The notes below the pieces were generated by a model. The model did not search any database. It was not told where the DNA came from and saw nothing but the letters and a program-made list of their open reading frames with translations. The translations under genes were made by a program, and so were the position numbers. Positions 1-44,579 of a DNA stretch of 44,579 nucleotides are shown here, one piece after another; the first letter of the stretch is position 1, and the number at the start of each line of letters is the position of its first letter. The stretch covers positions 1 to 44,579 of the forward strand of contig CAYJLK010000006.1 in the NCBI GenBank assembly GCA_964371445.1, read 5' to 3'. Source of the stretch: an uncultured Candidatus Saccharibacteria bacterium. Its GTDB lineage: Bacteria; Patescibacteriota; Minisyncoccia; Phycocordibacterales; Phycocordibacteraceae.

Positions 1-588
1 CTGACGCATGCCGGTGGGTAGAGCCATGAGAAGCATATCGTGGACCAGTCCATGAGCATTCGATAGCAGCCGCTGACACTCCTTCTCTGACAAGAATTTT
101 GTCTCCGCCGGGGGACATTTCAGCCAAACGATCTTTGGTGGTGCTCCGTCTAGCTCAAGCCAGTCGTACGCCGTCACGAGGCACTTTCTTAACATCGTCA
201 GATAGTTGTTGATCGTTTTGTGCTTGATACCCCTCGCTTGCTCGTGCGTCTTATATCGCTCGATGTCGCGGGCGGTGATTTCGGCAACAACTGTCCTGCC
301 GAAGAACGGTACGAGCGAACCTTTCAGCCCCCACTTCTTATTCCGCTGCTCCGATGGCTTATTGTTCACTAAGGCGTACTCGTTATACCAACGCCAGCCA
401 AATTGTTCGAACGTTTCATTGCGAGCCGATACTTGTTCAATGGGTTCACCTCGCATCAGCCGGTGTCGTAGCGTAGCTTCATAAGCACGTGCTCCCGCCT
501 GTGTGTTCTCTGGGCTGCGTTTTCGATATCTGAGGTGATTGAACCTAAAGTCCACCCACCACGTTGTTCTTAATTGTCGTGCGCTCAT
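1..588 (-). CDS. Tyrosine recombinase / phage-type integrase, N-terminal 196 codons (C-terminus lies beyond the left edge of the window)
   Basis: Absent from the ORF track because it runs off the window. My translation of the reverse strand from the ATG (complement of 586-588) reads MSARQLRTTWWVDFRFNHLRYRKRSPENTQAGARAYEATLRHRL...ITARDIERYKTHEQARGIKHKTINNYLTMLRKCLVTAYDWLELD...FLSEKECQRLLSNAHGLVHDMLLMALPTGMRQ. This is a SAM-like core-binding domain followed by the box-I TGMR arginine region. Confidence 0.85.
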   Translation of the reverse strand, partial: MSARQLRTTWWVDFRFNHLRYRKRSPENTQAGARAYEATLRHRLMRGEPIEQVSARNETFEQFGWRWYNEYALVNNKPSEQRNKKWGLKGSLVPFFGRTVVAEITARDIERYKTHEQARGIKHKTINNYLTMLRKCLVTAYDWLELDGAPPKIVWLKCPPAETKFLSEKECQRLLSNAHGLVHDMLLMALPTGMRQ

Positions 589-595
589 ATTTTAT

Positions 596-796
596 TTAGC
601 CGATGGATTCCACCCGCACTCGTTGCAGATACGACATTAGATCGCTTTTGGAAAAACGAATGCTACCTCCGATCTTGATGAACGGAATACTCCGTTGCTG
701 TAGCAGACGTCGCACTCCGGACACAGAGATTCTAAAGAGCCTCGCCACTTCGGCGATGGTCAATATCTCGGGTGTCGGACTGGAATCAACCGACAT
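596..796 (-). CDS. Excisionase-family helix-turn-helix DNA-binding protein
   Basis: 66-aa ORF. LTIAEVARLFRISVSGVRRLLQQRSIPFIKIGGSIRFSKSDLMSYL matches the MerR-like excisionase HTH pattern. It sits immediately upstream of the integrase on the same strand. Confidence 0.8.
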   Translation of the reverse strand: MSVDSSPTPEILTIAEVARLFRISVSGVRRLLQQRSIPFIKIGGSIRFSKSDLMSYLQRVRVESIG

Positions 797-915
797 GTTA
801 TTCAGTTGTCAGGGAGCAGTACAAGCCCGGCAAAGCCGTCGAGCTTTGTAACTGTACCACCAGTCCTCGACCCCCAATTGGACAGGCTGGATATTCGCAT
901 AAACGCGCTCGGGTG

Positions 916-1227
916 CTAGGCGGCATGATCACTCTTGCGGGCCTCTATCCCGCGCTTAGTTTGCTGACTCCTGACTTCGCGCTCGAAGCACTTCATTTCT
1001 TCCTCAAACTGTTCGAATTGTTGTGCCAACCGATTCCACTCTTTGCGGGTAGGCATGAGTCTTTTCCTCTCTTCGTAACTTCGCTCTCTCTCAATCATTT
1101 CGCGTTGCTGTATCTCATTCATCCTCTTCCCATACTGTGCCAGCACTTTGGTGAACATGCTTTCTTCCTTCTGCCCCGAACCTAACTTCTTCTGCTTCTT
1201 CATATACTTTGGCGGCATTACCCGCAA
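916..1227 (-). CDS. Hypothetical charged/coiled-coil protein
   Basis: 103-aa ORF rich in E/K/R/Q, same strand as the int/xis/rep module. No recognisable motif. Confidence 0.4.
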   Translation of the reverse strand: MRVMPPKYMKKQKKLGSGQKEESMFTKVLAQYGKRMNEIQQREMIERERSYEERKRLMPTRKEWNRLAQQFEQFEEEMKCFEREVRSQQTKRGIEARKSDHAA

Positions 1228-1323
1228 CTAAGGGAATAATACCCTCGTCCTTCTTGTGCTCATTGGTATGAGTCGTTGTAAAAAGAAAAAACGACGGCTA
1301 GGTTCGTCGGTTTACAAAACTGT

Positions 1324-1430
1324 ATTACAAATTAAGTGCTACGAGCTGAATGAAAGACAGGAAATTACAATGAATGACAAGAAGATTACAAGAATGAATG
1401 GCAAAAGATTACAAGAATGAAGAAATTACC
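1324..1430. repeat. Iteron-like array of ATTACAA-containing direct repeats
   Basis: GATTACAAGAATGAA occurs exactly twice (1384-1398 and 1407-1421, 23-nt period). Related copies are at 1324-1330 (ATTACAA), 1364-1377 (ATTACAATGAATGA) and 1424-1430 (AATTACC). The array lies in the intergenic gap just downstream of the P-loop replication-type gene. Confidence 0.55.
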
Positions 1431-1469
1431 GCGAACCTGTCGGCATACTATTCTCTCAATCCAAGTTTG

Positions 1470-2927
1470 TCAAGGAATTTGTATCTTGCTGATAGTTACA
1501 ACGCGGTCACTGTGAGACACGATCTGTATACCGGTCTCCTCAAGTGCGGTCTTCAGCCGGTTAATCTCTCTCATCAGCGCCGAAGGATTCTCCGGCAGCT
1601 GTTTATCCACAATCATTTCGTTCAATGCCAAATCCTTGAGTCGTTTAAGGAGCATCGTGGCTGTTCCTTCCCACGTATCACCCTCTATCTCGAGAAAGGC
1701 TACGATAAGCACGGCTACGACGTTGTCTCGCACCACCTCTGCACTCTGTGAGTTGATGTTGCGTGAGTAAGCCTGTAGGAATGCCTTCATGCCATACCCG
1801 AGCGACTCGGCTATTGAACAACCCCACAACGCAAAGTCGGCCATCCTCGGAAGTTCGTCCACCTTGATATGAGGTCGTAGCGTCATAGCTTGCGACACTG
1901 TATCGAAGATTGAGCCGAGAATCTTTGGACGCGCCGCTTCGAATTCAGCCATAAGATCGTATTCCTGCTTGTGGTGGCCTTTGGCAATTCGTTCAAGTTC
2001 GATAAGCAAACTCCGTTCAAGAAGGTCTGCACGGTTGCTGGCTATGTTGATGCCGTTTATACACACGTTCGCCATTACATAACGAATCACGTCTGAGTCG
2101 TCAGAGTAAAGTTCGCGCTTGCTGAATCCGCTGCCAGTTATCGCGCGACAAAGAAGGTCGGCGACCGAGTCGGGGATATCAGACACATTATCGAAAGCTA
2201 AATACGAGTGATGACTGAGCTGCTGAGCCAGTTCGCTCTCATGACGCGTTAAGCTCACAACTTCAATCTTGGATGGGTCAATAAGTCGGCGCGTAACTCG
2301 CGAGAGCGACGATTTGGCGCTACCTTGCGGACCGTAAATATAACAAGCGGGATGGGGCCATCCCGGAATGAACGATGCAATCAGGTGTACTAAGAAAAGC
2401 ATCTGCTGATCGGAGTCTGTGATGTTCACGAATCGCAGCACATCCTTCACGTCCCCTCCACTTACCGGTGGGACTTGGGGAGCGAGATGCGAGAAGCGAT
2501 GGAAGAGCAGAGGGACTTTGGTCTCAACGCTCCACCCGTCTTCTGTTATCTTCACGGCTCTCCATTTCGAATCCGCGAGGTCGTACCATATTGCATCAGG
2601 CGTTTGGGCGACTCGATTAAAGAGTCGATGCTCCTCGCGTTCGTTGATTGCCATCCCCTCGAGCAGACCGATTGCGTCTTTCATAGCCTCTCGTCCCGGC
2701 ACTGTCTTCCCGTTGGTCCATTTGTAATAAGCGTTGGCAAGCCAGCGCGTGAAGGCACCGCTCCGGCACGGCCATATCTCCAAGTGATCTTCGATGGGAA
2801 TCTGTACGTGAGCGGCACCGTATTCATCTTTGAATAGAACGATGTCACGATTCCCCAGTACCATTCTGACGAGGAGGGTGGCCTGCGACGGACCCTTCGG
2901 CTTATTGTCGGAAGCCATGATCTGCAT
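1470..2927 (-). CDS. P-loop NTPase, probable replication (primase/helicase-associated, SF3-like) protein of the element
   Basis: 485-aa ORF with a Walker A-like YGPQGSAKSS and a Walker B-like YLAFDNVSD. Its position next to int/xis and the iteron-like repeats fits a replication role. The exact family cannot be assigned by eye. Confidence 0.65.
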   Translation of the reverse strand: MQIMASDNKPKGPSQATLLVRMVLGNRDIVLFKDEYGAAHVQIPIEDHLEIWPCRSGAFTRWLANAYYKWTNGKTVPGREAMKDAIGLLEGMAINEREEHRLFNRVAQTPDAIWYDLADSKWRAVKITEDGWSVETKVPLLFHRFSHLAPQVPPVSGGDVKDVLRFVNITDSDQQMLFLVHLIASFIPGWPHPACYIYGPQGSAKSSLSRVTRRLIDPSKIEVVSLTRHESELAQQLSHHSYLAFDNVSDIPDSVADLLCRAITGSGFSKRELYSDDSDVIRYVMANVCINGINIASNRADLLERSLLIELERIAKGHHKQEYDLMAEFEAARPKILGSIFDTVSQAMTLRPHIKVDELPRMADFALWGCSIAESLGYGMKAFLQAYSRNINSQSAEVVRDNVVAVLIVAFLEIEGDTWEGTATMLLKRLKDLALNEMIVDKQLPENPSALMREINRLKTALEETGIQIVSHSDRVVTISKIQIP

Positions 2928-3426
2928 CGTTTATCGCGCTATCCACGCCATTTGTGGGCGCTTCCGGGGTGTTCTTGTGTATATGCATTTTCTTATCAGA
3001 AGTGTCCACAAATGGCGCAAGTCGCGCGAACACACCCGACTCCATTTCAGCCAATACTGGCTTCGGCAGTCCCTGATCCGCGAATACAGTGTGGCTTGCA
3101 AAGATTTCCCATAACTTGGATCTCTCGTAATACGGAGTGCCGTCACCGGTCAGGTTCCATTCTTGGAATGCGCTCCATGCACGCGCTACGTTAGCTTTGT
3201 TCTCGAACGAAGCGTCCGACAAATACCATATGAACTTATTCGCATTTGTCTTGCGAACAGCCCTTTCGTATTCCAAGTATTCTGCCTCGGCTTCTTCAAC
3301 CGAATCCGGCACGGGCCCCAGAGACATATAGTCGTTGCGTGGGGTAACGCGTGGAGGTCGTTTATTTTCATTTGTATTTGAAGTGCCGTTAGAGGCGATA
3401 AGATCTTTCATGATCGTTGAATGCAA
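2902..3426 (-). CDS. Hypothetical protein, first gene of the minus-strand rep module
   Basis: 174-aa ORF with protein-like composition. It overlaps the start of the downstream P-loop gene by 26 nt. No motif recognised. Confidence 0.5.
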   Translation of the reverse strand: MHSTIMKDLIASNGTSNTNENKRPPRVTPRNDYMSLGPVPDSVEEAEAEYLEYERAVRKTNANKFIWYLSDASFENKANVARAWSAFQEWNLTGDGTPYYERSKLWEIFASHTVFADQGLPKPVLAEMESGVFARLAPFVDTSDKKMHIHKNTPEAPTNGVDSAINDADHGFRQ

Positions 3427-3641
3427 TTAATAAAGCCCGAAGAGGGATAGTGGCGGCGTTTTCGTATGACGTACGAGACTGTCCGCTACCCCTCCTTGGG
3501 CTCTAGCAATGCTATTGAGCGCCGATTCAGGCTCATACGTCATGCAAGTAGTGTGCCAGAGTCCACATATTGGCTTTGATTGTGTCAAGGTGAGCCGGAT
3601 GTAGGGTCCACGTCAAAGCAGCGTTGTAATACGTCCGGATA

Positions 3642-3700
3642 TATGCCGATTTAGCGCACGTATGTAAAAGATCTTTATGCCATTTAGCGAGCGTATGTGA
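3642..3700. repeat. Two ~25-nt imperfect direct repeats (candidate operator/iteron pair)
   Basis: TATGCCGATTTAGCGCACGTATGTAA (3642-3667) and TATGCC-ATTTAGCGAGCGTATGTGA (3676-3700) have starts 34 nt apart. They lie in the ~0.5-kb divergent intergenic region between the rep module and the plus-strand genes. Confidence 0.45.
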
Positions 3701-3944
3701 GGTCGATCAGATCCAGTTCGACATGATAGTATTTATATACGTGCTGTTAGAGAGGCCTAAACCTCGCGACTTATGGGTCGTGGGGCATGGCCGAAAACCA
3801 GTCAAGAGTAAAGACCCCCATCATAGGGATTGCCTTGACTGGTCCTGCTGAGAAATCGGCAGTGGATGGCCCTAAAAAGCTGTCACCCTGTGGTGGGGAT
3901 CTTTGCTACCTCCATCCAGGATTATTGGCCTCAGCTCAATATCC

Positions 3945-4193
3945 ATGGAACCGCACACGATAAACACAAGACATGAAAAAAGTGAATGGGCGTCAACAAG
4001 TAGTCTCTGGACAGGTATAGCTTCTATCTTTCTATGGGGTTTCAGTATCGTTCCTATCCTAGCCATCATCTTCGGGATAACCGGGATTGTCCGCAAGGAG
4101 GACAGTTGGAAAGCCACTGTCGGTATTTTGTTGGGGATAGTCTTTCTAATCGTTCGGGTCTACGCCGGAACGAATCCGTTCATGTCAATTTGA
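3945..4193 (+). CDS. Small integral membrane protein (DUF4190-like appearance)
   Basis: The ORF track has 3903-4193; I prefer the internal ATG at 3945 (MEPHTINT...). There are two hydrophobic helices: GIASIFLWGFSIVPILAIIFGITGIV and ATVGILLGIVFLIVRVYAG. Confidence 0.5.
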   Translation: MEPHTINTRHEKSEWASTSSLWTGIASIFLWGFSIVPILAIIFGITGIVRKEDSWKATVGILLGIVFLIVRVYAGTNPFMSI

Positions 4194-4211
4194 ATCAGAT
4201 ATGGAAAGAAC

Positions 4212-4337
4212 ATGACATGCACACAGCATCAGTGGGTCTTTGATAAGAGCGATGATGCGGGACATATGTACTGGCATTGTAAGAACTGTGGAGAAACGAA
4301 AGTGACCACCCCAAAATATGAACCCCCAAAAGATTAA
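4212..4337 (+). CDS. Possible 41-aa zinc-ribbon-like micro-protein
   Basis: My translation is MTCTQHQWVFDKSDDAGHMYWHCKNCGETKVTTPKYEPPKD, with a CxxH...HCxxC ligand pattern. It overlaps the next ORF's start by 20 nt. It is below the ORF-track length cutoff. Confidence 0.3.
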   Translation: MTCTQHQWVFDKSDDAGHMYWHCKNCGETKVTTPKYEPPKD

Positions 4338-4683
4338 ACAGGCATCAGTGTGGGTTGGCACCGTCCTTGCATGGTCGGCTCTTGGGTTGTTCGTCATACT
4401 CATCGGCATAGCTTTATTCGCACGGCATGAAGAGCCCTCACCGCAATTAACGGCGTCGGCTGGTAGTGCGGCTTCGTCAACAACTGAAGCTACATTGATT
4501 GAGCTTGAGAAATCGTTTAAATGCCCGAATGATTACGCATCACCTGAAGAATATCTGAATGCGGCGGCTAAATTTGTTCACGACTTCAATCAAATCATCC
4601 CCAATTCAGCCAGTGCAGATTTGCTTGAGTATCGGCAACAACTTCTTGAATCGCATCAGTGCGAGCCCTCAAAATGGCTGTAG
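4318..4683 (+). CDS. Membrane-anchored hypothetical protein
   Basis: 121-aa ORF with one N-terminal TM helix (VWVGTVLAWSALGLFVILIGIALF) followed by a soluble tail. Confidence 0.5.
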   Translation: MNPQKIKQASVWVGTVLAWSALGLFVILIGIALFARHEEPSPQLTASAGSAASSTTEATLIELEKSFKCPNDYASPEEYLNAAAKFVHDFNQIIPNSASADLLEYRQQLLESHQCEPSKWL

Positions 4684-4742
4684 TAATAGGCATAGTTTCC
4701 GGGGCCAAAAGACCAATGAAAATGTAGACAAATCGTGCTAAA

Positions 4743-7718
4743 GTGCGCTTAATTAATATGAAAGCTTCGCCTATATTAAATTCTCCTTACTTTGAGCCCC
4801 TACAGCACTTTGGCTCCGATGATCGCGGTCTTACGGATGAAATAATTAGTTCCCGACGTCCAAGCTCGTCATACGTACCGGTTCCCCGTCAAAAGACGAA
4901 ACAACTACAGCTCGCATTTAATACTGCGGAGGGTGCATTCGGAAAAGAATTACAGCGAGAGAACGACTTCGTCAACAAGATCAGAGCCAAAGTCAGCGAA
5001 TGGCGTTCGCAGGGTTATTCGGGAGTGACAAAGACTACACGAGATTTGCTTACGTACTGGAAAGATGAAACACGGGAGAATAAATTGTTCTTCTGTCAGA
5101 TCGAGGCGATGGAAACACTTATTTACATAAATGAGGTGGCCGAAAAAGCAGGGGAGCATTGGATATTGAATGAACTGAAGACAGCGAATAAGGAGGCGAA
5201 CCCGGAGCTATTTCGTATTGCACTCAAGATGGCCACAGGGTCAGGAAAAACTGTCGTTATGGCGATGCTCATTGCTTACAATACGCTCAACAAGATCCGC
5301 TATCCACAAGACACCCGATTCACTGATGCGTTTGTCATTGTTGCCCCAGGTATCACTATTCGGGACCGATTGAATGTACTGCAGCCGAATAATCCAAACA
5401 ACTACTATAAAGCCAGGGGTATCGTTTCGTATCAAGATTTCGAGCTATTGCAACAGGCCGTTATTGTCATTATCAATTATCACCAGCTTGAGTTGCGTAC
5501 GAATCAGCGCTTTCAAATGGGTGCCGTGATGAAAGCTGCCGGTCTTATCGATGAGCAGGCCGTCAAAGAGAGTCCGAACGCTATGGTAAATCGAGTATTC
5601 AAGGCGGTGGCAGGTAAAGCACGTGTCCTCGTCATAAATGATGAAGCCCATCACTGCTATCGAGAGAAACCGACCGAGGAAAAGTTAGCGGGAGAGGAGA
5701 GAAAGGAAGCAGATGAGAATAACGAAGCGGCGAGAGTGTGGATTAGTGGTCTCGAGACCTTGTCGAAGAAGATGAATGTCAATGCAGTTATTGATTTGTC
5801 TGCCACGCCGTACTTTCTCCGTGGTTCAGGATACGATGAAGGCAAGCTTTTCCCGTGGGTAGCATCCGACTTCTCGCTTCTGGACGCACTTGAATCTGGA
5901 GTTGTGAAGATCCCCAGACTGCCGGTCACAGCCGATAACATCACCACGGGAGATGAACCGGAATTTCGTAATCTATGGTTGCACATCAGCGATAAACTTC
6001 CTAAAAAAGGAAAGAAGACCGGCGACTATAATCTCGACACTGTCCATTTACCGAATGAACTCCACGAAGCACTCGAATCACTCTATGGTAGTTACGAAGT
6101 CAATTATCGTTTGTACGAGAAGTACCGAGAGAAGGATCCAGCGGTGATGCCGCCGGTAATGATTGTTGTCTGTAATAACACGACGGTCTCTGAATTGGTA
6201 TACCGGTGGATCGCAGGATTTGAACGGGAGACGGCAAGTGGCGCACTTAAGATAGAGAAAGGTAAACTTGAGATTTTCCGCAATGAGGACGGCGTTAGGG
6301 TTCTCGATAAACCAAACACACTTCTCATCGACAGTGCGCAACTAGAGAGCGGAAAGAGTATTGATGACGAATTTAAGCGTATTTTCGCCAGAGAGATCGA
6401 GGATTTCAGAAAAGAATACCGCCGCCGGTTCCAGGGTCGTGATGAACCAACGGATGAAGATCTTTTGCGGGAAGTCATGAACACTGTCGGCAAGCCGGGC
6501 AAGCTTGGTGAAAATATTAAATGCGTCGTCTCGGTATCGATGCTTACCGAAGGATGGGATGTAAACACCGTGACGCATATTCTTGGCATCCGTGCTTTCT
6601 CTACCCAGCTTCTATGTGAACAAGTAGTTGGACGAGCATTGCGCCGTGTTGATTACGCCGTAAATGAGGACGGCCTTCTGAGTCCAGAGTATGCAGAGGT
6701 ATACGGTGTTCCATTCAGCTTCTTGCGCCCTCCTGAGGGTCCTACTCCGCCACAGCCTCCGAAAGTTATCCATAGAGTCCACTCAATTGAAGGAAGAGAA
6801 AAATATGAAATTACCTACCCTCGTGTGGACGGATATCGTTATGAAATTGATGAGGAAAGACTCGCCGCTAAATTCACGGATGAATCTAAGACCATTATCG
6901 AGAACGAACCTACAGAGGTCGTTATGGAGGGTCCTATCGGTGAAGAAGTAAGGGAGGGTCTCGAAAAAATTAAGGAACGCCGTGAGGGTGAAGTGATTAT
7001 GAGACTTACGCAGGGACTTCTGCGTCGCTATTTTATTGATGCAGATGGTAATGAAAGGTATTGGCTCGGCCCGCAGTTGATGCATATCGCTGAAGAATAC
7101 GTTAATAAGCATGTCGTATTGAAAGATCGGATGGTGATCGGGTATCTAACTGTTGGTGAGTATTTCTCTGGTGCGCTCACGAAGATACATCAAGCAATCG
7201 TCACAGAAAACCTAGCCGGTGGAAAAGAAAAGAAGGTTCTACCTATTCTCACTCCATACGACACCATCGGGTCTACACGCTATGTCGATTTCATCACAGC
7301 CAAAGAGGTGCAAGAGACAGTTAAGAGCCATATTAATTATGTTGTCGCCGACACTGAACAGTGGGAGCAGGGCGTAGCGAAGAGACTAGAGCAAATGCCG
7401 GAAGTGATTGCGTATGTGAAGAACCAGAATCTCGGCTTCACGATTCCGTATGAACATCAGGGAATCACTCACCAATACACACCAGACTTTGTTGCGAAAA
7501 TAGAAATGCCGGACAAGCAGATACTAAATCTGCTGATAGAAGTAACCGGAAAGAAGGACGACAAGAAGATGCTTAAAATTAAGACTACTCGTGAGCTATG
7601 GGTACCGGCAATAAACAATGCCGAGAGATTCGGCCGATGGGACATACTCGAGATACAGGACATCCATGAGACGCAGAATCTTATCCGTGCGGCTATGGCC
7701 GGAGTAAGGGTACAATAG
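4743..7718 (+). CDS. res: Type III-like restriction endonuclease, Res (helicase-nuclease) subunit
   Basis: SF2 helicase motif I is MATGSGKTVV, motif II is VINDEAHHCY and motif VI is QVVGRALRR. The C-terminal PD-(D/E)xK-like element is TPDFVAKIE...LLIEVTGKK. The N-terminus (NSPYFEP..HF) is typical of this endonuclease family. The real start is probably the ATG at 4758 (MKASPIL...) rather than the GTG at 4743. Confidence 0.9.
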   Translation: MRLINMKASPILNSPYFEPLQHFGSDDRGLTDEIISSRRPSSSYVPVPRQKTKQLQLAFNTAEGAFGKELQRENDFVNKIRAKVSEWRSQGYSGVTKTTRDLLTYWKDETRENKLFFCQIEAMETLIYINEVAEKAGEHWILNELKTANKEANPELFRIALKMATGSGKTVVMAMLIAYNTLNKIRYPQDTRFTDAFVIVAPGITIRDRLNVLQPNNPNNYYKARGIVSYQDFELLQQAVIVIINYHQLELRTNQRFQMGAVMKAAGLIDEQAVKESPNAMVNRVFKAVAGKARVLVINDEAHHCYREKPTEEKLAGEERKEADENNEAARVWISGLETLSKKMNVNAVIDLSATPYFLRGSGYDEGKLFPWVASDFSLLDALESGVVKIPRLPVTADNITTGDEPEFRNLWLHISDKLPKKGKKTGDYNLDTVHLPNELHEALESLYGSYEVNYRLYEKYREKDPAVMPPVMIVVCNNTTVSELVYRWIAGFERETASGALKIEKGKLEIFRNEDGVRVLDKPNTLLIDSAQLESGKSIDDEFKRIFAREIEDFRKEYRRRFQGRDEPTDEDLLREVMNTVGKPGKLGENIKCVVSVSMLTEGWDVNTVTHILGIRAFSTQLLCEQVVGRALRRVDYAVNEDGLLSPEYAEVYGVPFSFLRPPEGPTPPQPPKVIHRVHSIEGREKYEITYPRVDGYRYEIDEERLAAKFTDESKTIIENEPTEVVMEGPIGEEVREGLEKIKERREGEVIMRLTQGLLRRYFIDADGNERYWLGPQLMHIAEEYVNKHVVLKDRMVIGYLTVGEYFSGALTKIHQAIVTENLAGGKEKKVLPILTPYDTIGSTRYVDFITAKEVQETVKSHINYVVADTEQWEQGVAKRLEQMPEVIAYVKNQNLGFTIPYEHQGITHQYTPDFVAKIEMPDKQILNLLIEVTGKKDDKKMLKIKTTRELWVPAINNAERFGRWDILEIQDIHETQNLIRAAMAGVRVQ

Positions 7719-7725
7719 GAAACAT

Positions 7726-10185
7726 ATGGCGAGGACAAAGATTGCACTCCCGACGACTGCTGCGCCAGTAGAGAGTTACAAACACACTGGCAAGCGTGTG
7801 CGCATTCCAACACAAGAGGAGTCAGTTAAGCTTTCGCCTCGGGATAAACGCCCGGAGAAAAAGAAATACGCATATGATCCATCTCTTGATCCACGACTTG
7901 AATGGGCCGGTAAATCTGAAGCCGGAGAAGAGTTCAATGTAACGACTGTACCTATCTATGTGCAGGAAAAGATCTCACCAGAGGCACTCATCGCTCGTCT
8001 GAAGGCTGGTACCAACGATAGTTCGCAAACACTCCTTTTTGGTGAAACTGCTCACGAACAGATGGGCAAGGCGATTGACTTCTATAAACACGAAGACAAC
8101 TGGCAGAACCGTATGGTACTCGGTGACTCGCTGCTAGTGATGAATTCATTGCTGGAAAAGGAGGGTATGAGGGGTAAGGTGCAGTGCGTGTATATCGACC
8201 CACCCTACGGAATTAAATTCGGTTCAAACTGGCAAGTCTCCACTAGAAAAAAGGAGGTCAAGGATAATAAAATCGATGATCTCATTCGTCAGCCAGAACA
8301 GATTAAGGCATTTAGAGACACATGGGAGCTTGGGATTCATTCGTACTTGTCTTATCTGCGTGACCGCCTTATTGCAGCCAGAGAGTTACTAACCGAGAGC
8401 GGTTCCTGCTTTGTGCAGATCAACGATGAAAACGTGCATCTCTTGCGGAATCTTCTAGACGAAGTTTTTGGCGCCGAGAATTTTGGTTCAATGATTACCT
8501 ACAGAACCAGAAGTCCACTTGGTACAACAGGATTGGCAAAAGCCTGTGACTATCTGATCTGGTACTATCGTGATGCGGAAAAGGCAAAAATTAGGAATCT
8601 CTATATCCCTAAGTCTATACGTGATGACGAGTATTTTGATTCCATAGAGCTAGCTGACGGCACCCGGCGAAGAATGACTAGAGATGAGAGAAATGGTTTG
8701 ATCCCTCTTCCTCAAGATGCACGTGTATATTCAGCACAAGGGCTATTATCCTCCGGACGAACGGAGAGCTGTGTTTTCCCATACAAGTACGGAGGGAAAG
8801 AGTATATGCCGGGTGGAAATCGCTCATGGCGTACACATCCTTCTGGTATGAAAAGACTTGATGAGAAAAAACGTCTTATCGGCCTTCAGACTGCATTACG
8901 TTTCGTACAGTATTTAGACGATTTTCCTTTTAAAGAATATTCCAACATTTGGTACGACACTTACGGAGAAACTGATCGGGTATACGCCGTTCAAACAAAC
9001 ACTGAAATTATCCAGCGAGCTTTGCTCATGAGTACTGACCCGGGGGACATAGTTGTTGATCCAACTTGTGGTTCTGGCACGACTGCTTATGTTGCCGAAC
9101 AGTGGGGTCGCCGCTGGATTACCATAGACACATCACGTGTTGCATTGGCACTGGCTCGAACACGACTTATGACCGCAAAATTCTCCTACTTTAGGCTCAA
9201 GGAGGAAAAGAATATCTCGGCGGGGTTTGAGTACAAGACTGTCCCGCACGTTACTCTTAAATCTCTTGCGAATGATGAACAGCCTGATCAGGAGGTGTTA
9301 TACGATCAGCCAATTGTGAATAAAGACATCGTGCGTGTGGCAGGTCCAATGACAGTGGAGTCGCTTTCGCCGCATCGAATATCAGATGCACAGGAGATGG
9401 TATCGTCGGAACGATTCGTGGAGACGGTGATTACAAACCTACGCACAGCAGGCGTTCAGACAGGACAGAAGGGCGCTCGGGTAGAATTCGAGAACCTAGA
9501 CATCCTTCCGTCCGGCCCAGAAGTTCAGGCCGCCGGTGAATATATAACAACTGAAGGCCTTAAGAGAGTGGCTGTTGCTGTTGGTCCCGAATTCGGAAGC
9601 GTCGATGATGATTTCATCATGAGTGCCATAGCCGTCGCAAAAAGATTTGCGAAACTCTTGGTCGTAGCGGCGACATCGTTTGATGCTTCCGCCTTCTCCG
9701 TCGCAGAGGAACAGAACGGACTTCGTGTCATGCGAGTGAAGATAAATCCCGACCTCTCAATGGGAGATCTGCTTAAAAAGACCGGCTCTGGCAACCTCTT
9801 CATTGCGTTCGGGGAGCCGCAGGTAGAAGTGAAGGAGAAAAAGGACGGCATCACTGTGGAAGTGAAGGGTGTAGACGTTTATGATCCGGTAAAGAGCGAA
9901 ATTCGTTCATCTGGAGACGGCGATCCGGAACACGATATTGCGGCATGGTTCATTGATACTAACTACAACGGAGAAGCATTCTTCGTCTGCCATGCTTACT
10001 TCCTGGGAGGCAATAAACCCTACGAGAAGCTCCAGAAGGCGCTTAAGGCCGACATACCGGAGGAGGTGTGGGACGAGCTCTACTCGACCGTCTCTAGGCC
10101 GTTTCCGAAGCCGACGACCGGTAAGATAGCGGTTAAAGTCATCAACCATTACGGTGACGAGGTGATGAAGGTCATCTCCATTTAA
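7726..10185 (+). CDS. mod: Type III-like Mod DNA methyltransferase (N6-adenine/N4-cytosine class, beta motif order) with a long C-terminal extension
   Basis: Motif IV (VYIDPPYGIKF) precedes the AdoMet motif I (VVDPTCGSGTTAYVAEQWGRRWITID). The start lies 7 nt after the res stop. About 330 aa follow motif I, ending ...GKIAVKVINHYGDEVMKVISI. Confidence 0.9.
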   Translation: MARTKIALPTTAAPVESYKHTGKRVRIPTQEESVKLSPRDKRPEKKKYAYDPSLDPRLEWAGKSEAGEEFNVTTVPIYVQEKISPEALIARLKAGTNDSSQTLLFGETAHEQMGKAIDFYKHEDNWQNRMVLGDSLLVMNSLLEKEGMRGKVQCVYIDPPYGIKFGSNWQVSTRKKEVKDNKIDDLIRQPEQIKAFRDTWELGIHSYLSYLRDRLIAARELLTESGSCFVQINDENVHLLRNLLDEVFGAENFGSMITYRTRSPLGTTGLAKACDYLIWYYRDAEKAKIRNLYIPKSIRDDEYFDSIELADGTRRRMTRDERNGLIPLPQDARVYSAQGLLSSGRTESCVFPYKYGGKEYMPGGNRSWRTHPSGMKRLDEKKRLIGLQTALRFVQYLDDFPFKEYSNIWYDTYGETDRVYAVQTNTEIIQRALLMSTDPGDIVVDPTCGSGTTAYVAEQWGRRWITIDTSRVALALARTRLMTAKFSYFRLKEEKNISAGFEYKTVPHVTLKSLANDEQPDQEVLYDQPIVNKDIVRVAGPMTVESLSPHRISDAQEMVSSERFVETVITNLRTAGVQTGQKGARVEFENLDILPSGPEVQAAGEYITTEGLKRVAVAVGPEFGSVDDDFIMSAIAVAKRFAKLLVVAATSFDASAFSVAEEQNGLRVMRVKINPDLSMGDLLKKTGSGNLFIAFGEPQVEVKEKKDGITVEVKGVDVYDPVKSEIRSSGDGDPEHDIAAWFIDTNYNGEAFFVCHAYFLGGNKPYEKLQKALKADIPEEVWDELYSTVSRPFPKPTTGKIAVKVINHYGDEVMKVISI

Positions 10186-10376
10186 ATCCGAAGAATGAAC
10201 GAAGAACTCTTTGAGCTCGCAAAGGACAACGACCTAAGTCTTGACGAAGCGCAGGAGGTCCAAGATCTCGCCGATGAACTTAGTGTAGACATAGACGATG
10301 CGTATGAGATCTGGGAGGCGCAGTAGAGCAGCACAGCAGAAACGGCGACCACATGGATCGCCGTTAGCGCTTTGAC

Positions 10377-10958
10377 TTAGCTCTTCAGACTCGCGATGGC
10401 TTCACTGGCCTCGCTCTTTGTAAGACTGTCGATATTCGCCATCCAACTCTCCCTTTGATCATTCGGAGCGCCCAAAAGGAGCGTCTTCAGATAATCTAGC
10501 TGTTTAAGCGTCGCTGGCTCGTGCGTCTCGTCTTGGGCTATGGCATACGTCTCGCCGGGTTGTCCCTGTGCGTCCTCCAGCCGCATGACATCTAGGGTCT
10601 TGCACGCTGAATTGATGGCCGACATGAGCGCGCCATTGAGAGAGGAGTAAAGAGCCCTGTCGATGCCCTTGTTGAGCCGAGACAGGGCCGTGGACCCGTG
10701 TCCGAGCCCAATCGGCTTGCCATCCATACGAAGCTCGCAAGTAACTGCGATAAGTCCGGGCGTCTTAAGTGCCGACATAGTGCCATGATCCGGAGAGAAC
10801 GAGGCGGAGAGGCTGTATTTTGCCTGACACAGCTTGGCGAGCATCTGACGGACTGGATGCGTCGCGTCCTGGGTGTCCATCGCCTTCTCCCGCATCTGTT
10901 GCATCGGATGCGGCTGATAAGGAGAGCGGACCGGACGAGGTTTGTAAGTTGTTTGCAT
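10377..10958 (-). CDS. Hypothetical protein (start codon ambiguous)
   Basis: 193-aa ORF with protein-like composition. The C-terminal stretch is ATLKQLDYLKTLL...SLTKSEASEAIASLKS. Alternative in-frame Met codons include M61 at 10778. The 5' 194 nt overlap the upstream SymE-like ORF in another frame. Confidence 0.55.
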   Translation of the reverse strand: MQTTYKPRPVRSPYQPHPMQQMREKAMDTQDATHPVRQMLAKLCQAKYSLSASFSPDHGTMSALKTPGLIAVTCELRMDGKPIGLGHGSTALSRLNKGIDRALYSSLNGALMSAINSACKTLDVMRLEDAQGQPGETYAIAQDETHEPATLKQLDYLKTLLLGAPNDQRESWMANIDSLTKSEASEAIASLKS

Positions 10959-11118
10959 GGTTAACGATTCTTAAGGTGATAACGCCCCTCTGGTAGACGA
11001 CCTCTATGGGTGCGCCTATAGCGAAGCCCATGGTAGCTAGCAGTTGATTCGCCAGCTTTACCATCGGTGTTCGATCGGTCCCCGGGGCGCGGGTGACGGT
11101 AATTCGCTTGGTGGTCAT
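10765..11118 (-). CDS. SymE/AbrB-fold (SpoVT-AbrB-like) toxin-family protein
   Basis: The N-terminal RITVTRAPGTDRTPMVKLANQLLATMGFAIGAPIEVVYQRGVITLRI fits the SymE pattern (R.ltV...P.i.L.G.WL..aGF..G..v.V....G.i.L). The C-terminal ~60 aa are low-complexity and overlap the next ORF. Confidence 0.5.
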   Translation of the reverse strand: MTTKRITVTRAPGTDRTPMVKLANQLLATMGFAIGAPIEVVYQRGVITLRIVNHANNLQTSSGPLSLSAASDATDAGEGDGHPGRDASSPSDARQAVSGKIQPLRLVLSGSWHYVGT

Positions 11119-11414
11119 ACGACCTTCTCCACCTGTTTTTTGTGGAACAGTAGAACGCTGCGGGGATAGCGCATCTGTACTTCTCCCTTGTCATTCTTCA
11201 TCTCTATCACGGTGACGGAGCGGAACGCCTTCTCACCGCGCTTCACTCGGTAGCCGTAGTTAGCCCAACAGATAAAGGGCATAGCGTCACAGCTGGGGTC
11301 AAAGGATTCGGCGCACTCGTCACCGTATCTCTCCCGGACCTGTTCGCGCACAAGCTCGTACGTCTTCTCCGAACCACGGTATGGGCTCAGGAGCTTCTCT
11401 TGAATTGACTGCAT
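11115..11414 (-). CDS. ArdC-N (DUF1738)-like small ssDNA-binding / anti-restriction-type protein
   Basis: 99-aa ORF. FICWANYGYRVKRGEKAF resembles the F..W...G..VkKGEK core of the ArdC N-terminal domain. An ATGA stop/start overlap with the SymE-like ORF suggests translational coupling. Confidence 0.45.
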   Translation of the reverse strand: MQSIQEKLLSPYRGSEKTYELVREQVRERYGDECAESFDPSCDAMPFICWANYGYRVKRGEKAFRSVTVIEMKNDKGEVQMRYPRSVLLFHKKQVEKVV

Positions 11415-11873
11415 GATGATCTGAAAGCACGCTCGCTTCGACTAGCTGCGAGCAAGAACTACTCGGTGCTGATGAATAATGATTAAAGTTCTTCATCCTC
11501 TGAGTCGTAGGCCGGTTGGGGGGGTGGACACTTCACCTCCTCCTCAGATCGAACCTCCTCTCTAAGTACTGGACCTGAGCCCGGCTGGGACGATTTCTCC
11601 ATCGCGCGTCACATACAGAACGAAATAGAAGTACCTCCCCTAGGCCGAGGATTCTCGATGGTCAAAAAATATTTCTGCGCAAAAAACTCTATAAAAAGGT
11701 AGTGCTTATCTAAAAAATGTTAACGATACAAAGATTCCGCAAGCTCTTACCAGAACCTGACAGAAGTAACCTCTCCGAGGTAGAGGTTAAAAGGATTAAA
11801 TATGCCGGGTATGGCTTTGCCAGTGCCACATTCGACCAGGGGCTAAGAAAGCGTAACCAGTAACACCCCCAGT

Positions 11874-11901
11874 TTGCACATGGAATCGAAAGGTTCATAC
11901 T
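11874..11901 (+). promoter_or_regulatory. Candidate sigma70-like promoter giving a (near-)leaderless mRNA for the 70-aa ORF
   Basis: TTGCAC (11874-11879), a 16-nt spacer, then CATACT (11896-11901). The ATG at 11909 lies only 7 nt past the -10 box and no Shine-Dalgarno is present. Confidence 0.3.
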
Positions 11902-11908
11902 GTGGGAC

Positions 11909-12121
11909 ATGGCAGAGAAAATAGAAGCAACCACTACAGTGGTAGCCACACCGAATGAGACTACCGTTGCAGTCCGCGTGCTCAATACATTTGTCGATAC
12001 CGTTATGGAGGACACTGATCTTGTGACTGTAGGGGCGCGTCTCAAGACAGCTATCATTGACCGTAACGATCTTTCCGAAGCGACGCTCCGGACGGCTATG
12101 TTCGGCGATAGCAATACATGA
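11909..12121 (+). CDS. 70-aa hypothetical protein, translationally coupled to the downstream ABC ATPase
   Basis: Sequence is MAEKIEATTTVVATPNETTVAVRVLNTFVDTVMEDTDLVTVGARLKTAIIDRNDLSEATLRTAMFGDSNT. An ATGA overlap at 12118-12121 joins it to the next ORF. No known motif. Confidence 0.5.
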   Translation: MAEKIEATTTVVATPNETTVAVRVLNTFVDTVMEDTDLVTVGARLKTAIIDRNDLSEATLRTAMFGDSNT

Positions 12122-14595
12122 TTAAAGTCGAACGGATCATCATTCAAGAGTTCCGAGGTATCCGAAATCTCACACTCGAGCTCGGAGGGAAAAACTTCGC
12201 TATATGTGGACCAAACGGGACAGGCAAAAGCGGTGTGGTCGATGCTCTTGAATTCGCCCTAACGGGAAGCATTTCTCGTCTAACAGGCAAAGGTCGTGGT
12301 GCATTGTCGGTTAAGACTCATGGGCCACATGTTGATAGTCGAGGTACCCCGGAGCGAGCACAGGTAACTTTAGATGTCGTTATACCTTCGCTCGACAACA
12401 AGAGTGTCCGTATCGTACGCAACGTTAAAACTCCTAATGCTCCCACCATCACGCCCAGCGACCCCAGTGTTAGAGCGGCCCTACTTCATGTTGAGGAACA
12501 CCCAGAGTTTGTCCTTTCGCGTCGTGAAATAATTAAGTATGTACTTGCAGAACCAGGCGAGCGCTCCAAGGAACTCCAAGCACTCCTACGGCTCGATGAA
12601 CTTGAGACGGTTCGAACCGTGCTTCAGAAGATAGCGAATGCATCTGAAAAGGAACTCAAACCGCTTGAGCAAGCGAACACTTCAGCCGTAGAAGCTCTTA
12701 CTCGGGCGTTGGGTATTACTGAAGCGACACAAGAAAGTGTATTGACCGCTGTGAATGAGAAGAGAGCTGTGCTTTCACTGCCAGCCCTCACGAAACTTGA
12801 TCCCGCCACATCCATTCGTGACGGACTCGAAAGTCTCCCCGGCGCCGCACCGTCCCGAGTACCAAAGGTACAGGCCAAGGCTGACTTGGTCGCAGCCAGA
12901 GCAGCTCTAGATGTCCTGTTCTCACCTGCGTTTGAAAGAGAGAAGGGTCTGGTTGCTGACGCTGTATCGAAATTGAAAGGTAATGAAGAAAACCTGAAAA
13001 AAGTGTCTCAAGACGATTTGCTACGTGCTGCGCTCGAACTTTTTAATGAGAAGACATGTCCTGTATGCGAAACGGAATGGGATCCGGAGTCCTTCAGAGC
13101 AATCGTAACCGCGCAGCGAGCAAGACTCGATGCTGCGACGAAAGAACGAGCCGCTGTTGAATCACTCATCGCACCTATTATCACCAAGATTGGAAACGTA
13201 CGCGCGGCTCTAAACGTACTCATGCCCTACGGTCCGCTTTTCCTCGCGCCAGTGGATGTCACACAGATAGAAAAATACTGCAATCAGCTCTCAGTGAGGA
13301 TTACACAACTACGGAAGTTCCTACCGCTTGACGAGACTCTCGCGTCCTTGAACATCGGTAGCGAAGAGTCCGGACAAGTTTCATCCGTGCTTGATAATAT
13401 CGGCGTGGCTATAGAAGCAATCCCGGACCCCACTGACCGCGATGGTGCCCGTGAGTATCTCGTCCTTGGGCAGGAACGTTTGCAGGCATACAGAATAGCA
13501 GCGGCACGGTATAAGGTGGCAAAGAAACAGGTAGCCGTATCAAAACGAGTGTTCGAGATTTATGGCGTGGCCACAACCACTGCACTCGACGCAATTTACA
13601 AGCAGGTAGAAGCGGAGTTTCGCGGGTACTATCGTTTAATCAACAGCGACGACGAAAGCACGTTTGAAGCACAGCTCACCCCGTCTATAGGCAAACTTGG
13701 GTTCGAAGTGAACTTCTATGGCAGGGGGTTCTTCCCTCCGGGGGCTTACCACAGCGAAGGACATCAAGATGGCATGGGTCTTTGCTTATACCTAGCCCTC
13801 ATGAAGCATCTCCTCGGAAAGGACGGATTTACATTCGCTGTACTCGACGATGTTCTCATGTCCGTCGACAAAGGACACCGCCGTGAAGTATGTAAACTTC
13901 TTCTGTCCGTTTTCCCAAATACACAGTTTGTTCTCACCACACATGACGGTGTGTGGTTGCGTTATATGAAAACGACGGGGCTCATTGAATCGCAAGCCGG
14001 GATAGAATTTCGTAAATGGAACGTCGATTGCGGACCCTCAGAATGGAGGACCGTGGATACCTGGTCTGAAATAGATGACCTTGTCTCAAAGAACGATGTG
14101 CGTGGAGCGGCCGCGTTGCTTCGGAATCAACTTGAACACCTTGCAGCGGAGTACTGCGCCCTCCTTGGGGGGCGCGTCACCTATCAGGGTGATGGCCACT
14201 ACGAGCTTGGTGATCTCCTGCCGGGCGCTGTGGGTGCACTAGGAGCTCTATTTAAGAAAGCAAAGGCAGCAGCAAATAGCTGGGGCAACACAGAACTTGT
14301 CGCTGTAATCGATGAACAAGACAAGGCGTTCGCGACATCGGTAACGGCTGCTCTAGGTGAGCAGTGGCAGATTAACCCGCTCATTCACTACAACGAATGG
14401 GCAAATCTTGAACAGAATGATTTTACTCCCGTTGTAGCGGCATTCAAAGACCTAACGGCGCGCTTCGTCTGTGCAAAATGCAACGGGCTGATGTACATAA
14501 CCTATTCGAATGGGGTGAAGGACACCCTCCGTTGTAGCTGCTCCGCGCTTAGTCTTAGTTTGGTTCCAAAGAAAGCAGCGATAAAGCAAATCTGA
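12118..14595 (+). CDS. Rad50/SMC-like ABC ATPase with zinc-hook CxxC and extra C-terminal domain (RloC/PrrC-like candidate)
   Basis: Walker A is CGPNGTGKSG in the typical MIKVERIIIQEFRGIRNLTLEL N-terminus. A long helical insert carries CPVCETEW (13057-13068). The signature-like motif is SEGHQDG, Walker B/D-loop is FAVLDDVLMSVD and the H-loop is LTTHD. A further ~200-aa C-terminal domain contains LRNQLEHLAAEY (R-x3-E) and a terminal CAKCNG...CSCS zinc-ribbon-like motif. Confidence 0.85.
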   Translation: MIKVERIIIQEFRGIRNLTLELGGKNFAICGPNGTGKSGVVDALEFALTGSISRLTGKGRGALSVKTHGPHVDSRGTPERAQVTLDVVIPSLDNKSVRIVRNVKTPNAPTITPSDPSVRAALLHVEEHPEFVLSRREIIKYVLAEPGERSKELQALLRLDELETVRTVLQKIANASEKELKPLEQANTSAVEALTRALGITEATQESVLTAVNEKRAVLSLPALTKLDPATSIRDGLESLPGAAPSRVPKVQAKADLVAARAALDVLFSPAFEREKGLVADAVSKLKGNEENLKKVSQDDLLRAALELFNEKTCPVCETEWDPESFRAIVTAQRARLDAATKERAAVESLIAPIITKIGNVRAALNVLMPYGPLFLAPVDVTQIEKYCNQLSVRITQLRKFLPLDETLASLNIGSEESGQVSSVLDNIGVAIEAIPDPTDRDGAREYLVLGQERLQAYRIAAARYKVAKKQVAVSKRVFEIYGVATTTALDAIYKQVEAEFRGYYRLINSDDESTFEAQLTPSIGKLGFEVNFYGRGFFPPGAYHSEGHQDGMGLCLYLALMKHLLGKDGFTFAVLDDVLMSVDKGHRREVCKLLLSVFPNTQFVLTTHDGVWLRYMKTTGLIESQAGIEFRKWNVDCGPSEWRTVDTWSEIDDLVSKNDVRGAAALLRNQLEHLAAEYCALLGGRVTYQGDGHYELGDLLPGAVGALGALFKKAKAAANSWGNTELVAVIDEQDKAFATSVTAALGEQWQINPLIHYNEWANLEQNDFTPVVAAFKDLTARFVCAKCNGLMYITYSNGVKDTLRCSCSALSLSLVPKKAAIKQI

Positions 14596-14599
14596 CGCT

Positions 14600-14797
14600 G
14601 TGCCTATGACTTGCAACTCTTCGGTGCTGGGAGAAAAAGAAAGACTCGAACTTCGTGAGATCCTCCGTTTATCCATTGGAGACTACGCGAGTAAATTCTC
14701 CGAAGAGGACTTAGACGATCTTGGAGTAACACTACTCGAAGCAACGGCTATAGCTCTCAAAGCGCGCGCCGGGCAACATAAAGCCCCCGCTTTGTAG
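14600..14797 (+). CDS. 65-aa hypothetical protein
   Basis: ORF starting 4 nt after the ATPase stop. Acidic helical sequence ...LELREILRLSIGDYASKFSEEDLDDLGVTLLEATAIALKA. No motif. Confidence 0.35.
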   Translation: MPMTCNSSVLGEKERLELREILRLSIGDYASKFSEEDLDDLGVTLLEATAIALKARAGQHKAPAL

Positions 14798-15040
14798 GAG
14801 GGGAGATTATGCTTCACCATTATCACTTCGCCTGTACTGCTCTGGTTAATAATCTCGCAAGCAATCCGGCTCGACTGCCGGTTGTTGCCTACGGGTTGCC
14901 CAAAAAGTGATAAAAGGTGATCAGAATTGATGACTGGTGAGTATGATTGAGAATCTACAATTTCGCAGGTATAACCTTGTGTTTACTCCTTAATCCAGTA
15001 ATTGCTTGCTCGATTAGCTGTTGGCCCTAATGCCTCTCTC

Positions 15041-15067
15041 GCCGGTTCGATTCCGGCCCCCGCAACA
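15041..15067 (+). repeat. Candidate attR: 3'-terminal T-arm plus acceptor of an initiator tRNA-fMet, with no 5' half
   Basis: GCCGG-TTCGATT-CCGGC-CCCCGCA-A-CA has the same layout and near-identical sequence to the classical bacterial initiator tRNA 3' end (...GGTTCAAATCCGGCCCCCGCAACCA). No matching CGCGGGG 5' strand or D-arm lies upstream. Confidence 0.6.
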
Positions 15068-15072
15068 AGATT

Positions 15073-15108
15073 GGAAAAGGCGCCATAAGGCGCCTTTTCC
15101 TTTACTTG
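15073..15108 (+). terminator. Rho-independent terminator (native terminator of the disrupted tRNA locus)
   Basis: A perfect 12-bp stem GGAAAAGGCGCC / GGCGCCTTTTCC with an ATAA loop, followed by TTTACTTG. Confidence 0.6.
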
Positions 15109-15254
15109 TTGCGTGGGAACGAAGCGCCTGCGCGCTTCGCGTCCGGAATCGAATGACGGAGCATGTTTTGGTCAGCAGGCCAAAACGGCGAGTCTGTGCC
15201 CAGACCTCGCCGAACTGGTGAGGCGAGAGTTGAGGGAGATAAGCGTAATCGCGG

Positions 15255-15270
15255 TCCGGCCCCCGCAACA
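15255..15270 (+). repeat. Second 16-nt copy of the tRNA-fMet acceptor end (TCCGGCCCCCGCAACA)
   Basis: Exact 16-nt direct repeat of 15052-15067, located 203 nt downstream. Confidence 0.6.
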
Positions 15271-15352
15271 CGGTTGTGACGCCAGGAACCAGTTCCTGTC
15301 CCTGTCAAAGTCGGTACAGTACCGGCGCCCCTGTTCAGCTAGAAAAGCCAGC

Positions 15353-15381
15353 AAAAACCACGAAAGTGGTTTTTGCGTTTT
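15353..15381 (+). terminator. Hairpin plus T-tract (orphan terminator)
   Basis: AAAAACCAC-GAAA-GTGGTTTTT followed by GCGTTTT. No obvious upstream gene on this strand. Confidence 0.4.
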
Positions 15382-15400
15382 CAACAAATACAACATATTT

Positions 15401-15421
15401 CCAGTTCAATTCCGACTCTCG
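15401..15421 (+). pseudogene. Fragment resembling the 3' end of tRNA-Thr(GGU)
   Basis: GTTCAATTCCGACTCTCG matches GTTCAATCCCGACTCTCG of the intact tRNA-Thr at 44506-44578 in 17 of 18 positions. No 5' half is present. Confidence 0.5.
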
Positions 15422-15474
15422 TATTCGGAGCATTTTCGTGTTGCAATCACATTAAAATTCACTCAATTTTGAGC

Positions 15475-15495
15475 ATGGGCGCTGGAATCGAACTG
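15475..15495 (-). repeat. tRNA 3'-end-like 21-mer, copy 1 (ATGGGCGCTGGAATCGAACTG)
   Basis: 19 of 21 identity with 20230-20250. Read on the minus strand it is a T-loop plus acceptor-like CAGTTCGATTCCAGCGCCCAT. Confidence 0.5.
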
Positions 15496-15570
15496 GCCGC
15501 GCTCTGCATCTGCCTCGATTCTTATTTCCCGCCCCCGTGCGCGGGGGCGGGAATTGAACCTGACAGTGGA

Positions 15571-16923
15571 TTAGTTTGAACCATTATGTCCATTTGCTCG
15601 ATGGCGTCCCTCTTTTATTTCTCGGTAGAGAGTCTGGAGTTCATTGGCGATGCGTGTACTCCGAAATTGGTCGGCGGTTTGTTTCGCAGCGTCCGCCATG
15701 GTAAGACGTTTTTCTTCATTGCCGAGCAGGTCTTGTGCACAGGCAATCGCCTCGCTCGTCGTTGATACCAAGTACCCGTTTTCTCCATGACAGATGATTT
15801 CAGGCGCAACCCCGACAGAGAACGCAACTGGCACCAGACCTTGTGACATTCCCTCTACGAGGCTGAGCGAAAAGCCCTCGTAACGAGAAGGGAGAAAGAG
15901 AATGCTTCCATACAGCGGCGCAAGTGCTCCCGGAATAAGGTCCTTACGAAGATTGACGTACATATAATGTTTCGGAAAAGCGACTCGCAACCAATCTTTG
16001 AGTTTGCGATTCGTGGTCATACAGACGGTCGTTTTAGGTGTATCTGGGAAAGCTCGATAAAACTGAACCAGCCGAGACAGTCCCTTCAGTTTCAAGGTGA
16101 ATACATCATTGCCGAGCCGACCAAGAAATACTAAGTGTGGAGATTGCCGTGTGACGTCGCGCGGAGGATCAAACCAATAATCCTCAATCGCGTTATGAAT
16201 AACGTGAATATGGTCAATGCGGACACCCATATGAATAAGTTCATTGCGCACTTTTTGTGACGTGGCGATGCAGGCCGTTGCGCGTGTCGCCGCGATAGTC
16301 TCAATATCGGCGATATCCTCCATAGGTCTCAGTGTCTTAAGATCGAATTCCGGAATGATGCCAAGCCGTAGCAACTCCCTGAATACTCCACGCTCGTCGT
16401 CGGGTAAGTCAGAAGTGCGCGGAGTGGATTCGAGATATCCTCGCCCGGTCGATCCGAAATGACAAACGACCGGTACATTGAACGCGAGAAACGGGAGCGG
16501 CGTGTACGTCGTTCCCTGGATGATGTCGTATTTGAGCATGGCCTCCTTATGTTCAAGCAAGGAATAGAAGAACAGGATGTTAGCGAGGCCTTTTAAATGC
16601 ACGGGTGCATCGGTGAGCTGTGTACGTGGATAGAAGTTGCGGACCTCTACGCCATGCCCTGCGAGAGCAGCAGCCATAAGCCGATTGATTTGCGCGGCTC
16701 CAGTGTGCACACCGGTGTGCACCTTCTTCTCATTATGGATAAAGGCAATCCGAATTCTCTTCGGAACGGATTTCTTGGAGACTCGCCTGACTGGTTCCGA
16801 GCGAAATAATCTCAACGCCGACCTGGTTGCGAGGTATGTGCGCGTCTCGAGTCCGTAGTTCTTTGGTTTTTGTGCCACGTACCAGAAAGGATAACACGGA
16901 GCTTCGATTGAACTCTGCACCAA
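15571..16923 (-). CDS. Glycosyltransferase family 4 (GT-B fold)
   Basis: The C-terminal EGFSLSLVEGMSQGLVPVAFSVGVAPEII is the classic E-x7-E region of GT4 enzymes. The N-terminal RIRIAFIHNEKKVHTGVHTGAA is typical. The first ~55 aa of the ORF may not be translated. Confidence 0.85.
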   Translation of the reverse strand: MVQSSIEAPCYPFWYVAQKPKNYGLETRTYLATRSALRLFRSEPVRRVSKKSVPKRIRIAFIHNEKKVHTGVHTGAAQINRLMAAALAGHGVEVRNFYPRTQLTDAPVHLKGLANILFFYSLLEHKEAMLKYDIIQGTTYTPLPFLAFNVPVVCHFGSTGRGYLESTPRTSDLPDDERGVFRELLRLGIIPEFDLKTLRPMEDIADIETIAATRATACIATSQKVRNELIHMGVRIDHIHVIHNAIEDYWFDPPRDVTRQSPHLVFLGRLGNDVFTLKLKGLSRLVQFYRAFPDTPKTTVCMTTNRKLKDWLRVAFPKHYMYVNLRKDLIPGALAPLYGSILFLPSRYEGFSLSLVEGMSQGLVPVAFSVGVAPEIICHGENGYLVSTTSEAIACAQDLLGNEEKRLTMADAAKQTADQFRSTRIANELQTLYREIKEGRHRANGHNGSN

Positions 16924-16989
16924 TAATGACGATGTATCGTTGTAGATAAGTGTTATTATTTACTTGATTACCCACCAATTAGCTTATAT

Positions 16990-17178
16990 ATGGACATATT
17001 TAAAAGTTCGACATTTACATGGTGGCAGGTCGGCCTTTTCAAGCTTTCGGTCGCCACGTTTAGCATTGCCATTGGGGCGTATTGGCGGGACGTATTCCTA
17101 CCATACCTCACGACGATTATTGTCATTGCCGTCACCAGTGGGTTTTATGTAGGATACGTGTGGTTCAAACAACACTAG
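16990..17178 (+). CDS. Small two-helix membrane protein
   Basis: 62-aa ORF with two hydrophobic segments. No motif. Confidence 0.45.
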   Translation: MDIFKSSTFTWWQVGLFKLSVATFSIAIGAYWRDVFLPYLTTIIVIAVTSGFYVGYVWFKQH

Positions 17179-17208
17179 CCACAGCATAGAGATACGTCTA
17201 GTAGATAT

Positions 17209-17475
17209 ATGCCGGCCTTGCACCACCACCTAATCGATAAGTTTGCTTTAGCAAACGGATTTGTTTCAGGTATTGCGCTGTATCCGCAGGTATGGACAGT
17301 TCTCATGAGCGGGTCCACAGTCGACATCTCTTTATCGACCTTTATTCTCATTTTTTTCAATAGCGTTGTTTGGCTACTCTATGCTATTCACCGAGGTCTT
17401 ATCTCGCTTGGTATTGCATCAGTTCTTAATATTGTAGCGAGCAGCATTCTTATTTTGGTTATTATTATCTTATAG
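17209..17475 (+). CDS. SemiSWEET-like (PQ-loop/MtN3 half-transporter) membrane protein
   Basis: 88 aa and three TM helices. The PQ motif LYPQVW sits in TM1 and ISLSTFILIFFNSVVWLLYA matches the SemiSWEET pattern. Confidence 0.7.
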   Translation: MPALHHHLIDKFALANGFVSGIALYPQVWTVLMSGSTVDISLSTFILIFFNSVVWLLYAIHRGLISLGIASVLNIVASSILILVIIIL

Positions 17476-17521
17476 ATAAGAGTCGTGCGGCATTTGTCTA
17501 GAATGGTATCCTGTAACTATT

Positions 17522-20230
17522 ATGGCGCTTTCTTGGTATGCGGAGAGGTTGGAGACTATTTTTAATACTCTCCAAACAAATGAGCACGGACTTAGTTCTG
17601 ACAAGGCCGCACGACGACTGAAAGAAGATGGATTGAACGCTCTTCCTGAGACGAAACCCGATGGCTACCCGCTCATTTTCCTGAGGCAGTTCCAGAGCCC
17701 ACTTATCTATATTCTACTTGCCGCAAGTGCCGCGGTATTTTTCTTAGGAGAAGTAGCCGATGGATCCATTATACTCGCAGTCCTTTTGTTTAATGCGATA
17801 GTCGGTACTATCCAGGAAGGAAAGGCGCAGAACACGCTTCGCGCACTCAAGCGTTATATAGAAACAACAGCAACTGTCGTGCGCGAGGGGATAGAGATTT
17901 CCATTCCTGACTATGAGGTAGTGCGAGGCGATATTCTCATGCTGCGAGAGGGAGAAAAGGTACCTTCTGACGCGCGTATTATTGTTGCAAACGGACTCAA
18001 GATAGACGAAGCATCGCTCACCGGTGAGTCCGAGCCGGTCGGGAAAACAGCTGAAGTGATTGGTACCAAAGAGCTCCCGGTCGCTGAGCAACGAAACATG
18101 GTATTCAAGGGAACCAATGTTGTTATCGGCAATGGTCAGGCGGTAGTCGTGACGACTGGCGTAAACACTGTTATCGGCACAATTGCGAAGGAAATTTCAA
18201 CTATCGATACGGAGATACCGCTCAAGGCAAATATTCGTTATCTTTCTCGGGTCATCATTGCGGTGGTCGGGATGATTAGTATCACGCTTTTTATACTCGG
18301 GCTCATCAAGGGAGAAGAAATCATTACCATCTTTGCAACGGTCGTTTCGCTCGCCGTGTCGGTCATTCCTGAAGGACTTCCTATTGTCATCACACTCGTG
18401 CTTGCGACTAGCGTGTGGCGAATGTCGAAACGCAACGCACTCATAAAGAAATTGCAGGCCGTTGAAGCGCTCGGACAAGCGCGGATTATCGCGGTGGATA
18501 AAACCGGTACCATCACAAAGAATGAACTTGTCGTCCGGGAAGTGTGGACAGAAGAAAAGACTTTTTCAATCAGTGGGATCGGCTATGAGCCAGAAGGCAG
18601 TGTGATGATCGATGGATCGGTCGTGGATGCCGCCAATCACCCCGAATTGCTCCTTGTCGGCAAGATGGCGGCCCTTGGTGCCAGTGCGCGAGTGACTTTC
18701 TCTGAAGCGGAAAGTCGCTGGCGTGTGACCGGCGACCCGACTGAGGCGGCAATACGAGTTTTCGGAGAAAAAGTCGGATTTAAGAAAGATGACTTGTTGC
18801 ATGAATCTACTCTCGTATCCGAAATTCCTTTCGACTACAAGCTTAAGTATCACGCCGCTCTTTCTGGCGCAGAAGGGGACAATCTCTTGATTATTAGCGG
18901 TGCACCCGAATCAATTCTTTCGCTGTGCACAAAGATTCGACGCGACGGCGGCACTCATCCGATGCAACACACAGATCGAAAAGAAGCCGAGGATATGTTC
19001 GAAACAATGTCGAGTCGAGGATTGCGAGTCGTGGCAGTGGCGATGCGTGAGAAATTCGCGGAGCTTCTTGAGCCCGATGCAGTCCGTGACCTCGCATTTG
19101 TCGGTTTTTTCGGCATGCAGGATATCCTGCGTCCAGAAGTTGCCGAAGCGATGATGAGAGCATCCTCCGCTGGTATCAAAGTAGTGATGATTACCGGCGA
19201 TTACACACTCACTGCTCGCGCCATTGCTAAAGAAGCGGGTATTTGGCAAGAAGGCGATGAGTTGTTAACCGGCGTGATGATAGACAAGATGTCGGATGAT
19301 GAATTGAAAGTGAGAGTCGCAAATGTGTCGGTCTATGCGCGAGTGACGCCGGAGCACAAATTGCGAATTATCAACGCCTACAAAAAGCGTGGGGAGATAA
19401 TCGCGATGACCGGTGATGGTGTGAATGATGCCCCCTCTTTGGTAGCTGCCGACCTTGGTGTGGCGATGGGCAAGATTGGTACTGAAGTTGCGAAGGAAGC
19501 GGCAGACATTGTACTTCTGGATGACAATTTTGGCAGTATTATCTCTGCAGTTGAAGAAGGTAGAAGTATCTACAAGACCATCAAGAAAGTCATTTTGTAT
19601 CTCTTCTCTACCAGCCTCGGTGAAGTGCTCACGATTACGGGGGCGCTCATACTTGGATACCCACTCCCGCTTCTCGCGGCACAAATCATCTGGCTCAATT
19701 TTGTTACCGACGGATTCCTCGATGTGGCGCTCGCAATGGAGCCAAAGGAGAGCGGACTGCTCTCGGGCACATTTGAGCCGCCGAAGAAGTATCTCGTCGA
19801 TGGTCTTATGGTGCGGCGCATGATTTTTATGGCCCTCCCCATGATGTTCGGCACACTCTTCCTGTTCCAGAAGTATTTCGAGTCCGATATGGGAAAGGCG
19901 TGGACGATTTCACTCACGACACTTGCGGTCTTTCAATGGTTCAATGCATGGAACTGCCGTTCCGAAAGCAGGTCAGTCTTTCAAATGAATTTCTTCTCCA
20001 ATAAATATTTGCTTGGCGCGACGGCGATAGTCATGTCTCTCCAGATGCTCGCGGTGTACAATCCCTTCTTCCAGCGATTCCTGCACACAGTACCACTTAC
20101 TCTTTCTGAATGGCTGATGGCTATAACGGTAGCGACATCTATCATTTGGATGGAGGAGATTCGAAAGTTTTTCTATCGCAGAAGAAATGAAGGGTTGCGT
20201 CTGTTTTCTCCATCCCTGATTAATTCTTGA
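17522..20230 (+). CDS. P-type cation-transporting ATPase (type II, Ca2+/Mg2+-like)
   Basis: Contains the phosphorylation motif DKTGTITKN, TGES in the actuator domain, PEGLP in TM4 and the hinge motif MTGDGVNDAPSL. Length is 902 aa with ten predicted TM segments. Confidence 0.95.
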   Translation: MALSWYAERLETIFNTLQTNEHGLSSDKAARRLKEDGLNALPETKPDGYPLIFLRQFQSPLIYILLAASAAVFFLGEVADGSIILAVLLFNAIVGTIQEGKAQNTLRALKRYIETTATVVREGIEISIPDYEVVRGDILMLREGEKVPSDARIIVANGLKIDEASLTGESEPVGKTAEVIGTKELPVAEQRNMVFKGTNVVIGNGQAVVVTTGVNTVIGTIAKEISTIDTEIPLKANIRYLSRVIIAVVGMISITLFILGLIKGEEIITIFATVVSLAVSVIPEGLPIVITLVLATSVWRMSKRNALIKKLQAVEALGQARIIAVDKTGTITKNELVVREVWTEEKTFSISGIGYEPEGSVMIDGSVVDAANHPELLLVGKMAALGASARVTFSEAESRWRVTGDPTEAAIRVFGEKVGFKKDDLLHESTLVSEIPFDYKLKYHAALSGAEGDNLLIISGAPESILSLCTKIRRDGGTHPMQHTDRKEAEDMFETMSSRGLRVVAVAMREKFAELLEPDAVRDLAFVGFFGMQDILRPEVAEAMMRASSAGIKVVMITGDYTLTARAIAKEAGIWQEGDELLTGVMIDKMSDDELKVRVANVSVYARVTPEHKLRIINAYKKRGEIIAMTGDGVNDAPSLVAADLGVAMGKIGTEVAKEAADIVLLDDNFGSIISAVEEGRSIYKTIKKVILYLFSTSLGEVLTITGALILGYPLPLLAAQIIWLNFVTDGFLDVALAMEPKESGLLSGTFEPPKKYLVDGLMVRRMIFMALPMMFGTLFLFQKYFESDMGKAWTISLTTLAVFQWFNAWNCRSESRSVFQMNFFSNKYLLGATAIVMSLQMLAVYNPFFQRFLHTVPLTLSEWLMAITVATSIIWMEEIRKFFYRRRNEGLRLFSPSLINS

Positions 20231-20250
20231 TGGGCACCGGAATCGAACTG
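20230..20250 (-). repeat. tRNA 3'-end-like 21-mer, copy 2 (ATGGGCACCGGAATCGAACTG)
   Basis: 19 of 21 identity with 15475-15495, same orientation. It begins at the last base of the ATPase stop codon. Confidence 0.5.
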
Positions 20251-20343
20251 ATTTCGCAGTCAAAATAGCGAGGACATACAAGACGAAGAAAGCCAGGAAG
20301 AGTCGCGACATATGCCGCGGCTTTTACGATATAATCAGTAGCG

Positions 20344-21429
20344 ATGAGAAGAATAACTTCAATTCTCGGTCTCCTACTTTTCGCGTTGCCCTCGGTGTCC
20401 TCTGCGGCGGCGCTCACTCAACAGCAATCATCCAGCCTTATTGCCGTGGTGCAGTCGTCTCCCGGCACACCCGCAAGCGCCTTTGTTTCCCTTATAACCG
20501 CCTTCTCGAACATAACGGTAACTCAAGCAATCAGTCTCATTACCGTTGTTCAGGCCGCTCCCGGCGTGCCCGCAGATGCTTTTGTTGATTTGCTGACTTC
20601 TTTTACCGTTGATGCTGTCGCATCGCAACCGACTGCGCCAGCGAACGACCCGCCCGCAACACCGACGCACGCGCTCCCGACCGACAGCGTGTATCCCGCA
20701 GGCACGCCCGGTTTCGACATCTCCTTTAGTACGGTGTCGTACCCATCCACGTCGTTTGGCTTTGCGGTTATCGGCGCCACCGGCGGCAAGGCGTTTACGC
20801 ATAACGCGCGTATGCCCTCACAGTTCAATTGGGCGCGAGCGAGCTCAGTGGTGGCGCCCACCATTTACCTGAACGTGAATGCGCCGTATGGAAGTTCGGC
20901 TACGATGGCGAACGTGAGTTCGCCGAAAGAATGCGATACGCACTTCGACGCGGCAGCCACCTCGGCATTTTCCGGCGGCACGTTCCCGGAGCCTACGGTT
21001 TGCGCCGGCTACAACTACGGCTACAACACTGCGAAAGACGCATACGCCTATGCATCAAAGCTGTGGTATTTTCCCGTGCGTTTCTGGTGGCTTGACGTTG
21101 AGGAGGCGAACAGCTGGTCCGACGATACGGCAGTGAATGGCGCGGTCATTCAAGGCGCGATTGATTATCTGAACACCGAAGGGGTACGAGCGGGCATCTA
21201 CTCGGTGCCGTATATGTGGAGACTTATCGCGGGGAGCTCCTTCACGCCCACACAAACCATACACGGCGCCGCGGTTTCAATCCCCAGCTGGTATGCGATT
21301 GGTATCGCGAATCGCGTTGATGCGATAAACGCGTGCAAGACAAAATACGGGTTCTTTGCCGACAGTCCCATCTGGATTATCCAATACGTGGCGGACTCAG
21401 TCGCCGTAGACCAGAACATCGCTTGCTAG
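20344..21429 (+). CDS. Secreted protein with N-terminal tandem repeat and glycoside-hydrolase-like (GH25/DUF1906-type) C-terminal domain
   Basis: The signal peptide is MRRITSILGLLLFALPSVSSA. Two ~30-aa repeats are SLIAVVQSSPGTPASAFVSLITAFS and SLITVVQAAPGVPADAFVDLLTSFT. The C-terminal FDISF...WWLDVEEANSW...GIYS resembles TIM-barrel muramidase-like domains. The function call is weak. Confidence 0.6.
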   Translation: MRRITSILGLLLFALPSVSSAAALTQQQSSSLIAVVQSSPGTPASAFVSLITAFSNITVTQAISLITVVQAAPGVPADAFVDLLTSFTVDAVASQPTAPANDPPATPTHALPTDSVYPAGTPGFDISFSTVSYPSTSFGFAVIGATGGKAFTHNARMPSQFNWARASSVVAPTIYLNVNAPYGSSATMANVSSPKECDTHFDAAATSAFSGGTFPEPTVCAGYNYGYNTAKDAYAYASKLWYFPVRFWWLDVEEANSWSDDTAVNGAVIQGAIDYLNTEGVRAGIYSVPYMWRLIAGSSFTPTQTIHGAAVSIPSWYAIGIANRVDAINACKTKYGFFADSPIWIIQYVADSVAVDQNIAC

Positions 21430-21464
21430 CGGTGCGGGACAAAGTGGCTGGTACACTGCTCCCC

Positions 21465-21851
21465 ATGGACCGCGATACTTTTGAAAAGCTGGTGGAGGAG
21501 GGATTCTTGCTTTTGCCGGAGAAATTCCGCGCGAAGATTAAGAATGTCGCACTTCTGGTCGAGGATGAACCGTCGGAGGAGGTGCGTGCGCGAGAGGGCC
21601 TGACCGGAGATGAGACACTTCTCGGTTTGTATCAGGGCATTCCGAATACCGCGCGCGGTGACTCCTATGGCGTCGGCCCCACGCTCCCAGACACCATCAC
21701 GCTCTATCAACTGCCGATAGAAGATGCGGCACACGAAGACGGAGTAGAGGTGCGCACCGTCATCGCCGAGACTATCTGGCACGAATACGCTCATTATTTC
21801 GGCATGGATGAAGACGAAGTGCGGCTGCGCGAAGAGGAGCGCGAGCCGTAG
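21465..21851 (+). CDS. Small zinc metallopeptidase-family protein (minimal HExxH-type, COG3824-like)
   Basis: ATG at 21465 (MDRDTFEKLVEEG...). The motif TIWHEYAHYFG lies near the C-terminus. The longer track ORF (21333) overlaps the preceding gene. Confidence 0.7.
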   Translation: MDRDTFEKLVEEGFLLLPEKFRAKIKNVALLVEDEPSEEVRAREGLTGDETLLGLYQGIPNTARGDSYGVGPTLPDTITLYQLPIEDAAHEDGVEVRTVIAETIWHEYAHYFGMDEDEVRLREEEREP

Positions 21852-21928
21852 GCGCGCTGCGGCCATAGTTGAAATATTCTCTCTTTATTGGTGTACTTAC
21901 CGGCAGTACCTACAAAGAAAGGGATAGC

Positions 21929-22342
21929 ATGGAAAAACCTAGGCAAATCGTGCACAACGCTCACCAGGAATTATGGTTCCGGCCCAGCCCGGCTCTGCCT
22001 TTCGCTGTTCTTTCAGAGCTCTTTGAGAGAAAGGGGATGATTGCGACGCCCCGCCTCGGGGAGCGCGATTTTTCCCATCCGAAAGGGTATGTCCTGAATA
22101 CTATGGCAACGGCGCGCCTCTTCGACGAACGTTGGAATGAATGCCTCCGCGAGGATGTGCTCATCACCAGAGTCGTGAGCAAGCCGCTCCGCGACTTCAC
22201 CGATTCGGAAATGAAGGACACCGTCTATAGTTCGGTAGAGGCCGTACGGGAGGACCTCTCGTACTTCAATAAAGACGGGTCGGTTACGCTTGATGACACG
22301 GTCAGTCTTGTTGAATTTTCTCGCATTAACCACGGGGAGTAA
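21929..22342 (+). CDS. Hypothetical protein (possibly ASCH-like)
   Basis: I chose the ATG at 21929 (MEKPRQIV...), which is preceded by AAAGAAAGGGA. The track start at 21869 is a TTG. No firm motif. Confidence 0.5.
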   Translation: MEKPRQIVHNAHQELWFRPSPALPFAVLSELFERKGMIATPRLGERDFSHPKGYVLNTMATARLFDERWNECLREDVLITRVVSKPLRDFTDSEMKDTVYSSVEAVREDLSYFNKDGSVTLDDTVSLVEFSRINHGE

Positions 22343-22345
22343 CCT

Positions 22346-23359
22346 ATGAACATCGAATCATTGCTACAGGAGGGGATTGCGCGCGTGGCCGAACTCCCGC
22401 CGGATAATTGGCGGGAAGTATGCGGTACCGCACCTCTGACGGTTCCGCTCATCGCCGAGGATTATCCGGCGAAGACGGCGGTGATGTGGAACGCAATGTA
22501 CCGAAGGCTCTTGGTGCCGGGCCGGAACATGATGCTTGTCGCTGACCCAAAGGATCTCGCGCGGATTGTGGAAGCATTCCGTACGGACCCGCGGTATCGG
22601 GGCGGCGGCGCCGGAGTCGGGTTCAAGGAAGCAATCATCCCGTATCTCGATGAGGTGACGCCGCTCGCGAAAGCGATGGGTGCCGTCAATATCATCAAGA
22701 AGGATGAACGCGGCCGGCTCATCGGCGACAACACCGATGGCGAGGGGTACGCGCGCTCTCTCGAGGGCATCCTTGCCGCAAAAGGGAGGGAGCTCTTCGG
22801 TGCGCGTGTTCTCATGCTCGGTGCGGGAGGTTCGGGACGGGCGATCAGTTTCGCGCTCGCGAATAAGGGTGCGCAGCTTGTCATCCTGAACCGTACCGAA
22901 TCAAAGGCGCACGAACTCGCCGAGTCGCTGAACCGTTACTTCGAGACCGGTGCTTCGGTTGGCGGCGGGAGGGAGATGCTTCCTGCACTGCTTGCCAAGG
23001 CGAATGCTGTGGTATCGGTTATCGATGATGCGACATCGCCTCTGGACGCATACTCGACGATCGGCGACATGGAACTCCCGGTCACGCCGGAGTCCATTGC
23101 ACGGAATCACGCCTCGGCGGAACAGCGCTTGCAGAAAGCGAAACGGTCGCTCGTTGTCTCGGACATTCGCATCCGCAAAGAAGAAACGCCCATGCTTGCA
23201 CAGGCGCGGGCACTCGGGTTCGAGACACTCGACGGCATACCGATGGTCGTGAACCAAGGAGTCGCCGCTTTCTGGTGGCTCTACGCCGATGCACTCGCAA
23301 AGCGGAACGTACCGCAGGAGGACGTGGCAGAGACCATGCGTGCGGCCGCTGGATTGTGA
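22346..23359 (+). CDS. Shikimate/quinate 5-dehydrogenase-family protein (divergent)
   Basis: Has the GDNTDGEGY (NTDG) motif and the Rossmann loop LMLGAGGSGRAISFAL. The usual N-terminal substrate motifs are replaced (GAGVGFKEA instead of NVTxPxK), so substrate specificity is uncertain. Confidence 0.75.
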   Translation: MNIESLLQEGIARVAELPPDNWREVCGTAPLTVPLIAEDYPAKTAVMWNAMYRRLLVPGRNMMLVADPKDLARIVEAFRTDPRYRGGGAGVGFKEAIIPYLDEVTPLAKAMGAVNIIKKDERGRLIGDNTDGEGYARSLEGILAAKGRELFGARVLMLGAGGSGRAISFALANKGAQLVILNRTESKAHELAESLNRYFETGASVGGGREMLPALLAKANAVVSVIDDATSPLDAYSTIGDMELPVTPESIARNHASAEQRLQKAKRSLVVSDIRIRKEETPMLAQARALGFETLDGIPMVVNQGVAAFWWLYADALAKRNVPQEDVAETMRAAAGL

Positions 23360-23377
23360 ACGCGCAGGTTCTTATGG

Positions 23378-23410
23378 GCCGGCTTCTTCGGAAGCCGGCT
23401 CTTTGTTTTT
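23378..23410 (+). terminator. Rho-independent terminator
   Basis: A 9-bp stem GCCGGCTTC / GAAGCCGGC closed by a TTCG tetraloop, followed by TCTTTGTTTTT. Confidence 0.7.
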
Positions 23411-24410
23411 AGGAGACGGTATTTGTGGGGGAGCCGCTCGTGAAGTGCTGAATATTCTCAATGGTCGTGTCGAGGATGCGCTCGATTGCCTCGGTTGTGT
23501 TGAATGCGAGGTGCGGGGTCACGATGACGCGCGGGTGCTCAATGAGGTAATGATTCTCGAGCGTTGTTTTAAGCGACTCGGCGTTCGGGTGCGGCGCGGT
23601 GAGCAGTGACATTTCATCATCGAGTTCTCCCTCTTCTTCGAGTACGTCGAGTGCGGCGCCCGCGAGCACACCAGCCTTAAGCGCCTCAACAAGCGCATCG
23701 GTCTCGACGACCGCGCCGCGCGCGGTGTTGATGAGGTAGGTGCCTTTTTTGATAGAGCCGATATTTTCTTTGTTGAGGAGGTGATGCGTGTGCGCGTTGT
23801 AGGGAACATGGAGCGTGATGATGTCGGATTGCGCAAGCAGTTCAGGGAGTGTCGCGTAGGTGAAATTAAATTCTTTCGCGCGCGCAGGGTCGGGATGCGT
23901 CTCGAAGCCGAGCACCTTCATGCCAAAGCCGTTCGCCATGCGGATGACGTGTATGCCGATATGCCCGCACCCGATAACGCCGAGCGTCTTGCCGGCGAGG
24001 TCAAAGCCGCGCAGGCCGGTGGGCGAGAAGGCTCCGGTGCGCACGCGCTCATCCGCATCAATAATGCGCCTTGAGAGTGCGAGAAGGAGTGCGAAGGTGA
24101 ACTCGGCAACCGTATTCTCGCCGTAGAAGGGGACATTACAGACCGTGATGCCGCGTGCCGAAGCTGCAGCGAGGTCAATATGGTCAAAGCCGGTAGAGCG
24201 GGTGGCGATGAGCTTCAGCTTAGGGAAACGGGACATCTCTGCCTCGCCGATCGTTGATTCTATAAAGGTGCAGAGTGCCTCGGCCTCCGAATCTGACAGG
24301 TCTGGGTAGGTAGCGAGCGACCCCTCATGGAAGTCGATGTCCTGTCCCTCAAGCCGCGCTCGCACATACGCATCCTCCCACGCCTCACCTGAAAAATAAT
24401 GAATCTTCAT
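23409..24410 (-). CDS. D-isomer-specific 2-hydroxyacid dehydrogenase (D-lactate/glycerate/hydroxypyruvate reductase type)
   Basis: NAD-binding loop GVIGCGHIGIHV. The catalytic region is ...NTARGAVVETDALVEAL... and ...VIVTPHLAFNT. Length is 333 aa. Confidence 0.9.
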   Translation of the reverse strand: MKIHYFSGEAWEDAYVRARLEGQDIDFHEGSLATYPDLSDSEAEALCTFIESTIGEAEMSRFPKLKLIATRSTGFDHIDLAAASARGITVCNVPFYGENTVAEFTFALLLALSRRIIDADERVRTGAFSPTGLRGFDLAGKTLGVIGCGHIGIHVIRMANGFGMKVLGFETHPDPARAKEFNFTYATLPELLAQSDIITLHVPYNAHTHHLLNKENIGSIKKGTYLINTARGAVVETDALVEALKAGVLAGAALDVLEEEGELDDEMSLLTAPHPNAESLKTTLENHYLIEHPRVIVTPHLAFNTTEAIERILDTTIENIQHFTSGSPTNTVS

Positions 24411-24415
24411 ATACT

Positions 24416-25609
24416 CTATTCTACACGGTCTCTCGCTTCCTGCTCGATAGCGAGGAGACGCTCATATTTCTCGAGGCGCTCCTTTTGCCCAAGGCCGCCG
24501 GCCTTGATGCCGTGGGCGCCGATACCATAGGCGAAGTCGCTGATGAAGGTATCGTCCGTTTCTCCCGAGCGGTGCGAGGCGACAGTCTCCCAGCCCTCCG
24601 CGTAGGTCGCCTGCACCGCCTCAATCGCTTCGCGCACGGTGCCGATCTGATTCGGCTTGATGAGGACGGCGTTTATTTCTCTGTGAGCCGCCGCTTCTTT
24701 AATGCGCGAGGGGTTCGTGACGGTGAGGTCGTCGCCGACGATGAGCACTTTCTCCCCGAGCTTTGCCGTGAGCTGAGTGAAATCGCTTTCCGCTTCTTCG
24801 TCAAATGGGTCCTCAATGGAGTGTATCGGATACTTCGCGGCGATACTCTCATATATGGTAGTGAGTTCGGCGGCGGTATAGGACTTGCCGAGTAATGTGT
24901 AGTTGCCGTCTTTGAAGAATTCGCTCGCGGCGGCGTCAATGGCGATAGATGTGCCGGGGAATTCCCGTACGAGCTCAGCAAGAATCTCAAACGGCTCCTC
25001 AAGCGTATCAAAGGTTGGTGCATAGCCGCCCTCGTCGCCCATCGGCACGTTCCCGAGTCGTCGCCCTAGCTTCGCGAATGCCTCGCGCGCGACAGGAAGC
25101 GCGGTACTCATCGCGCCCTCGACGACGAGAATGTATTCCTGGAAGGGGAGCGCAAAGTTAGCATGAACGCCACCGTTCATGACGTTTACATAGAGCCGTG
25201 GTGCGGAGGGCGTCGTCTTGGCGCGTGTCGCGATAGCTCTCCAGAGCGGCACGCTCGCCGCTTCAGCGAAAAGCCGAGTCGCGGCGATAGAAACCGAGAG
25301 GATCGCATTTGCGCCGAGGCGCGACTTGTTCGGCGTGCCGTCGAGCGTTATGAGGAGAGCGTCAATCTCGTCTGCAGTGGCGAAGTCCCGCCCGCTAAGC
25401 GCCTCGGCGATTACGCCGTTTACGTGCGCAATCGCCTGCGCGACTCCGCCGTCTGGGTCGCGCAGTTCGAGCGCCTCATGCTTCCCGGTGCTTTTGCCCG
25501 ACGGGACCGATGCAGTCGTGATATGCGCGCCGGACGAGAGCGTCGTTTCTACCGTTGCTTTCCCTCGCGTGTCGGAGATGGCTCTCGCTTCGATGCGGTC
25601 GATCCTCAT
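24416..25609 (-). CDS. eno: Enolase (phosphopyruvate hydratase)
   Basis: IEARAISDTRGKATVETTL, SGKSTGKHEALELRD, and SHRSGETDDTFISDFAYG followed by IKAGGLGQKERLEKYERLL. I prefer the start at M15 (25609, MRIDRIEA...), which abuts the ppsA stop, over the track start at 25651. Confidence 0.95.
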   Translation of the reverse strand: MRIDRIEARAISDTRGKATVETTLSSGAHITTASVPSGKSTGKHEALELRDPDGGVAQAIAHVNGVIAEALSGRDFATADEIDALLITLDGTPNKSRLGANAILSVSIAATRLFAEAASVPLWRAIATRAKTTPSAPRLYVNVMNGGVHANFALPFQEYILVVEGAMSTALPVAREAFAKLGRRLGNVPMGDEGGYAPTFDTLEEPFEILAELVREFPGTSIAIDAAASEFFKDGNYTLLGKSYTAAELTTIYESIAAKYPIHSIEDPFDEEAESDFTQLTAKLGEKVLIVGDDLTVTNPSRIKEAAAHREINAVLIKPNQIGTVREAIEAVQATYAEGWETVASHRSGETDDTFISDFAYGIGAHGIKAGGLGQKERLEKYERLLAIEQEARDRVE

Positions 25610-25610
25610 A

Positions 25611-28031
25611 CTATGATGAAAGTTTTTCCTCGAGCTCGGCGATCGCTTCAATCGTCTTGACCACCGAGTCAGGGTTGAGCGACATGCTTTCGATACCTTC
25701 TTTCACGAGGAACTCGGCGAAGTCGGGCAAGTCGGACGGTCCCTGGCCGCAGATGCCGAGATATTTCCCGCGCCGCGAGCAGGTACGGATTATTTTTGCT
25801 ATGAGTGCGCGCACTGCCTCGTCATTCTCATTTCCAATGTGCGTTACGATGCCGGAATCGCGGTCGAGACCCAGGGTAAGCTGGGTGAGGTCGTTACTTC
25901 CGATGGACATGCCGTCAAAGAGGTCCAGGAACTCCTCGTCCAGGATGATGTTTGACGGTATCTCGCACATCATATAGATGGGGGTCGCCTTCTTCTTGTT
26001 CTTTGCGAGCAGACGCGACGCGAGTCCGTTTGCCGCCATGATGCGGAGCACCTCCTCGGCCTCCTTTGTCGTGCGACAGAAGGGAATCATCGGGATGACG
26101 TTCGTCAGCCCCATCTCTTCGCGCACCTTCACGAGCGCGCGGCACTCAAGTTCAAAGGCCTTTTTAAATTTCGGGTCATAGTAGCGGGAGGCGCCGCGCC
26201 AGCCGAGCATCGGATTCTCCTCTTCCGGTTCGTATGCCTCACCGCCAAGGAGCGTAGCGTACTCGTTTGTCTTGAAGTCGGAGAAGCGCACGATGACCGG
26301 TCGTGGGTTGAACGCCGCGCCTATCTTTGCGATGCCGTACGCGAGGTTGTCTACATAGAATTCCACCGGGTCGCTCCATCCGGCCATCTTTTTCTGTATC
26401 GCGGCGCGCAGTTTTGGCGCGAGCTTCTTCATATTGAGGATGGCGAGCGGGTGAACGCCGATGTGGGAGGCGATGATAAACTCTTCGCGCGCGAGCCCGA
26501 CGCCTTTCACCGGCAGAAACGAATTTTCAAAGGCGATGTCCGGCGAAGCGATGTTCACCATAATGTGTGTCTTCGTGTCGGGGAGGATGCCGAGTTTGTG
26601 TTCGCGCACCGTTATCTTTGCTTTTCCCGCGCTTACGACACCGTCACTGCCGGTCGTGTCCACCGTGACGAGCATGCCGTTTGTAAGCGCGCGTGTCGCG
26701 TTCCCTGAGCCGACGATGGCGGGGAGACCGAGCTCGCGACTGACGATGGCCGCGTGACTCGTGCGCCCGCCTTTATCGGTGACAATAGCCGACGCCATTT
26801 TCATAATCGGCTCCCAGTCCGGGTCGGTCATCGTCGTGACGAGGACCTCGCCCTTCTTGAACTGCCGTATCTGCTTGGGGTTTAGGATGATGTGCACATT
26901 TCCGGTCGCCACCTTGGAGCCAACCGAGATGCCGCGCACGAGCTCCTTGCCTTGACCGGAGACTTTATACTCGGTGAGCGTGGAGAAGTCGCGTCCCGCC
27001 TGCACGGTCTCGGGTCGCGCCTGTACGAGGAAGAGCTCGTTCGTGATGCCGTCTTTCGCCCATTCCATATCCATCGGTGTCCACTTCTTCGCGCGTTTTG
27101 AGTAATGTTCCTCTACGATGGCGCCCCAGGTTGCCATCGTGACGATTTCCTTGTCGGTGAGCACGAATCGCGTCGCGTCGCGTGCGGGCGTCGCGACAAT
27201 CTTGGTCTGGATGATGCCGGCTTTGCCGGTATCGTAAATCATTTTTTTTGAATTCGTGCCGATTTTCTTCCAGATGACGGGTGACTTCACCTTTCCGATT
27301 TTTGATTTCACCACGAGGTATTCGTCCGGCGTCACGTGTCCCTGCACAATCATTTCTCCGAGGCCGTAGGTCGCGTTTACGACAACGACGTCGCGGAAAC
27401 CACTTTCAGTATCCACGGTGAACATGACGCCCGAGGCGCCCTTGTCCGAACGGACCATCTTCTGCACGCCCACAGAAAGCGCGATCTTCATATGATCAAA
27501 GCCGCGGTCGGCGCGGTAGGAGATGGCGCGGTCGGTGAACAGCGACGCCATCGTCCAGACGGCCGCGCGGACGACATCCGGTGCGCCGCGGATGTTGAGG
27601 TAGGTCTCCTGCTCGCCGGCGAACGAGGCGCCCGGCAGGTCTTCGGCAGTGGCGCTTGAGCGCACGGCGACATCGGTGTCCTTACCATACTGTTTCTCCA
27701 TGCGTGCATAGGCCTGTGCAATGGCTTTCTCAAGGTCTTGGGGGAGTGCCGCCCCGCGCATCTTCTCGCGTATGAGCTTTCCGGCATGCGCGAGCGCTTT
27801 CAGGTTTCTCGTATTAAGTCCCCGGAGCGTCTTCTCTATGAAAAGGTCGAGCCCCGTTTCCTTCAGGTAGTGGTAGTAGGCCGCGGCGGTGACGGCGAAG
27901 CCGTGCGGGATACGCACTCCCCTTGGCTCGAGCGCGCTGATAAGTTCGCCGAGCGAGGCGTTCTTTCCACCGACCTGCGCGACATCGTCCATCGTGACGT
28001 CTTCAAACCAGAGGATAAAAGGAGCTTTCAT
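25611..28031 (-). CDS. ppsA: Phosphoenolpyruvate synthase (pyruvate, water dikinase)
   Basis: 806 aa. The ATP-grasp N-terminus is VGGKNASLGE, the phosphohistidine swivel is GGRTSHAAIVSRELGLPAIVG, and the PEP-utilising C-terminus is SIGSNDLTQLTLGLDRD. Confidence 0.95.
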   Translation of the reverse strand: MKAPFILWFEDVTMDDVAQVGGKNASLGELISALEPRGVRIPHGFAVTAAAYYHYLKETGLDLFIEKTLRGLNTRNLKALAHAGKLIREKMRGAALPQDLEKAIAQAYARMEKQYGKDTDVAVRSSATAEDLPGASFAGEQETYLNIRGAPDVVRAAVWTMASLFTDRAISYRADRGFDHMKIALSVGVQKMVRSDKGASGVMFTVDTESGFRDVVVVNATYGLGEMIVQGHVTPDEYLVVKSKIGKVKSPVIWKKIGTNSKKMIYDTGKAGIIQTKIVATPARDATRFVLTDKEIVTMATWGAIVEEHYSKRAKKWTPMDMEWAKDGITNELFLVQARPETVQAGRDFSTLTEYKVSGQGKELVRGISVGSKVATGNVHIILNPKQIRQFKKGEVLVTTMTDPDWEPIMKMASAIVTDKGGRTSHAAIVSRELGLPAIVGSGNATRALTNGMLVTVDTTGSDGVVSAGKAKITVREHKLGILPDTKTHIMVNIASPDIAFENSFLPVKGVGLAREEFIIASHIGVHPLAILNMKKLAPKLRAAIQKKMAGWSDPVEFYVDNLAYGIAKIGAAFNPRPVIVRFSDFKTNEYATLLGGEAYEPEEENPMLGWRGASRYYDPKFKKAFELECRALVKVREEMGLTNVIPMIPFCRTTKEAEEVLRIMAANGLASRLLAKNKKKATPIYMMCEIPSNIILDEEFLDLFDGMSIGSNDLTQLTLGLDRDSGIVTHIGNENDEAVRALIAKIIRTCSRRGKYLGICGQGPSDLPDFAEFLVKEGIESMSLNPDSVVKTIEAIAELEEKLSS

Positions 28032-28036
28032 ACGGT

Positions 28037-29326
28037 TTATTTTTTAAGCGCAATGATAAGGTCGGATACGTTTGATCCAGTATACCCGGTGAGGAGCGCA
28101 TCGCCGGTCGCCCGGAAGAAATCATACGTGCGATGCTCACGGAGATATTCTTCGGGAGAGAGGTTCCCCTCGTGCGCATGCGCGCGTGTCGTCGCGTCGC
28201 CGATGGCTCCCGCGTATTCGGTATTGTCGCGCCCGTCGGAGGCGAACGGGAGGAGTAACTCACCCGGGTTGAGGTATTGAAGCGCGGCGAGCGCCATCTC
28301 CTGATTGCGACCGCCTCGTCCGTGCGCGTCGATACCGGTGACGGTGCTCTCGCCGGCGTAGAGGAGCGCGGTCTTTGCCGGCGTGTGATGGAGCTTCTCT
28401 GCGATCTCTGTGCCGAGCGCGCTCGCCTCGCCGGAAAATCGATCGTTGACGATCTGAGGCGTGTATCCGCGCTTCGCCGCTTCTTTTTGCATCGCGGCGA
28501 GAGCATCTTGATTGGTGAGGAGGAGCAGAGCAGTCACTCGGTCGAAATACTTCTGTTCCTTCGGCGTCTCCCTGAGTTCCAGAGCGGTCGAGGATGCGAG
28601 GCCGTAGCGCGCGAGAACCGCGCGCGCGTCGGCAACGGTCGACGTGTCGAGGATTGTCGGGCCTGAGGCTACGACGGTGATGTCGTTTCCCGGCACATCA
28701 GAGACGATAAGCGAGAGGACTTCGGCGGGGTATGCAGCAACGGCCAATCCGCCGCCGCGCGCGCGGGACATATGCTTTCGGACGGTATTCATATCTTGTA
28801 TGGTCGCTCCCCGCTTCGTAAGTTCGTTCCAGAGCAGGCTTTCGTCCGTACACGTCATCGGCGCTTCGTGAGAACAGAGGAGCGTGGAGCCGCCGCCCGA
28901 GATGAGCATGATCACGAGATCGTGCTCGGTGCAGTCGGCGAGGAGGGTCATGATGCGCGCGGTCGCGGCCTCGTTCGCCTCGCTCGGCAGGGGATGCGTG
29001 CCGACATATGCCTCGATCTTGGTGAGAGACTGTCCGGCCGAGGATACGTCAAGGGCGATGCCTCCCGTGAGCCGGTCGCCAAAGAGCTTTTCTATCGCTT
29101 CGGCCGCGGTGAACGCGCATTTGCCGATGCCGATGAAGAACACTCTCCGTTTAGACAGGGGAGAGGTTTTCTCATTCACGCGGAGAGTGTCTCCCTCGAT
29201 GCGGAGGGTGCGTGTGAGCGCGTCACCGACGTCGAGCGCCGCATATCCCGCTTCAACTATCGAGAGAGCATCAAGGCGCAGTTCGCTTGTCGCAAGCGCC
29301 TCGAAATTCTGTATACGGCGAGCCAT
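28037..29326 (-). CDS. Glycerate 2-kinase (DUF4147 + MOFRL family)
   Basis: 429 aa. Contains FIGIGKCAFTAAEA, LISGGGSTLL and C-terminal MOFRL-like ...LLYAGESTVTG...GRGGRNQEMALAA...LLPFASDGRDNT. Confidence 0.85.
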   Translation of the reverse strand: MARRIQNFEALATSELRLDALSIVEAGYAALDVGDALTRTLRIEGDTLRVNEKTSPLSKRRVFFIGIGKCAFTAAEAIEKLFGDRLTGGIALDVSSAGQSLTKIEAYVGTHPLPSEANEAATARIMTLLADCTEHDLVIMLISGGGSTLLCSHEAPMTCTDESLLWNELTKRGATIQDMNTVRKHMSRARGGGLAVAAYPAEVLSLIVSDVPGNDITVVASGPTILDTSTVADARAVLARYGLASSTALELRETPKEQKYFDRVTALLLLTNQDALAAMQKEAAKRGYTPQIVNDRFSGEASALGTEIAEKLHHTPAKTALLYAGESTVTGIDAHGRGGRNQEMALAALQYLNPGELLLPFASDGRDNTEYAGAIGDATTRAHAHEGNLSPEEYLREHRTYDFFRATGDALLTGYTGSNVSDLIIALKK

Positions 29327-29491
29327 TCTCTTCAGAATACTCTAGTTATGGGGTACTCCCTAGACGATTTTCTGGTAGAAGGTGGATTGTACCTGTTACA
29401 CACAGGACGTACATTGACTTCTTTGACGTTAGTCGGTATATTCACAAGATATTTATTAGACTCTAGTTCGTCGAGAGACGTTGAGACAGAA

Positions 29492-30907
29492 ATGGAAAAG
29501 CACTCATTTAATGGAAAAATCCTCATCATAGGATGCGGGAGTATTGGGCAGGGCGTGATACCGCTTCTGTTGAAGCATTTTACTATCACACCGGATCGCA
29601 TGGCGATAGTGACTGCGGACAATCGTGGCGAGAATGTCGCCAAGGAATACGGAATACCGTTCGTCATCGATCCTCTGCTTGAGCACAACTATCAGGACAT
29701 TGTGAAGCAGTATGTCGGCCCGGGTGATTACATCGTGAACGTTTCCGTTGATGTCTCATCGGCGGCGCTCATCGAATATTGCCTCCGCAACAAAATATTC
29801 TACATCGACACTGTCGTTGAACCATGGCTCGGTTATTACACTGATCCATCTCTTTCGGTTTCGGATCGCTCGAACTATGCGCTCCGCGAGCAGGCTTTGG
29901 CACTTCGCACGCTCGATCTCGGTGGTCCGCACACCACGGCCATTATCGCGCACGGCGCGAATCCCGGTCTCGTTTCTCATTTCGTGAAGGAAGCCATTCT
30001 TAATGTCGCACGGGACACCGGTCGCACGACGGAGGTGCCGAAGACGCGCGAGGCTTGGGCGCGCCTCGCGAAGGAGCTTGGCATCAAGGTCATTCATATT
30101 GCTGAACGTGATACACAGGTCTCTCCTATACCCAAGAAAATCGGCGAATTCGTGAATACCTGGTCCATCGACGGCTTCCACTCTGAGAGCTGTCAGCCAT
30201 CCGAAATGGGGTGGGGGACACACGAGAAGACCGTTCCGGCTGACGGGCGCGAACATGACTTCGGCTCCAAGTGCGCCATCTATCTCGAGAAGCCGAGCTT
30301 CATGGTGAAGACGCGGAGCTGGACGCCGACCGCGAAGGCGCAGCACGGCTGGGTCGTGACGCATCATGAGTCCATCTCTATCGCCGATTATTTCACGCTC
30401 TTTGAAGACGGGAAGGCTGTGTATCGGCCGACAGTGCACTATGCTTATCACCCGTGCGACGGTGCGGTGCTCTCCCTCGACGAACTTGCAGCCAATAACG
30501 GCGAACTGCAGAAGGAACAGCGTCTCATCAATAGCGAGGTGCTACCGGGCGGCGTCGACGAGCTCGGTGTCCTCCTTATGGGTCACGCGAAAAACGCGTA
30601 CTGGTATGGCTCGCGCCTCTCGATCGACGAAGCACGCAAAATCGCGCCGCACAACAACGCGACCAGCCTCCAGGTAACCTCGAGCATTGTCGGGGCGATG
30701 GCGTGGGCGCTCCAGAATCCGACCAAGGGCATCGTGGATGCCGACGAGATTGATCATGAGGTTCTCATGAATGTCGCGCGCCCGTATCTCGGCGAGATGA
30801 TCGGCGAGTACACCGATTGGACACCGGTCCAAGGTCGCGGGAAGCTTTTCCCCGAGACGTTTGACGCCGAGGATCCGTGGCAGTTCGAGAACTTCAGGGT
30901 GTCCTAA
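29492..30907 (+). CDS. hss: Homospermidine synthase (saccharopine-dehydrogenase-like fold)
   Basis: ATG at 29492. MEKHSFNGKILIIGCGSIGQGVIPLLLKHF is the characteristic N-terminus. Length is 471 aa. The upstream 240 codons of the 711-aa track ORF are antisense to the glycerate kinase gene. Confidence 0.85.
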   Translation: MEKHSFNGKILIIGCGSIGQGVIPLLLKHFTITPDRMAIVTADNRGENVAKEYGIPFVIDPLLEHNYQDIVKQYVGPGDYIVNVSVDVSSAALIEYCLRNKIFYIDTVVEPWLGYYTDPSLSVSDRSNYALREQALALRTLDLGGPHTTAIIAHGANPGLVSHFVKEAILNVARDTGRTTEVPKTREAWARLAKELGIKVIHIAERDTQVSPIPKKIGEFVNTWSIDGFHSESCQPSEMGWGTHEKTVPADGREHDFGSKCAIYLEKPSFMVKTRSWTPTAKAQHGWVVTHHESISIADYFTLFEDGKAVYRPTVHYAYHPCDGAVLSLDELAANNGELQKEQRLINSEVLPGGVDELGVLLMGHAKNAYWYGSRLSIDEARKIAPHNNATSLQVTSSIVGAMAWALQNPTKGIVDADEIDHEVLMNVARPYLGEMIGEYTDWTPVQGRGKLFPETFDAEDPWQFENFRVS

Positions 30908-31433
30908 GGCTTCGCGGGCAGAGTTTCTTGCAGTACGGCTGCGCATAGCGGTCGAGACCCCAATGCCCGGCGACGCGGTGGGCGAGCATGATGCCAAGCG
31001 CGAGCATGATGAGCGTCGGGTTGACGCTCACGGTGCCGGCAAGGAGGAAGTTGAACGCCATGAAGAAGGCGAAGAAGGCGGCAGTCCTCGTGCAGAGACC
31101 GACGATGAGCCCGAGTCCTATCAGTATCTCTCCGACGACGACGGCGTTTGACCAGACCATGACGTTCGGGAGTACGGCGCTCTGGAGGAACGAGGCGTAC
31201 CACTGGTAGACGTCTGGGTGAGCGCCGACCGTTTTGCTGAGCGCTCCTTGGACGAAGCCTTGGAGCGCGGCGCCTGCTTCGCTACCGAACCACGCTGGAC
31301 TCGCGACCTTCGCCCACCCGGCGATGAGGAACTCGTAGCCAAGGTAGAGGCGGACGAGGAACCAGAGCGGAGCGCTTTTCTTGCTGGTGAAGAGAGAATG
31401 AGCGAGAGCGGATTGTTCAATGGTGTATTTCAT
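30894..31433 (-). CDS. DoxX-family membrane protein
   Basis: 179 aa with four TM helices. The N-terminal LWFLVRLYLGYEFLIAGWAKV is typical of DoxX. Confidence 0.75.
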   Translation of the reverse strand: MKYTIEQSALAHSLFTSKKSAPLWFLVRLYLGYEFLIAGWAKVASPAWFGSEAGAALQGFVQGALSKTVGAHPDVYQWYASFLQSAVLPNVMVWSNAVVVGEILIGLGLIVGLCTRTAAFFAFFMAFNFLLAGTVSVNPTLIMLALGIMLAHRVAGHWGLDRYAQPYCKKLCPRSLRTP

Positions 31434-31501
31434 ACTAGATAGTCTAGAGGAAGAAACGCGAAAAGGAAGTGCCCCTTGGGGAGTACTATTGGAGCATAAG
31501 A

Positions 31502-31537
31502 GGCTTCGAGGGCTACACCATCGATGCGAAGGGTACC
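31502..31537 (+). repeat. 36-nt direct repeat, copy A (NUMOD4-like coding fragment GFEGYTIDAKGT)
   Basis: GGCTTCGAGGGCTACACCATCGATGCGAAGGGTACC matches 32376-32411 in 35 of 36 positions. Confidence 0.8.
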
Positions 31538-31720
31538 GCCACCATGCGCGGGCTTTGGCGCGTATGCAAACCAGTGAGAGCCTAAAGCTCTCACTGGCCC
31601 GGAGATTTCATGGTATAGTGCTATCCATGCAGACGAAAATGCGCACCAATAGCCATCACGTCCCGGCTTTCAGTTCGAAAGCTGGTCTTCGCTATTCTTA
31701 ATTCTGGAACAAGGATACCG

Positions 31721-31756
31721 AAAACGAGCTTTCGAGAGGAAGCTCGTTTTTATTTG
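31721..31756 (+). terminator. Rho-independent terminator
   Basis: AAAACGAGCTT / AAGCTCGTTTT stem with an 8-nt loop, followed by a TTTTTATTT tract. It ends 7 nt before the LOG-like start codon. Confidence 0.55.
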
Positions 31757-31762
31757 TAGCAA

Positions 31763-32302
31763 ATGCATATGAAGACCAGGAAATTACAGATCGGAATCAT
31801 GGGCTCGGCACAGGACCTTAATTACGGGGATGCCTTGCGTGACCTTGCTTGTGAGCTCGGAAGGGAAGTCGCTCGGAGCGGAAATATCGTCGTGTACGGC
31901 GCTGAGAAAGACTATGATTCACTCTCGACGCAAGCAGCCCGCGGAGCCAAAGAAGCGGGAGGTACGACCGTCGGGGTTACATATGGTAAAAGCAAGGATA
32001 TTTGGGAAAAGGAAGGGTACACTGATATTCTCATCGTGACCGGACTGGAGCGCGGGGGCGGTCGTGAATTCGTGCTCGTGAATTCGTGTGATGCAATCAT
32101 CGCAATATCGGGAGGGTCGGGAACGCTTACCGAGATGGCCATTGCTTACCAAGCGAATATTCCTATCGTCGTCATGTCGAACACCGGAGGATGGGCGGAA
32201 AAACTTGGCGGGACCTATATCGATGCGCGGAATAGGTTAAAGGTAGAGGTCGCTACAACTCCGGAAGAGGCCGTTGCCAAGGTTCTAAAACTTATTCAGT
32301 AG
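31763..32302 (+). CDS. LOG / TIGR00725-family (SLOG Rossmann) protein
   Basis: 179 aa. Contains IGIMGSA, VVYGA and AIIAISGGSGTLTEMAIAY motifs. Confidence 0.8.
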   Translation: MHMKTRKLQIGIMGSAQDLNYGDALRDLACELGREVARSGNIVVYGAEKDYDSLSTQAARGAKEAGGTTVGVTYGKSKDIWEKEGYTDILIVTGLERGGGREFVLVNSCDAIIAISGGSGTLTEMAIAYQANIPIVVMSNTGGWAEKLGGTYIDARNRLKVEVATTPEEAVAKVLKLIQ

Positions 32303-32375
32303 AGTCGGGTTACTTTTCGCCCTCACGGACTTCGCGATGGGGAAGGACGGTACCGTCTTTATTGAGAATCTTCCG

Positions 32376-32411
32376 GGCTTCGAGGGCTACGCCATCGATG
32401 CGAAGGGTACC
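32376..32411 (+). repeat. 36-nt direct repeat, copy B (NUMOD4-like fragment, within a 31-codon ORF MGKDGTVFIENLPGFEGYAIDAKGTFCRANG)
   Basis: GGCTTCGAGGGCTACGCCATCGATGCGAAGGGTACC. See copy A. Confidence 0.8.
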
Positions 32412-32435
32412 TTTTGTCGAGCTAACGGATGATTA

Positions 32436-33050
32436 TTACTTTGGTTGCTGCGCACAAAGCTCCCGTATCGCTTCAATCGGATTACCGCTCTGCAGTTTCG
32501 CTGCGTCTAAGAGTTCCCAAGCACGTTTGAGACCGGGTAGCTCTCGCTCTTTGGCGAGAACGCGGTCAGTCTTTTCTTTTCCCCACAAGTAAAGCAGACC
32601 GGCTTCGGTGAATTTATTTATGATGAGGTGGTCCCGGGTGGCGAAGTCTTCGGTGCTAAATGCTTTCTGCACCGCGTCCCAAATCTTATCCGCGAGCGCG
32701 TCATTCTCCGGGAATAGGAAAAAGACATGGCAATACTCGTGGATGAGCGTAGCAAGCACGTCCTGATAGTCCGACTTTATGTGCACTGTGAGCGGGTCGG
32801 AGAATGGAGTAAACGTTCCTCTCGGGTGTACCACATACGCCGGAGTTTGATTCGGGAATTTAAATCCTAGCGAGGCATAGTACTCAAGCACTGCGGCCGC
32901 CTGTTCCCACTCTTTCTCGAGTTCCGCGCAGAAGGTGTACCCTTCGGTTATCTCTGCATCGGTCAGCATGACACCAGACGCAAGCGACAAGCTTGCATCA
33001 TATACGGGGACATATTTGAGCAGTATCTTTTGGGCGGATTTGGTTGCCAT
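32436..33050 (-). CDS. HExxH-motif protein (putative zinc metallopeptidase; candidate leader peptidase or immunity factor)
   Basis: 204-aa ORF with LIHEYCHVFF. It is the last gene of the YcaO arm and starts 11 nt past the hairpin tail. Confidence 0.65.
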   Translation of the reverse strand: MATKSAQKILLKYVPVYDASLSLASGVMLTDAEITEGYTFCAELEKEWEQAAAVLEYYASLGFKFPNQTPAYVVHPRGTFTPFSDPLTVHIKSDYQDVLATLIHEYCHVFFLFPENDALADKIWDAVQKAFSTEDFATRDHLIINKFTEAGLLYLWGKEKTDRVLAKERELPGLKRAWELLDAAKLQSGNPIEAIRELCAQQPK

Positions 33051-33060
33051 ATTGCGTTTA

Positions 33061-33105
33061 AGTATAAAAGAAAGGGGGCATCCTGTCGAAAGACAAGGAT
33101 GCCCC
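33061..33105 (-). terminator. Strong hairpin plus U-tract immediately after the micro-ORF (terminator/attenuator)
   Basis: On the minus strand: GGGGCATCCTTGTC-TTTC-GACAGGATGCCCC (one bulge) followed by CTTTCTTTTATACT. It begins 7 nt after the micro-ORF stop. Confidence 0.65.
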
Positions 33106-33111
33106 GCGCCG

Positions 33112-33201
33112 TTACCTCGAGCAACGGTTGCAGCTGGATTGGCAACGAGCTGCCGAAGCCACTTTCACCTTTGCGCGATACGGCTTTCTCTTGATGCGCA
33201 C
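33112..33201 (-). CDS. Candidate RiPP precursor peptide, 29 aa: MRIKRKPYRAKVKVASAARCQSSCNRCSR
   Basis: Not in the ORF track (too short). On the minus strand, the YcaO stop TAA is followed by CGCAGAAAGGAGGTGATCTAA and then GTG. This puts a consensus AAAGGAGGTGA Shine-Dalgarno with its GGAGG core 8 nt before the GTG at 33201. The C-terminal 10 residues hold 3 Cys and 3 Ser (4 Ser in the whole peptide). A hairpin follows. Confidence 0.55.
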   Translation of the reverse strand: MRIKRKPYRAKVKVASAARCQSSCNRCSR

Positions 33202-33222
33202 TTAGATCACCTCCTTTCTGCG

Positions 33223-35445
33223 TTATGCAACGAAATGTGGAACGGCGGGATAGTCTCTCTCCCACCGCAAACCTAGCACTCCTAACCGTGGGTGTCCATA
33301 TGCCTCCGTGGCGTAACCGAAGTTTATCGGAAGCAGGTCCGGGGCGATTGCCCGTATGACATGCAAACCGATATTCGGTCGAGCTGGAGTCATATCAACA
33401 ATCCAGGGATTAACACGGTGTACAGCTTGTGTCACTGACATAACTACTTTTGGTAGCGTAGTCAGTCGTTCAGAGTCAAGGAGCCATTCGACGTGATGCC
33501 TGTATGCCGGATCCGCATACAGCGCTCCATGATCATCAACCGTACCAACGGCTTCAGGCTTGATTCCGCAAGGGTCTCGTTTTGACCACGTGAGCGCCAT
33601 GAGTTCGGCCTCCGCAAAGGCTTTTCTCAAGGCAATCTCGTAGGTTTCGGCCGCCGCCGATCCGGATGACAACGCGGGTTTTTTCCGCATTGAATGGATC
33701 AGAACCACAACGACCGGTACCGTATCGGTCGAGATATCCAATACTGATACTTGATATCCCGCCGATTGCCAGAACCGTAGTCTGTTTCCAATGACTTGGG
33801 TGAGGTACTCGTCCGGAATTGCTCTGACCACCCTCTTCCCGTACCACGTCGTCATCAGAGCATCTCGCTCGATTAGTTCCAGCGTTGCGGACTGCACAGC
33901 GGTTTCCTTGCTCGAATGCACGGCGACCCCGTTTGAACTCGCCCAGATACAAGGTAGTCGCGAGAGTCGGTGCTGAATACCGCGTTGATAATAAACCGCA
34001 TCGACCGGAATATTCATCGAGCTGCCGTCGACGTGTTTTTTGCCCACCACCCATTGCCAATTTACGTCCGGATCGAAGACGGAAAGTTCATGTTGGAACA
34101 TGACTTGCTGCCCCTTCATGATTGGATAGATGTCATACGGATTCAGCCACTCATCATTCCGAATACTCACTGCCTTTTTCACGTTCCATGAAGCATAGAA
34201 CATGCTGTCTGGTACGTATCGTTCCCACGCCTCAGCAAGTACTTTGAGATGCGCTTCTTCCCTCGACGTGCCTGTGGAAAAGGCGTTGCCAGTCCATTTC
34301 CGCTCTTCCTTCCTTTTTGTCGACACGACATATTGCGCCGAACCGACGTAGGGGGGGAAGTGGTAGCTACCCCTACCAATCTTGTCGACAGTTACGTTTC
34401 GGACGGGACCATGCGGAGCAAGAAGATATTTCTGCAAATGAGCGAGTGCGACTCCTTTCGGAGCCGGCGCTGCTTTCTTTGCGGGGATTCCAGCTATGAT
34501 CGCAGTTAGGACCGCTTGCTTCGGGTAGGATAGTTGGAGGAACTTGGCAAGTACTCTGTCATTGTAACCGCCGTACTCGACAACCCCAATGCCTTGCTCG
34601 GCACTGAACACATAGGCGTTTTGAGCCATATGTCCAGCTTCGATCAACAGATGCCGATAGCTCCGATTCGAATACTTCTTCGCCGCACGTAGCATATCCG
34701 CCGCGACGAACACAACGAGCGAGCTGTTGAACAAGAGGTGGTCGTCTTCAAGAGCCGCTTGGAGCTCAACTTCGTCCAAATGATCCTGAATCTGTCCCAG
34801 CGTTCCATCATGTCTGCGGTACTCGTATATTCCTTTTCTCAAGGTCGCCGTCTCTTTCAAGACTGCAACCATGATACTCATTGGATACAGACCGCCTCCT
34901 GATGGCACGCTTCTTGATTCCGCTCGACCGTACATTGCTTCCAACAATCCCGATACCTGTCGGTCCGAAAATCCAGCCTGATCGAAATTCCGATCCGATT
35001 TCCTCTTCTTCAACAGTTCGAGGAAGGGCGATTCATTTCGTACAAGAGATATTGTTTTTGCGGCGGCATGCAGTTGAACGTCTTTGGTCTTGGCGAGATG
35101 CGCCAGCGAACGAGGACTGACTACGTGGGGGTAGACCATCGGATTAGCCGAGCCGAGATGGAATGCAGTGAAGATATTGCTGCTGTCTATCAAGACCCCG
35201 GCCCGCAGTAATCGGCTGATAATCCGCCGAACAAGTTTCGCAGCAACATCTCCCTGCAACATTTCCACGATTTCTTCAATGGAATCGTGTCCGGTGCAAC
35301 ACTTAAGTATTTTCAAGGTCGCACCGATGTTTCCTTGGAACTCGATAAGTTCACTTTCACCCAGGAAGGTTATGGCGTTCTTGCCGGACTGGTACCCGTA
35401 GAACCTTACTAACGGATGTTTCTCTGACATGATATTTTCTCCCAA
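33223..35445 (-). CDS. Fusion protein: RRE-like winged helix + SagB/ThcOx-type FMN dehydrogenase + YcaO cyclodehydratase
   Basis: Residues ~40-100 (IGATLKILKCCTGHDSIEEIVEMLQGDVAAKLVRRIISRLLRAGVLI) look PqqD/RRE-like. SagB hallmarks are KRKSDRNF, PSGGGLYP and YRHLLIEAGHMAQN. YcaO hallmarks are STGTSREEAHLKVLAEAWERY, SSNGVAVHSSKETAVQSATLELIERDALMTTWY and SGSAAAETYEIALRKAFAEAE. Confidence 0.9.
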   Translation of the reverse strand: MGENIMSEKHPLVRFYGYQSGKNAITFLGESELIEFQGNIGATLKILKCCTGHDSIEEIVEMLQGDVAAKLVRRIISRLLRAGVLIDSSNIFTAFHLGSANPMVYPHVVSPRSLAHLAKTKDVQLHAAAKTISLVRNESPFLELLKKRKSDRNFDQAGFSDRQVSGLLEAMYGRAESRSVPSGGGLYPMSIMVAVLKETATLRKGIYEYRRHDGTLGQIQDHLDEVELQAALEDDHLLFNSSLVVFVAADMLRAAKKYSNRSYRHLLIEAGHMAQNAYVFSAEQGIGVVEYGGYNDRVLAKFLQLSYPKQAVLTAIIAGIPAKKAAPAPKGVALAHLQKYLLAPHGPVRNVTVDKIGRGSYHFPPYVGSAQYVVSTKRKEERKWTGNAFSTGTSREEAHLKVLAEAWERYVPDSMFYASWNVKKAVSIRNDEWLNPYDIYPIMKGQQVMFQHELSVFDPDVNWQWVVGKKHVDGSSMNIPVDAVYYQRGIQHRLSRLPCIWASSNGVAVHSSKETAVQSATLELIERDALMTTWYGKRVVRAIPDEYLTQVIGNRLRFWQSAGYQVSVLDISTDTVPVVVVLIHSMRKKPALSSGSAAAETYEIALRKAFAEAELMALTWSKRDPCGIKPEAVGTVDDHGALYADPAYRHHVEWLLDSERLTTLPKVVMSVTQAVHRVNPWIVDMTPARPNIGLHVIRAIAPDLLPINFGYATEAYGHPRLGVLGLRWERDYPAVPHFVA

Positions 35446-35556
35446 GAAGAATGTTTCAAGGACAAATTTCTGAAAATCAGCGTAGCATAATTTTTTGAAT
35501 AATCAACCCGGCATAAAACTCAGGAATGGGCGCCTTGGTAGTACAATACAGGGACG

Positions 35557-36579
35557 ATGATGCCGCTTGATAGGAACGAGAGTTATTGGATGTTGGACGA
35601 CGAACTCCTGGCCGCAGTGCGCGCGCCGGGCGCGCGCGAGCTCTCTACCTATCCGGACTATGACGAGTTGAAGAGCGCACTTGCAACGTATGCAGGCGTT
35701 GCTCCCGAGAATATACTCGTCACCCCTGGCTCTGACGCGGCGATAGAGCATATCGCACGCGCGTATGCGGGGAGTGGTGGGGGAGTGATACTGCCGGTGC
35801 CGACCTTCTACGGTTACGAATCTATCCTCGAGCGCGTCGGTGCGCAGGTCATTCCCGTTACGTATGAAGAGCGGAATGGTCGTTTCGTGTTCCCGCTCGC
35901 ACGAACGCTCGAGGCGCTCGCGAGTGGCACGGCAAAGGCGCTCTTCCTCTGTCATCCGAACAATCCACTCGGTTGTCCGCTATCGAGCGAAGACATTTCG
36001 TCGCTCGTCGCGGCGGCGCGGGGAAGCGGGACGCTCATCGTCTCTGACGAAGCCTATTTCGAATTTTCGTCCGGTGCTTCATTCCTGCCGCATCTCGCCG
36101 AACTACCGAATCTCATCGTTCTCCGTTCGCTCTCAAAAGCGTTTGCGCTCTCGGGTGCACGTGTCGGGTACGCGATAGCCTCTGCGGATATCATACAAAA
36201 GGTGGGAAAGCTCATGCTCCCGTGGCCGGTCGCGCATATAAGCGTTGCCGCCGCGCTCGCTCTCATCTCGCGGGCAGACAAGGTAAAAGTACGGCGAGAA
36301 TCAGTCATTGTAGCGCGTGGACATTTCTTAGAGGCGCTCCGTGCGGTCTCTCACGTGACGGCGTATTCATCGGAGACTAATTTCATTCTGGTACGCGTTC
36401 CTGATGCCGCGCGAGTCCGCGACGCGCTTCTTGCACAGGGTATCCGCGTCGCACTCGGCTCATCGATGAGTCGATTCCCGGAGGCGAGAGCGCTCCTGCG
36501 GGACACTCTGCGTATCGCCATCCCCGCCCCAGAATCCGAGGTATCCTGTATCGAGTCGCTACGAAGGATATTGCATTAA
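35557..36579 (+). CDS. Class I/II PLP-dependent aminotransferase (HisC / CobD-decarboxylase-like)
   Basis: 340 aa. Contains ILVTPGSDAAIE, CHPNNPLG and SDEAYFEF, with the PLP-lysine motif RSLSKAFALSGARVGY. Confidence 0.85.
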   Translation: MMPLDRNESYWMLDDELLAAVRAPGARELSTYPDYDELKSALATYAGVAPENILVTPGSDAAIEHIARAYAGSGGGVILPVPTFYGYESILERVGAQVIPVTYEERNGRFVFPLARTLEALASGTAKALFLCHPNNPLGCPLSSEDISSLVAAARGSGTLIVSDEAYFEFSSGASFLPHLAELPNLIVLRSLSKAFALSGARVGYAIASADIIQKVGKLMLPWPVAHISVAAALALISRADKVKVRRESVIVARGHFLEALRAVSHVTAYSSETNFILVRVPDAARVRDALLAQGIRVALGSSMSRFPEARALLRDTLRIAIPAPESEVSCIESLRRILH

Positions 36580-36607
36580 TTACAGATATGTGTTATTATA
36601 AATTTCT

Positions 36608-38158
36608 ATGAGTCTGACAAAAACGGTGCTGAAGAAAAAGCCACTCATCGTCGTTGGCGGGAAATTTTCTTCGCCTGCGCACTTCTTTAATGCCCTGCGC
36701 GCGCGCAAGAGTGCGGATTGGTTCCGAGCGGAAAAGAATCATCTCCTCGCTCTTTTCAAACGCATATCGCTCGAAGTGCCGGCATACCGACATTTCCTTC
36801 GTGAGAGCGGTGTACGTCGCGATACCATCCGTACGAGAGAAGACCTTGCTTCGGTGCCCGCAGTGACCAAGAAGAATTATCTGCAGAAGCATCCGTCCAC
36901 GAGTCTGTTATGGCATGGCTCCATGCGTTCGCCACAGGTGCTCACGTCCACGTCCGGTTCGACCGGGAAGCCGACGTATTTCTCTCGTTCGCACGAGATT
37001 GACGAACATTCATCGTTTGTTCACGAACTCATTTTTCGCACGAGCTCGCTGAAGAAGGATAAATCCACACTCGTCATCGTCTGTTTCGGTATGGGTGTGT
37101 GGATCGGTGGGCTCATCACATACCAAGCCTTCGAGCTTATGGGTCGGCGCGGCTACCCGGTCTCCATCCTCACTCCCGGAATCAATAAGACCGAGATATT
37201 GAAGGCGCTGACCGATCTCGCGCCGCACTACGAGCAGATCATCCTCGCCGGCTATCCGCCGTTCCTGAAGGATGTTATCGACGAGGCGCTCGCACAGGGC
37301 ATCACGTTCGCCAAGCACCGCATGATGCTTCTCTTTGCCGCAGAGGCATTCACCGAGAATTTCCGCGACCATCTCGCTAAGAAAGTCGGGATTGAAAATC
37401 CACTCACCGATGCAGTAAATATCTACGGGAGCGCTGACATCGGTACGATGGCGTTCGAGACCCCGTTTTCCATACTCGCGCGCCGGCTCGCGATGAAAGA
37501 CAATAAACTTTTCGCCGACATATTCGGCAACATCACGAAGACGCCGACGTTCGCACAGTACATACCGGAGTTTGTTTCGTTTGAAGCGCCGAACGGCGAG
37601 ATACTCATATCCGGGGATAGCGCGCTTCCGCTCCTGCGCTACTCCATCGGAGATCATGGCGGGGTCTACACCTTCCGCGAGCTCGTGGAGCGATACAGGG
37701 TGCACGGTATCGACCTTATGAAAGAAGCGCAGGCTGCTGGAATCCGCAAGCATGTGTATGAATTGCCGTTCGTGTACGTCTTTGAACGCATTGACTTGGC
37801 GACGACACTCTATGGCCTCCAGGTGTACCCCGAGACGATTAAAGAGGTCTTGCTTAAGAAGCACTTCGTCGACCACCTGACAGGCAAGCTTACGCTCATC
37901 ACGAAATTCGACGACAATCAAGACCAGTATCTGGAAATCAATCTGGAGCAGAAACCGAAAAAGGAAGCGAGCAAGGCGTTCGCATCGGAACTGATTGCTG
38001 AAATCGTTAAGAGTTTGCGCGAGAAGAATTCTGAATTCCGAGAACTATCCAACTTCCTCGGGAAACGCGCAGAGCCGAAGCTCGTCTTCTGGCCGTATGA
38101 GGACTCGCTCTACTTCAAGCCGGGCATAAAGCAGTCGTGGGTAGTGCGGCAGTCGTAA
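36608..38158 (+). CDS. PaaK / coenzyme F390 synthetase-type adenylate-forming ligase
   Basis: 516 aa. The N-terminal VPAYRHFLRESGV...REDLASVPAVTKKNY is followed by the AMP motif TSTSGSTGKPTYF. Confidence 0.8.
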   Translation: MSLTKTVLKKKPLIVVGGKFSSPAHFFNALRARKSADWFRAEKNHLLALFKRISLEVPAYRHFLRESGVRRDTIRTREDLASVPAVTKKNYLQKHPSTSLLWHGSMRSPQVLTSTSGSTGKPTYFSRSHEIDEHSSFVHELIFRTSSLKKDKSTLVIVCFGMGVWIGGLITYQAFELMGRRGYPVSILTPGINKTEILKALTDLAPHYEQIILAGYPPFLKDVIDEALAQGITFAKHRMMLLFAAEAFTENFRDHLAKKVGIENPLTDAVNIYGSADIGTMAFETPFSILARRLAMKDNKLFADIFGNITKTPTFAQYIPEFVSFEAPNGEILISGDSALPLLRYSIGDHGGVYTFRELVERYRVHGIDLMKEAQAAGIRKHVYELPFVYVFERIDLATTLYGLQVYPETIKEVLLKKHFVDHLTGKLTLITKFDDNQDQYLEINLEQKPKKEASKAFASELIAEIVKSLREKNSEFRELSNFLGKRAEPKLVFWPYEDSLYFKPGIKQSWVVRQS

Positions 38159-38183
38159 ACGGGGTGCGTGGTAGGATGAGGGG

Positions 38184-39305
38184 ATGAAACCGGAACAACT
38201 CGATCGTTCACGAGAGTCTTTTTCTGTATTTCGCGACCGTCTGCAGCCGTCGAAGGTCATTGACCGCTACGATCTTCTTTTAGAAGATCTTTTTCTCATC
38301 CGTAACCCGCGTTTTAAATTCATCAAGGACCATACGAGCGAGGTGCGGGCGTTCACCGAGGAGTACCGAGCCGACAAGCCGCTTGAAGACGTGGGGGAGT
38401 GGTTCTATTTCCCGTGGAACACGACGCTCGTGCACTATCTGCCGCACGAGGAGCATCAGGAGATACGTACCGCGCGCAATCGCAATATCATCACGAAAGA
38501 GGAACAGGAAAAATTGTACGGTCTCACGGTCGCCTATGCGGGACTCTCGGTCGGCAGCCACGGCGCGCTCACCTTTGCGCTCATGGGCGGGGCACGGCGT
38601 ATCAAGATCGCTGATCCCGATGAAGTCTCGCCCTCGAACCTGAACCGCATCCGCTTCGACTTCCTCGCCCTCGGGCGCAAGAAGACTGATCTCGTGCGCG
38701 AATATGTCTATCAACTGAATCCTTATGCCGAGATTGAGACGTTTGATACCGGCGTCACCGACGAGAACATGGACGCCTTCCTTTCTGGCGTAGATGTCCT
38801 CGTTGAAGAGACCGACAATTTGGAAATAAAAATACGGCTCCGGCTCGCGGCGCGCGAGCGCAGCATCCCCGTCGTTATGGCAACCGACAACGGCGACAAC
38901 ATTATCGTCGAAGTAGAGCGCTTCGATACCGACAAAACAAAACAGCTTTTCAACGGCGTTATCGGTGACGTGAGCGTGGAGATGTTCAAGTCCTTCACCC
39001 CCTCCGACTTGCCCAAGCTCGCGACAAAGATTGCTGGTCCGCACCTCGTTACCGAGCGCATGATGAGTTCGCTCCTTCAAGTCGGGCGCGAGATCTACTC
39101 GTGGCCGCAGCTCGGCGACGCCGCGACACTCTCGGGCGTCGCAATCGCCTATATCTTGAAGCGACTTGCGCTCGGACAGGCGGTGAATGAAGAGAAATGC
39201 GAGATTAGCCTGGACGCGCTCATTGATCCAGAGCATCATGCACCGCACGTGAAAGAGGCTCGGGAGACGGCACGGGCAGAATTCTTGGCGACGCTCGGTC
39301 TCTAG
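38184..39305 (+). CDS. ThiF/E1-like adenylyltransferase-family protein
   Basis: 373 aa. Nucleotide loop VAYAGLSVGSHGA, IKIADPDEVSPSNLNRI and LVEETDNLEIK. A ~110-aa N-terminal extension is present. Confidence 0.85.
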   Translation: MKPEQLDRSRESFSVFRDRLQPSKVIDRYDLLLEDLFLIRNPRFKFIKDHTSEVRAFTEEYRADKPLEDVGEWFYFPWNTTLVHYLPHEEHQEIRTARNRNIITKEEQEKLYGLTVAYAGLSVGSHGALTFALMGGARRIKIADPDEVSPSNLNRIRFDFLALGRKKTDLVREYVYQLNPYAEIETFDTGVTDENMDAFLSGVDVLVEETDNLEIKIRLRLAARERSIPVVMATDNGDNIIVEVERFDTDKTKQLFNGVIGDVSVEMFKSFTPSDLPKLATKIAGPHLVTERMMSSLLQVGREIYSWPQLGDAATLSGVAIAYILKRLALGQAVNEEKCEISLDALIDPEHHAPHVKEARETARAEFLATLGL

Positions 39306-39307
39306 CT

Positions 39308-40378
39308 ATGGATGGAGCGGAGAGAGAAAAGATAACGAAGATACTCACGGCTGCGGCTGCGGCTCCCTCAGGTGATAATTCTCAGCCGTGGCGTTTTGTC
39401 GTCAAAGGGAGAACAATAGAATTCCACTACATCCCTGAAAGAGACCACCCCATCTTGAACTACGAGGAGGGCGGTACTCTGATCGCGCTTGGCGCCGCGA
39501 TACAGAACGCTGAGCTTGAAGCGCGCGCTGAGCGGTATGCGCCGCAGACGGAGTATCGCGAGAGTGGCTCGTGTGTCGCCGTGATGACCCTCAATGAGGG
39601 CGGTAGCCTGGACGAAGATTCCGCCTCACTCCAAAGAGCGATACGAGCACGGCACTCCAACAGAAAAGCGTACACGAAGGCTCCACTCTCGCCGGAAGTA
39701 CGATTAGCGCTCTTGAGCGCGTCTCAGGAGGAGGATACGGGTCTGAAACTGTCACTGGTGGAATCAATCGACACGATGCGGATACTCTCGCGCGCGCTCA
39801 CGACCATGGAAGAAACGGCGCTTGGGAATAAAAATCTCCACGAATTCTTTTTCAGCGAGATACTCTGGTCTGCTGAAGAGAATCGCGCAGGGAAACAGGG
39901 GCTCTACCTCAAGACGCTCGAGCTCCCGCCGCCGGCACAAGCGATGTTCCGGCTCCTGAAGCGTTGGGGTTTTGCGAGGCCCTTAGCCGCGATTGGTTTC
40001 CCGAAGATGGTGGCGCAGACAAATGCGAAGCAGAACGCATCGGCATCGGCATTCGGCGTCATCACCGCAAAGTGGTCGCGGCGCGCTACCTACCTTGATG
40101 TAGGGAAGATGATGGAACGTCTATGGCTTCGTGCTACCGCACAGGGATTATCGATGCAGATCGTGACCGGCATTACCTTCCTCGCACGTTCGCTCCAGAC
40201 GCCTGAGGTAGCGCGACTCTTCAGTCCACAAGAACAAGAGAGGATTATCGCCGCACATGCGATAATAAAAAAGAATGTGGATGATACGCGCGAACCAATA
40301 CTCATATTCCGTATCGGCACGGGTGAGAGTCCGACGGAGGTAAGTTATCGTCGTCCGCCTGAAATCGTCTTCAACTAA
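39308..40378 (+). CDS. Tandem nitroreductase-fold protein (Acg-like architecture)
   Basis: 356 aa. Contains ILTAAAAAPSGDNSQPWRF and RARHSNRKAY. The start lies 2 nt after the ThiF-like stop. Confidence 0.85.
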   Translation: MDGAEREKITKILTAAAAAPSGDNSQPWRFVVKGRTIEFHYIPERDHPILNYEEGGTLIALGAAIQNAELEARAERYAPQTEYRESGSCVAVMTLNEGGSLDEDSASLQRAIRARHSNRKAYTKAPLSPEVRLALLSASQEEDTGLKLSLVESIDTMRILSRALTTMEETALGNKNLHEFFFSEILWSAEENRAGKQGLYLKTLELPPPAQAMFRLLKRWGFARPLAAIGFPKMVAQTNAKQNASASAFGVITAKWSRRATYLDVGKMMERLWLRATAQGLSMQIVTGITFLARSLQTPEVARLFSPQEQERIIAAHAIIKKNVDDTREPILIFRIGTGESPTEVSYRRPPEIVFN

Positions 40379-40380
40379 TC

Positions 40381-41955
40381 ATGCAAGCCTTTTCCAATCT
40401 CGACCTCCTCTCTGTCGGTGTCGCCGTTGCGGGTATCGGTTTGCTCGGTTTCGTTATCCTTTTCAATAACACCCGTTCGACGACGAATCGGTCTTTTTTC
40501 TATTTCACCCTGGTCACGGTCTGTTGGAGCATTCTCAATTATTCCTATTATCAGTTGCCGGCGGGCGATACCGCCCTGTGGCTCCTGCGGGGAGTCATGT
40601 GTTTTGCGACGTGGCATGCATTCACTTTTTTCCACCTGGCGTCTGTATTTCCAGAAGAGAATTACCGCCAGCCGCTCTCTCATACCTACGTGCTCATACC
40701 GATTGTCGGCGCAGTGTCGCTCCTGACGCTGACGCCGTATGTGTTTGAACGGATAAATGTGATTGGCGCCGGCGGGGCTATCGGTGGGGTAGAGAACGGC
40801 TCTGCTATCCCCGTGTTCGGGATGCTGGTGTTCTTCCTTATCATTTCGGGTATTTGGAAATTAATACGTAAGACGATGAAAGCGTCGAGAGAGCAACGGC
40901 GTCCGTATTCGCTGATGCTCTCTGGAATGATACTGACGTTTGTATTGCTCCTCACCTTCAACTTCTTCATCCCAGCAGTGTTCAATAATCCTCGCTTCAT
41001 ACCGCTCGGAGCCGTCTTCCTGCTCCCGTTCGTCATCATGACGTCGTACGCTATTTATCGTCATCATCTTTTCAATCTGAAAGTCGCGACCACGGCGTTC
41101 CTTGGGTTCATGGTGACCGTCTTCACATTCGTAAATGTCCTGTATTCGACCGATACGAGCGGAGTGGTCATCAACATCACTGCGTTTCTTATCGTGCTTA
41201 TCGGGAGTATTCGTATCGTGCGGGACACGCTCAATCTCAAGAAACTTACGGAAGAGCTTCAGGCGACCAATGAGCGGCAGGAAGGACTCATCCACTTCAT
41301 CGGGCACGAAGTGAAGGGATTCCTGACCAAGGCGGAAGGCGCATTCGCCTCGCTCTCTGAGGGCGACTTCGGGACATTGCCGAAAGAGCTGGAGCCGCTT
41401 GTTGAACACTCGCTTGTCGAGACGCGTCAGGGGTCGGCCTCGGTTGCGGCAATTCTGAAAGCGGCGAACCTGAAGAAGGGGACGGTCTCTTATACGAAGG
41501 CGCCGTTCGATCTGAAAGCGCTCGTCGCGGAGTCGGTCGAGAAAGAGAAGCTCGCGGCAGAGCAGAAAGGGCTCGCCCTCTCTTTCACTGCCGCCGACGC
41601 CTCGTACCAGATGACGGGCGACAAGGAGCAGATACTCGACCACGTGCTCCGCAATCTCATCCAGAACGCTATCAACTATACGCCGTCGGGCTCCGTCGTT
41701 ATCTCGTTACACAAAGAGAATGGGAAGATCATGTTTGCGGTAAAGGATTCCGGCATCGGCATCACTGACGAAGACAAGAAGCGGCTCTTCACCGAGGGTG
41801 GTCACGGCAAGGATTCGCAGCGGGTGAACGTCCACTCCACCGGCTACGGCCTCTACATCGCCAAAAGCATCGTCGAAGCGCACGGCGGTACCGTCCGTGC
41901 CGAGAGTGAGGGGGCGGGGAAGGGTGCAACATTCATCGTCGAATTCCCTGCGTAG
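40381..41955 (+). CDS. Membrane sensor histidine kinase (multi-TM N-terminus, HisKA + HATPase_c), no cognate response regulator in window
   Basis: Six to seven TM helices over aa 1-265. The H-box is FIGHEVKGFL, the N-box is LIQNAINYT, G1 is KDSGIGI and G2 is GYGLYIAKSIVEAHGG. Confidence 0.9.
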   Translation: MQAFSNLDLLSVGVAVAGIGLLGFVILFNNTRSTTNRSFFYFTLVTVCWSILNYSYYQLPAGDTALWLLRGVMCFATWHAFTFFHLASVFPEENYRQPLSHTYVLIPIVGAVSLLTLTPYVFERINVIGAGGAIGGVENGSAIPVFGMLVFFLIISGIWKLIRKTMKASREQRRPYSLMLSGMILTFVLLLTFNFFIPAVFNNPRFIPLGAVFLLPFVIMTSYAIYRHHLFNLKVATTAFLGFMVTVFTFVNVLYSTDTSGVVINITAFLIVLIGSIRIVRDTLNLKKLTEELQATNERQEGLIHFIGHEVKGFLTKAEGAFASLSEGDFGTLPKELEPLVEHSLVETRQGSASVAAILKAANLKKGTVSYTKAPFDLKALVAESVEKEKLAAEQKGLALSFTAADASYQMTGDKEQILDHVLRNLIQNAINYTPSGSVVISLHKENGKIMFAVKDSGIGITDEDKKRLFTEGGHGKDSQRVNVHSTGYGLYIAKSIVEAHGGTVRAESEGAGKGATFIVEFPA

Positions 41956-41984
41956 TTTCTCGAGTAGAGTGATATTATAATTAC

Positions 41985-43769
41985 ATGCATGTAGAAAAGA
42001 AAAAGCCGGCGCGCGTCGGGGCAGTGCTCCGCGCGTATAGCTCTGCCGCGTCTGCCTATCCGCGTCTCTTCAGTGCGGTCGTTCTCTCGACGATGACTAT
42101 CGTGGCGGGCGAGATTGCCGCGCCGCTCTATTTGAGGAAGTTCGTCGACGTGCTTGCCGGCGGTACTGCCGTGCCGCATGTCCTTACTACCATCGCCTGG
42201 ATACTGGGGGCATATGCGCTCGTCAATCTCGTCGCGTGGACGGGTCAGCGAGTGCGCATGGTGACCATCGGGCGACTTGAGGCACGCACGATGGCCGATC
42301 TCTACGACAAGGCGTTTACCTATCTTCTCGGGCATGCGCACGAATTTTTCATTTCCAATTTCACCGGCACCTTAACGCGCCGCGTGACGCGCTATGCGCG
42401 TTCCTTCGAATCGGTGTTCGACAACCTCATCATGAATCTCTTCCCGGCGCTCCTCTTTCTCGTCGGCGTGGTGGTGGTCTTGTCGCTTCGCAATATCTGG
42501 CTCGGCGCGGGGTTATTCGTCCTGACTGTTCTCTTTATTTATCTGCAATACCGGATGGTGATGTGGCTCCAGCCGCTACGGACCCGCCGTACTGAAGAAG
42601 ACAGTCGTATGACTGGCGCGCTTTCTGATGCAGTATTGAACCACTCGACGATCACCTCCTTTGCGGCATTGCCGTATGAACGTTCCTACTTCAGCAAAGT
42701 GACGGACGGATGGCGCACCGCGACCCAGAGAGCGATGGATGCCTATGCGTTTATCTATGGCATCCAGGGCGCGTTCGCTCTCTTTATCGAGATTGCCATT
42801 CTCGGCGGGACCGCCTTTCTCTGGACGAAAGGTCTTCTCACTATTGGCGATTTCGTATTGGTGCAAATCTACATCATTGGTCTCTTAAATCAGGTCTGGG
42901 GTATCGGCCGCAATATGCGCCAACTGCACGACTCCTTCACCGAAGCGACCGAGATGCTCGACATTATGGAACTGCCGCATGAGGTGCAGGACGTTGCTGG
43001 CGCGAAACCGCTCTCGGTGCCAAATGGCGCCATTGCCTTTGACCGCGTGCGCTTCGAATATCAGGGTACGCACACCGTACTAGACGGCTTCGACCTTCGT
43101 GTACTGCCGCATGAAAAGATTGCGCTCATTGGCTCGTCGGGGGCGGGGAAGACGACGCTCGCCAAGCTTCTCCTGCGTCTCTACGACGTGAACGGCGGCG
43201 CGATACGCATCGACGGGAAAGATATCGCGCGAGTAACGCAGGAGAGCTTACGGAAGGCGATAGCCTTTGTCCCGCAGGAGCCGATGCTCTTCCACCGCAC
43301 GCTTATGGAGAATATCCGCTACGGCAGGCAGGGAGCTACCGACGACGAGGTCATTGAGGCGGCTCGTCAGGCGCACTGCCACGAGTTTATTGCGCAGTAC
43401 CCGGAAGGGTACGGGACGCTCGTCGGCGAACGTGGCGTGAAGCTCTCGGGTGGCGAGCGCCAGCGAGTCGCTATCGCGCGCGCTATCCTCAAGGATGCAC
43501 CCATCCTTGTGCTCGACGAGGCGACCTCAAGTCTCGACTCAGAGTCGGAACGCCTTATTCAGGAGGCGCTCCTGCGTTTGATGGAAGGGAAGACCGTTAT
43601 TGCTATAGCGCACCGACTCTCCACGGTGATGCACATGGACCGTCTTATTGTGCTTGAAAAGGGATCGGTCATCCTGTCGGGGACGCACAGCGAACTCCTT
43701 GAACAGGAGAGTAATCTCTATAAGAAGCTCTGGGAGATCCAGGCAGGTGGATTCATCAGGGCGGATTAG
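41985..43769 (+). CDS. ABC exporter, fused permease-ATPase (MsbA/type I exporter fold), no C39 peptidase domain
   Basis: 594 aa. Walker A is GSSGAGKTT, the signature is LSGGERQRVAIARA, Walker B is ILVLDEATS and the H-loop is IAHRLST. Confidence 0.95.
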   Translation: MHVEKKKPARVGAVLRAYSSAASAYPRLFSAVVLSTMTIVAGEIAAPLYLRKFVDVLAGGTAVPHVLTTIAWILGAYALVNLVAWTGQRVRMVTIGRLEARTMADLYDKAFTYLLGHAHEFFISNFTGTLTRRVTRYARSFESVFDNLIMNLFPALLFLVGVVVVLSLRNIWLGAGLFVLTVLFIYLQYRMVMWLQPLRTRRTEEDSRMTGALSDAVLNHSTITSFAALPYERSYFSKVTDGWRTATQRAMDAYAFIYGIQGAFALFIEIAILGGTAFLWTKGLLTIGDFVLVQIYIIGLLNQVWGIGRNMRQLHDSFTEATEMLDIMELPHEVQDVAGAKPLSVPNGAIAFDRVRFEYQGTHTVLDGFDLRVLPHEKIALIGSSGAGKTTLAKLLLRLYDVNGGAIRIDGKDIARVTQESLRKAIAFVPQEPMLFHRTLMENIRYGRQGATDDEVIEAARQAHCHEFIAQYPEGYGTLVGERGVKLSGGERQRVAIARAILKDAPILVLDEATSSLDSESERLIQEALLRLMEGKTVIAIAHRLSTVMHMDRLIVLEKGSVILSGTHSELLEQESNLYKKLWEIQAGGFIRAD

Positions 43770-43780
43770 CTTTTCAAATG

Positions 43781-43854
43781 CGCGAGGGACGGGACTTGAA
43801 CCCGCAACCTCCGCCGTGACAGGGCGGCGCTCTAACCAGTTGAGCTACCCCCGC
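43781..43854 (-). tRNA. tRNA-Asp (anticodon GUC)
   Basis: Reverse complement folds as GCGGGGG-TA-GCTC-AACTGGTTA-GAGC-G-CCGCC-CTGTCAC-GGCGG-AGGTT-GCGGG-TTCAAGT-CCCGT-CCCTCGC-G. It is a full cloverleaf with no encoded CCA. Confidence 0.9.
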
Positions 43855-43924
43855 ATTTGCTTGCTTACGCAAGTAATTTCCATCCTACCAAAATCCTCAG
43901 AATTTTGTTAGTGTTCAACGATAA

Positions 43925-43996
43925 GCCGGTGTAGTTCAAGAGTTAGAACGAGGGACTCATAAACCCTAGACGGTGGCGCGACTCCACCCGCCGGCA
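43925..43996 (+). tRNA. tRNA with CAU anticodon (Met or Ile2), atypical D- and T-loops
   Basis: Folds as GCCGGTG-TA-GTTC-AAGAGTTA-GAAC-G-AGGGA-CTCATAA-ACCCT-AGAC-GGTGG-CGCGACT-CCACC-CGCCGGC-A. All four stems pair, apart from an A31/A39 mismatch and one G-U pair. The T-loop is CGCGACT instead of TTCRANN, and the D-loop lacks GG. Confidence 0.65.
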
Positions 43997-44013
43997 CTAC
44001 AGAGAAAGCTTAT

Positions 44014-44367
44014 TTACGCCCGACCGTACCGGTCTTCGAGGCGGTGAATGTCGCTTTCGTCGAAGTCGCCAAAGGCAATTTCTAGAAACGCCGTTCCCTC
44101 CGGACCGCCGGTAATCCGGTGCTCCTCGCCCCGCGTACCGAAGACGGCGTCTCCTTCGTGCACTTCCATATCTTTTCCGTTTACGTGCACGATGCCGGAG
44201 CCCCTGATGATGCGCCAGAACTCGTCGCGGTGTTCGTGTGTCTGCAGGCTGATAGCCCCGCCAGCGTTTACGGTGACAATCTTCACCGTCGTCTTCTCGT
44301 TGAGCGTGAAGCGCTCAAAATCGCCCCACGGGCGAATCTCTTTTTCGTAATGTGCAAGACCTTCCAT
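44014..44367 (-). CDS. Cupin-domain protein (mannose-6-phosphate isomerase type II-like)
   Basis: Contains EIRPWGDFERF...SLQTHEHRDEFWRIIRGSG...GEEHRI, which are the cupin metal motifs. I prefer the ATG at 44367 (MEGLAHY...) over the TTG at 44385 used by the track. Confidence 0.8.
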   Translation of the reverse strand: MEGLAHYEKEIRPWGDFERFTLNEKTTVKIVTVNAGGAISLQTHEHRDEFWRIIRGSGIVHVNGKDMEVHEGDAVFGTRGEEHRITGGPEGTAFLEIAFGDFDESDIHRLEDRYGRA

Positions 44368-44389
44368 GAGGGAAGTATATATCAAAAAA

Positions 44390-44418
44390 TTGAAAGAATA
44401 GAGGAATTCGGCTAGTAT
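44390..44418 (+). promoter_or_regulatory. Near-consensus sigma70-type promoter upstream of tRNA-Thr
   Basis: TTGAAA (44390-44395), a 17-nt spacer, then TAGTAT (44413-44418). The tRNA starts ~85 nt downstream. Confidence 0.5.
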
Positions 44419-44505
44419 GCGGGGGTGCGGTAAGCCGAGATAAGTAAGCTTGTCTCGGCGGCATTCGGAGAAAATAAAAGAGGACTTTCATTTTGCCCCT
44501 CATTT

Positions 44506-44578
44506 GCCGAGATAGCTCAGTTGGTAGAGCACGTCCATGGTAAGGACGAGGTCGTCGGTTCAATCCCGACTCTCGGCT
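44506..44578 (+). tRNA. tRNA-Thr (anticodon GGU)
   Basis: Folds as GCCGAGA-TA-GCTC-AGTTGGTA-GAGC-A-CGTCC-ATGGTAA-GGACG-AGGTC-GTCGG-TTCAATC-CCGAC-TCTCGGC-T. This is a canonical cloverleaf. The window ends 1 nt later. Confidence 0.9.
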
Positions 44579-44579
44579 C

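Follow-up and report, generated by a model that had tools for sequence, protein, structure and literature searches.

The window, meaning the whole 44,579-nucleotide stretch of DNA that was analysed, carries on its forward strand a gene for an 825-aa ABC ATPase of the Rad50/SMC type (12118-14595). Upstream of it, on the same strand, is a small partner gene (11909..12121, 70 aa) which is conserved at this position. These two genes are preceded, again on the forward strand, by type III-like Res (4743-7718; Pfam ResIII) and Mod genes (7726-10185; PADLOC MTase_III, E 1e-202, and Pfam N6_N4_Mtase), with 1.7 kb separating the end of Mod from the small ORF and 1.9 kb separating it from the ATPase start. 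The Pfam and PADLOC matches confirm the type III R-M pair that had been described 1.9 kb from the ATPase gene in the original prediction. The ORF coordinates, the ATGA overlap, the GTG start and the 4-nt gap were all recovered as first read. It was also borne out that no Mre11/SbcD-type gene is adjacent, as no phosphoesterase gene adjoins the ATPase gene.

Two further small ORFs follow on the forward strand, namely orf65 (14600-14797, 65 aa), whose GTG start lies 4 nt past the ATPase stop, and orf33 (14809-14910, 33 codons), with GGAGGGGAG directly 5' of it. These had been suggested as a possible regulator or antitoxin, a role not supported by conservation, with tblastn of 34 related loci giving zero matches for orf65 and nothing above noise for orf33. 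Neither has a family match in Pfam, PADLOC, NCBIfam or PHROGs, and on sequence grounds the region 14600..14910 probably lies outside the module formed by the ATPase and its partner. A putative truncated tRNA at 15036-15070 was called neither by ARAGORN nor by a permissive Rfam scan, so the boundary of the island is tentative.

Anatomy and conservation of the ATPase

The ATPase head is divided into two lobes by a long helical insert. The N-lobe (aa 1-156, 12118..12585, forward strand as for all features of this protein) was delimited by the Pfam AAA_23 and SMC_N matches and an AF2 model and contains the Walker A motif GPNGTGKSG (aa 31-39, 12208-12234). The insert (aa 160-508, 12595..13641) is coiled-coil-like and kinked according to the AF2 secondary structure, with the CPVC zinc hook (aa 314-317, 13057-13068) located in a loop (309-322) in the middle of it. 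The C-lobe (aa 517-642, 13666..14043; Pfam, AF2) contains a D-loop along with the signature SEGHQDG (aa 546-552, 13753-13773), the Walker B motif FAVLDDV (aa 573-579, 13834-13854) and the H-loop TTHD (aa 607-610, 13936-13947). The Walker B motif ends in D-D instead of D-E, and ATP turnover may therefore be slow.

This set of motifs is far above chance level. SMC_N and AAA_23 of Pfam match the 825-aa protein with E ~1e-14, and a profile of the family searched against the PDB returned archaeal Rad50 heads as its top matches (E 7.8e-13). Walker A, C314-P315-x-C317, SEGHQD, DD and TTHD are invariant in 43 homologs with identities down to 29%, and the Pfam Rad50_zn_hook model matches the isolated insert segment with E 0.0018, which is under its gathering score. 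The predicted Rad50/SMC head split by a helical insert with CPVC at its centre thus holds, with every listed motif present and CPxC invariant.

Lamassu LmuB and Rad50 are the proteins that the ATPase part resembles most, and profile comparison places it nearer to LmuB than to anything RloC-like. The best PADLOC match was LmuB PDLC03859 (E 9.1e-19, 66 bits, aa 1-618), a moderate score from a library without a curated cut-off; its alignment runs through the hook-bearing insert, and with the P-loop removed the match still reached E 7.4e-10. The LmuB structures 9hqx and 9hqu are among the top fold matches (E ~1e-10). Scores against the NCBIfam models Rad50, SbcC, RecN and RecF were 13-38 bits vs cut-offs of 172-1420, which sets the protein apart from chromosomal SbcC/RecN-type repair proteins, as expected. 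Among the families originally named for HMM comparison, LmuB matched best and weak AriA/PtuA-type matches were found to the head, RloC/PrrC were absent from the matches listed, and SbcC/Rad50 stayed below cut-off.

In common with Rad50/SbcC, to which the head is closest in sequence and among solved structures, the protein has a zinc hook at the coiled-coil apex. Unlike Rad50/SbcC, it has much shorter arms, no nuclease partner and an extra C-terminal domain, and it occurs sporadically, on mobile elements.

The C-terminal domain and the small partner

The extra domain that had been noted behind the ATPase head, with R-x3-E, a later His and a CxxC...CxC motif, is present (aa 648-825, ~180 aa, 14059..14592, forward strand) and was modelled by AF2 as a helical bundle (pLDDT 82, pTM 0.77). 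R669 and E673 (14122-14136) lie within LRNQLEHLAAEY (aa 668-679) on the first long helix, N753 and H757 belong to the 'IHYNEWAN' block (14383-14406), H757 standing where the last helix region begins, and a Cys4 zinc ribbon is formed by C785, C788, C806 and C808 (14470-14541; CAKC at aa 785-788, CSC at aa 806-808). All four residues R669, E673, N753 and H757 are invariant across the 43 homologs down to 29% identity, and the four terminal cysteines are nearly so.

Searches with the C-terminal domain alone gave zero matches in Pfam, PADLOC and PHROGs, none below E 0.2 in a profile search against PDB sequences, and none at E <= 0.001 in a Foldseek search against the solved and viral structures of PDB and BFVD. 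The top Foldseek listings were mostly helical bundles together with short eIF2-beta/eIF5-like matches, the latter probably corresponding to the modelled zinc ribbon. Among the best 150 of 924 matches, the domain was seen only at the C-terminus of family proteins of ~815-825 aa or fragments of these. With no detectable similarity to a known nuclease or domain, an enzymatic role rests solely on the invariant R, E, N and H residues, and the domain is regarded as a candidate effector or nucleic-acid-binding module.

The 70-aa partner is predicted to be helical, is mostly acidic and has an 'ALF/MFG' motif at its C-terminus. Its stop codon overlaps the ATPase start (ATGA), implying translational coupling. 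The survey upholds this ORF as a real partner, since wherever the DNA upstream of a related ATPase gene is intact, a counterpart of 55-79 aa abuts or overlaps the start of that gene (18+3 loci by BLAST clustering, 4 by inspection, 3 RefSeq plasmids where it is annotated and 3 metagenome contigs). No match to the protein was found in Pfam, PADLOC, NCBIfam or PHROGs, and the ~60-aa partner would be an obligate subunit of the ATPase. The leaderless promoter that had been proposed for this ORF is unsupported, as a consensus scan found no sigma-70-like site upstream of 11909.

Distribution and R-M linkage

The family comprises 924 clusters at 50% identity with a patchy spread over Alphaproteobacteria, CPR, Bacteroidota, Acidobacteriota, Desulfovibrio and Clostridia. 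It is carried in 31 plasmid records, with zero homologs in 50,697 phage records. Neighbouring genes include those for integrases, serine recombinases, ArdC, relaxase and T4SS, the host elements being conjugative plasmids or integrative elements. This bears out the placing of the ATPase gene on a mobile element, its relatives being found on plasmids and integrative elements. Several loci are situated near conjugation/ArdC genes, a setting that would equally suit a role in establishment or anti-defence. Other neighbours are type I, II and III methylases, Res, GmrSD and patatin genes. Across 34 loci the small upstream ORF is the only universally conserved neighbour of the ATPase gene, so any output activity must reside in the pair.

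Type III R-M genes are a recurrent but non-universal neighbour of the module. They adjoin it in about 8 of 28 loci from at least 5 clades, so that the linkage first seen in the window recurs beyond it, and about 70% of loci are without adjacent R-M genes. Res/Mod homologs are found beside the pair in L004, L008/L009, L014, L020 and L026, which are scattered over the tree, and module and type III R-M genes form one operon in L004, L008, L014 and L020.

Public records name the family members only as 'AAA family ATPase' or 'RecF', and neither PADLOC v2 nor Pfam nor NCBIfam has a model devoted to the family. A literature search found no paper describing the two-gene module. The C-terminal domain and the small partner represent unannotated folds in a large multi-phylum family that includes CPR.

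A proposed two-gene defence-type module and its alternatives

We consider, with moderate confidence, that the pair is a self-contained two-gene defence-type module of integrative/conjugative elements, a variant of the SMC/ABC-ATPase systems to which a novel effector or sensor domain has been fused. An emerging major class of sensors for foreign DNA consists of SMC/Rad50-like ATPases, as in Lamassu, Wadjet and RloC, and we know of only a few for which the coupling of DNA sensing to output is understood. We infer a defence function of the pair in which the large protein, a Rad50/LmuB-like ABC ATPase probably dimerising via its zinc hook and ATP-engaged heads, would serve as a switch that senses DNA, be it DNA ends or DNA that is otherwise abnormal or foreign. 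The R-E-N-H helical bundle and Cys4 ribbon of its C-terminus would be the output, most likely a nucleic-acid-binding or -cleaving effector, kept off by the ATPase until triggered. The translationally coupled helical subunit of ~60 aa may act as an adaptor or brake, comparable to LmuC or to the Rad50-binding tail of Mre11/SbcD. In the SbcD/Mre11 operon, the Rad50-binding C-terminal part is encoded where the gene for the short helical protein sits here, directly before the ATPase gene (PMC12663957). A pair located inside a type III R-M operon would act as a second layer behind restriction. With sensor and putative output in one chain and a single tiny partner, the module would be a compact system in which to study the control of an effector by a hook ATPase.

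More tentatively, the pair may constitute an undescribed, widespread and stand-alone immune system, in which a Lamassu/Rad50-type hook sensor has been fused to a new effector (the R-E-N-H bundle with Cys4), is held in check by the ~60-aa subunit and has on repeated occasions been taken into type III R-M operons to serve as a back-up layer. The module's repeated insertion into such operons would offer a second example, independent of PrrC, of an ABC-ATPase back-up paired with restriction.

It is less probable, though conceivable, that the module derives from Lamassu but has no killer of its own, in which case the C-terminal domain is non-catalytic (serving sequestration, oligomerisation or DNA binding), like an LmuA C-terminal domain fused to LmuB, and the output comes from other proteins, for instance by recruiting or licensing the neighbouring type III Res nuclease, or from a physical block of the DNA by clamping or bridging. 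LmuB is the best profile match, and both LmuB and the module ATPase are ABC ATPases of the SMC/Rad50-like type whose coiled coil is short and kinked, some LmuB proteins also having a CxxC zinc hook. Mobile-element cargo and a defence-island context are likewise common to both, as is a small protein encoded directly 5' of the ATPase; in the Lamassu operon this is LmuC, just upstream of LmuB, and in the complex LmuC and the LmuA C-terminal domain are bound at the hook region (PMC12663957; bioRxiv 10.1101/2025.03.14.643221). Short LmuA C-terminal domains are bundles of 5-6 helices, and one Lamassu clade is without an effector domain (PMC12663957). The operonic arrangement with type III R-M in four loci and the lack of a nuclease-like fold match for the C-terminal domain are also compatible with this reading. 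Zinc ribbons often bind nucleic acids, which would suit a non-catalytic domain. However, R, E, N and H are invariant across phyla although most loci have no R-M genes or candidate effector nearby, and the C-terminal domain was unmatched to the solved LmuA and LmuC chains in the PDB search. Unlike Lamassu, the module has no LmuA gene beside the ATPase, its ~60-aa partner is smaller than the described LmuC proteins and gave no match to the PADLOC LmuC models, and its ATPase bears the ~180-aa C-terminal domain that LmuB lacks.

That the large protein, first read as RloC/PrrC-like, is a true anticodon nuclease of the RloC/PrrC family appears improbable. Its C-terminal domain would in this case be a diverged HEPN-type tRNase whose ACNase triad is R669-E673-H757; the Rad50-like region and zinc hook would regulate this tRNase, and inhibition of a linked R-M system or DNA damage would unleash it. 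RloC proteins are 658-897 aa in size and defined by a C-terminal triad, Arg-X3-Glu-X36-52-His, usually with a Ser preceding the His, and a link to type I/III R-M loci is found in some of them (PMC2610378). The architecture agrees with this: an ABC ATPase with invariant motifs, a Rad50-like coiled-coil insert with a central CxxC hook between long helices and a C-terminal domain of ~200 aa are joined in one chain of ~800 aa, the 825 aa fall inside the size range (PMC2610378), and R-x3-E and a downstream His are conserved. The R-M linkage is analogous and recurs. The helical core with R and E on its first long helix is also reminiscent of HEPN domains, and a survey of these records families whose active-site motifs are non-canonical, as well as many ABC-HEPN fusions linked to R-M. 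Set against this, E673 and H757 are 83 residues apart vs 36-52 in RloC, and the residue before H757 is Ile/Val instead of Ser. The C-terminal domain has no conserved form of the canonical HEPN motif Rx4-6H, and 'RNQLEH' was rejected as an Rx4H motif, position 674 being H, Y or F across the family. The best helical-bundle Foldseek matches had E above 0.05, with none significant to the many solved HEPN structures; no solved nuclease domain of RloC or PrrC was found for comparison. AAA_13, which we take to be the RloC/PrrC-type profile, was absent from the Pfam matches of the 825-aa protein. Models with the names RloC or PrrC, on the assumption that PADLOC includes them, were likewise absent from the 25 best of 89 families listed for the complete protein and from scans of the P-loop-less protein, the C-terminal half and the C-terminal domain. 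Homology to RloC/PrrC was rejected, as among the Pfam, NCBIfam and PADLOC matches listed for the protein and its parts none was of this type. In addition, the ATPase region is nearer to LmuB, and to our knowledge RloC has not been described with an obligate small upstream partner such as that of the module.

A non-defence role, in which a Rad50-like tether processes, protects or segregates the DNA of mobile elements as a maintenance or establishment factor or counters host SMC-type defences, is likewise improbable: the genes are often beside those for ArdC, relaxase, T4SS, integrase and serine recombinase, and the RefSeq annotation includes an inferred GO term, 'double-strand break repair', but there is no Mre11/SbcD-like nuclease partner, the SbcC, RecN, RecF and Rad50 equivalog thresholds are far from reached, the module is not bound to one element class or transfer machinery, and it turns up repeatedly within R-M operons and among defence genes. 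Defence cargo is common on mobile elements, so a mobile location is no argument against the defence-type module preferred here.

Other ABC ATPases of defence, namely OLD, Gabija GajA, Septu/retron PtuA, PARIS AriA, HEC-04 and MADS MAD3, differ from the module in having no long hook insert and in their recognisable effectors (TOPRIM, HNH and others), and matches to them were weak and limited to the P-loop and Walker B regions. What they have in common with it is the logic of an ABC ATPase sensor and a nuclease-type output, as well as a frequent R-M-type neighbourhood.

The hook ATPase and its small partner

Four reading frames, all in the same direction, were mapped between 11909 and 14910. A 70-aa ORF (11909-12121, +) is followed by the 825-aa ATPase ORF (12118-14595, +), whose ATG overlaps the stop of the 70-aa ORF as ATGA. 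A 65-aa ORF with a GTG start (14600-14797, +) begins 4 nt past the ATPase stop, and a 33-codon ORF (14809-14910, +) is preceded by the Shine-Dalgarno sequence GGAGGGGAG. All of the sequence motifs quoted in the original prediction were found in the ATPase where it had placed them.

Pfam matched SMC_N (aa 4-619) and AAA_23 to the ATPase at E ~1e-14, together with a sub-threshold match to Rad50_zn_hook. The AF2 model of the whole protein (pLDDT 84.5) comprises a head N-lobe (aa 1-156), an ascending helical arm (aa 160-308), a hook loop with C314/C317 (aa 309-322, also defined by conservation in 43 homologs), a descending helical arm (aa 323-508), a head C-lobe (aa 517-642) and a C-terminal domain (aa 648-825), the last modelled both alone and at full length. 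Using this model, Foldseek matched Rad50 (7zr1, E 3e-13), Lamassu LmuB (9hqx/9hqu, E ~1e-10), SMC heads and SbcC, and archaeal Rad50 heads came first among PDB sequences with the family profile (E 7.8e-13). Across the 43 homologs, the most distant at 29% identity, there is no variation in Walker A, C314-P315-x-C317, the SEGHQD signature, D577-D578 or T607-T608-H609. In Walker B, the acidic pair (D577-D578, window 13846-13851) is Asp-Asp throughout the family and not the usual Asp-Glu, which may slow ATP hydrolysis, as would suit a switch and not a motor. A housekeeping repair ATPase was ruled out because the NCBIfam equivalogs for Rad50, SbcC, RecN and RecF scored 13-38 bits against cut-offs of 172-1420.

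The small upstream ORF had been proposed as a partner of the ATPase, and this was borne out in related genomic loci carrying a family ATPase (L-numbers). Clustering of all ORFs placed a 58-77-aa ORF ending in an ATGA overlap at 21 of the 28 genomic loci, and where upstream DNA was available in the other loci (L016, L021, L025 and the distant L026), inspection revealed a counterpart of 55-67 aa every time. It is annotated by RefSeq on three plasmids and was called by gene callers on three metagenome contigs. These proteins, mostly mildly acidic, align across about 50 residues with a C-terminal ALF-type motif, and the alignment pattern suggests about three short helices. This conservation marks the 70-aa ORF as a genuine, obligate and translationally coupled partner, previously unremarked as such. 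In L004, L008, L014 and L020 its equivalent starts about 10-20 nt past, or overlaps, the preceding gene of a restriction-modification (R-M) cluster, which suggests co-transcription of the pair with those genes. The promoter claimed for the 70-aa ORF was not recovered, a consensus promoter scan being empty upstream of 11909. The two downstream ORFs, also put forward as parts of the system, fared no better: by tblastn in 34 loci the 65-aa ORF had no match with the threshold relaxed to E <= 10, and the 33-codon ORF yielded only noise; both are regarded as probably local, with no connection to the module.

The C-terminal domain and comparison with Lamassu and RloC

LmuB was the best profile match of the ATPase, whether the P-loop was included or removed. 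In Lamassu operons the small LmuC lies immediately 5' of LmuB, and the hook region is where LmuC and the C-terminal domain of LmuA attach (PMC12663957; bioRxiv 10.1101/2025.03.14.643221). In contrast, there is no LmuA gene beside the window pair, its small protein is not picked up by any LmuC model, and LmuB does not possess a C-terminal domain of the type found here. The most fitting description of the module is a Lamassu/Rad50-like ATPase that gained a C-terminal output or sensor domain of its own, along with a minimal partner.

A model of the C-terminal domain alone, built with 17 sequences (pLDDT 82, pTM 0.77), shows two strands completing the head, a long-helix bundle and a three-stranded Cys4 zinc ribbon. 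The first long helix carries the invariant R669 and E673, separated by one turn. Also invariant are N753 and H757, within a block (A/L)(I/V)H(Y/F)NEWAN located in and after a low-confidence loop, while D692, S721, W722, W750, N759 and the four Cys are nearly so. The domain had no matches in Pfam, PADLOC or PHROGs, none below E 0.2 among PDB sequences with its profile, and none at E <= 0.001 with Foldseek against PDB and BFVD. Searched by profile, 1.84 billion cluster representatives yielded 924 proteins, 660 of them at E <= 1e-10. The domain is predicted to be specific to the ~820-aa ATPase architecture because, among the best 150 of the 924 matches, it always forms the C-terminus of a ~815-825-aa protein or belongs to a fragment.

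The original prediction had likened the protein to RloC/PrrC, and a true RloC-type tRNase is one rival reading of it. The defining features of RloC are its ABC motifs, an insert with a CxxC hook and, at the C-terminus, an Arg-X3-Glu-X36-52-His triad (PMC2610378). The ABC motifs and the hook insert are indeed both present; however, the Glu-to-His spacing is 83 and not 36-52, no part of the ATPase searched matched RloC/PrrC-type profiles, and the C-terminal domain has no detectable resemblance to solved HEPN structures. Membership of RloC/PrrC is therefore not supported, and the label is only an analogy. A canonical HEPN Rx4H motif in 'RNQLEH' was rejected because H674 is variable. The domain may nevertheless have an RNase role, since a survey of HEPN proteins (PMC3710099) records more than one origin of ABC-HEPN fusions and non-canonical sites in some of the families.

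Distribution, neighbours and proposed mode of action

More than 1,400 proteins match the ATPase at E <= 0.001, the best 120 all at full length. The gene occurs in species-level genomes from many phyla (Alphaproteobacteria, several CPR/Patescibacteria lineages, Bacteroidota, Acidobacteriota, Desulfovibrio and Clostridia), on 31 plasmids, and in none of 50,697 phage records. Three family members are broken by frameshifts or stops into two to four ORFs (L022 6001-8453, L023 3-2252, L028 5935-8455), representing either pseudogenes or assembly errors in MAGs.

Among 111 large ORFs around the pair, the commonest Pfam families were N6_N4_Mtase (5), ResIII (5), N6_Mtase (4) and Eco57I (3), followed by integrase, UvrD-type helicases, Methylase_S, GmrSD_N, patatin, recombinase and TrwB. 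ArdC genes occur repeatedly beside the pair, with full-length ones in L001, L033 and the metagenome contig P0009. Type III Res/Mod homologues adjoin it in L004, L008/L009, L014, L020, L026 and the window. As these R-M-linked loci are distributed over five or more distinct branches of a neighbour-joining ATPase tree, the linkage is recurrent and not inherited once. The pair stands alone, without adjacent R-M genes, in most loci.

Given that just two genes are universally conserved, and that they are spread patchily on mobile DNA among defence genes, a self-contained defence-type switch is the most economical model, each functional step of which we infer. The ATPase would dimerise via the hook and via ATP, its Rad50-like part would sense DNA, the invariant R-E-N-H/zinc-ribbon domain would provide the output and the small subunit would exert control. 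Alternatively, the C-terminal domain may be non-catalytic and other proteins, for instance Res, may deliver the output. The pair may also serve mobile-element maintenance or establishment. No dedicated model for the family was present in any library searched and no published description was found in the literature search; the family is best placed among the SMC/ABC-ATPase conflict systems.

The putative island carrying the pair

The overall observation of a hook ATPase and upstream small ORF beside a type III R-M system was confirmed, with Res (4743-7718, +; Pfam ResIII) and Mod (7726-10185, +; PADLOC MTase_III, E 1e-202) upstream as described. Three minus-strand genes (10377-11414) separate Mod from the pair. 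Of these, orf193 matches DUF3072 weakly and has a relative (34% over 197 aa) that adjoins the pair in L032; orf117 gave a weak match of the SymE/AbrB type; and orf99 has no family match, yet is found near the pair again in L008 and L014.

A partial gene running off the left end of the window (1-588, -) has weak tyrosine-integrase N-terminal domain matches, below Pfam cut-offs, and next to it lies an HTH_17 excisionase-type gene (596-796, -); because of these genes, the R-M genes and the pair appear to be carried by an integrative element. At 15036-15100, cgccGGTTCGATTCCGGCccccgcaaca resembles a tRNA T-arm and 3' acceptor strand. No tRNA was called there by ARAGORN or in a permissive scan with Rfam; the fragment may be an att remnant at the right end of the integrated element. 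A bidirectional terminator with a 12-bp stem (15073-15100) follows the fragment, and another T-arm-like 15-mer lies at 15546-15560 (minus strand). Together, the integrase/excisionase-type genes and the tRNA-like fragment suggest an island of ~15 kb or more bearing the R-M system and the ATPase pair.

Within the island, neither of two ORFs at 1470-3426 (-), 485 and 174 aa long, had a Pfam or PHROGs match. A LOOT RNA (Rfam RF03000; 3754-3884, +) was detected with 70.5 bits, the gathering score being 46.4; two small ORFs of membrane-like character (3903-4193, 4318-4683) and the type III res follow shortly 3' of it. Directly 3' of mod is a very acidic 43-aa ORF (10195-10326, +), a homolog of which (37% over 39 residues) lies directly 3' of the ATPase gene in the R-M-linked L008/L009 (8462-8644); this ORF is a possible small accessory of the cluster formed by the R-M genes and the ATPase.

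Follow-up and report, generated by a model that had tools for sequence, protein, structure and literature searches.

An azole-peptide cassette and an oxazolone synthetase-like ligase–ThiF–oxidase–kinase module, probably two independent neighbouring systems, in a Patescibacteria contig

The window, that is, the whole 44,579-nucleotide stretch that was analysed (contig CAYJLK010000006.1 of an uncultured Candidatus Saccharibacteria bacterium), carries two divergent gene arms between positions 32436 and 43769. All nine of their open reading frames have the coordinates and strands listed in an earlier note on this DNA; the features, with the evidence for each, are as follows.

32436–33050, minus strand: HExxH protein, 204 aa, with the motif HEYCH (hhalign, gene neighbourhood)
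33064–33105, minus strand: hairpin and T-run (folding energy, three loci)
33112–33201, minus strand: precursor peptide gene, 29 aa (conservation, codon differences)
33223–35430, minus strand: tri-domain RiPP maturase, 735 aa (Pfam and NCBIfam, PDB sequence matches)
35557–36579, plus strand: HisC/CobD-like class I/II PLP aminotransferase (Aminotran_1_2, hisC)
36608–38158, plus strand: PaaK-like adenylate-forming ligase, 516 aa (TIGR02155, PDB matches)
38184–39305, plus strand: ThiF-like adenylating enzyme (NF005901)
39308–40378, plus strand: tandem-nitroreductase flavin-dependent oxidase of the Acg/TrzS C-terminal type (NF005901, Acg family)
40381–41955, plus strand: histidine kinase with a seven-transmembrane (7TM) sensor region (HisKA_7TM and HATPase_c)
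41985–43769, plus strand: MsbA-type ABC exporter (ABC_membrane and ABC_tran)

The gaps within the plus arm (28, 25, 2, 2 and 29 nt) and the 111 nt between TTG 35445 and ATG 35557 are also as previously described, and profile searches bore out the domain identities of the six plus-strand genes, the PaaK match of the ligase being weak.

The maturase had been described as a 740-aa fusion of an RRE-like domain, a SagB dehydrogenase and a YcaO cyclodehydratase. The latter two domains are confirmed but the start is not: the mechanical open reading frame reaches TTG 35445 (740 aa), whereas gene calls in the source contigs place the start at ATG 35430 (735 aa), which is the likely one. Within the 740-aa frame, the Nitroreductase/SagB match spans aa 145–317 (TIGR03605, 96 bits, cut-off 78) and the YcaO match aa 391–704 (140 bits). 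The 735-aa protein is laid out as an RRE-like winged-helix domain (aa 1 to ∼ 95), a SagB-type FMN dehydrogenase (∼ aa 126–320) and a YcaO cyclodehydratase (∼ aa 385–735) with the C-terminal motif YPAVPHFVA, and has PDB sequence matches to McbC, BmdC, CyaGox, TruD, LynD and MJ1094. K252-Y253, E400/E403/R404, S499/G501, E518/E521/R522/D523 and H732 are invariant across 51 sequences of the fusion family. All catalytic motifs are intact, including the ATP/Mg motifs of YcaO, the loss of which the earlier note had named as speaking against its proposal. The N-terminal profile finds its best PDB matches in the RRE regions of LynD, MusD, TruD, PqqD and PbtF (E 0.015–0.46), which weakly suggests an RRE-like leader-binding domain; structure prediction of the fusion gave a pLDDT of 39. 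Full-length fusions number 335 representatives at E ≤ 1e-30, and about 49 (48–49) fusion loci, nearly all from Patescibacteria, were compared.

On the plus strand, the aminotransferase (Aminotran_1_2, 161 bits; hisC, 226 bits) is an accessory first gene: among 80 ligase loci from Patescibacteria species it lies 5' of the ligase in 23 and is replaced by an ELFV amino-acid dehydrogenase in 11. The ligase matches the PaaK model TIGR02155 at E 8.5e-18 (64 bits, cut-off 646), has phenylacetate-CoA ligases 2y4o, 4r1l and 2y27 as the nearest solved structures (E 1e-9 to 1e-11) and conserves the motifs TSGSTGxP, YGxA and RYxIGD. The ThiF-like protein and the nitroreductase, whose gene starts 2 nt 3' of the ThiF gene, match one and the same family, NF005901, with 270 bits (E 5e-80; next family 88 bits) and 171 bits (model positions 373–715; Acg family 135 bits), respectively, neither score reaching the curated cut-off of 476. 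Across 68 ThiF homologues the nucleotide-binding loop, ADxD...NxNR and ExD211 are retained, the FMN motifs of the oxidase are likewise conserved, and no TOMM C-protein model was among the NCBIfam profile matches of this protein; ThiF was tried as a TOMM C protein and rejected, the match being to the oxazolone-synthetase family. What had been taken for a second stand-alone nitroreductase is rather one half of an Rv1355c/TrzS-type protein, ThiF forming the other half, and by its profile matches the pair is a two-gene homologue of the TrzS, OxzB and TyzB/TyzC oxazolone synthetases. In the kinase, H309 is conserved, as are the N, G1 and G2 boxes. This gene belongs integrally to the plus-strand module, occurring with the ligase in 67 of the 80 loci; receiver-only response regulators are adjacent in 13 loci. 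The ABC exporter is a variable neighbour, present in only 12/80 ligase loci and 4/49 fusion loci, and its assignment to either arm is uncertain.

According to the earlier note, the nine genes make up one RiPP system. The synteny survey does not bear this out and indicates that the two arms are evolutionarily independent. Of the 80 Patescibacteria ligase loci, 76 also have ThiF and 68 have the nitroreductase next to ThiF or close by, the unit being placed among housekeeping genes; a YcaO fusion was found within 10 kb of the ligase in none of them. The plus-strand set is thus a Patescibacteria-wide module (module B, 35557–41955 and perhaps to 43769), conserved as a self-contained unit, an outcome that the earlier note had listed as contrary to its reading. 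A trio of the fusion, a small basic Cys/Ser-rich open reading frame and an HExxH protein (cassette A in the window, 32436–35430) recurs in the roughly 49 fusion loci. The trio is present, and aminotransferase, ligase, ThiF and nitroreductase are absent, in the two most similar YcaO loci (72% and 68% identity) and in one at 35%; L064, L065 and L066 have the trio and no plus-arm enzymes. In the near relative L067 both flanks of the window's YcaO arm are kept and five unrelated genes stand in its place. Among 143 YcaO-related loci searched, only L099, from a distant genome, has ligase and ThiF matches, in the order YcaO fusion, DUF2268, convergent precursor, GNAT, nitroreductase, ThiF, ligase, kinase. 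That the arms are never syntenic, a further outcome named beforehand as adverse, therefore largely holds (L064–L067) but is not strictly true, given that both modules are adjacent in L099, where the convergent precursor gene lies between them and they form separate transcription units. The module is near the fusion in only two of the 49 fusion loci, a frequency that could approach random placement in genomes of roughly 1 Mb. Since the plus operon, with its resemblance to oxazolone synthetases, is a conserved feature of Patescibacteria, the nine genes are not one unit; the earlier interpretation is partly supported, and we consider it probable that two independent systems, an azole-peptide cassette and a ligase–ThiF–oxidase–kinase module, are neighbours in this Paceibacteria/Kaiserbacteria-like genome.

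An unlikely alternative is that the biosynthetic enzymes are independent while the 7TM kinase, perhaps together with the ABC exporter, has a second role in the peptide cassette; it might, for instance, detect the mature peptide in the manner of peptide-pheromone kinases. The sensor is membrane-embedded with no large periplasmic domain, and in 11/49 loci (a raw count) the fusion has a kinase of this family no more than 7 kb away, so there may be some functional coupling via the kinase. Eight of these 11 lack the ligase/ThiF module (L064, L065, L066, L085, L089, L090, L113 and L127), and in L107 ligase and ThiF are absent and the nitroreductase match is weak; a kinase–ABC pair is found again in L064, where the trio is 7 kb away, and in L219. 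However, the dominant partner of the kinase is the ligase/ThiF/oxidase set, the window contains no response regulator, and the window, L064 and L065 are relatives and may count as a single event.

Less probable still is a single hybrid RiPP pathway of all nine genes, with ThiF as the C protein for YcaO, the aminotransferase, ligase and second nitroreductase tailoring the peptide, the kinase regulating and the ABC protein exporting it. The divergent arms, 111–126 nt apart, the tight packing of the plus arm, the adjacency in L099 and the frequent action of ThiF-type enzymes on peptide C-termini (PMC12596934) would suit such a pathway, but the counts of 0/80 and 2/49, the arrangements in L064, L065 and L067 and the intervening precursor gene in L099 all argue against it. 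As for the earlier claim that the B, C and D activities are all present, B (SagB) and D (YcaO) are, whereas C by way of the plus-arm ThiF finds no support: the latter matches TrzS, and the fusion brings a putative leader-binding domain at its own N terminus, so that an E1-like partner would not be required.

In the peptide cassette of the two-system reading, the Cys/Ser-rich micro-ORF is present as previously described (MRIKRKPYRAKVKVASAARCQSSCNRCSR, start codon GTG), with a Shine-Dalgarno sequence (AGGAGGTGA, 33215–33207) 5 nt 5' of the GTG. Its product combines a basic leader (MRIKRKPYRAKVKV...) with the core RCQSSCNRCSR. L064 and L065 also have the gene, the Shine-Dalgarno sequence being invariant and the start codon aligned, and pairwise synonymous:non-synonymous codon differences are 16:5, 12:4 and 11:6 over the whole gene and 6:0, 5:0 and 5:0 in the core; this 29-codon gene is under purifying selection. 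Distant members of the fusion family are adjoined by analogous basic, Cys/Ser/Gly-rich small open reading frames, at least 16 of which share a (K/R/V/T)-P-(Y/R/H) leader motif. The recurrence of precursor-like genes and the purifying selection uphold the reading of the YcaO arm as a RiPP cassette with the micro-ORF as its substrate gene.

The strong hairpin reported 3' of the micro-ORF was recovered at 33105–33075 (dG −24 kcal/mol, z = −4.6), followed by a T-run; in three loci it has dG −24 to −31 kcal/mol and z −3.3 to −4.9, with paired changes in the arms, and it resembles a terminator or attenuator. It overlaps with TCGACA-17-TATACT, a promoter-like site that would serve the HExxH gene. Locus L077 has the same hairpin/promoter-like element 5' of the HExxH orthologue and lacks the YcaO and peptide genes. 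This, and the unusual shortness of the peptide, could suggest that the micro-ORF is a regulatory leader or a chance frame and that the fusion modifies another protein, a reading we regard as highly improbable given the core without non-synonymous changes, the invariant Shine-Dalgarno sequence and start and the equivalent genes beside fusions only 25–38% identical.

The 204-aa product contains the expected HExxH motif and is predicted to be a divergent DUF2268/YjaZ-like Zn-peptidase and a candidate leader peptidase (YjaZ is the source's name for one orthologue). Searched alone against Pfam it had no match, and its AF2 model (pLDDT 80) had no fold match in the PDB; hhalign against DUF2268 proteins flanking other fusion genes gave a probability of 93.6% (E 2e-7), and an HExxH or DUF2268 protein adjoins the fusion in 39/49 loci. 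Orthologues with 72–79% identity occur in L077–L081 without any YcaO gene, so the peptidase assignment is by association only.

We regard these three genes as a real LAP/TOMM-type azole-peptide cassette, as shown by the genes, their motifs, the purifying selection on the peptide and the co-occurrence across the family. The 29-aa peptide would be made from a strong ribosome-binding site and its basic leader bound, around KRKPY, by the RRE-like domain of the 735-aa enzyme. YcaO with ATP would convert the three core Cys, and possibly some Ser, by cyclodehydration to azolines, which the fused SagB with FMN would oxidize to azoles, and the DUF2268-like protein would remove the leader. The hairpin may hold the peptide transcript in excess over that of the peptidase. 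A 2020 study in mBio (PMC7298704) reported azole-peptide clusters with YcaO, nitroreductase and peptidase from 93 CPR genomes. Cassette A is a variant of these, sharing the YcaO, the nitroreductase-type dehydrogenase, the peptidase, the adjacent Cys/Ser-rich precursor and the phylum-level host group; it differs in that leader-binding domain, dehydrogenase and YcaO are fused in a single chain, a divergent DUF2268-like protein is the peptidase and the precursor has 29 rather than 84 aa. With McbBCD and LynD/TruD/PatD it shares the YcaO ATP/Mg motifs, the Lys-Tyr of the SagB/McbC-type dehydrogenase and a PqqD-like leader-recognition element (matches in the microcin B17 and cyanobactin systems: 6gos_C, 4bs9 and 4v1t). 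In contrast to those systems, which have C-D or separate B, C and D proteins, the fusion has no E1-like (C) domain and the order RRE-B-D, the RRE preceding the dehydrogenase; its TIGR03604 score is 147 bits (cut-off 219).

The homology, gene linkage and conserved catalytic motifs of module B make it a variant of the oxazolone synthetases with a ligase for the acyltransferase and an added kinase. Rv1355c, also called TrzS, joins an ATP-dependent cyclase to an O2-dependent desaturase in one protein and forms N-acyl tryptazolones (PMC12856293), TyzB/TyzC of M. tuberculosis is a characterized split ThiF and oxidase pair (PMC10404671), which the two-gene split here resembles, and OxzB is the oxazolone synthetase of Pseudoalteromonas rubra (10.1101/2020.06.11.147165); module B has in common with them the ThiF-like ATP-dependent cyclase and the tandem-nitroreductase flavin oxidase, and NF005901 is the family that both of its proteins match best. 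Most likely, the module would cyclize and desaturate an N-acyl amino acid or similar carboxylate to an oxazolone-type small molecule. The window encodes no N-acyl-amino-acid synthase; instead of an OxzA/TyzA/TrzA-type N-acyltransferase there is the PaaK-like ligase, which may replace the usual synthase and, fed by the aminotransferase (elsewhere by the amino-acid dehydrogenase), supply the acylated substrate. The ligase shares ANL-type adenylation motifs and the PaaK-type N-terminal domain with PaaK, but the similarity is distant, it is ∼ 80 aa longer and no paa catabolic genes are nearby. Unlike in the known synthetases, the 7TM kinase is co-inherited, which suggests that the product or a precursor may be a signal. 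The hosts differ as well, being Patescibacteria here and Proteobacteria and Actinomycetota for the known oxazolone synthetases.

The nine open reading frames that the earlier note had combined into one RiPP system were all reproduced in our ORF table, and its domain calls were upheld by profile searches of both arms (on the plus strand the assignment in each line is from these searches):

32436–33050, minus strand, HExxH protein gene, 204 aa
33112–33201, minus strand, micro-ORF, 29 aa, GTG start
33223–35445, minus strand, fusion ORF, 740 aa counted from TTG
35557–36579, plus strand, HisC/CobD-like class I/II aminotransferase
36608–38158, plus strand, distant PaaK-like ligase
38184–39305, plus strand, ThiF
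39308–40378, plus strand, tandem nitroreductase
40381–41955, plus strand, HisKA_7TM/HATPase_c kinase
41985–43769, plus strand, MsbA-like ABC exporter

The gaps within the plus arm are 28, 25, 2, 2 and 29 nt, as claimed. The fusion can indeed be read as a 740-aa ORF from TTG, but the gene calls of the source contigs begin at the ATG at 35430, which is preceded by its own GGGAGAA and gives a protein of 735 aa. The identical sequence is present on 23 metagenomic contigs from one study, the longest of 265 kb, and at the species level the closest genomes, with 70–90% protein identity, are MAGs of Candidatus Paceibacterota and Kaiserbacteria, which places the organism in the Patescibacteria (CPR). 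The region is surrounded by ordinary chromosomal genes (PPDK, glycerate kinase, saccharopine dehydrogenase, DoxX, LOG, enolase and others). Elsewhere in the window, genes for a 991-aa Type III restriction helicase and an 819-aa DNA methylase, followed by one for an 825-aa SMC/AAA ATPase (4743–10185 and 12118–14595), may form a defence island; the GC content of the helicase/methylase stretch is 45–47%, compared with 52–59% elsewhere. Genes for three tRNAs (Asp, Met, Thr), a cupin and a 516-aa large serine recombinase lie 3' of the ABC exporter (43780–44579 and beyond; 17407–19460 in locus L071) and could mark the edge of an integrated element.

The nine genes do not form a co-occurring unit with a conserved order. 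An alignment-based scan yielded 80 Patescibacteria species loci with ligases of 40–89% identity (including L067, L069, L070 and L162–L237). ThiF was found near the ligase in 76 of these loci, the tandem nitroreductase in 68, the 7TM kinase in 67, the aminotransferase in 23 and the ABC exporter in 12; the YcaO fusion and the HExxH protein were near the ligase in none of the 80. Seen from the YcaO side, the ligase module accompanies the fusion in 2 of 49 loci, and ligase and ThiF had no match in 141 of the 143 YcaO-related loci (63 plus 80). The plus arm, which the earlier note had made part of the RiPP system, is in the 80-locus survey a self-contained unit beside unrelated genes, an outcome that the earlier note had itself named as speaking against its proposal. 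In L067, whose ligase is 84% identical to that of the window, both flanks match those of the window: PPDK, saccharopine dehydrogenase and DoxX genes lie on one side, and aminotransferase and ligase genes on the other side, of a 4.1-kb interval that encodes ApbE-like, GNAT, CYTH, HisG-like and CYTH proteins and has no YcaO, peptide or HExxH genes. The aminotransferase, ligase, ThiF and nitroreductase are absent from the contigs of three relatives that carry the fusion (L064, L065 and L066). In L066, two genes that precede the YcaO gene (384 and 311 aa) were considered as possible ThiF and nitroreductase homologues and showed no similarity to them in BLASTP; the 311-aa fragment resembles the 7TM region of the kinase.

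Two unrelated genomes have the modules side by side, that of the window and L099, a distant Paceibacterota MAG with a fusion protein of 27% identity. The order in L099 is fusion, DUF2268, a convergent 52-aa precursor-like ORF (…FSWKV…CGSGKCTKCK), GNAT, nitroreductase, ThiF, ligase, a 310-aa protein and kinase, and the convergent peptide gene sets the two modules apart there as separate transcription units. Adjacency in 2 of 49 loci would be compatible with chance in genomes of ∼1 Mb in which both modules are common. The six plus-strand genes make up an independent module of Patescibacteria, in which oxazolone-synthetase homologues are coupled to a sensor kinase; the ABC exporter, encoded last, has only a loose attachment to it. 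Its ThiF had been assigned the C activity of TOMM synthetases, yet no TOMM C-protein or Ocin-ThiF model is among its matches. Neighbouring B-, C- and D-like domains, which had been read as one TOMM pathway, do not make one.

What stands of the original proposal is a RiPP system whose short precursor is genuine and which consists of three genes (fusion, peptide and HExxH), not of nine. The fusion carries a SagB-type nitroreductase domain (TIGR03605, 96 bits, above the cut-off of 78) and a YcaO domain (PF02624, 140 bits). The SagD-family model TIGR03604 scores 147 bits, under its curated cut-off of 219; the fusion represents a divergent subfamily. In an alignment of 51 family members, the dehydrogenase Lys-Tyr motif (K252-Y253), the SNG motif, two ExxER helices (E400/E403/R404 and E518/E521/R522/D523) and the P-x-x-P-H-F-x-A at the C-terminus are invariant; the PSGGGLYP of the SagB dehydrogenase is conserved in the family, and the second ExxER motif aligns with the equivalent motif of TruD, LynD and MJ1094. 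The residues of these two helices serve ATP/Mg binding in YcaO enzymes, as reported by Dunbar et al. (2014), and are intact in all 51 members. The N-terminal 95 aa, used as a profile against PDB sequences, matched best the RRE regions of LynD, MusD and TruD, followed by those of PqqD and PbtF, at equivalent positions and with marginal E-values (0.015–0.46); the Pfam PqqD model matched with an E-value of 0.12. An AF2 model built from a four-sequence alignment (pLDDT 39, given no weight) has an N-terminal beta-beta-beta-alpha-alpha-alpha pattern. With moderate support, this segment is a candidate fused leader-recognition (RRE-like) domain, which would explain why an E1-like partner is not needed; neither a C protein (E1-like) nor an F protein (Ocin-ThiF-like) of the LAP/TOMM kind is present. 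Thioamide formation by the YcaO domain was considered and rejected, since TfuA is missing and the YcaO is joined to an azoline dehydrogenase. In L074 (3168–5389, corresponding to 33223–35430 of the window), a low-coverage (4x) assembly of the same strain, a 14-nt insertion, either a variant within the population or an error of assembly, splits the fusion gene into ORFs of 523 and 210 aa; over the same stretch four other assemblies are identical to the window and a fifth, L076, has one mismatch.

The micro-ORF of the earlier note is present; it has a GTG start, encodes the peptide MRIKRKPYRAKVKVASAARCQSSCNRCSR and has AGGAGGTGA located 5 nt upstream of the GTG. The hairpin on its 3' side was also confirmed, together with a T-run (dG −24 kcal/mol, z = −4.6). 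The contigs of all three relatives show the same order of fusion, small ORF and HExxH or DUF2268 protein, the small ORFs encoding MRTKRKAYRAKANVMSAARCQSSCNRCSR (L064), MKIKRKPYRAKAKVVSANRCQSSCNRCSR (L065) and MKRKKKNGKVVVIVRPYKGKISTTCLRSGGACPGGGTCGS (L066). In a DNA alignment of the peptide genes from the window, L064 and L065, the Shine-Dalgarno sequence is invariant and the start codons are aligned; the hairpin and T-run are kept, with changes on both arms. Synonymous and non-synonymous codon differences over the whole gene number 16 and 5 between the window and L064, 12 and 4 between the window and L065, and 11 and 6 between L064 and L065. The core RCQSSCNRCSR has 6, 5 and 5 synonymous differences, respectively, and no non-synonymous ones in any pair, a pattern characteristic of a gene that is translated and has its constrained product in the C-terminal part. 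Many fusion genes adjoin a small ORF that is basic at its N-terminus and rich in Cys, Ser, Gly and Thr at its C-terminus. At least 16 of the small ORFs share a leader element in which alternating hydrophobic residues precede (K/R/V/T)-P-(Y/R/H), such as VIVRPYKG, AVLKPYEA, VRIRPYKK and VSVKPRRA (IKRKPYRA in the window); the motif is a qualitative description, as a strict regular expression retrieved no more than ∼14 convincing precursors, the peptide of the window not among them.

Neighbour clustering placed an HExxH protein directly adjacent to the fusion in 39 of 49 loci, belonging to the DUF2268 family in 32 cases and to the type found in the window in 7. The two types are related around the HExxH helix (hhalign probability 93.6%, E-value 2e-7), and a Foldseek search of the PDB with a model of the HExxH protein (pLDDT 80) gave no significant match. 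Orthologues with 72–79% identity occur without any YcaO gene in five loci (L077–L081), so the HExxH protein is a candidate peptidase by association. In L077 its gene directly faces the aminotransferase gene, with the hairpin and a TATACT element kept. From these layouts, the YcaO and peptide pair behaves as a unit of insertion or deletion. The minus arm is closest to the azole-peptide clusters of CPR bacteria, of which 110 with YcaO, nitroreductase and peptidase genes have been described in 93 genomes (PMC7298704). Those clusters have separate genes and an 84-aa precursor, whereas the window has an unusual fusion of an RRE-like segment, dehydrogenase and YcaO and a 29-aa precursor. An azol(in)e-containing product is predicted from the genes of the minus arm. 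With three genes, 3 kb and a 29-aa substrate, the cassette is compact and testable, and would serve conveniently as a minimal system for work on YcaO enzymology and on the role of such peptides in episymbiotic, ultra-small and mostly uncultured bacteria.

A word-indexed protein search returned only three relatives of the fusion (72%, 68% and 35% identity), and a first single-sequence scan of species genomes, which turned up nothing but distant relatives whose SagB and YcaO genes are separate, suggested that the fusion is very rare. This impression was corrected by an exhaustive search of 1.84 billion representatives, which gave 335 proteins with E-values of 1e-30 or less, and by an alignment-based scan of species genomes, which gave 48 loci with the fused gene. 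Among the best 150 of the 335 proteins, most are full-length (700–740 aa) and matched over residues 5–735 in a single stretch. The cassette is one of a family that numbers hundreds of fusions of an RRE-like segment, dehydrogenase and YcaO, for which an E1-like partner would be unnecessary. Nearly all of the 48 loci are from Patescibacteria (Saccharibacteria, Paceibacteria, Yanofskybacteria, Kaiserbacteria and Nanosyncoccus); the others include one cyanobacterium and one Pacearchaeota MAG. A scan of viral contigs found no fusion, and there is no sign of the cassette being phage-borne. The cyanobacterium, Argonema antarcticum (L087), is cultured and would offer an entry point to the family; its fusion-family gene (31% identity) has nearby a small ORF with long GGS repeats and the end CSGGNKSSR. 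In five loci (L082, L085, L101, L107 and L120) a radical-SAM/SPASM protein of ∼380 aa is encoded no more than a few kb from the fusion gene; it may be an additional tailoring enzyme in some members of the family.

The conserved part of the plus arm is the set of ligase, ThiF, nitroreductase and 7TM kinase (36608–41955), found in 60–76 of the 80 loci. The model NF005901 ('Rv1355c family protein') is the best match both of ThiF, with its N-terminal half (270 bits, E-value 5e-80), and of the nitroreductase, with its C-terminal half (171 bits); neither score reaches the cut-off of 476, a whole-protein threshold defined on the fused protein. Rv1355c is TrzS, OxzB is the founding member of the oxazolone-synthetase family (10.1101/2020.06.11.147165), and TyzB and TyzC are a split pair (PMC10404671). 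The ThiF and oxidase genes are 2 nt apart in the window and linked in 68 of the 80 loci. Among 67–68 homologues, ThiF retains the Gly-rich loop, ADxD...NxNR and ExD211, of which D211 probably corresponds to TrzS D217, and the oxidase retains the FMN motif (APSxxNxQPWxF, RxxxR). Also conserved are H309 and the N, G1 and G2 boxes of the kinase and TSGSTGxP and RYxIGD of the ligase. The nearest solved relatives of ThiF are ThiF, TcdA and MoeB; those of the ligase are phenylacetate-CoA ligases (E-value ∼1e-10).

The characterised oxazolone systems all have an adjacent N-acyl-amino-acid synthase. Profile searches found no OxzA/TyzA/TrzA-type synthase or other acyltransferase in the window, which has the PaaK-like ligase at that position; in L099 the position is held by a GNAT gene. 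The ligase, as the only candidate for this step, would make the acylated substrate, and an oxazolone product is predicted for the plus arm from homology. We found no literature linking oxazolone-type enzymes to Patescibacteria, which, with incomplete coverage, counts weakly as evidence of absence. For the physiological role of bacterial oxazolones, described as open (PMC12856293), the conserved link of oxazolone-synthetase homologues to a sensor kinase gives a testable hypothesis.

In 11 of the 49 loci (L085, L089, L090, L107, L113, L127, L064, L065, L066, L099 and the window), mostly without ligase or ThiF genes, a 7TM histidine kinase of the same family is encoded no further than 7 kb from the fusion. 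Such proximity looks to be above chance and leaves room for the alternative that the kinase is a hub shared by the peptide cassette and the otherwise independent ligase module. A broader reading, which we consider rather unlikely, is that the ligase-ThiF-oxidase-kinase set is an autoinducer-type system found throughout Patescibacteria. An oxazolone-like molecule would be made from amino-acid-derived acids by ATP-dependent ligation, a route that would suit organisms without fatty-acid synthesis, and would be sensed by the module's own membrane kinase, near which azole-peptide cassettes would tend to settle; receiver-only response regulators and an aminotransferase or amino-acid dehydrogenase would be frequent companions of the set.

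In 13 ligase loci (e.g. L186, 218–1033) the module is accompanied by one or two receiver-only (CheY-like) response regulators, of which the window has none; an ELFV-type amino-acid dehydrogenase takes the place of the aminotransferase in 11 loci. The module occurs in two gene orders, ligase-ThiF-oxidase and ligase-oxidase-ThiF, and is often flanked by GrpE-DnaK-DnaJ and aminoacyl-tRNA synthetase genes. Compared with the window, the aminotransferase, kinase and ABC protein of L219 are 64–71% identical and its ligase, ThiF and oxidase 38–46%, which suggests cassette replacement. The ligase-ThiF junction takes insertions: two genes, for proteins of 420 and 167 aa, in L067 (11551–13476), and seven in L077 (7103–10615), encoding a peptidase S66, an Orn/DAP decarboxylase, methyltransferases, two DCD-domain (PF22769) proteins and an AlaX-like protein.

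Follow-up and report, generated by a model that had tools for sequence, protein, structure and literature searches.

The minus strand of the window (the whole 44,579-nucleotide stretch of DNA analysed here) carries, directly downstream of a gene for a fused SagB–YcaO enzyme, an unannotated 29-codon frame that is most probably the precursor (A) gene of a minimal LAP/TOMM-type RiPP cassette. Our comparison of homologous loci makes it likely that this micro-ORF is translated and that its product is the substrate of the enzyme; we are somewhat less confident that the product carries azoles. The preliminary description of this DNA had proposed a precursor peptide for the adjacent enzyme, and the proposal is now supported by the conservation of the ORF, by a coding pattern of substitutions and by the joint presence or absence of the ORF and the enzyme gene.

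The precursor-peptide gene (33112..33201, minus strand) starts with a GTG located 22 nt from the enzyme's stop codon, runs for 29 codons to a TAA and encodes MRIKRKPYRAKVKVASAARCQSSCNRCSR. Within this peptide, the segment RIKRKPYRAK represents a putative recognition motif and CQSSCNRCSR the putative end of the core. Lys and Arg account for ten of the 29 residues, and the last ten positions contain three Cys and three Ser; the computed pI is 11.4, and the computed monoisotopic mass of the unmodified peptide is 3352.78 Da. Everything that had been stated about the coordinates, translation and composition of this basic, Cys/Ser-rich frame after the YcaO stop was found to hold, as was the description of a strong consensus Shine–Dalgarno (SD) box. 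The latter is AAAGGAGGTGA (33207..33217, minus strand); a distance of 8 nt separates GGAGG, its core, from the start codon, and the 11-mer occurs twice in the 44.6-kb window versus 0.01 occurrences expected by chance. Pfam and NCBIfam scans of the peptide and six of its relatives identified no family. Since short ORFs are plentiful in the window, where we counted 179 ORFs of 25 aa or longer overlapping one 13-kb stretch, ORF size by itself is no evidence for a gene. The frame might accordingly be viewed as a chance ORF within the 3′ UTR or terminator of the enzyme gene, in which only RNA elements (the SD-like box and a hairpin) are functional, and the fact that gene callers left the corresponding small ORFs uncalled at three Logan/NCBI loci (L001–L003) fits this view. 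What lifts the micro-ORF above chance is the SD box in combination with its conservation and codon-position pattern.

A word-indexed search of a 5.8-billion-protein collection, using the enzyme as query, returned only three other proteins resembling it, and their contigs (L001–L003) were retrieved. Altogether, the word-indexed searches (with the enzyme and with a four-sequence profile) yielded four proteins only, a strong under-count relative to the 541 clusters recovered by an exhaustive HMM search. In metagenomes, the three close enzymes retrieved nothing as queries, and the HExxH protein of the downstream gene led to loci L084–L087. In the two close relatives L001 and L002, whose enzymes are 72% and 68% identical to that of the window, the same frame is found in the same place and encodes MRTKRKAYRAKANVMSAARCQSSCNRCSR and VKIKRKPYRAKAKVVSANRCQSSCNRCSR, respectively, while the metagenomic locus L085, a fourth member of the clade, encodes MRIKRKPYHAKVKVFSANRCQSSCNRCSL. 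The start, frame and stop are kept in all of these close relatives, and AGAAAGGAGGTGAT of the SD box is invariant in the window, L001 and L002 and is also present in L085. Nucleotide differences between the close relatives at codon positions 1/2/3 amount to 4/3/19, 5/4/13 and 5/3/15, and the dN/dS of the micro-ORF against them is 0.04–0.13, with synonymous sites near saturation. As judged from these alignments, the third-position excess together with the low dN/dS is a coding signature and points to purifying selection on the micro-ORF, which by these comparative measures is a real, conserved and unannotated gene. According to the preliminary description, conservation of the hairpin alone at homologous loci would have spoken against the proposal; the ORF itself turned out to be conserved too.

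Scanning one genome per species for full-length relatives of the enzyme extended the comparison to proteins of 27–42% identity, which derive mostly from Patescibacteria/candidate-phyla-radiation (CPR) MAGs, with single matches in a cyanobacterium, a Clostridia MAG and Mycolicibacterium. The DNA is unalignable at this distance, yet equivalent ORFs are present, as a 32–50 aa ORF lies directly 3′ of the enzyme gene in about 20 of the 28 distant loci with enough downstream sequence. At L003, for example, the enzyme (35% identical) is followed by MKRKKKNGKVVVIVRPYKGKISTTCLRSGGACPGGGTCGS. The distant peptides consist of a basic N-terminus with the motif h-x-V-x-V-[RK]-P-Y-[KR] and a variable Cys/Ser/Thr/Gly-rich tail. 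In the alignment, RIKRKPYRAK of the window peptide falls on the family motif x-V-x-V-[RK]-P-Y-[KR], and the additional residues at the N-terminus of the distant peptides are missing from the window clade. A basic leader is shared by the family, with a computed pI of 9.3–10.5 in five other family precursors, and some family tails (L018, L027 and L028) have few or no Cys. A conserved N-terminal motif followed by a variable, heteroatom-rich tail is the usual leader/core pattern of RiPP precursors, and the locus has the neighbouring precursor that characterizes LAP/TOMM systems, a short peptide whose leader is conserved and whose core is rich in Cys, Ser and Thr. The C-x3-C-x2-C signature, which had been suggested for searches downstream of homologues, holds in the window's own clade but not in the wider family, where the N-terminal motif is conserved and the tail is variable. 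Precursor genes of the family are almost never called: a profile of the family peptides matched nine entries in the protein collection, all of them labeled 'hypothetical protein' or unnamed. The third-position bias and low dN/dS, the retained start, frame and stop, the equivalent ORFs at 27–42% enzyme identity and the nine database peptides all speak against a chance ORF; this reading is already contradicted by the comparative data, and we assign it next to no probability.

Further evidence that the micro-ORF belongs to the enzyme came from loci in which both are missing. The enzyme gene and the micro-ORF lie within a presence/absence unit (33103..35536, minus strand) that is absent as a block in L084, a locus with 76–77% DNA identity to the window. 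There, blastn matched L084 to window positions 35537–35860, the start region of an aminotransferase gene, and to 32446–33102, covering the hairpin and the HExxH gene, with about 230 unrelated nt in L084 between the two matching segments. Similarly, L086 is syntenic with L002 downstream, and the homology between them begins exactly at the hairpin; upstream, a prolyl-tRNA synthetase gene is found in L086 in place of the enzyme gene. Because L084 lacks exactly the enzyme and the micro-ORF, these loci indicate that the two are gained or lost together and behave as one unit; the hairpin is retained beside the HExxH gene. The association of the micro-ORF with the enzyme is seen in different phyla and also holds over an indel.

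These observations also bear on the possibility that the micro-ORF is a genuine gene for a small basic protein which the enzyme leaves unmodified and which is merely co-transcribed with it, such as a regulator, a chaperone, an immunity factor, or a metal-, nucleic-acid- or ribosome-binder. The very basic character of the peptide would suit such a function, and its three Cys could bind metal. Nevertheless, across the family the number and spacing of Cys are not conserved and the N-terminal motif is, where a metal-binding fold would show the reverse, and the peptide is strictly adjacent to, and co-lost with, an enzyme that bears a peptide-recognition domain. We therefore consider an unmodified small protein very improbable and retain the precursor assignment.

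The enzyme gene (33223..35430, minus strand) encodes a three-domain maturase of 735 aa, as delineated by Pfam, NCBIfam, an AlphaFold2 model and structural matches. Since relatives align from the ATG at 35430, the listed TTG start at 35445 is probably wrong and the ATG is probably the start. An exhaustive profile search placed the enzyme in a family that comprises 541 or more clusters at 50% identity (E<=1e-30), whose top 150 representatives are mostly 700–740 aa long and align end to end; the family is uncharacterised and found mainly in CPR bacteria. Modeling with a 4-sequence alignment gave a pLDDT of only 38.7, and we used instead a model based on a 90-sequence alignment (pLDDT 94.5, pTM 0.92). 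A structure search with the whole model retrieved LynD first, with a full-length alignment, followed by TruD, BmdC, MusD, archaeal YcaOs, ThcOx, McbC and McbD.

At its N-terminus, the model displays an RRE-like domain (35191..35430, minus strand; residues ~1–80) of beta3-alpha3 topology, predicted with high confidence (pLDDT above 90) and composed of strands 12–16, 19–23 and 28–32 and helices 35–44, 51–57 and 64–77. The four best PDB matches of a profile built from 40 N-termini were LynD 40–82 (E 0.016), TruD 22–79 (0.087), MusD 41–80 (0.21) and PqqD (0.6). Five of 40 members matched Pfam PqqD (best E 6.8e-4), alongside other winged-helix families. Individually, the profile matches are weak (E 0.016–0.6), and the RRE assignment follows from the way they concur with one another and with the fold. 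On this basis, the PqqD-like winged-helix recognition element of LAP/TOMM systems is present in the enzyme, where it would bind the peptide.

The RRE-like domain is followed by a SagB-type FMN dehydrogenase domain (34480..34998, minus strand; residues 145–317), which matched PF00881 (Nitroreductase; E 1e-15) and scored 96.3 bits against TIGR03605, above the curated cut-off of 78.4. Its PDB relatives include McbC, BmdC and ThcOx, and an alignment of 90 sequences shows the Lys252–Tyr253 pair conserved at 90% or more, in keeping with the SagB/McbC-type FMN dehydrogenases of LAP/TOMM systems. Such a Lys–Tyr pair was reportedly found to be catalytic in TOMM dehydrogenases in studies of BcerB, and we take K252–Y253 to be its equivalent.

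The C-terminal part of the enzyme is a YcaO cyclodehydratase domain (33319..34260, minus strand; residues 391–704; PF02624, E 1.4e-40). It matched TIGR03604, the SagD family, with an E-value of 5.9e-43, but its 147 bits are under the curated cut-off of 219. LynD, TruD and McbD among the structural matches identify it as a YcaO-superfamily cyclodehydratase, the D protein of LAP/TOMM systems. Residues E400, E403, E518, E521, R522 and E607 are invariant, which is consistent with the ATP/Mg2+ site of YcaO enzymes. Azoline-forming YcaOs canonically end in a PxPxP motif. This motif is absent from the C-terminus of the window enzyme, PAVPHFVA, which conforms to a related, nearly invariant and non-canonical Pro/His/Phe end of the family (consensus PxxPHFFA / PxxPHF[FV]A).

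Among azoline-forming YcaOs, most of those characterised depend on an E1-like or Ocin-ThiF-like partner. Pfam, NCBIfam and the AlphaFold2 model revealed no E1-like domain in the fusion, and neither an E1-like C nor an Ocin-ThiF-like F partner is among the conserved neighbours in 33 loci. A ThiF-family gene located 3 kb away (38184–39305) was considered as the missing E1-like partner and was not adopted, because no ThiF-family match was recorded at L001 or L002.

The YcaO superfamily performs several chemistries, and the peptide might thus be a substrate on which the YcaO domain installs another change, namely a thioamide, an amidine or macroamidine, or a MusD-like ATP-dependent cleavage, with the nitroreductase-fold domain serving a purpose other than azoline oxidation. 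The structural and sequence matches include MusD (7u58, 'YcaO-mediated ATP-dependent peptidase activity') as well as MJ1094, which performs thioamidation, the enzyme lacks an E1-like partner and has a non-canonical C-terminus, and Cys is missing from some family tails. Against this, the YcaO part finds its best matches, in structure as in sequence, in the heterocyclases LynD and TruD. Moreover, the fused domain is specifically of the SagB type, as it exceeds the curated cut-off and conserves the Lys–Tyr pair, and the fusion of such a dehydrogenase to a YcaO would be sensible only if azolines are formed. A TfuA-like partner was also absent among the scanned window neighbours and the conserved neighbours. 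Taken together, we regard these other chemistries as unlikely and favor azole formation from the precursor peptide.

Six nucleotides after the TAA of the micro-ORF begins a hairpin resembling the stem of an intrinsic terminator (33075..33105, minus strand), with 13 pairs and one bulge, directly followed by the U-tract CUUUCUUUUA (33065..33074, minus strand). The hairpin region has a dG of -29.4 kcal/mol and a folding z-score of -4.3 relative to shuffled sequences. By sequence, the combination of a G+C-rich hairpin and a direct U-tract that defines intrinsic terminators is present, and a terminator is thus predicted; a simple terminator scan missed the hairpin, probably because of the bulge. 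Five of the ten consensus pairs show compensatory changes among six homologous sequences, and these favor an RNA structure over an operator: an inverted repeat bound by a protein is less likely, as the arms change their sequence yet stay complementary.

A promoter-like element, TCGACA-17 nt-TATACT (33061..33089, minus strand; 10/12 matches), overlaps both the U-tract and the 3′ arm of the hairpin and is the probable promoter of the HExxH gene. None of the six homologous sequences, two of which come from loci without YcaO, departs from TTCGACA (located in the loop and 3′ arm) or from CTTTTATACTT. The hairpin and the promoter-like element precede the HExxH gene in L084 and L086 as well, both of which lack YcaO and the micro-ORF, and the hairpin is therefore no precursor-specific device. 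The element is best read as a predicted terminator or insulator combined with the promoter of the HExxH gene, such that the 3′ end of the precursor transcript would merely happen to fall there. In the preliminary description, a hairpin of about 13 bp with a U-tract had been linked to over-production of the precursor. The structure is real and conserved, but it stays with the HExxH gene in L084 and L086 and is not specific to the precursor; over-production by means of the hairpin may still be regarded as plausible.

The gene behind this element (32436..33050, minus strand) encodes a 204-aa HExxH protein, a candidate leader peptidase, with HEYCH at residues 104–108. It has no sequence match in Pfam (none below E 0.1), NCBIfam or the PDB. 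The proteins encoded downstream in the CPR loci belong to Pfam DUF2268 (PF10026), a predicted Zn protease, with E-values from 1e-20 to 1e-33. The window protein could not be assigned to DUF2268: besides the absence of a Pfam match, hhalign aligned it with the CPR DUF2268 set over only 36 columns around HExxH, with a probability of 6%, a local match comprising the HExxH and a strand only. HExxH proteins of the window type are found in the window, L001, L002, L011 and L006; in L011, a CPR genome, the protein (33% identity) adjoins the enzyme. The window-type gene also occurs without the enzyme, in one case twice on a single 109-kb contig, and because of this a role as leader peptidase is a reasonable but weakly supported prediction.

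When the ORFs of 100 aa or more in 33 loci were clustered, only two conserved protein families emerged, the enzyme (33 loci) and the HExxH proteins (DUF2268 type in 19, window type in 5), whose genes come after the precursor in most loci of the family; no transporter or immunity gene is conserved among these loci. On the other side of the enzyme gene lies the divergent aminotransferase gene (35557–36579, plus strand). A 150-aa ORF at 35503–35955 (minus strand), considered as an upstream gene of the cluster, was rejected, as it lies antisense within the aminotransferase gene and has no family match.

Our comparisons place this cassette close to the known LAP/TOMM systems, that is, microcin B17 (McbABCD), streptolysin S (SagABCD), plantazolicin and klebsazolicin/phazolicin. 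As in these systems, a short precursor with a Cys/Ser/Gly-rich core is found beside a YcaO and a SagB/McbC-type FMN dehydrogenase, and a protease gene then follows. In contrast to them, the cassette of the window fuses the dehydrogenase, the YcaO and an N-terminal RRE without an E1-like C protein (McbB/SagC), its precursor is far shorter (29 aa, and 32–50 aa in relatives) with a strongly basic leader, and no exporter or immunity gene is conserved. The enzyme also resembles the cyanobactin heterocyclases LynD, TruD and PatD (RRE, E1-like domain and YcaO) in that recognition and cyclodehydration would reside on a single polypeptide. LynD and TruD are its best structural matches over the whole length, and their leader-binding RRE occupies the same position in the chain. 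The middle domain, however, is E1-like in LynD, TruD and PatD, whereas here it is a dehydrogenase of the nitroreductase fold. Furthermore, unlike in cyanobactin pathways, the precursors are unrelated to PatE-type peptides, and neither PatA/PatG proteases nor macrocyclisation is involved.

LAP clusters have been described in CPR bacteria before. Using bioinformatics only, Sharrar et al. (2020, mBio; PMC7298704) reported 110 LAP clusters in 93 CPR genomes, 89 of which have a nitroreductase beside YcaO, together with a peptidase and an adjacent precursor; in their example, YcaO and nitroreductase are encoded by two genes and the precursor is 84 aa long. The cassette described here shares with these clusters the YcaO, nitroreductase, peptidase and precursor, and the relatives of its enzyme are likewise mostly from CPR/Patescibacteria. 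It differs from that example in its fusion enzyme and in its precursors of 29–50 aa, and some of the 110 clusters may belong to the same family; the leader motif, the RRE and the clade of the window are not described in that study (PMC7298704). In the passages on fusions of a 2015 survey of TOMM clusters, C–D fusions are described and a dehydrogenase–YcaO fusion is not mentioned (PMC4603692). RRE-Finder reported fusions of RREs with dehydrogenases, in which the RREs were thought to be possibly vestigial (PMC7470986). Like ThcOx/CyaGox and the LAP and thiopeptide dehydrogenases of this kind, the enzyme carries an RRE-like domain N-terminal to a SagB-type oxidase; in those cases, by contrast, the oxidase is separate from the YcaO, while here the RRE is the only recognisable recognition domain of the synthetase. 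The literature that our search reached, which is incomplete in coverage, contained no description of a single-chain RRE–SagB–YcaO synthetase, of basic precursors of 29–50 aa or of their motif. In the best reading of these comparisons, the cassette follows LAP/TOMM natural products in chemistry and logic, and what is new is an E1-less three-domain maturase in a minimal cassette.

We propose that the 29-aa peptide would be translated from its own strong ribosome-binding site and that its basic RIKRKPYRAK segment may bind as a strand to the N-terminal RRE of the enzyme. The YcaO domain, with ATP, would then cyclodehydrate Cys20, Cys24 and Cys27, and possibly nearby Ser, to azolines, which the fused SagB-type FMN dehydrogenase would convert to thiazoles or oxazoles. 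The leader could possibly be trimmed by the downstream HExxH protein, and we infer that the cationic product may be exported and bioactive. That the peptide might bind ribosomes or nucleic acids, as raised in the preliminary description, is speculation.

A broader reading, which we put forward tentatively and with more doubt than conviction, extends this scheme to the whole family. In it, a single RRE–FMN dehydrogenase–YcaO polypeptide, with no E1-like partner, would make azole peptides from the shortest known LAP precursors (29–50 aa), with a basic motif of about ten residues as the entire recognition sequence. The cationic thiazole products would possibly be the main RiPP of ultra-small episymbionts and, by analogy with klebsazolicin and phazolicin, would perhaps act on the ribosomes or nucleic acids of hosts or competitors.

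If true, one enzyme and a 29-residue peptide would constitute a complete and portable azole-installing system, attractive for peptide engineering for its recognition tag of about ten residues and its independence of any partner protein. Such a system would likewise challenge the rule by which YcaOs form azolines only with the help of an E1-like or ThiF-like partner. To our knowledge, the secondary metabolism of CPR bacteria is almost unknown, and the findings provide a gene family that is widespread in these bacteria with a precise annotation of its proposed precursor, recognition motif, enzyme domains and candidate peptidase.

Counting relatives of the maturase, a 735-aa RRE-SagB-YcaO protein, depended strongly on the search method. 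A word-indexed protein search with the enzyme as query returned four relatives, even with a profile, whereas an exhaustive HMM search returned 541 clusters at E<=1e-30, and the enzyme would therefore have been wrongly judged rare from the word-indexed search alone.

Divergently from the maturase gene runs a series of plus-strand genes (35557-43769) that encode a HisC/CobD-like aminotransferase, a PaaK-like adenylate-forming enzyme of 516 aa, a ThiF-family protein, a nitroreductase, a 7TM sensor histidine kinase and an ABC exporter. The ThiF protein matched the N-terminal half of a fusion annotated as 'Rv1355c family', and the nitroreductase matched its C-terminal half. The proximity of an E1-like protein and a nitroreductase to a YcaO hints at a second system for peptide modification, or at a partner; however, no ThiF-family match was recorded at L001 or L002, the close relatives that carry the enzyme together with the micro-ORF for the putative precursor peptide. 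Two genes away from the cassette, a DoxX/DoxD-family membrane protein (30894-31433, minus strand) weakly matched HvfX, a family named 'Cu-binding RiPP maturation protein' (E 9e-9, below the cut-off), and is probably unrelated. The end of the window (43781-44578) holds three tRNA genes, at 43781-43854 on the minus strand and at 43925-43996 and 44506-44578 on the plus strand. Elsewhere on the plus strand, positions 3754-3884 matched the LOOT RNA motif (Rfam RF03000; 70.5 bits, gathering score 46.4), and the stretch 4743-14595, likely a restriction-modification or defence region, encodes a ResIII helicase-type protein (991 aa), an N6/N4 DNA methylase (819 aa) and an SMC/AAA_23 ATPase (825 aa).

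The window-type HExxH protein was also found without any YcaO at three metagenome loci. In L084 its gene (605-1219) adjoins an aminotransferase gene, while at 4001-4618 in L086 and L087, both from contig Ga0172380_10000258, it is preceded by the genes for a prolyl-tRNA synthetase and a KTI12-like kinase, respectively; on this contig the HExxH gene occurs in two copies, 90% identical and about 13 kb apart. Upstream of the L086 copy, a 39-aa plus-strand frame (3875-3994; beginning MHLVRRSCNYNCSFCQG) with a GAAGGAGG box displays a C-x4-C-x2-C pattern. This frame overlaps the end of proS and extends through the hairpin 5' of the HExxH gene, and is probably a chance occurrence.

Comparison of window positions 33000-35500 with their flanks revealed a G+C content of 47-54% for the HExxH gene and for the module of enzyme plus peptide, below the 58-59% on the aminotransferase side and the 58-61% at 30000-31500. 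This lower G+C is consistent with a horizontally acquired block, and so is the presence/absence pattern.
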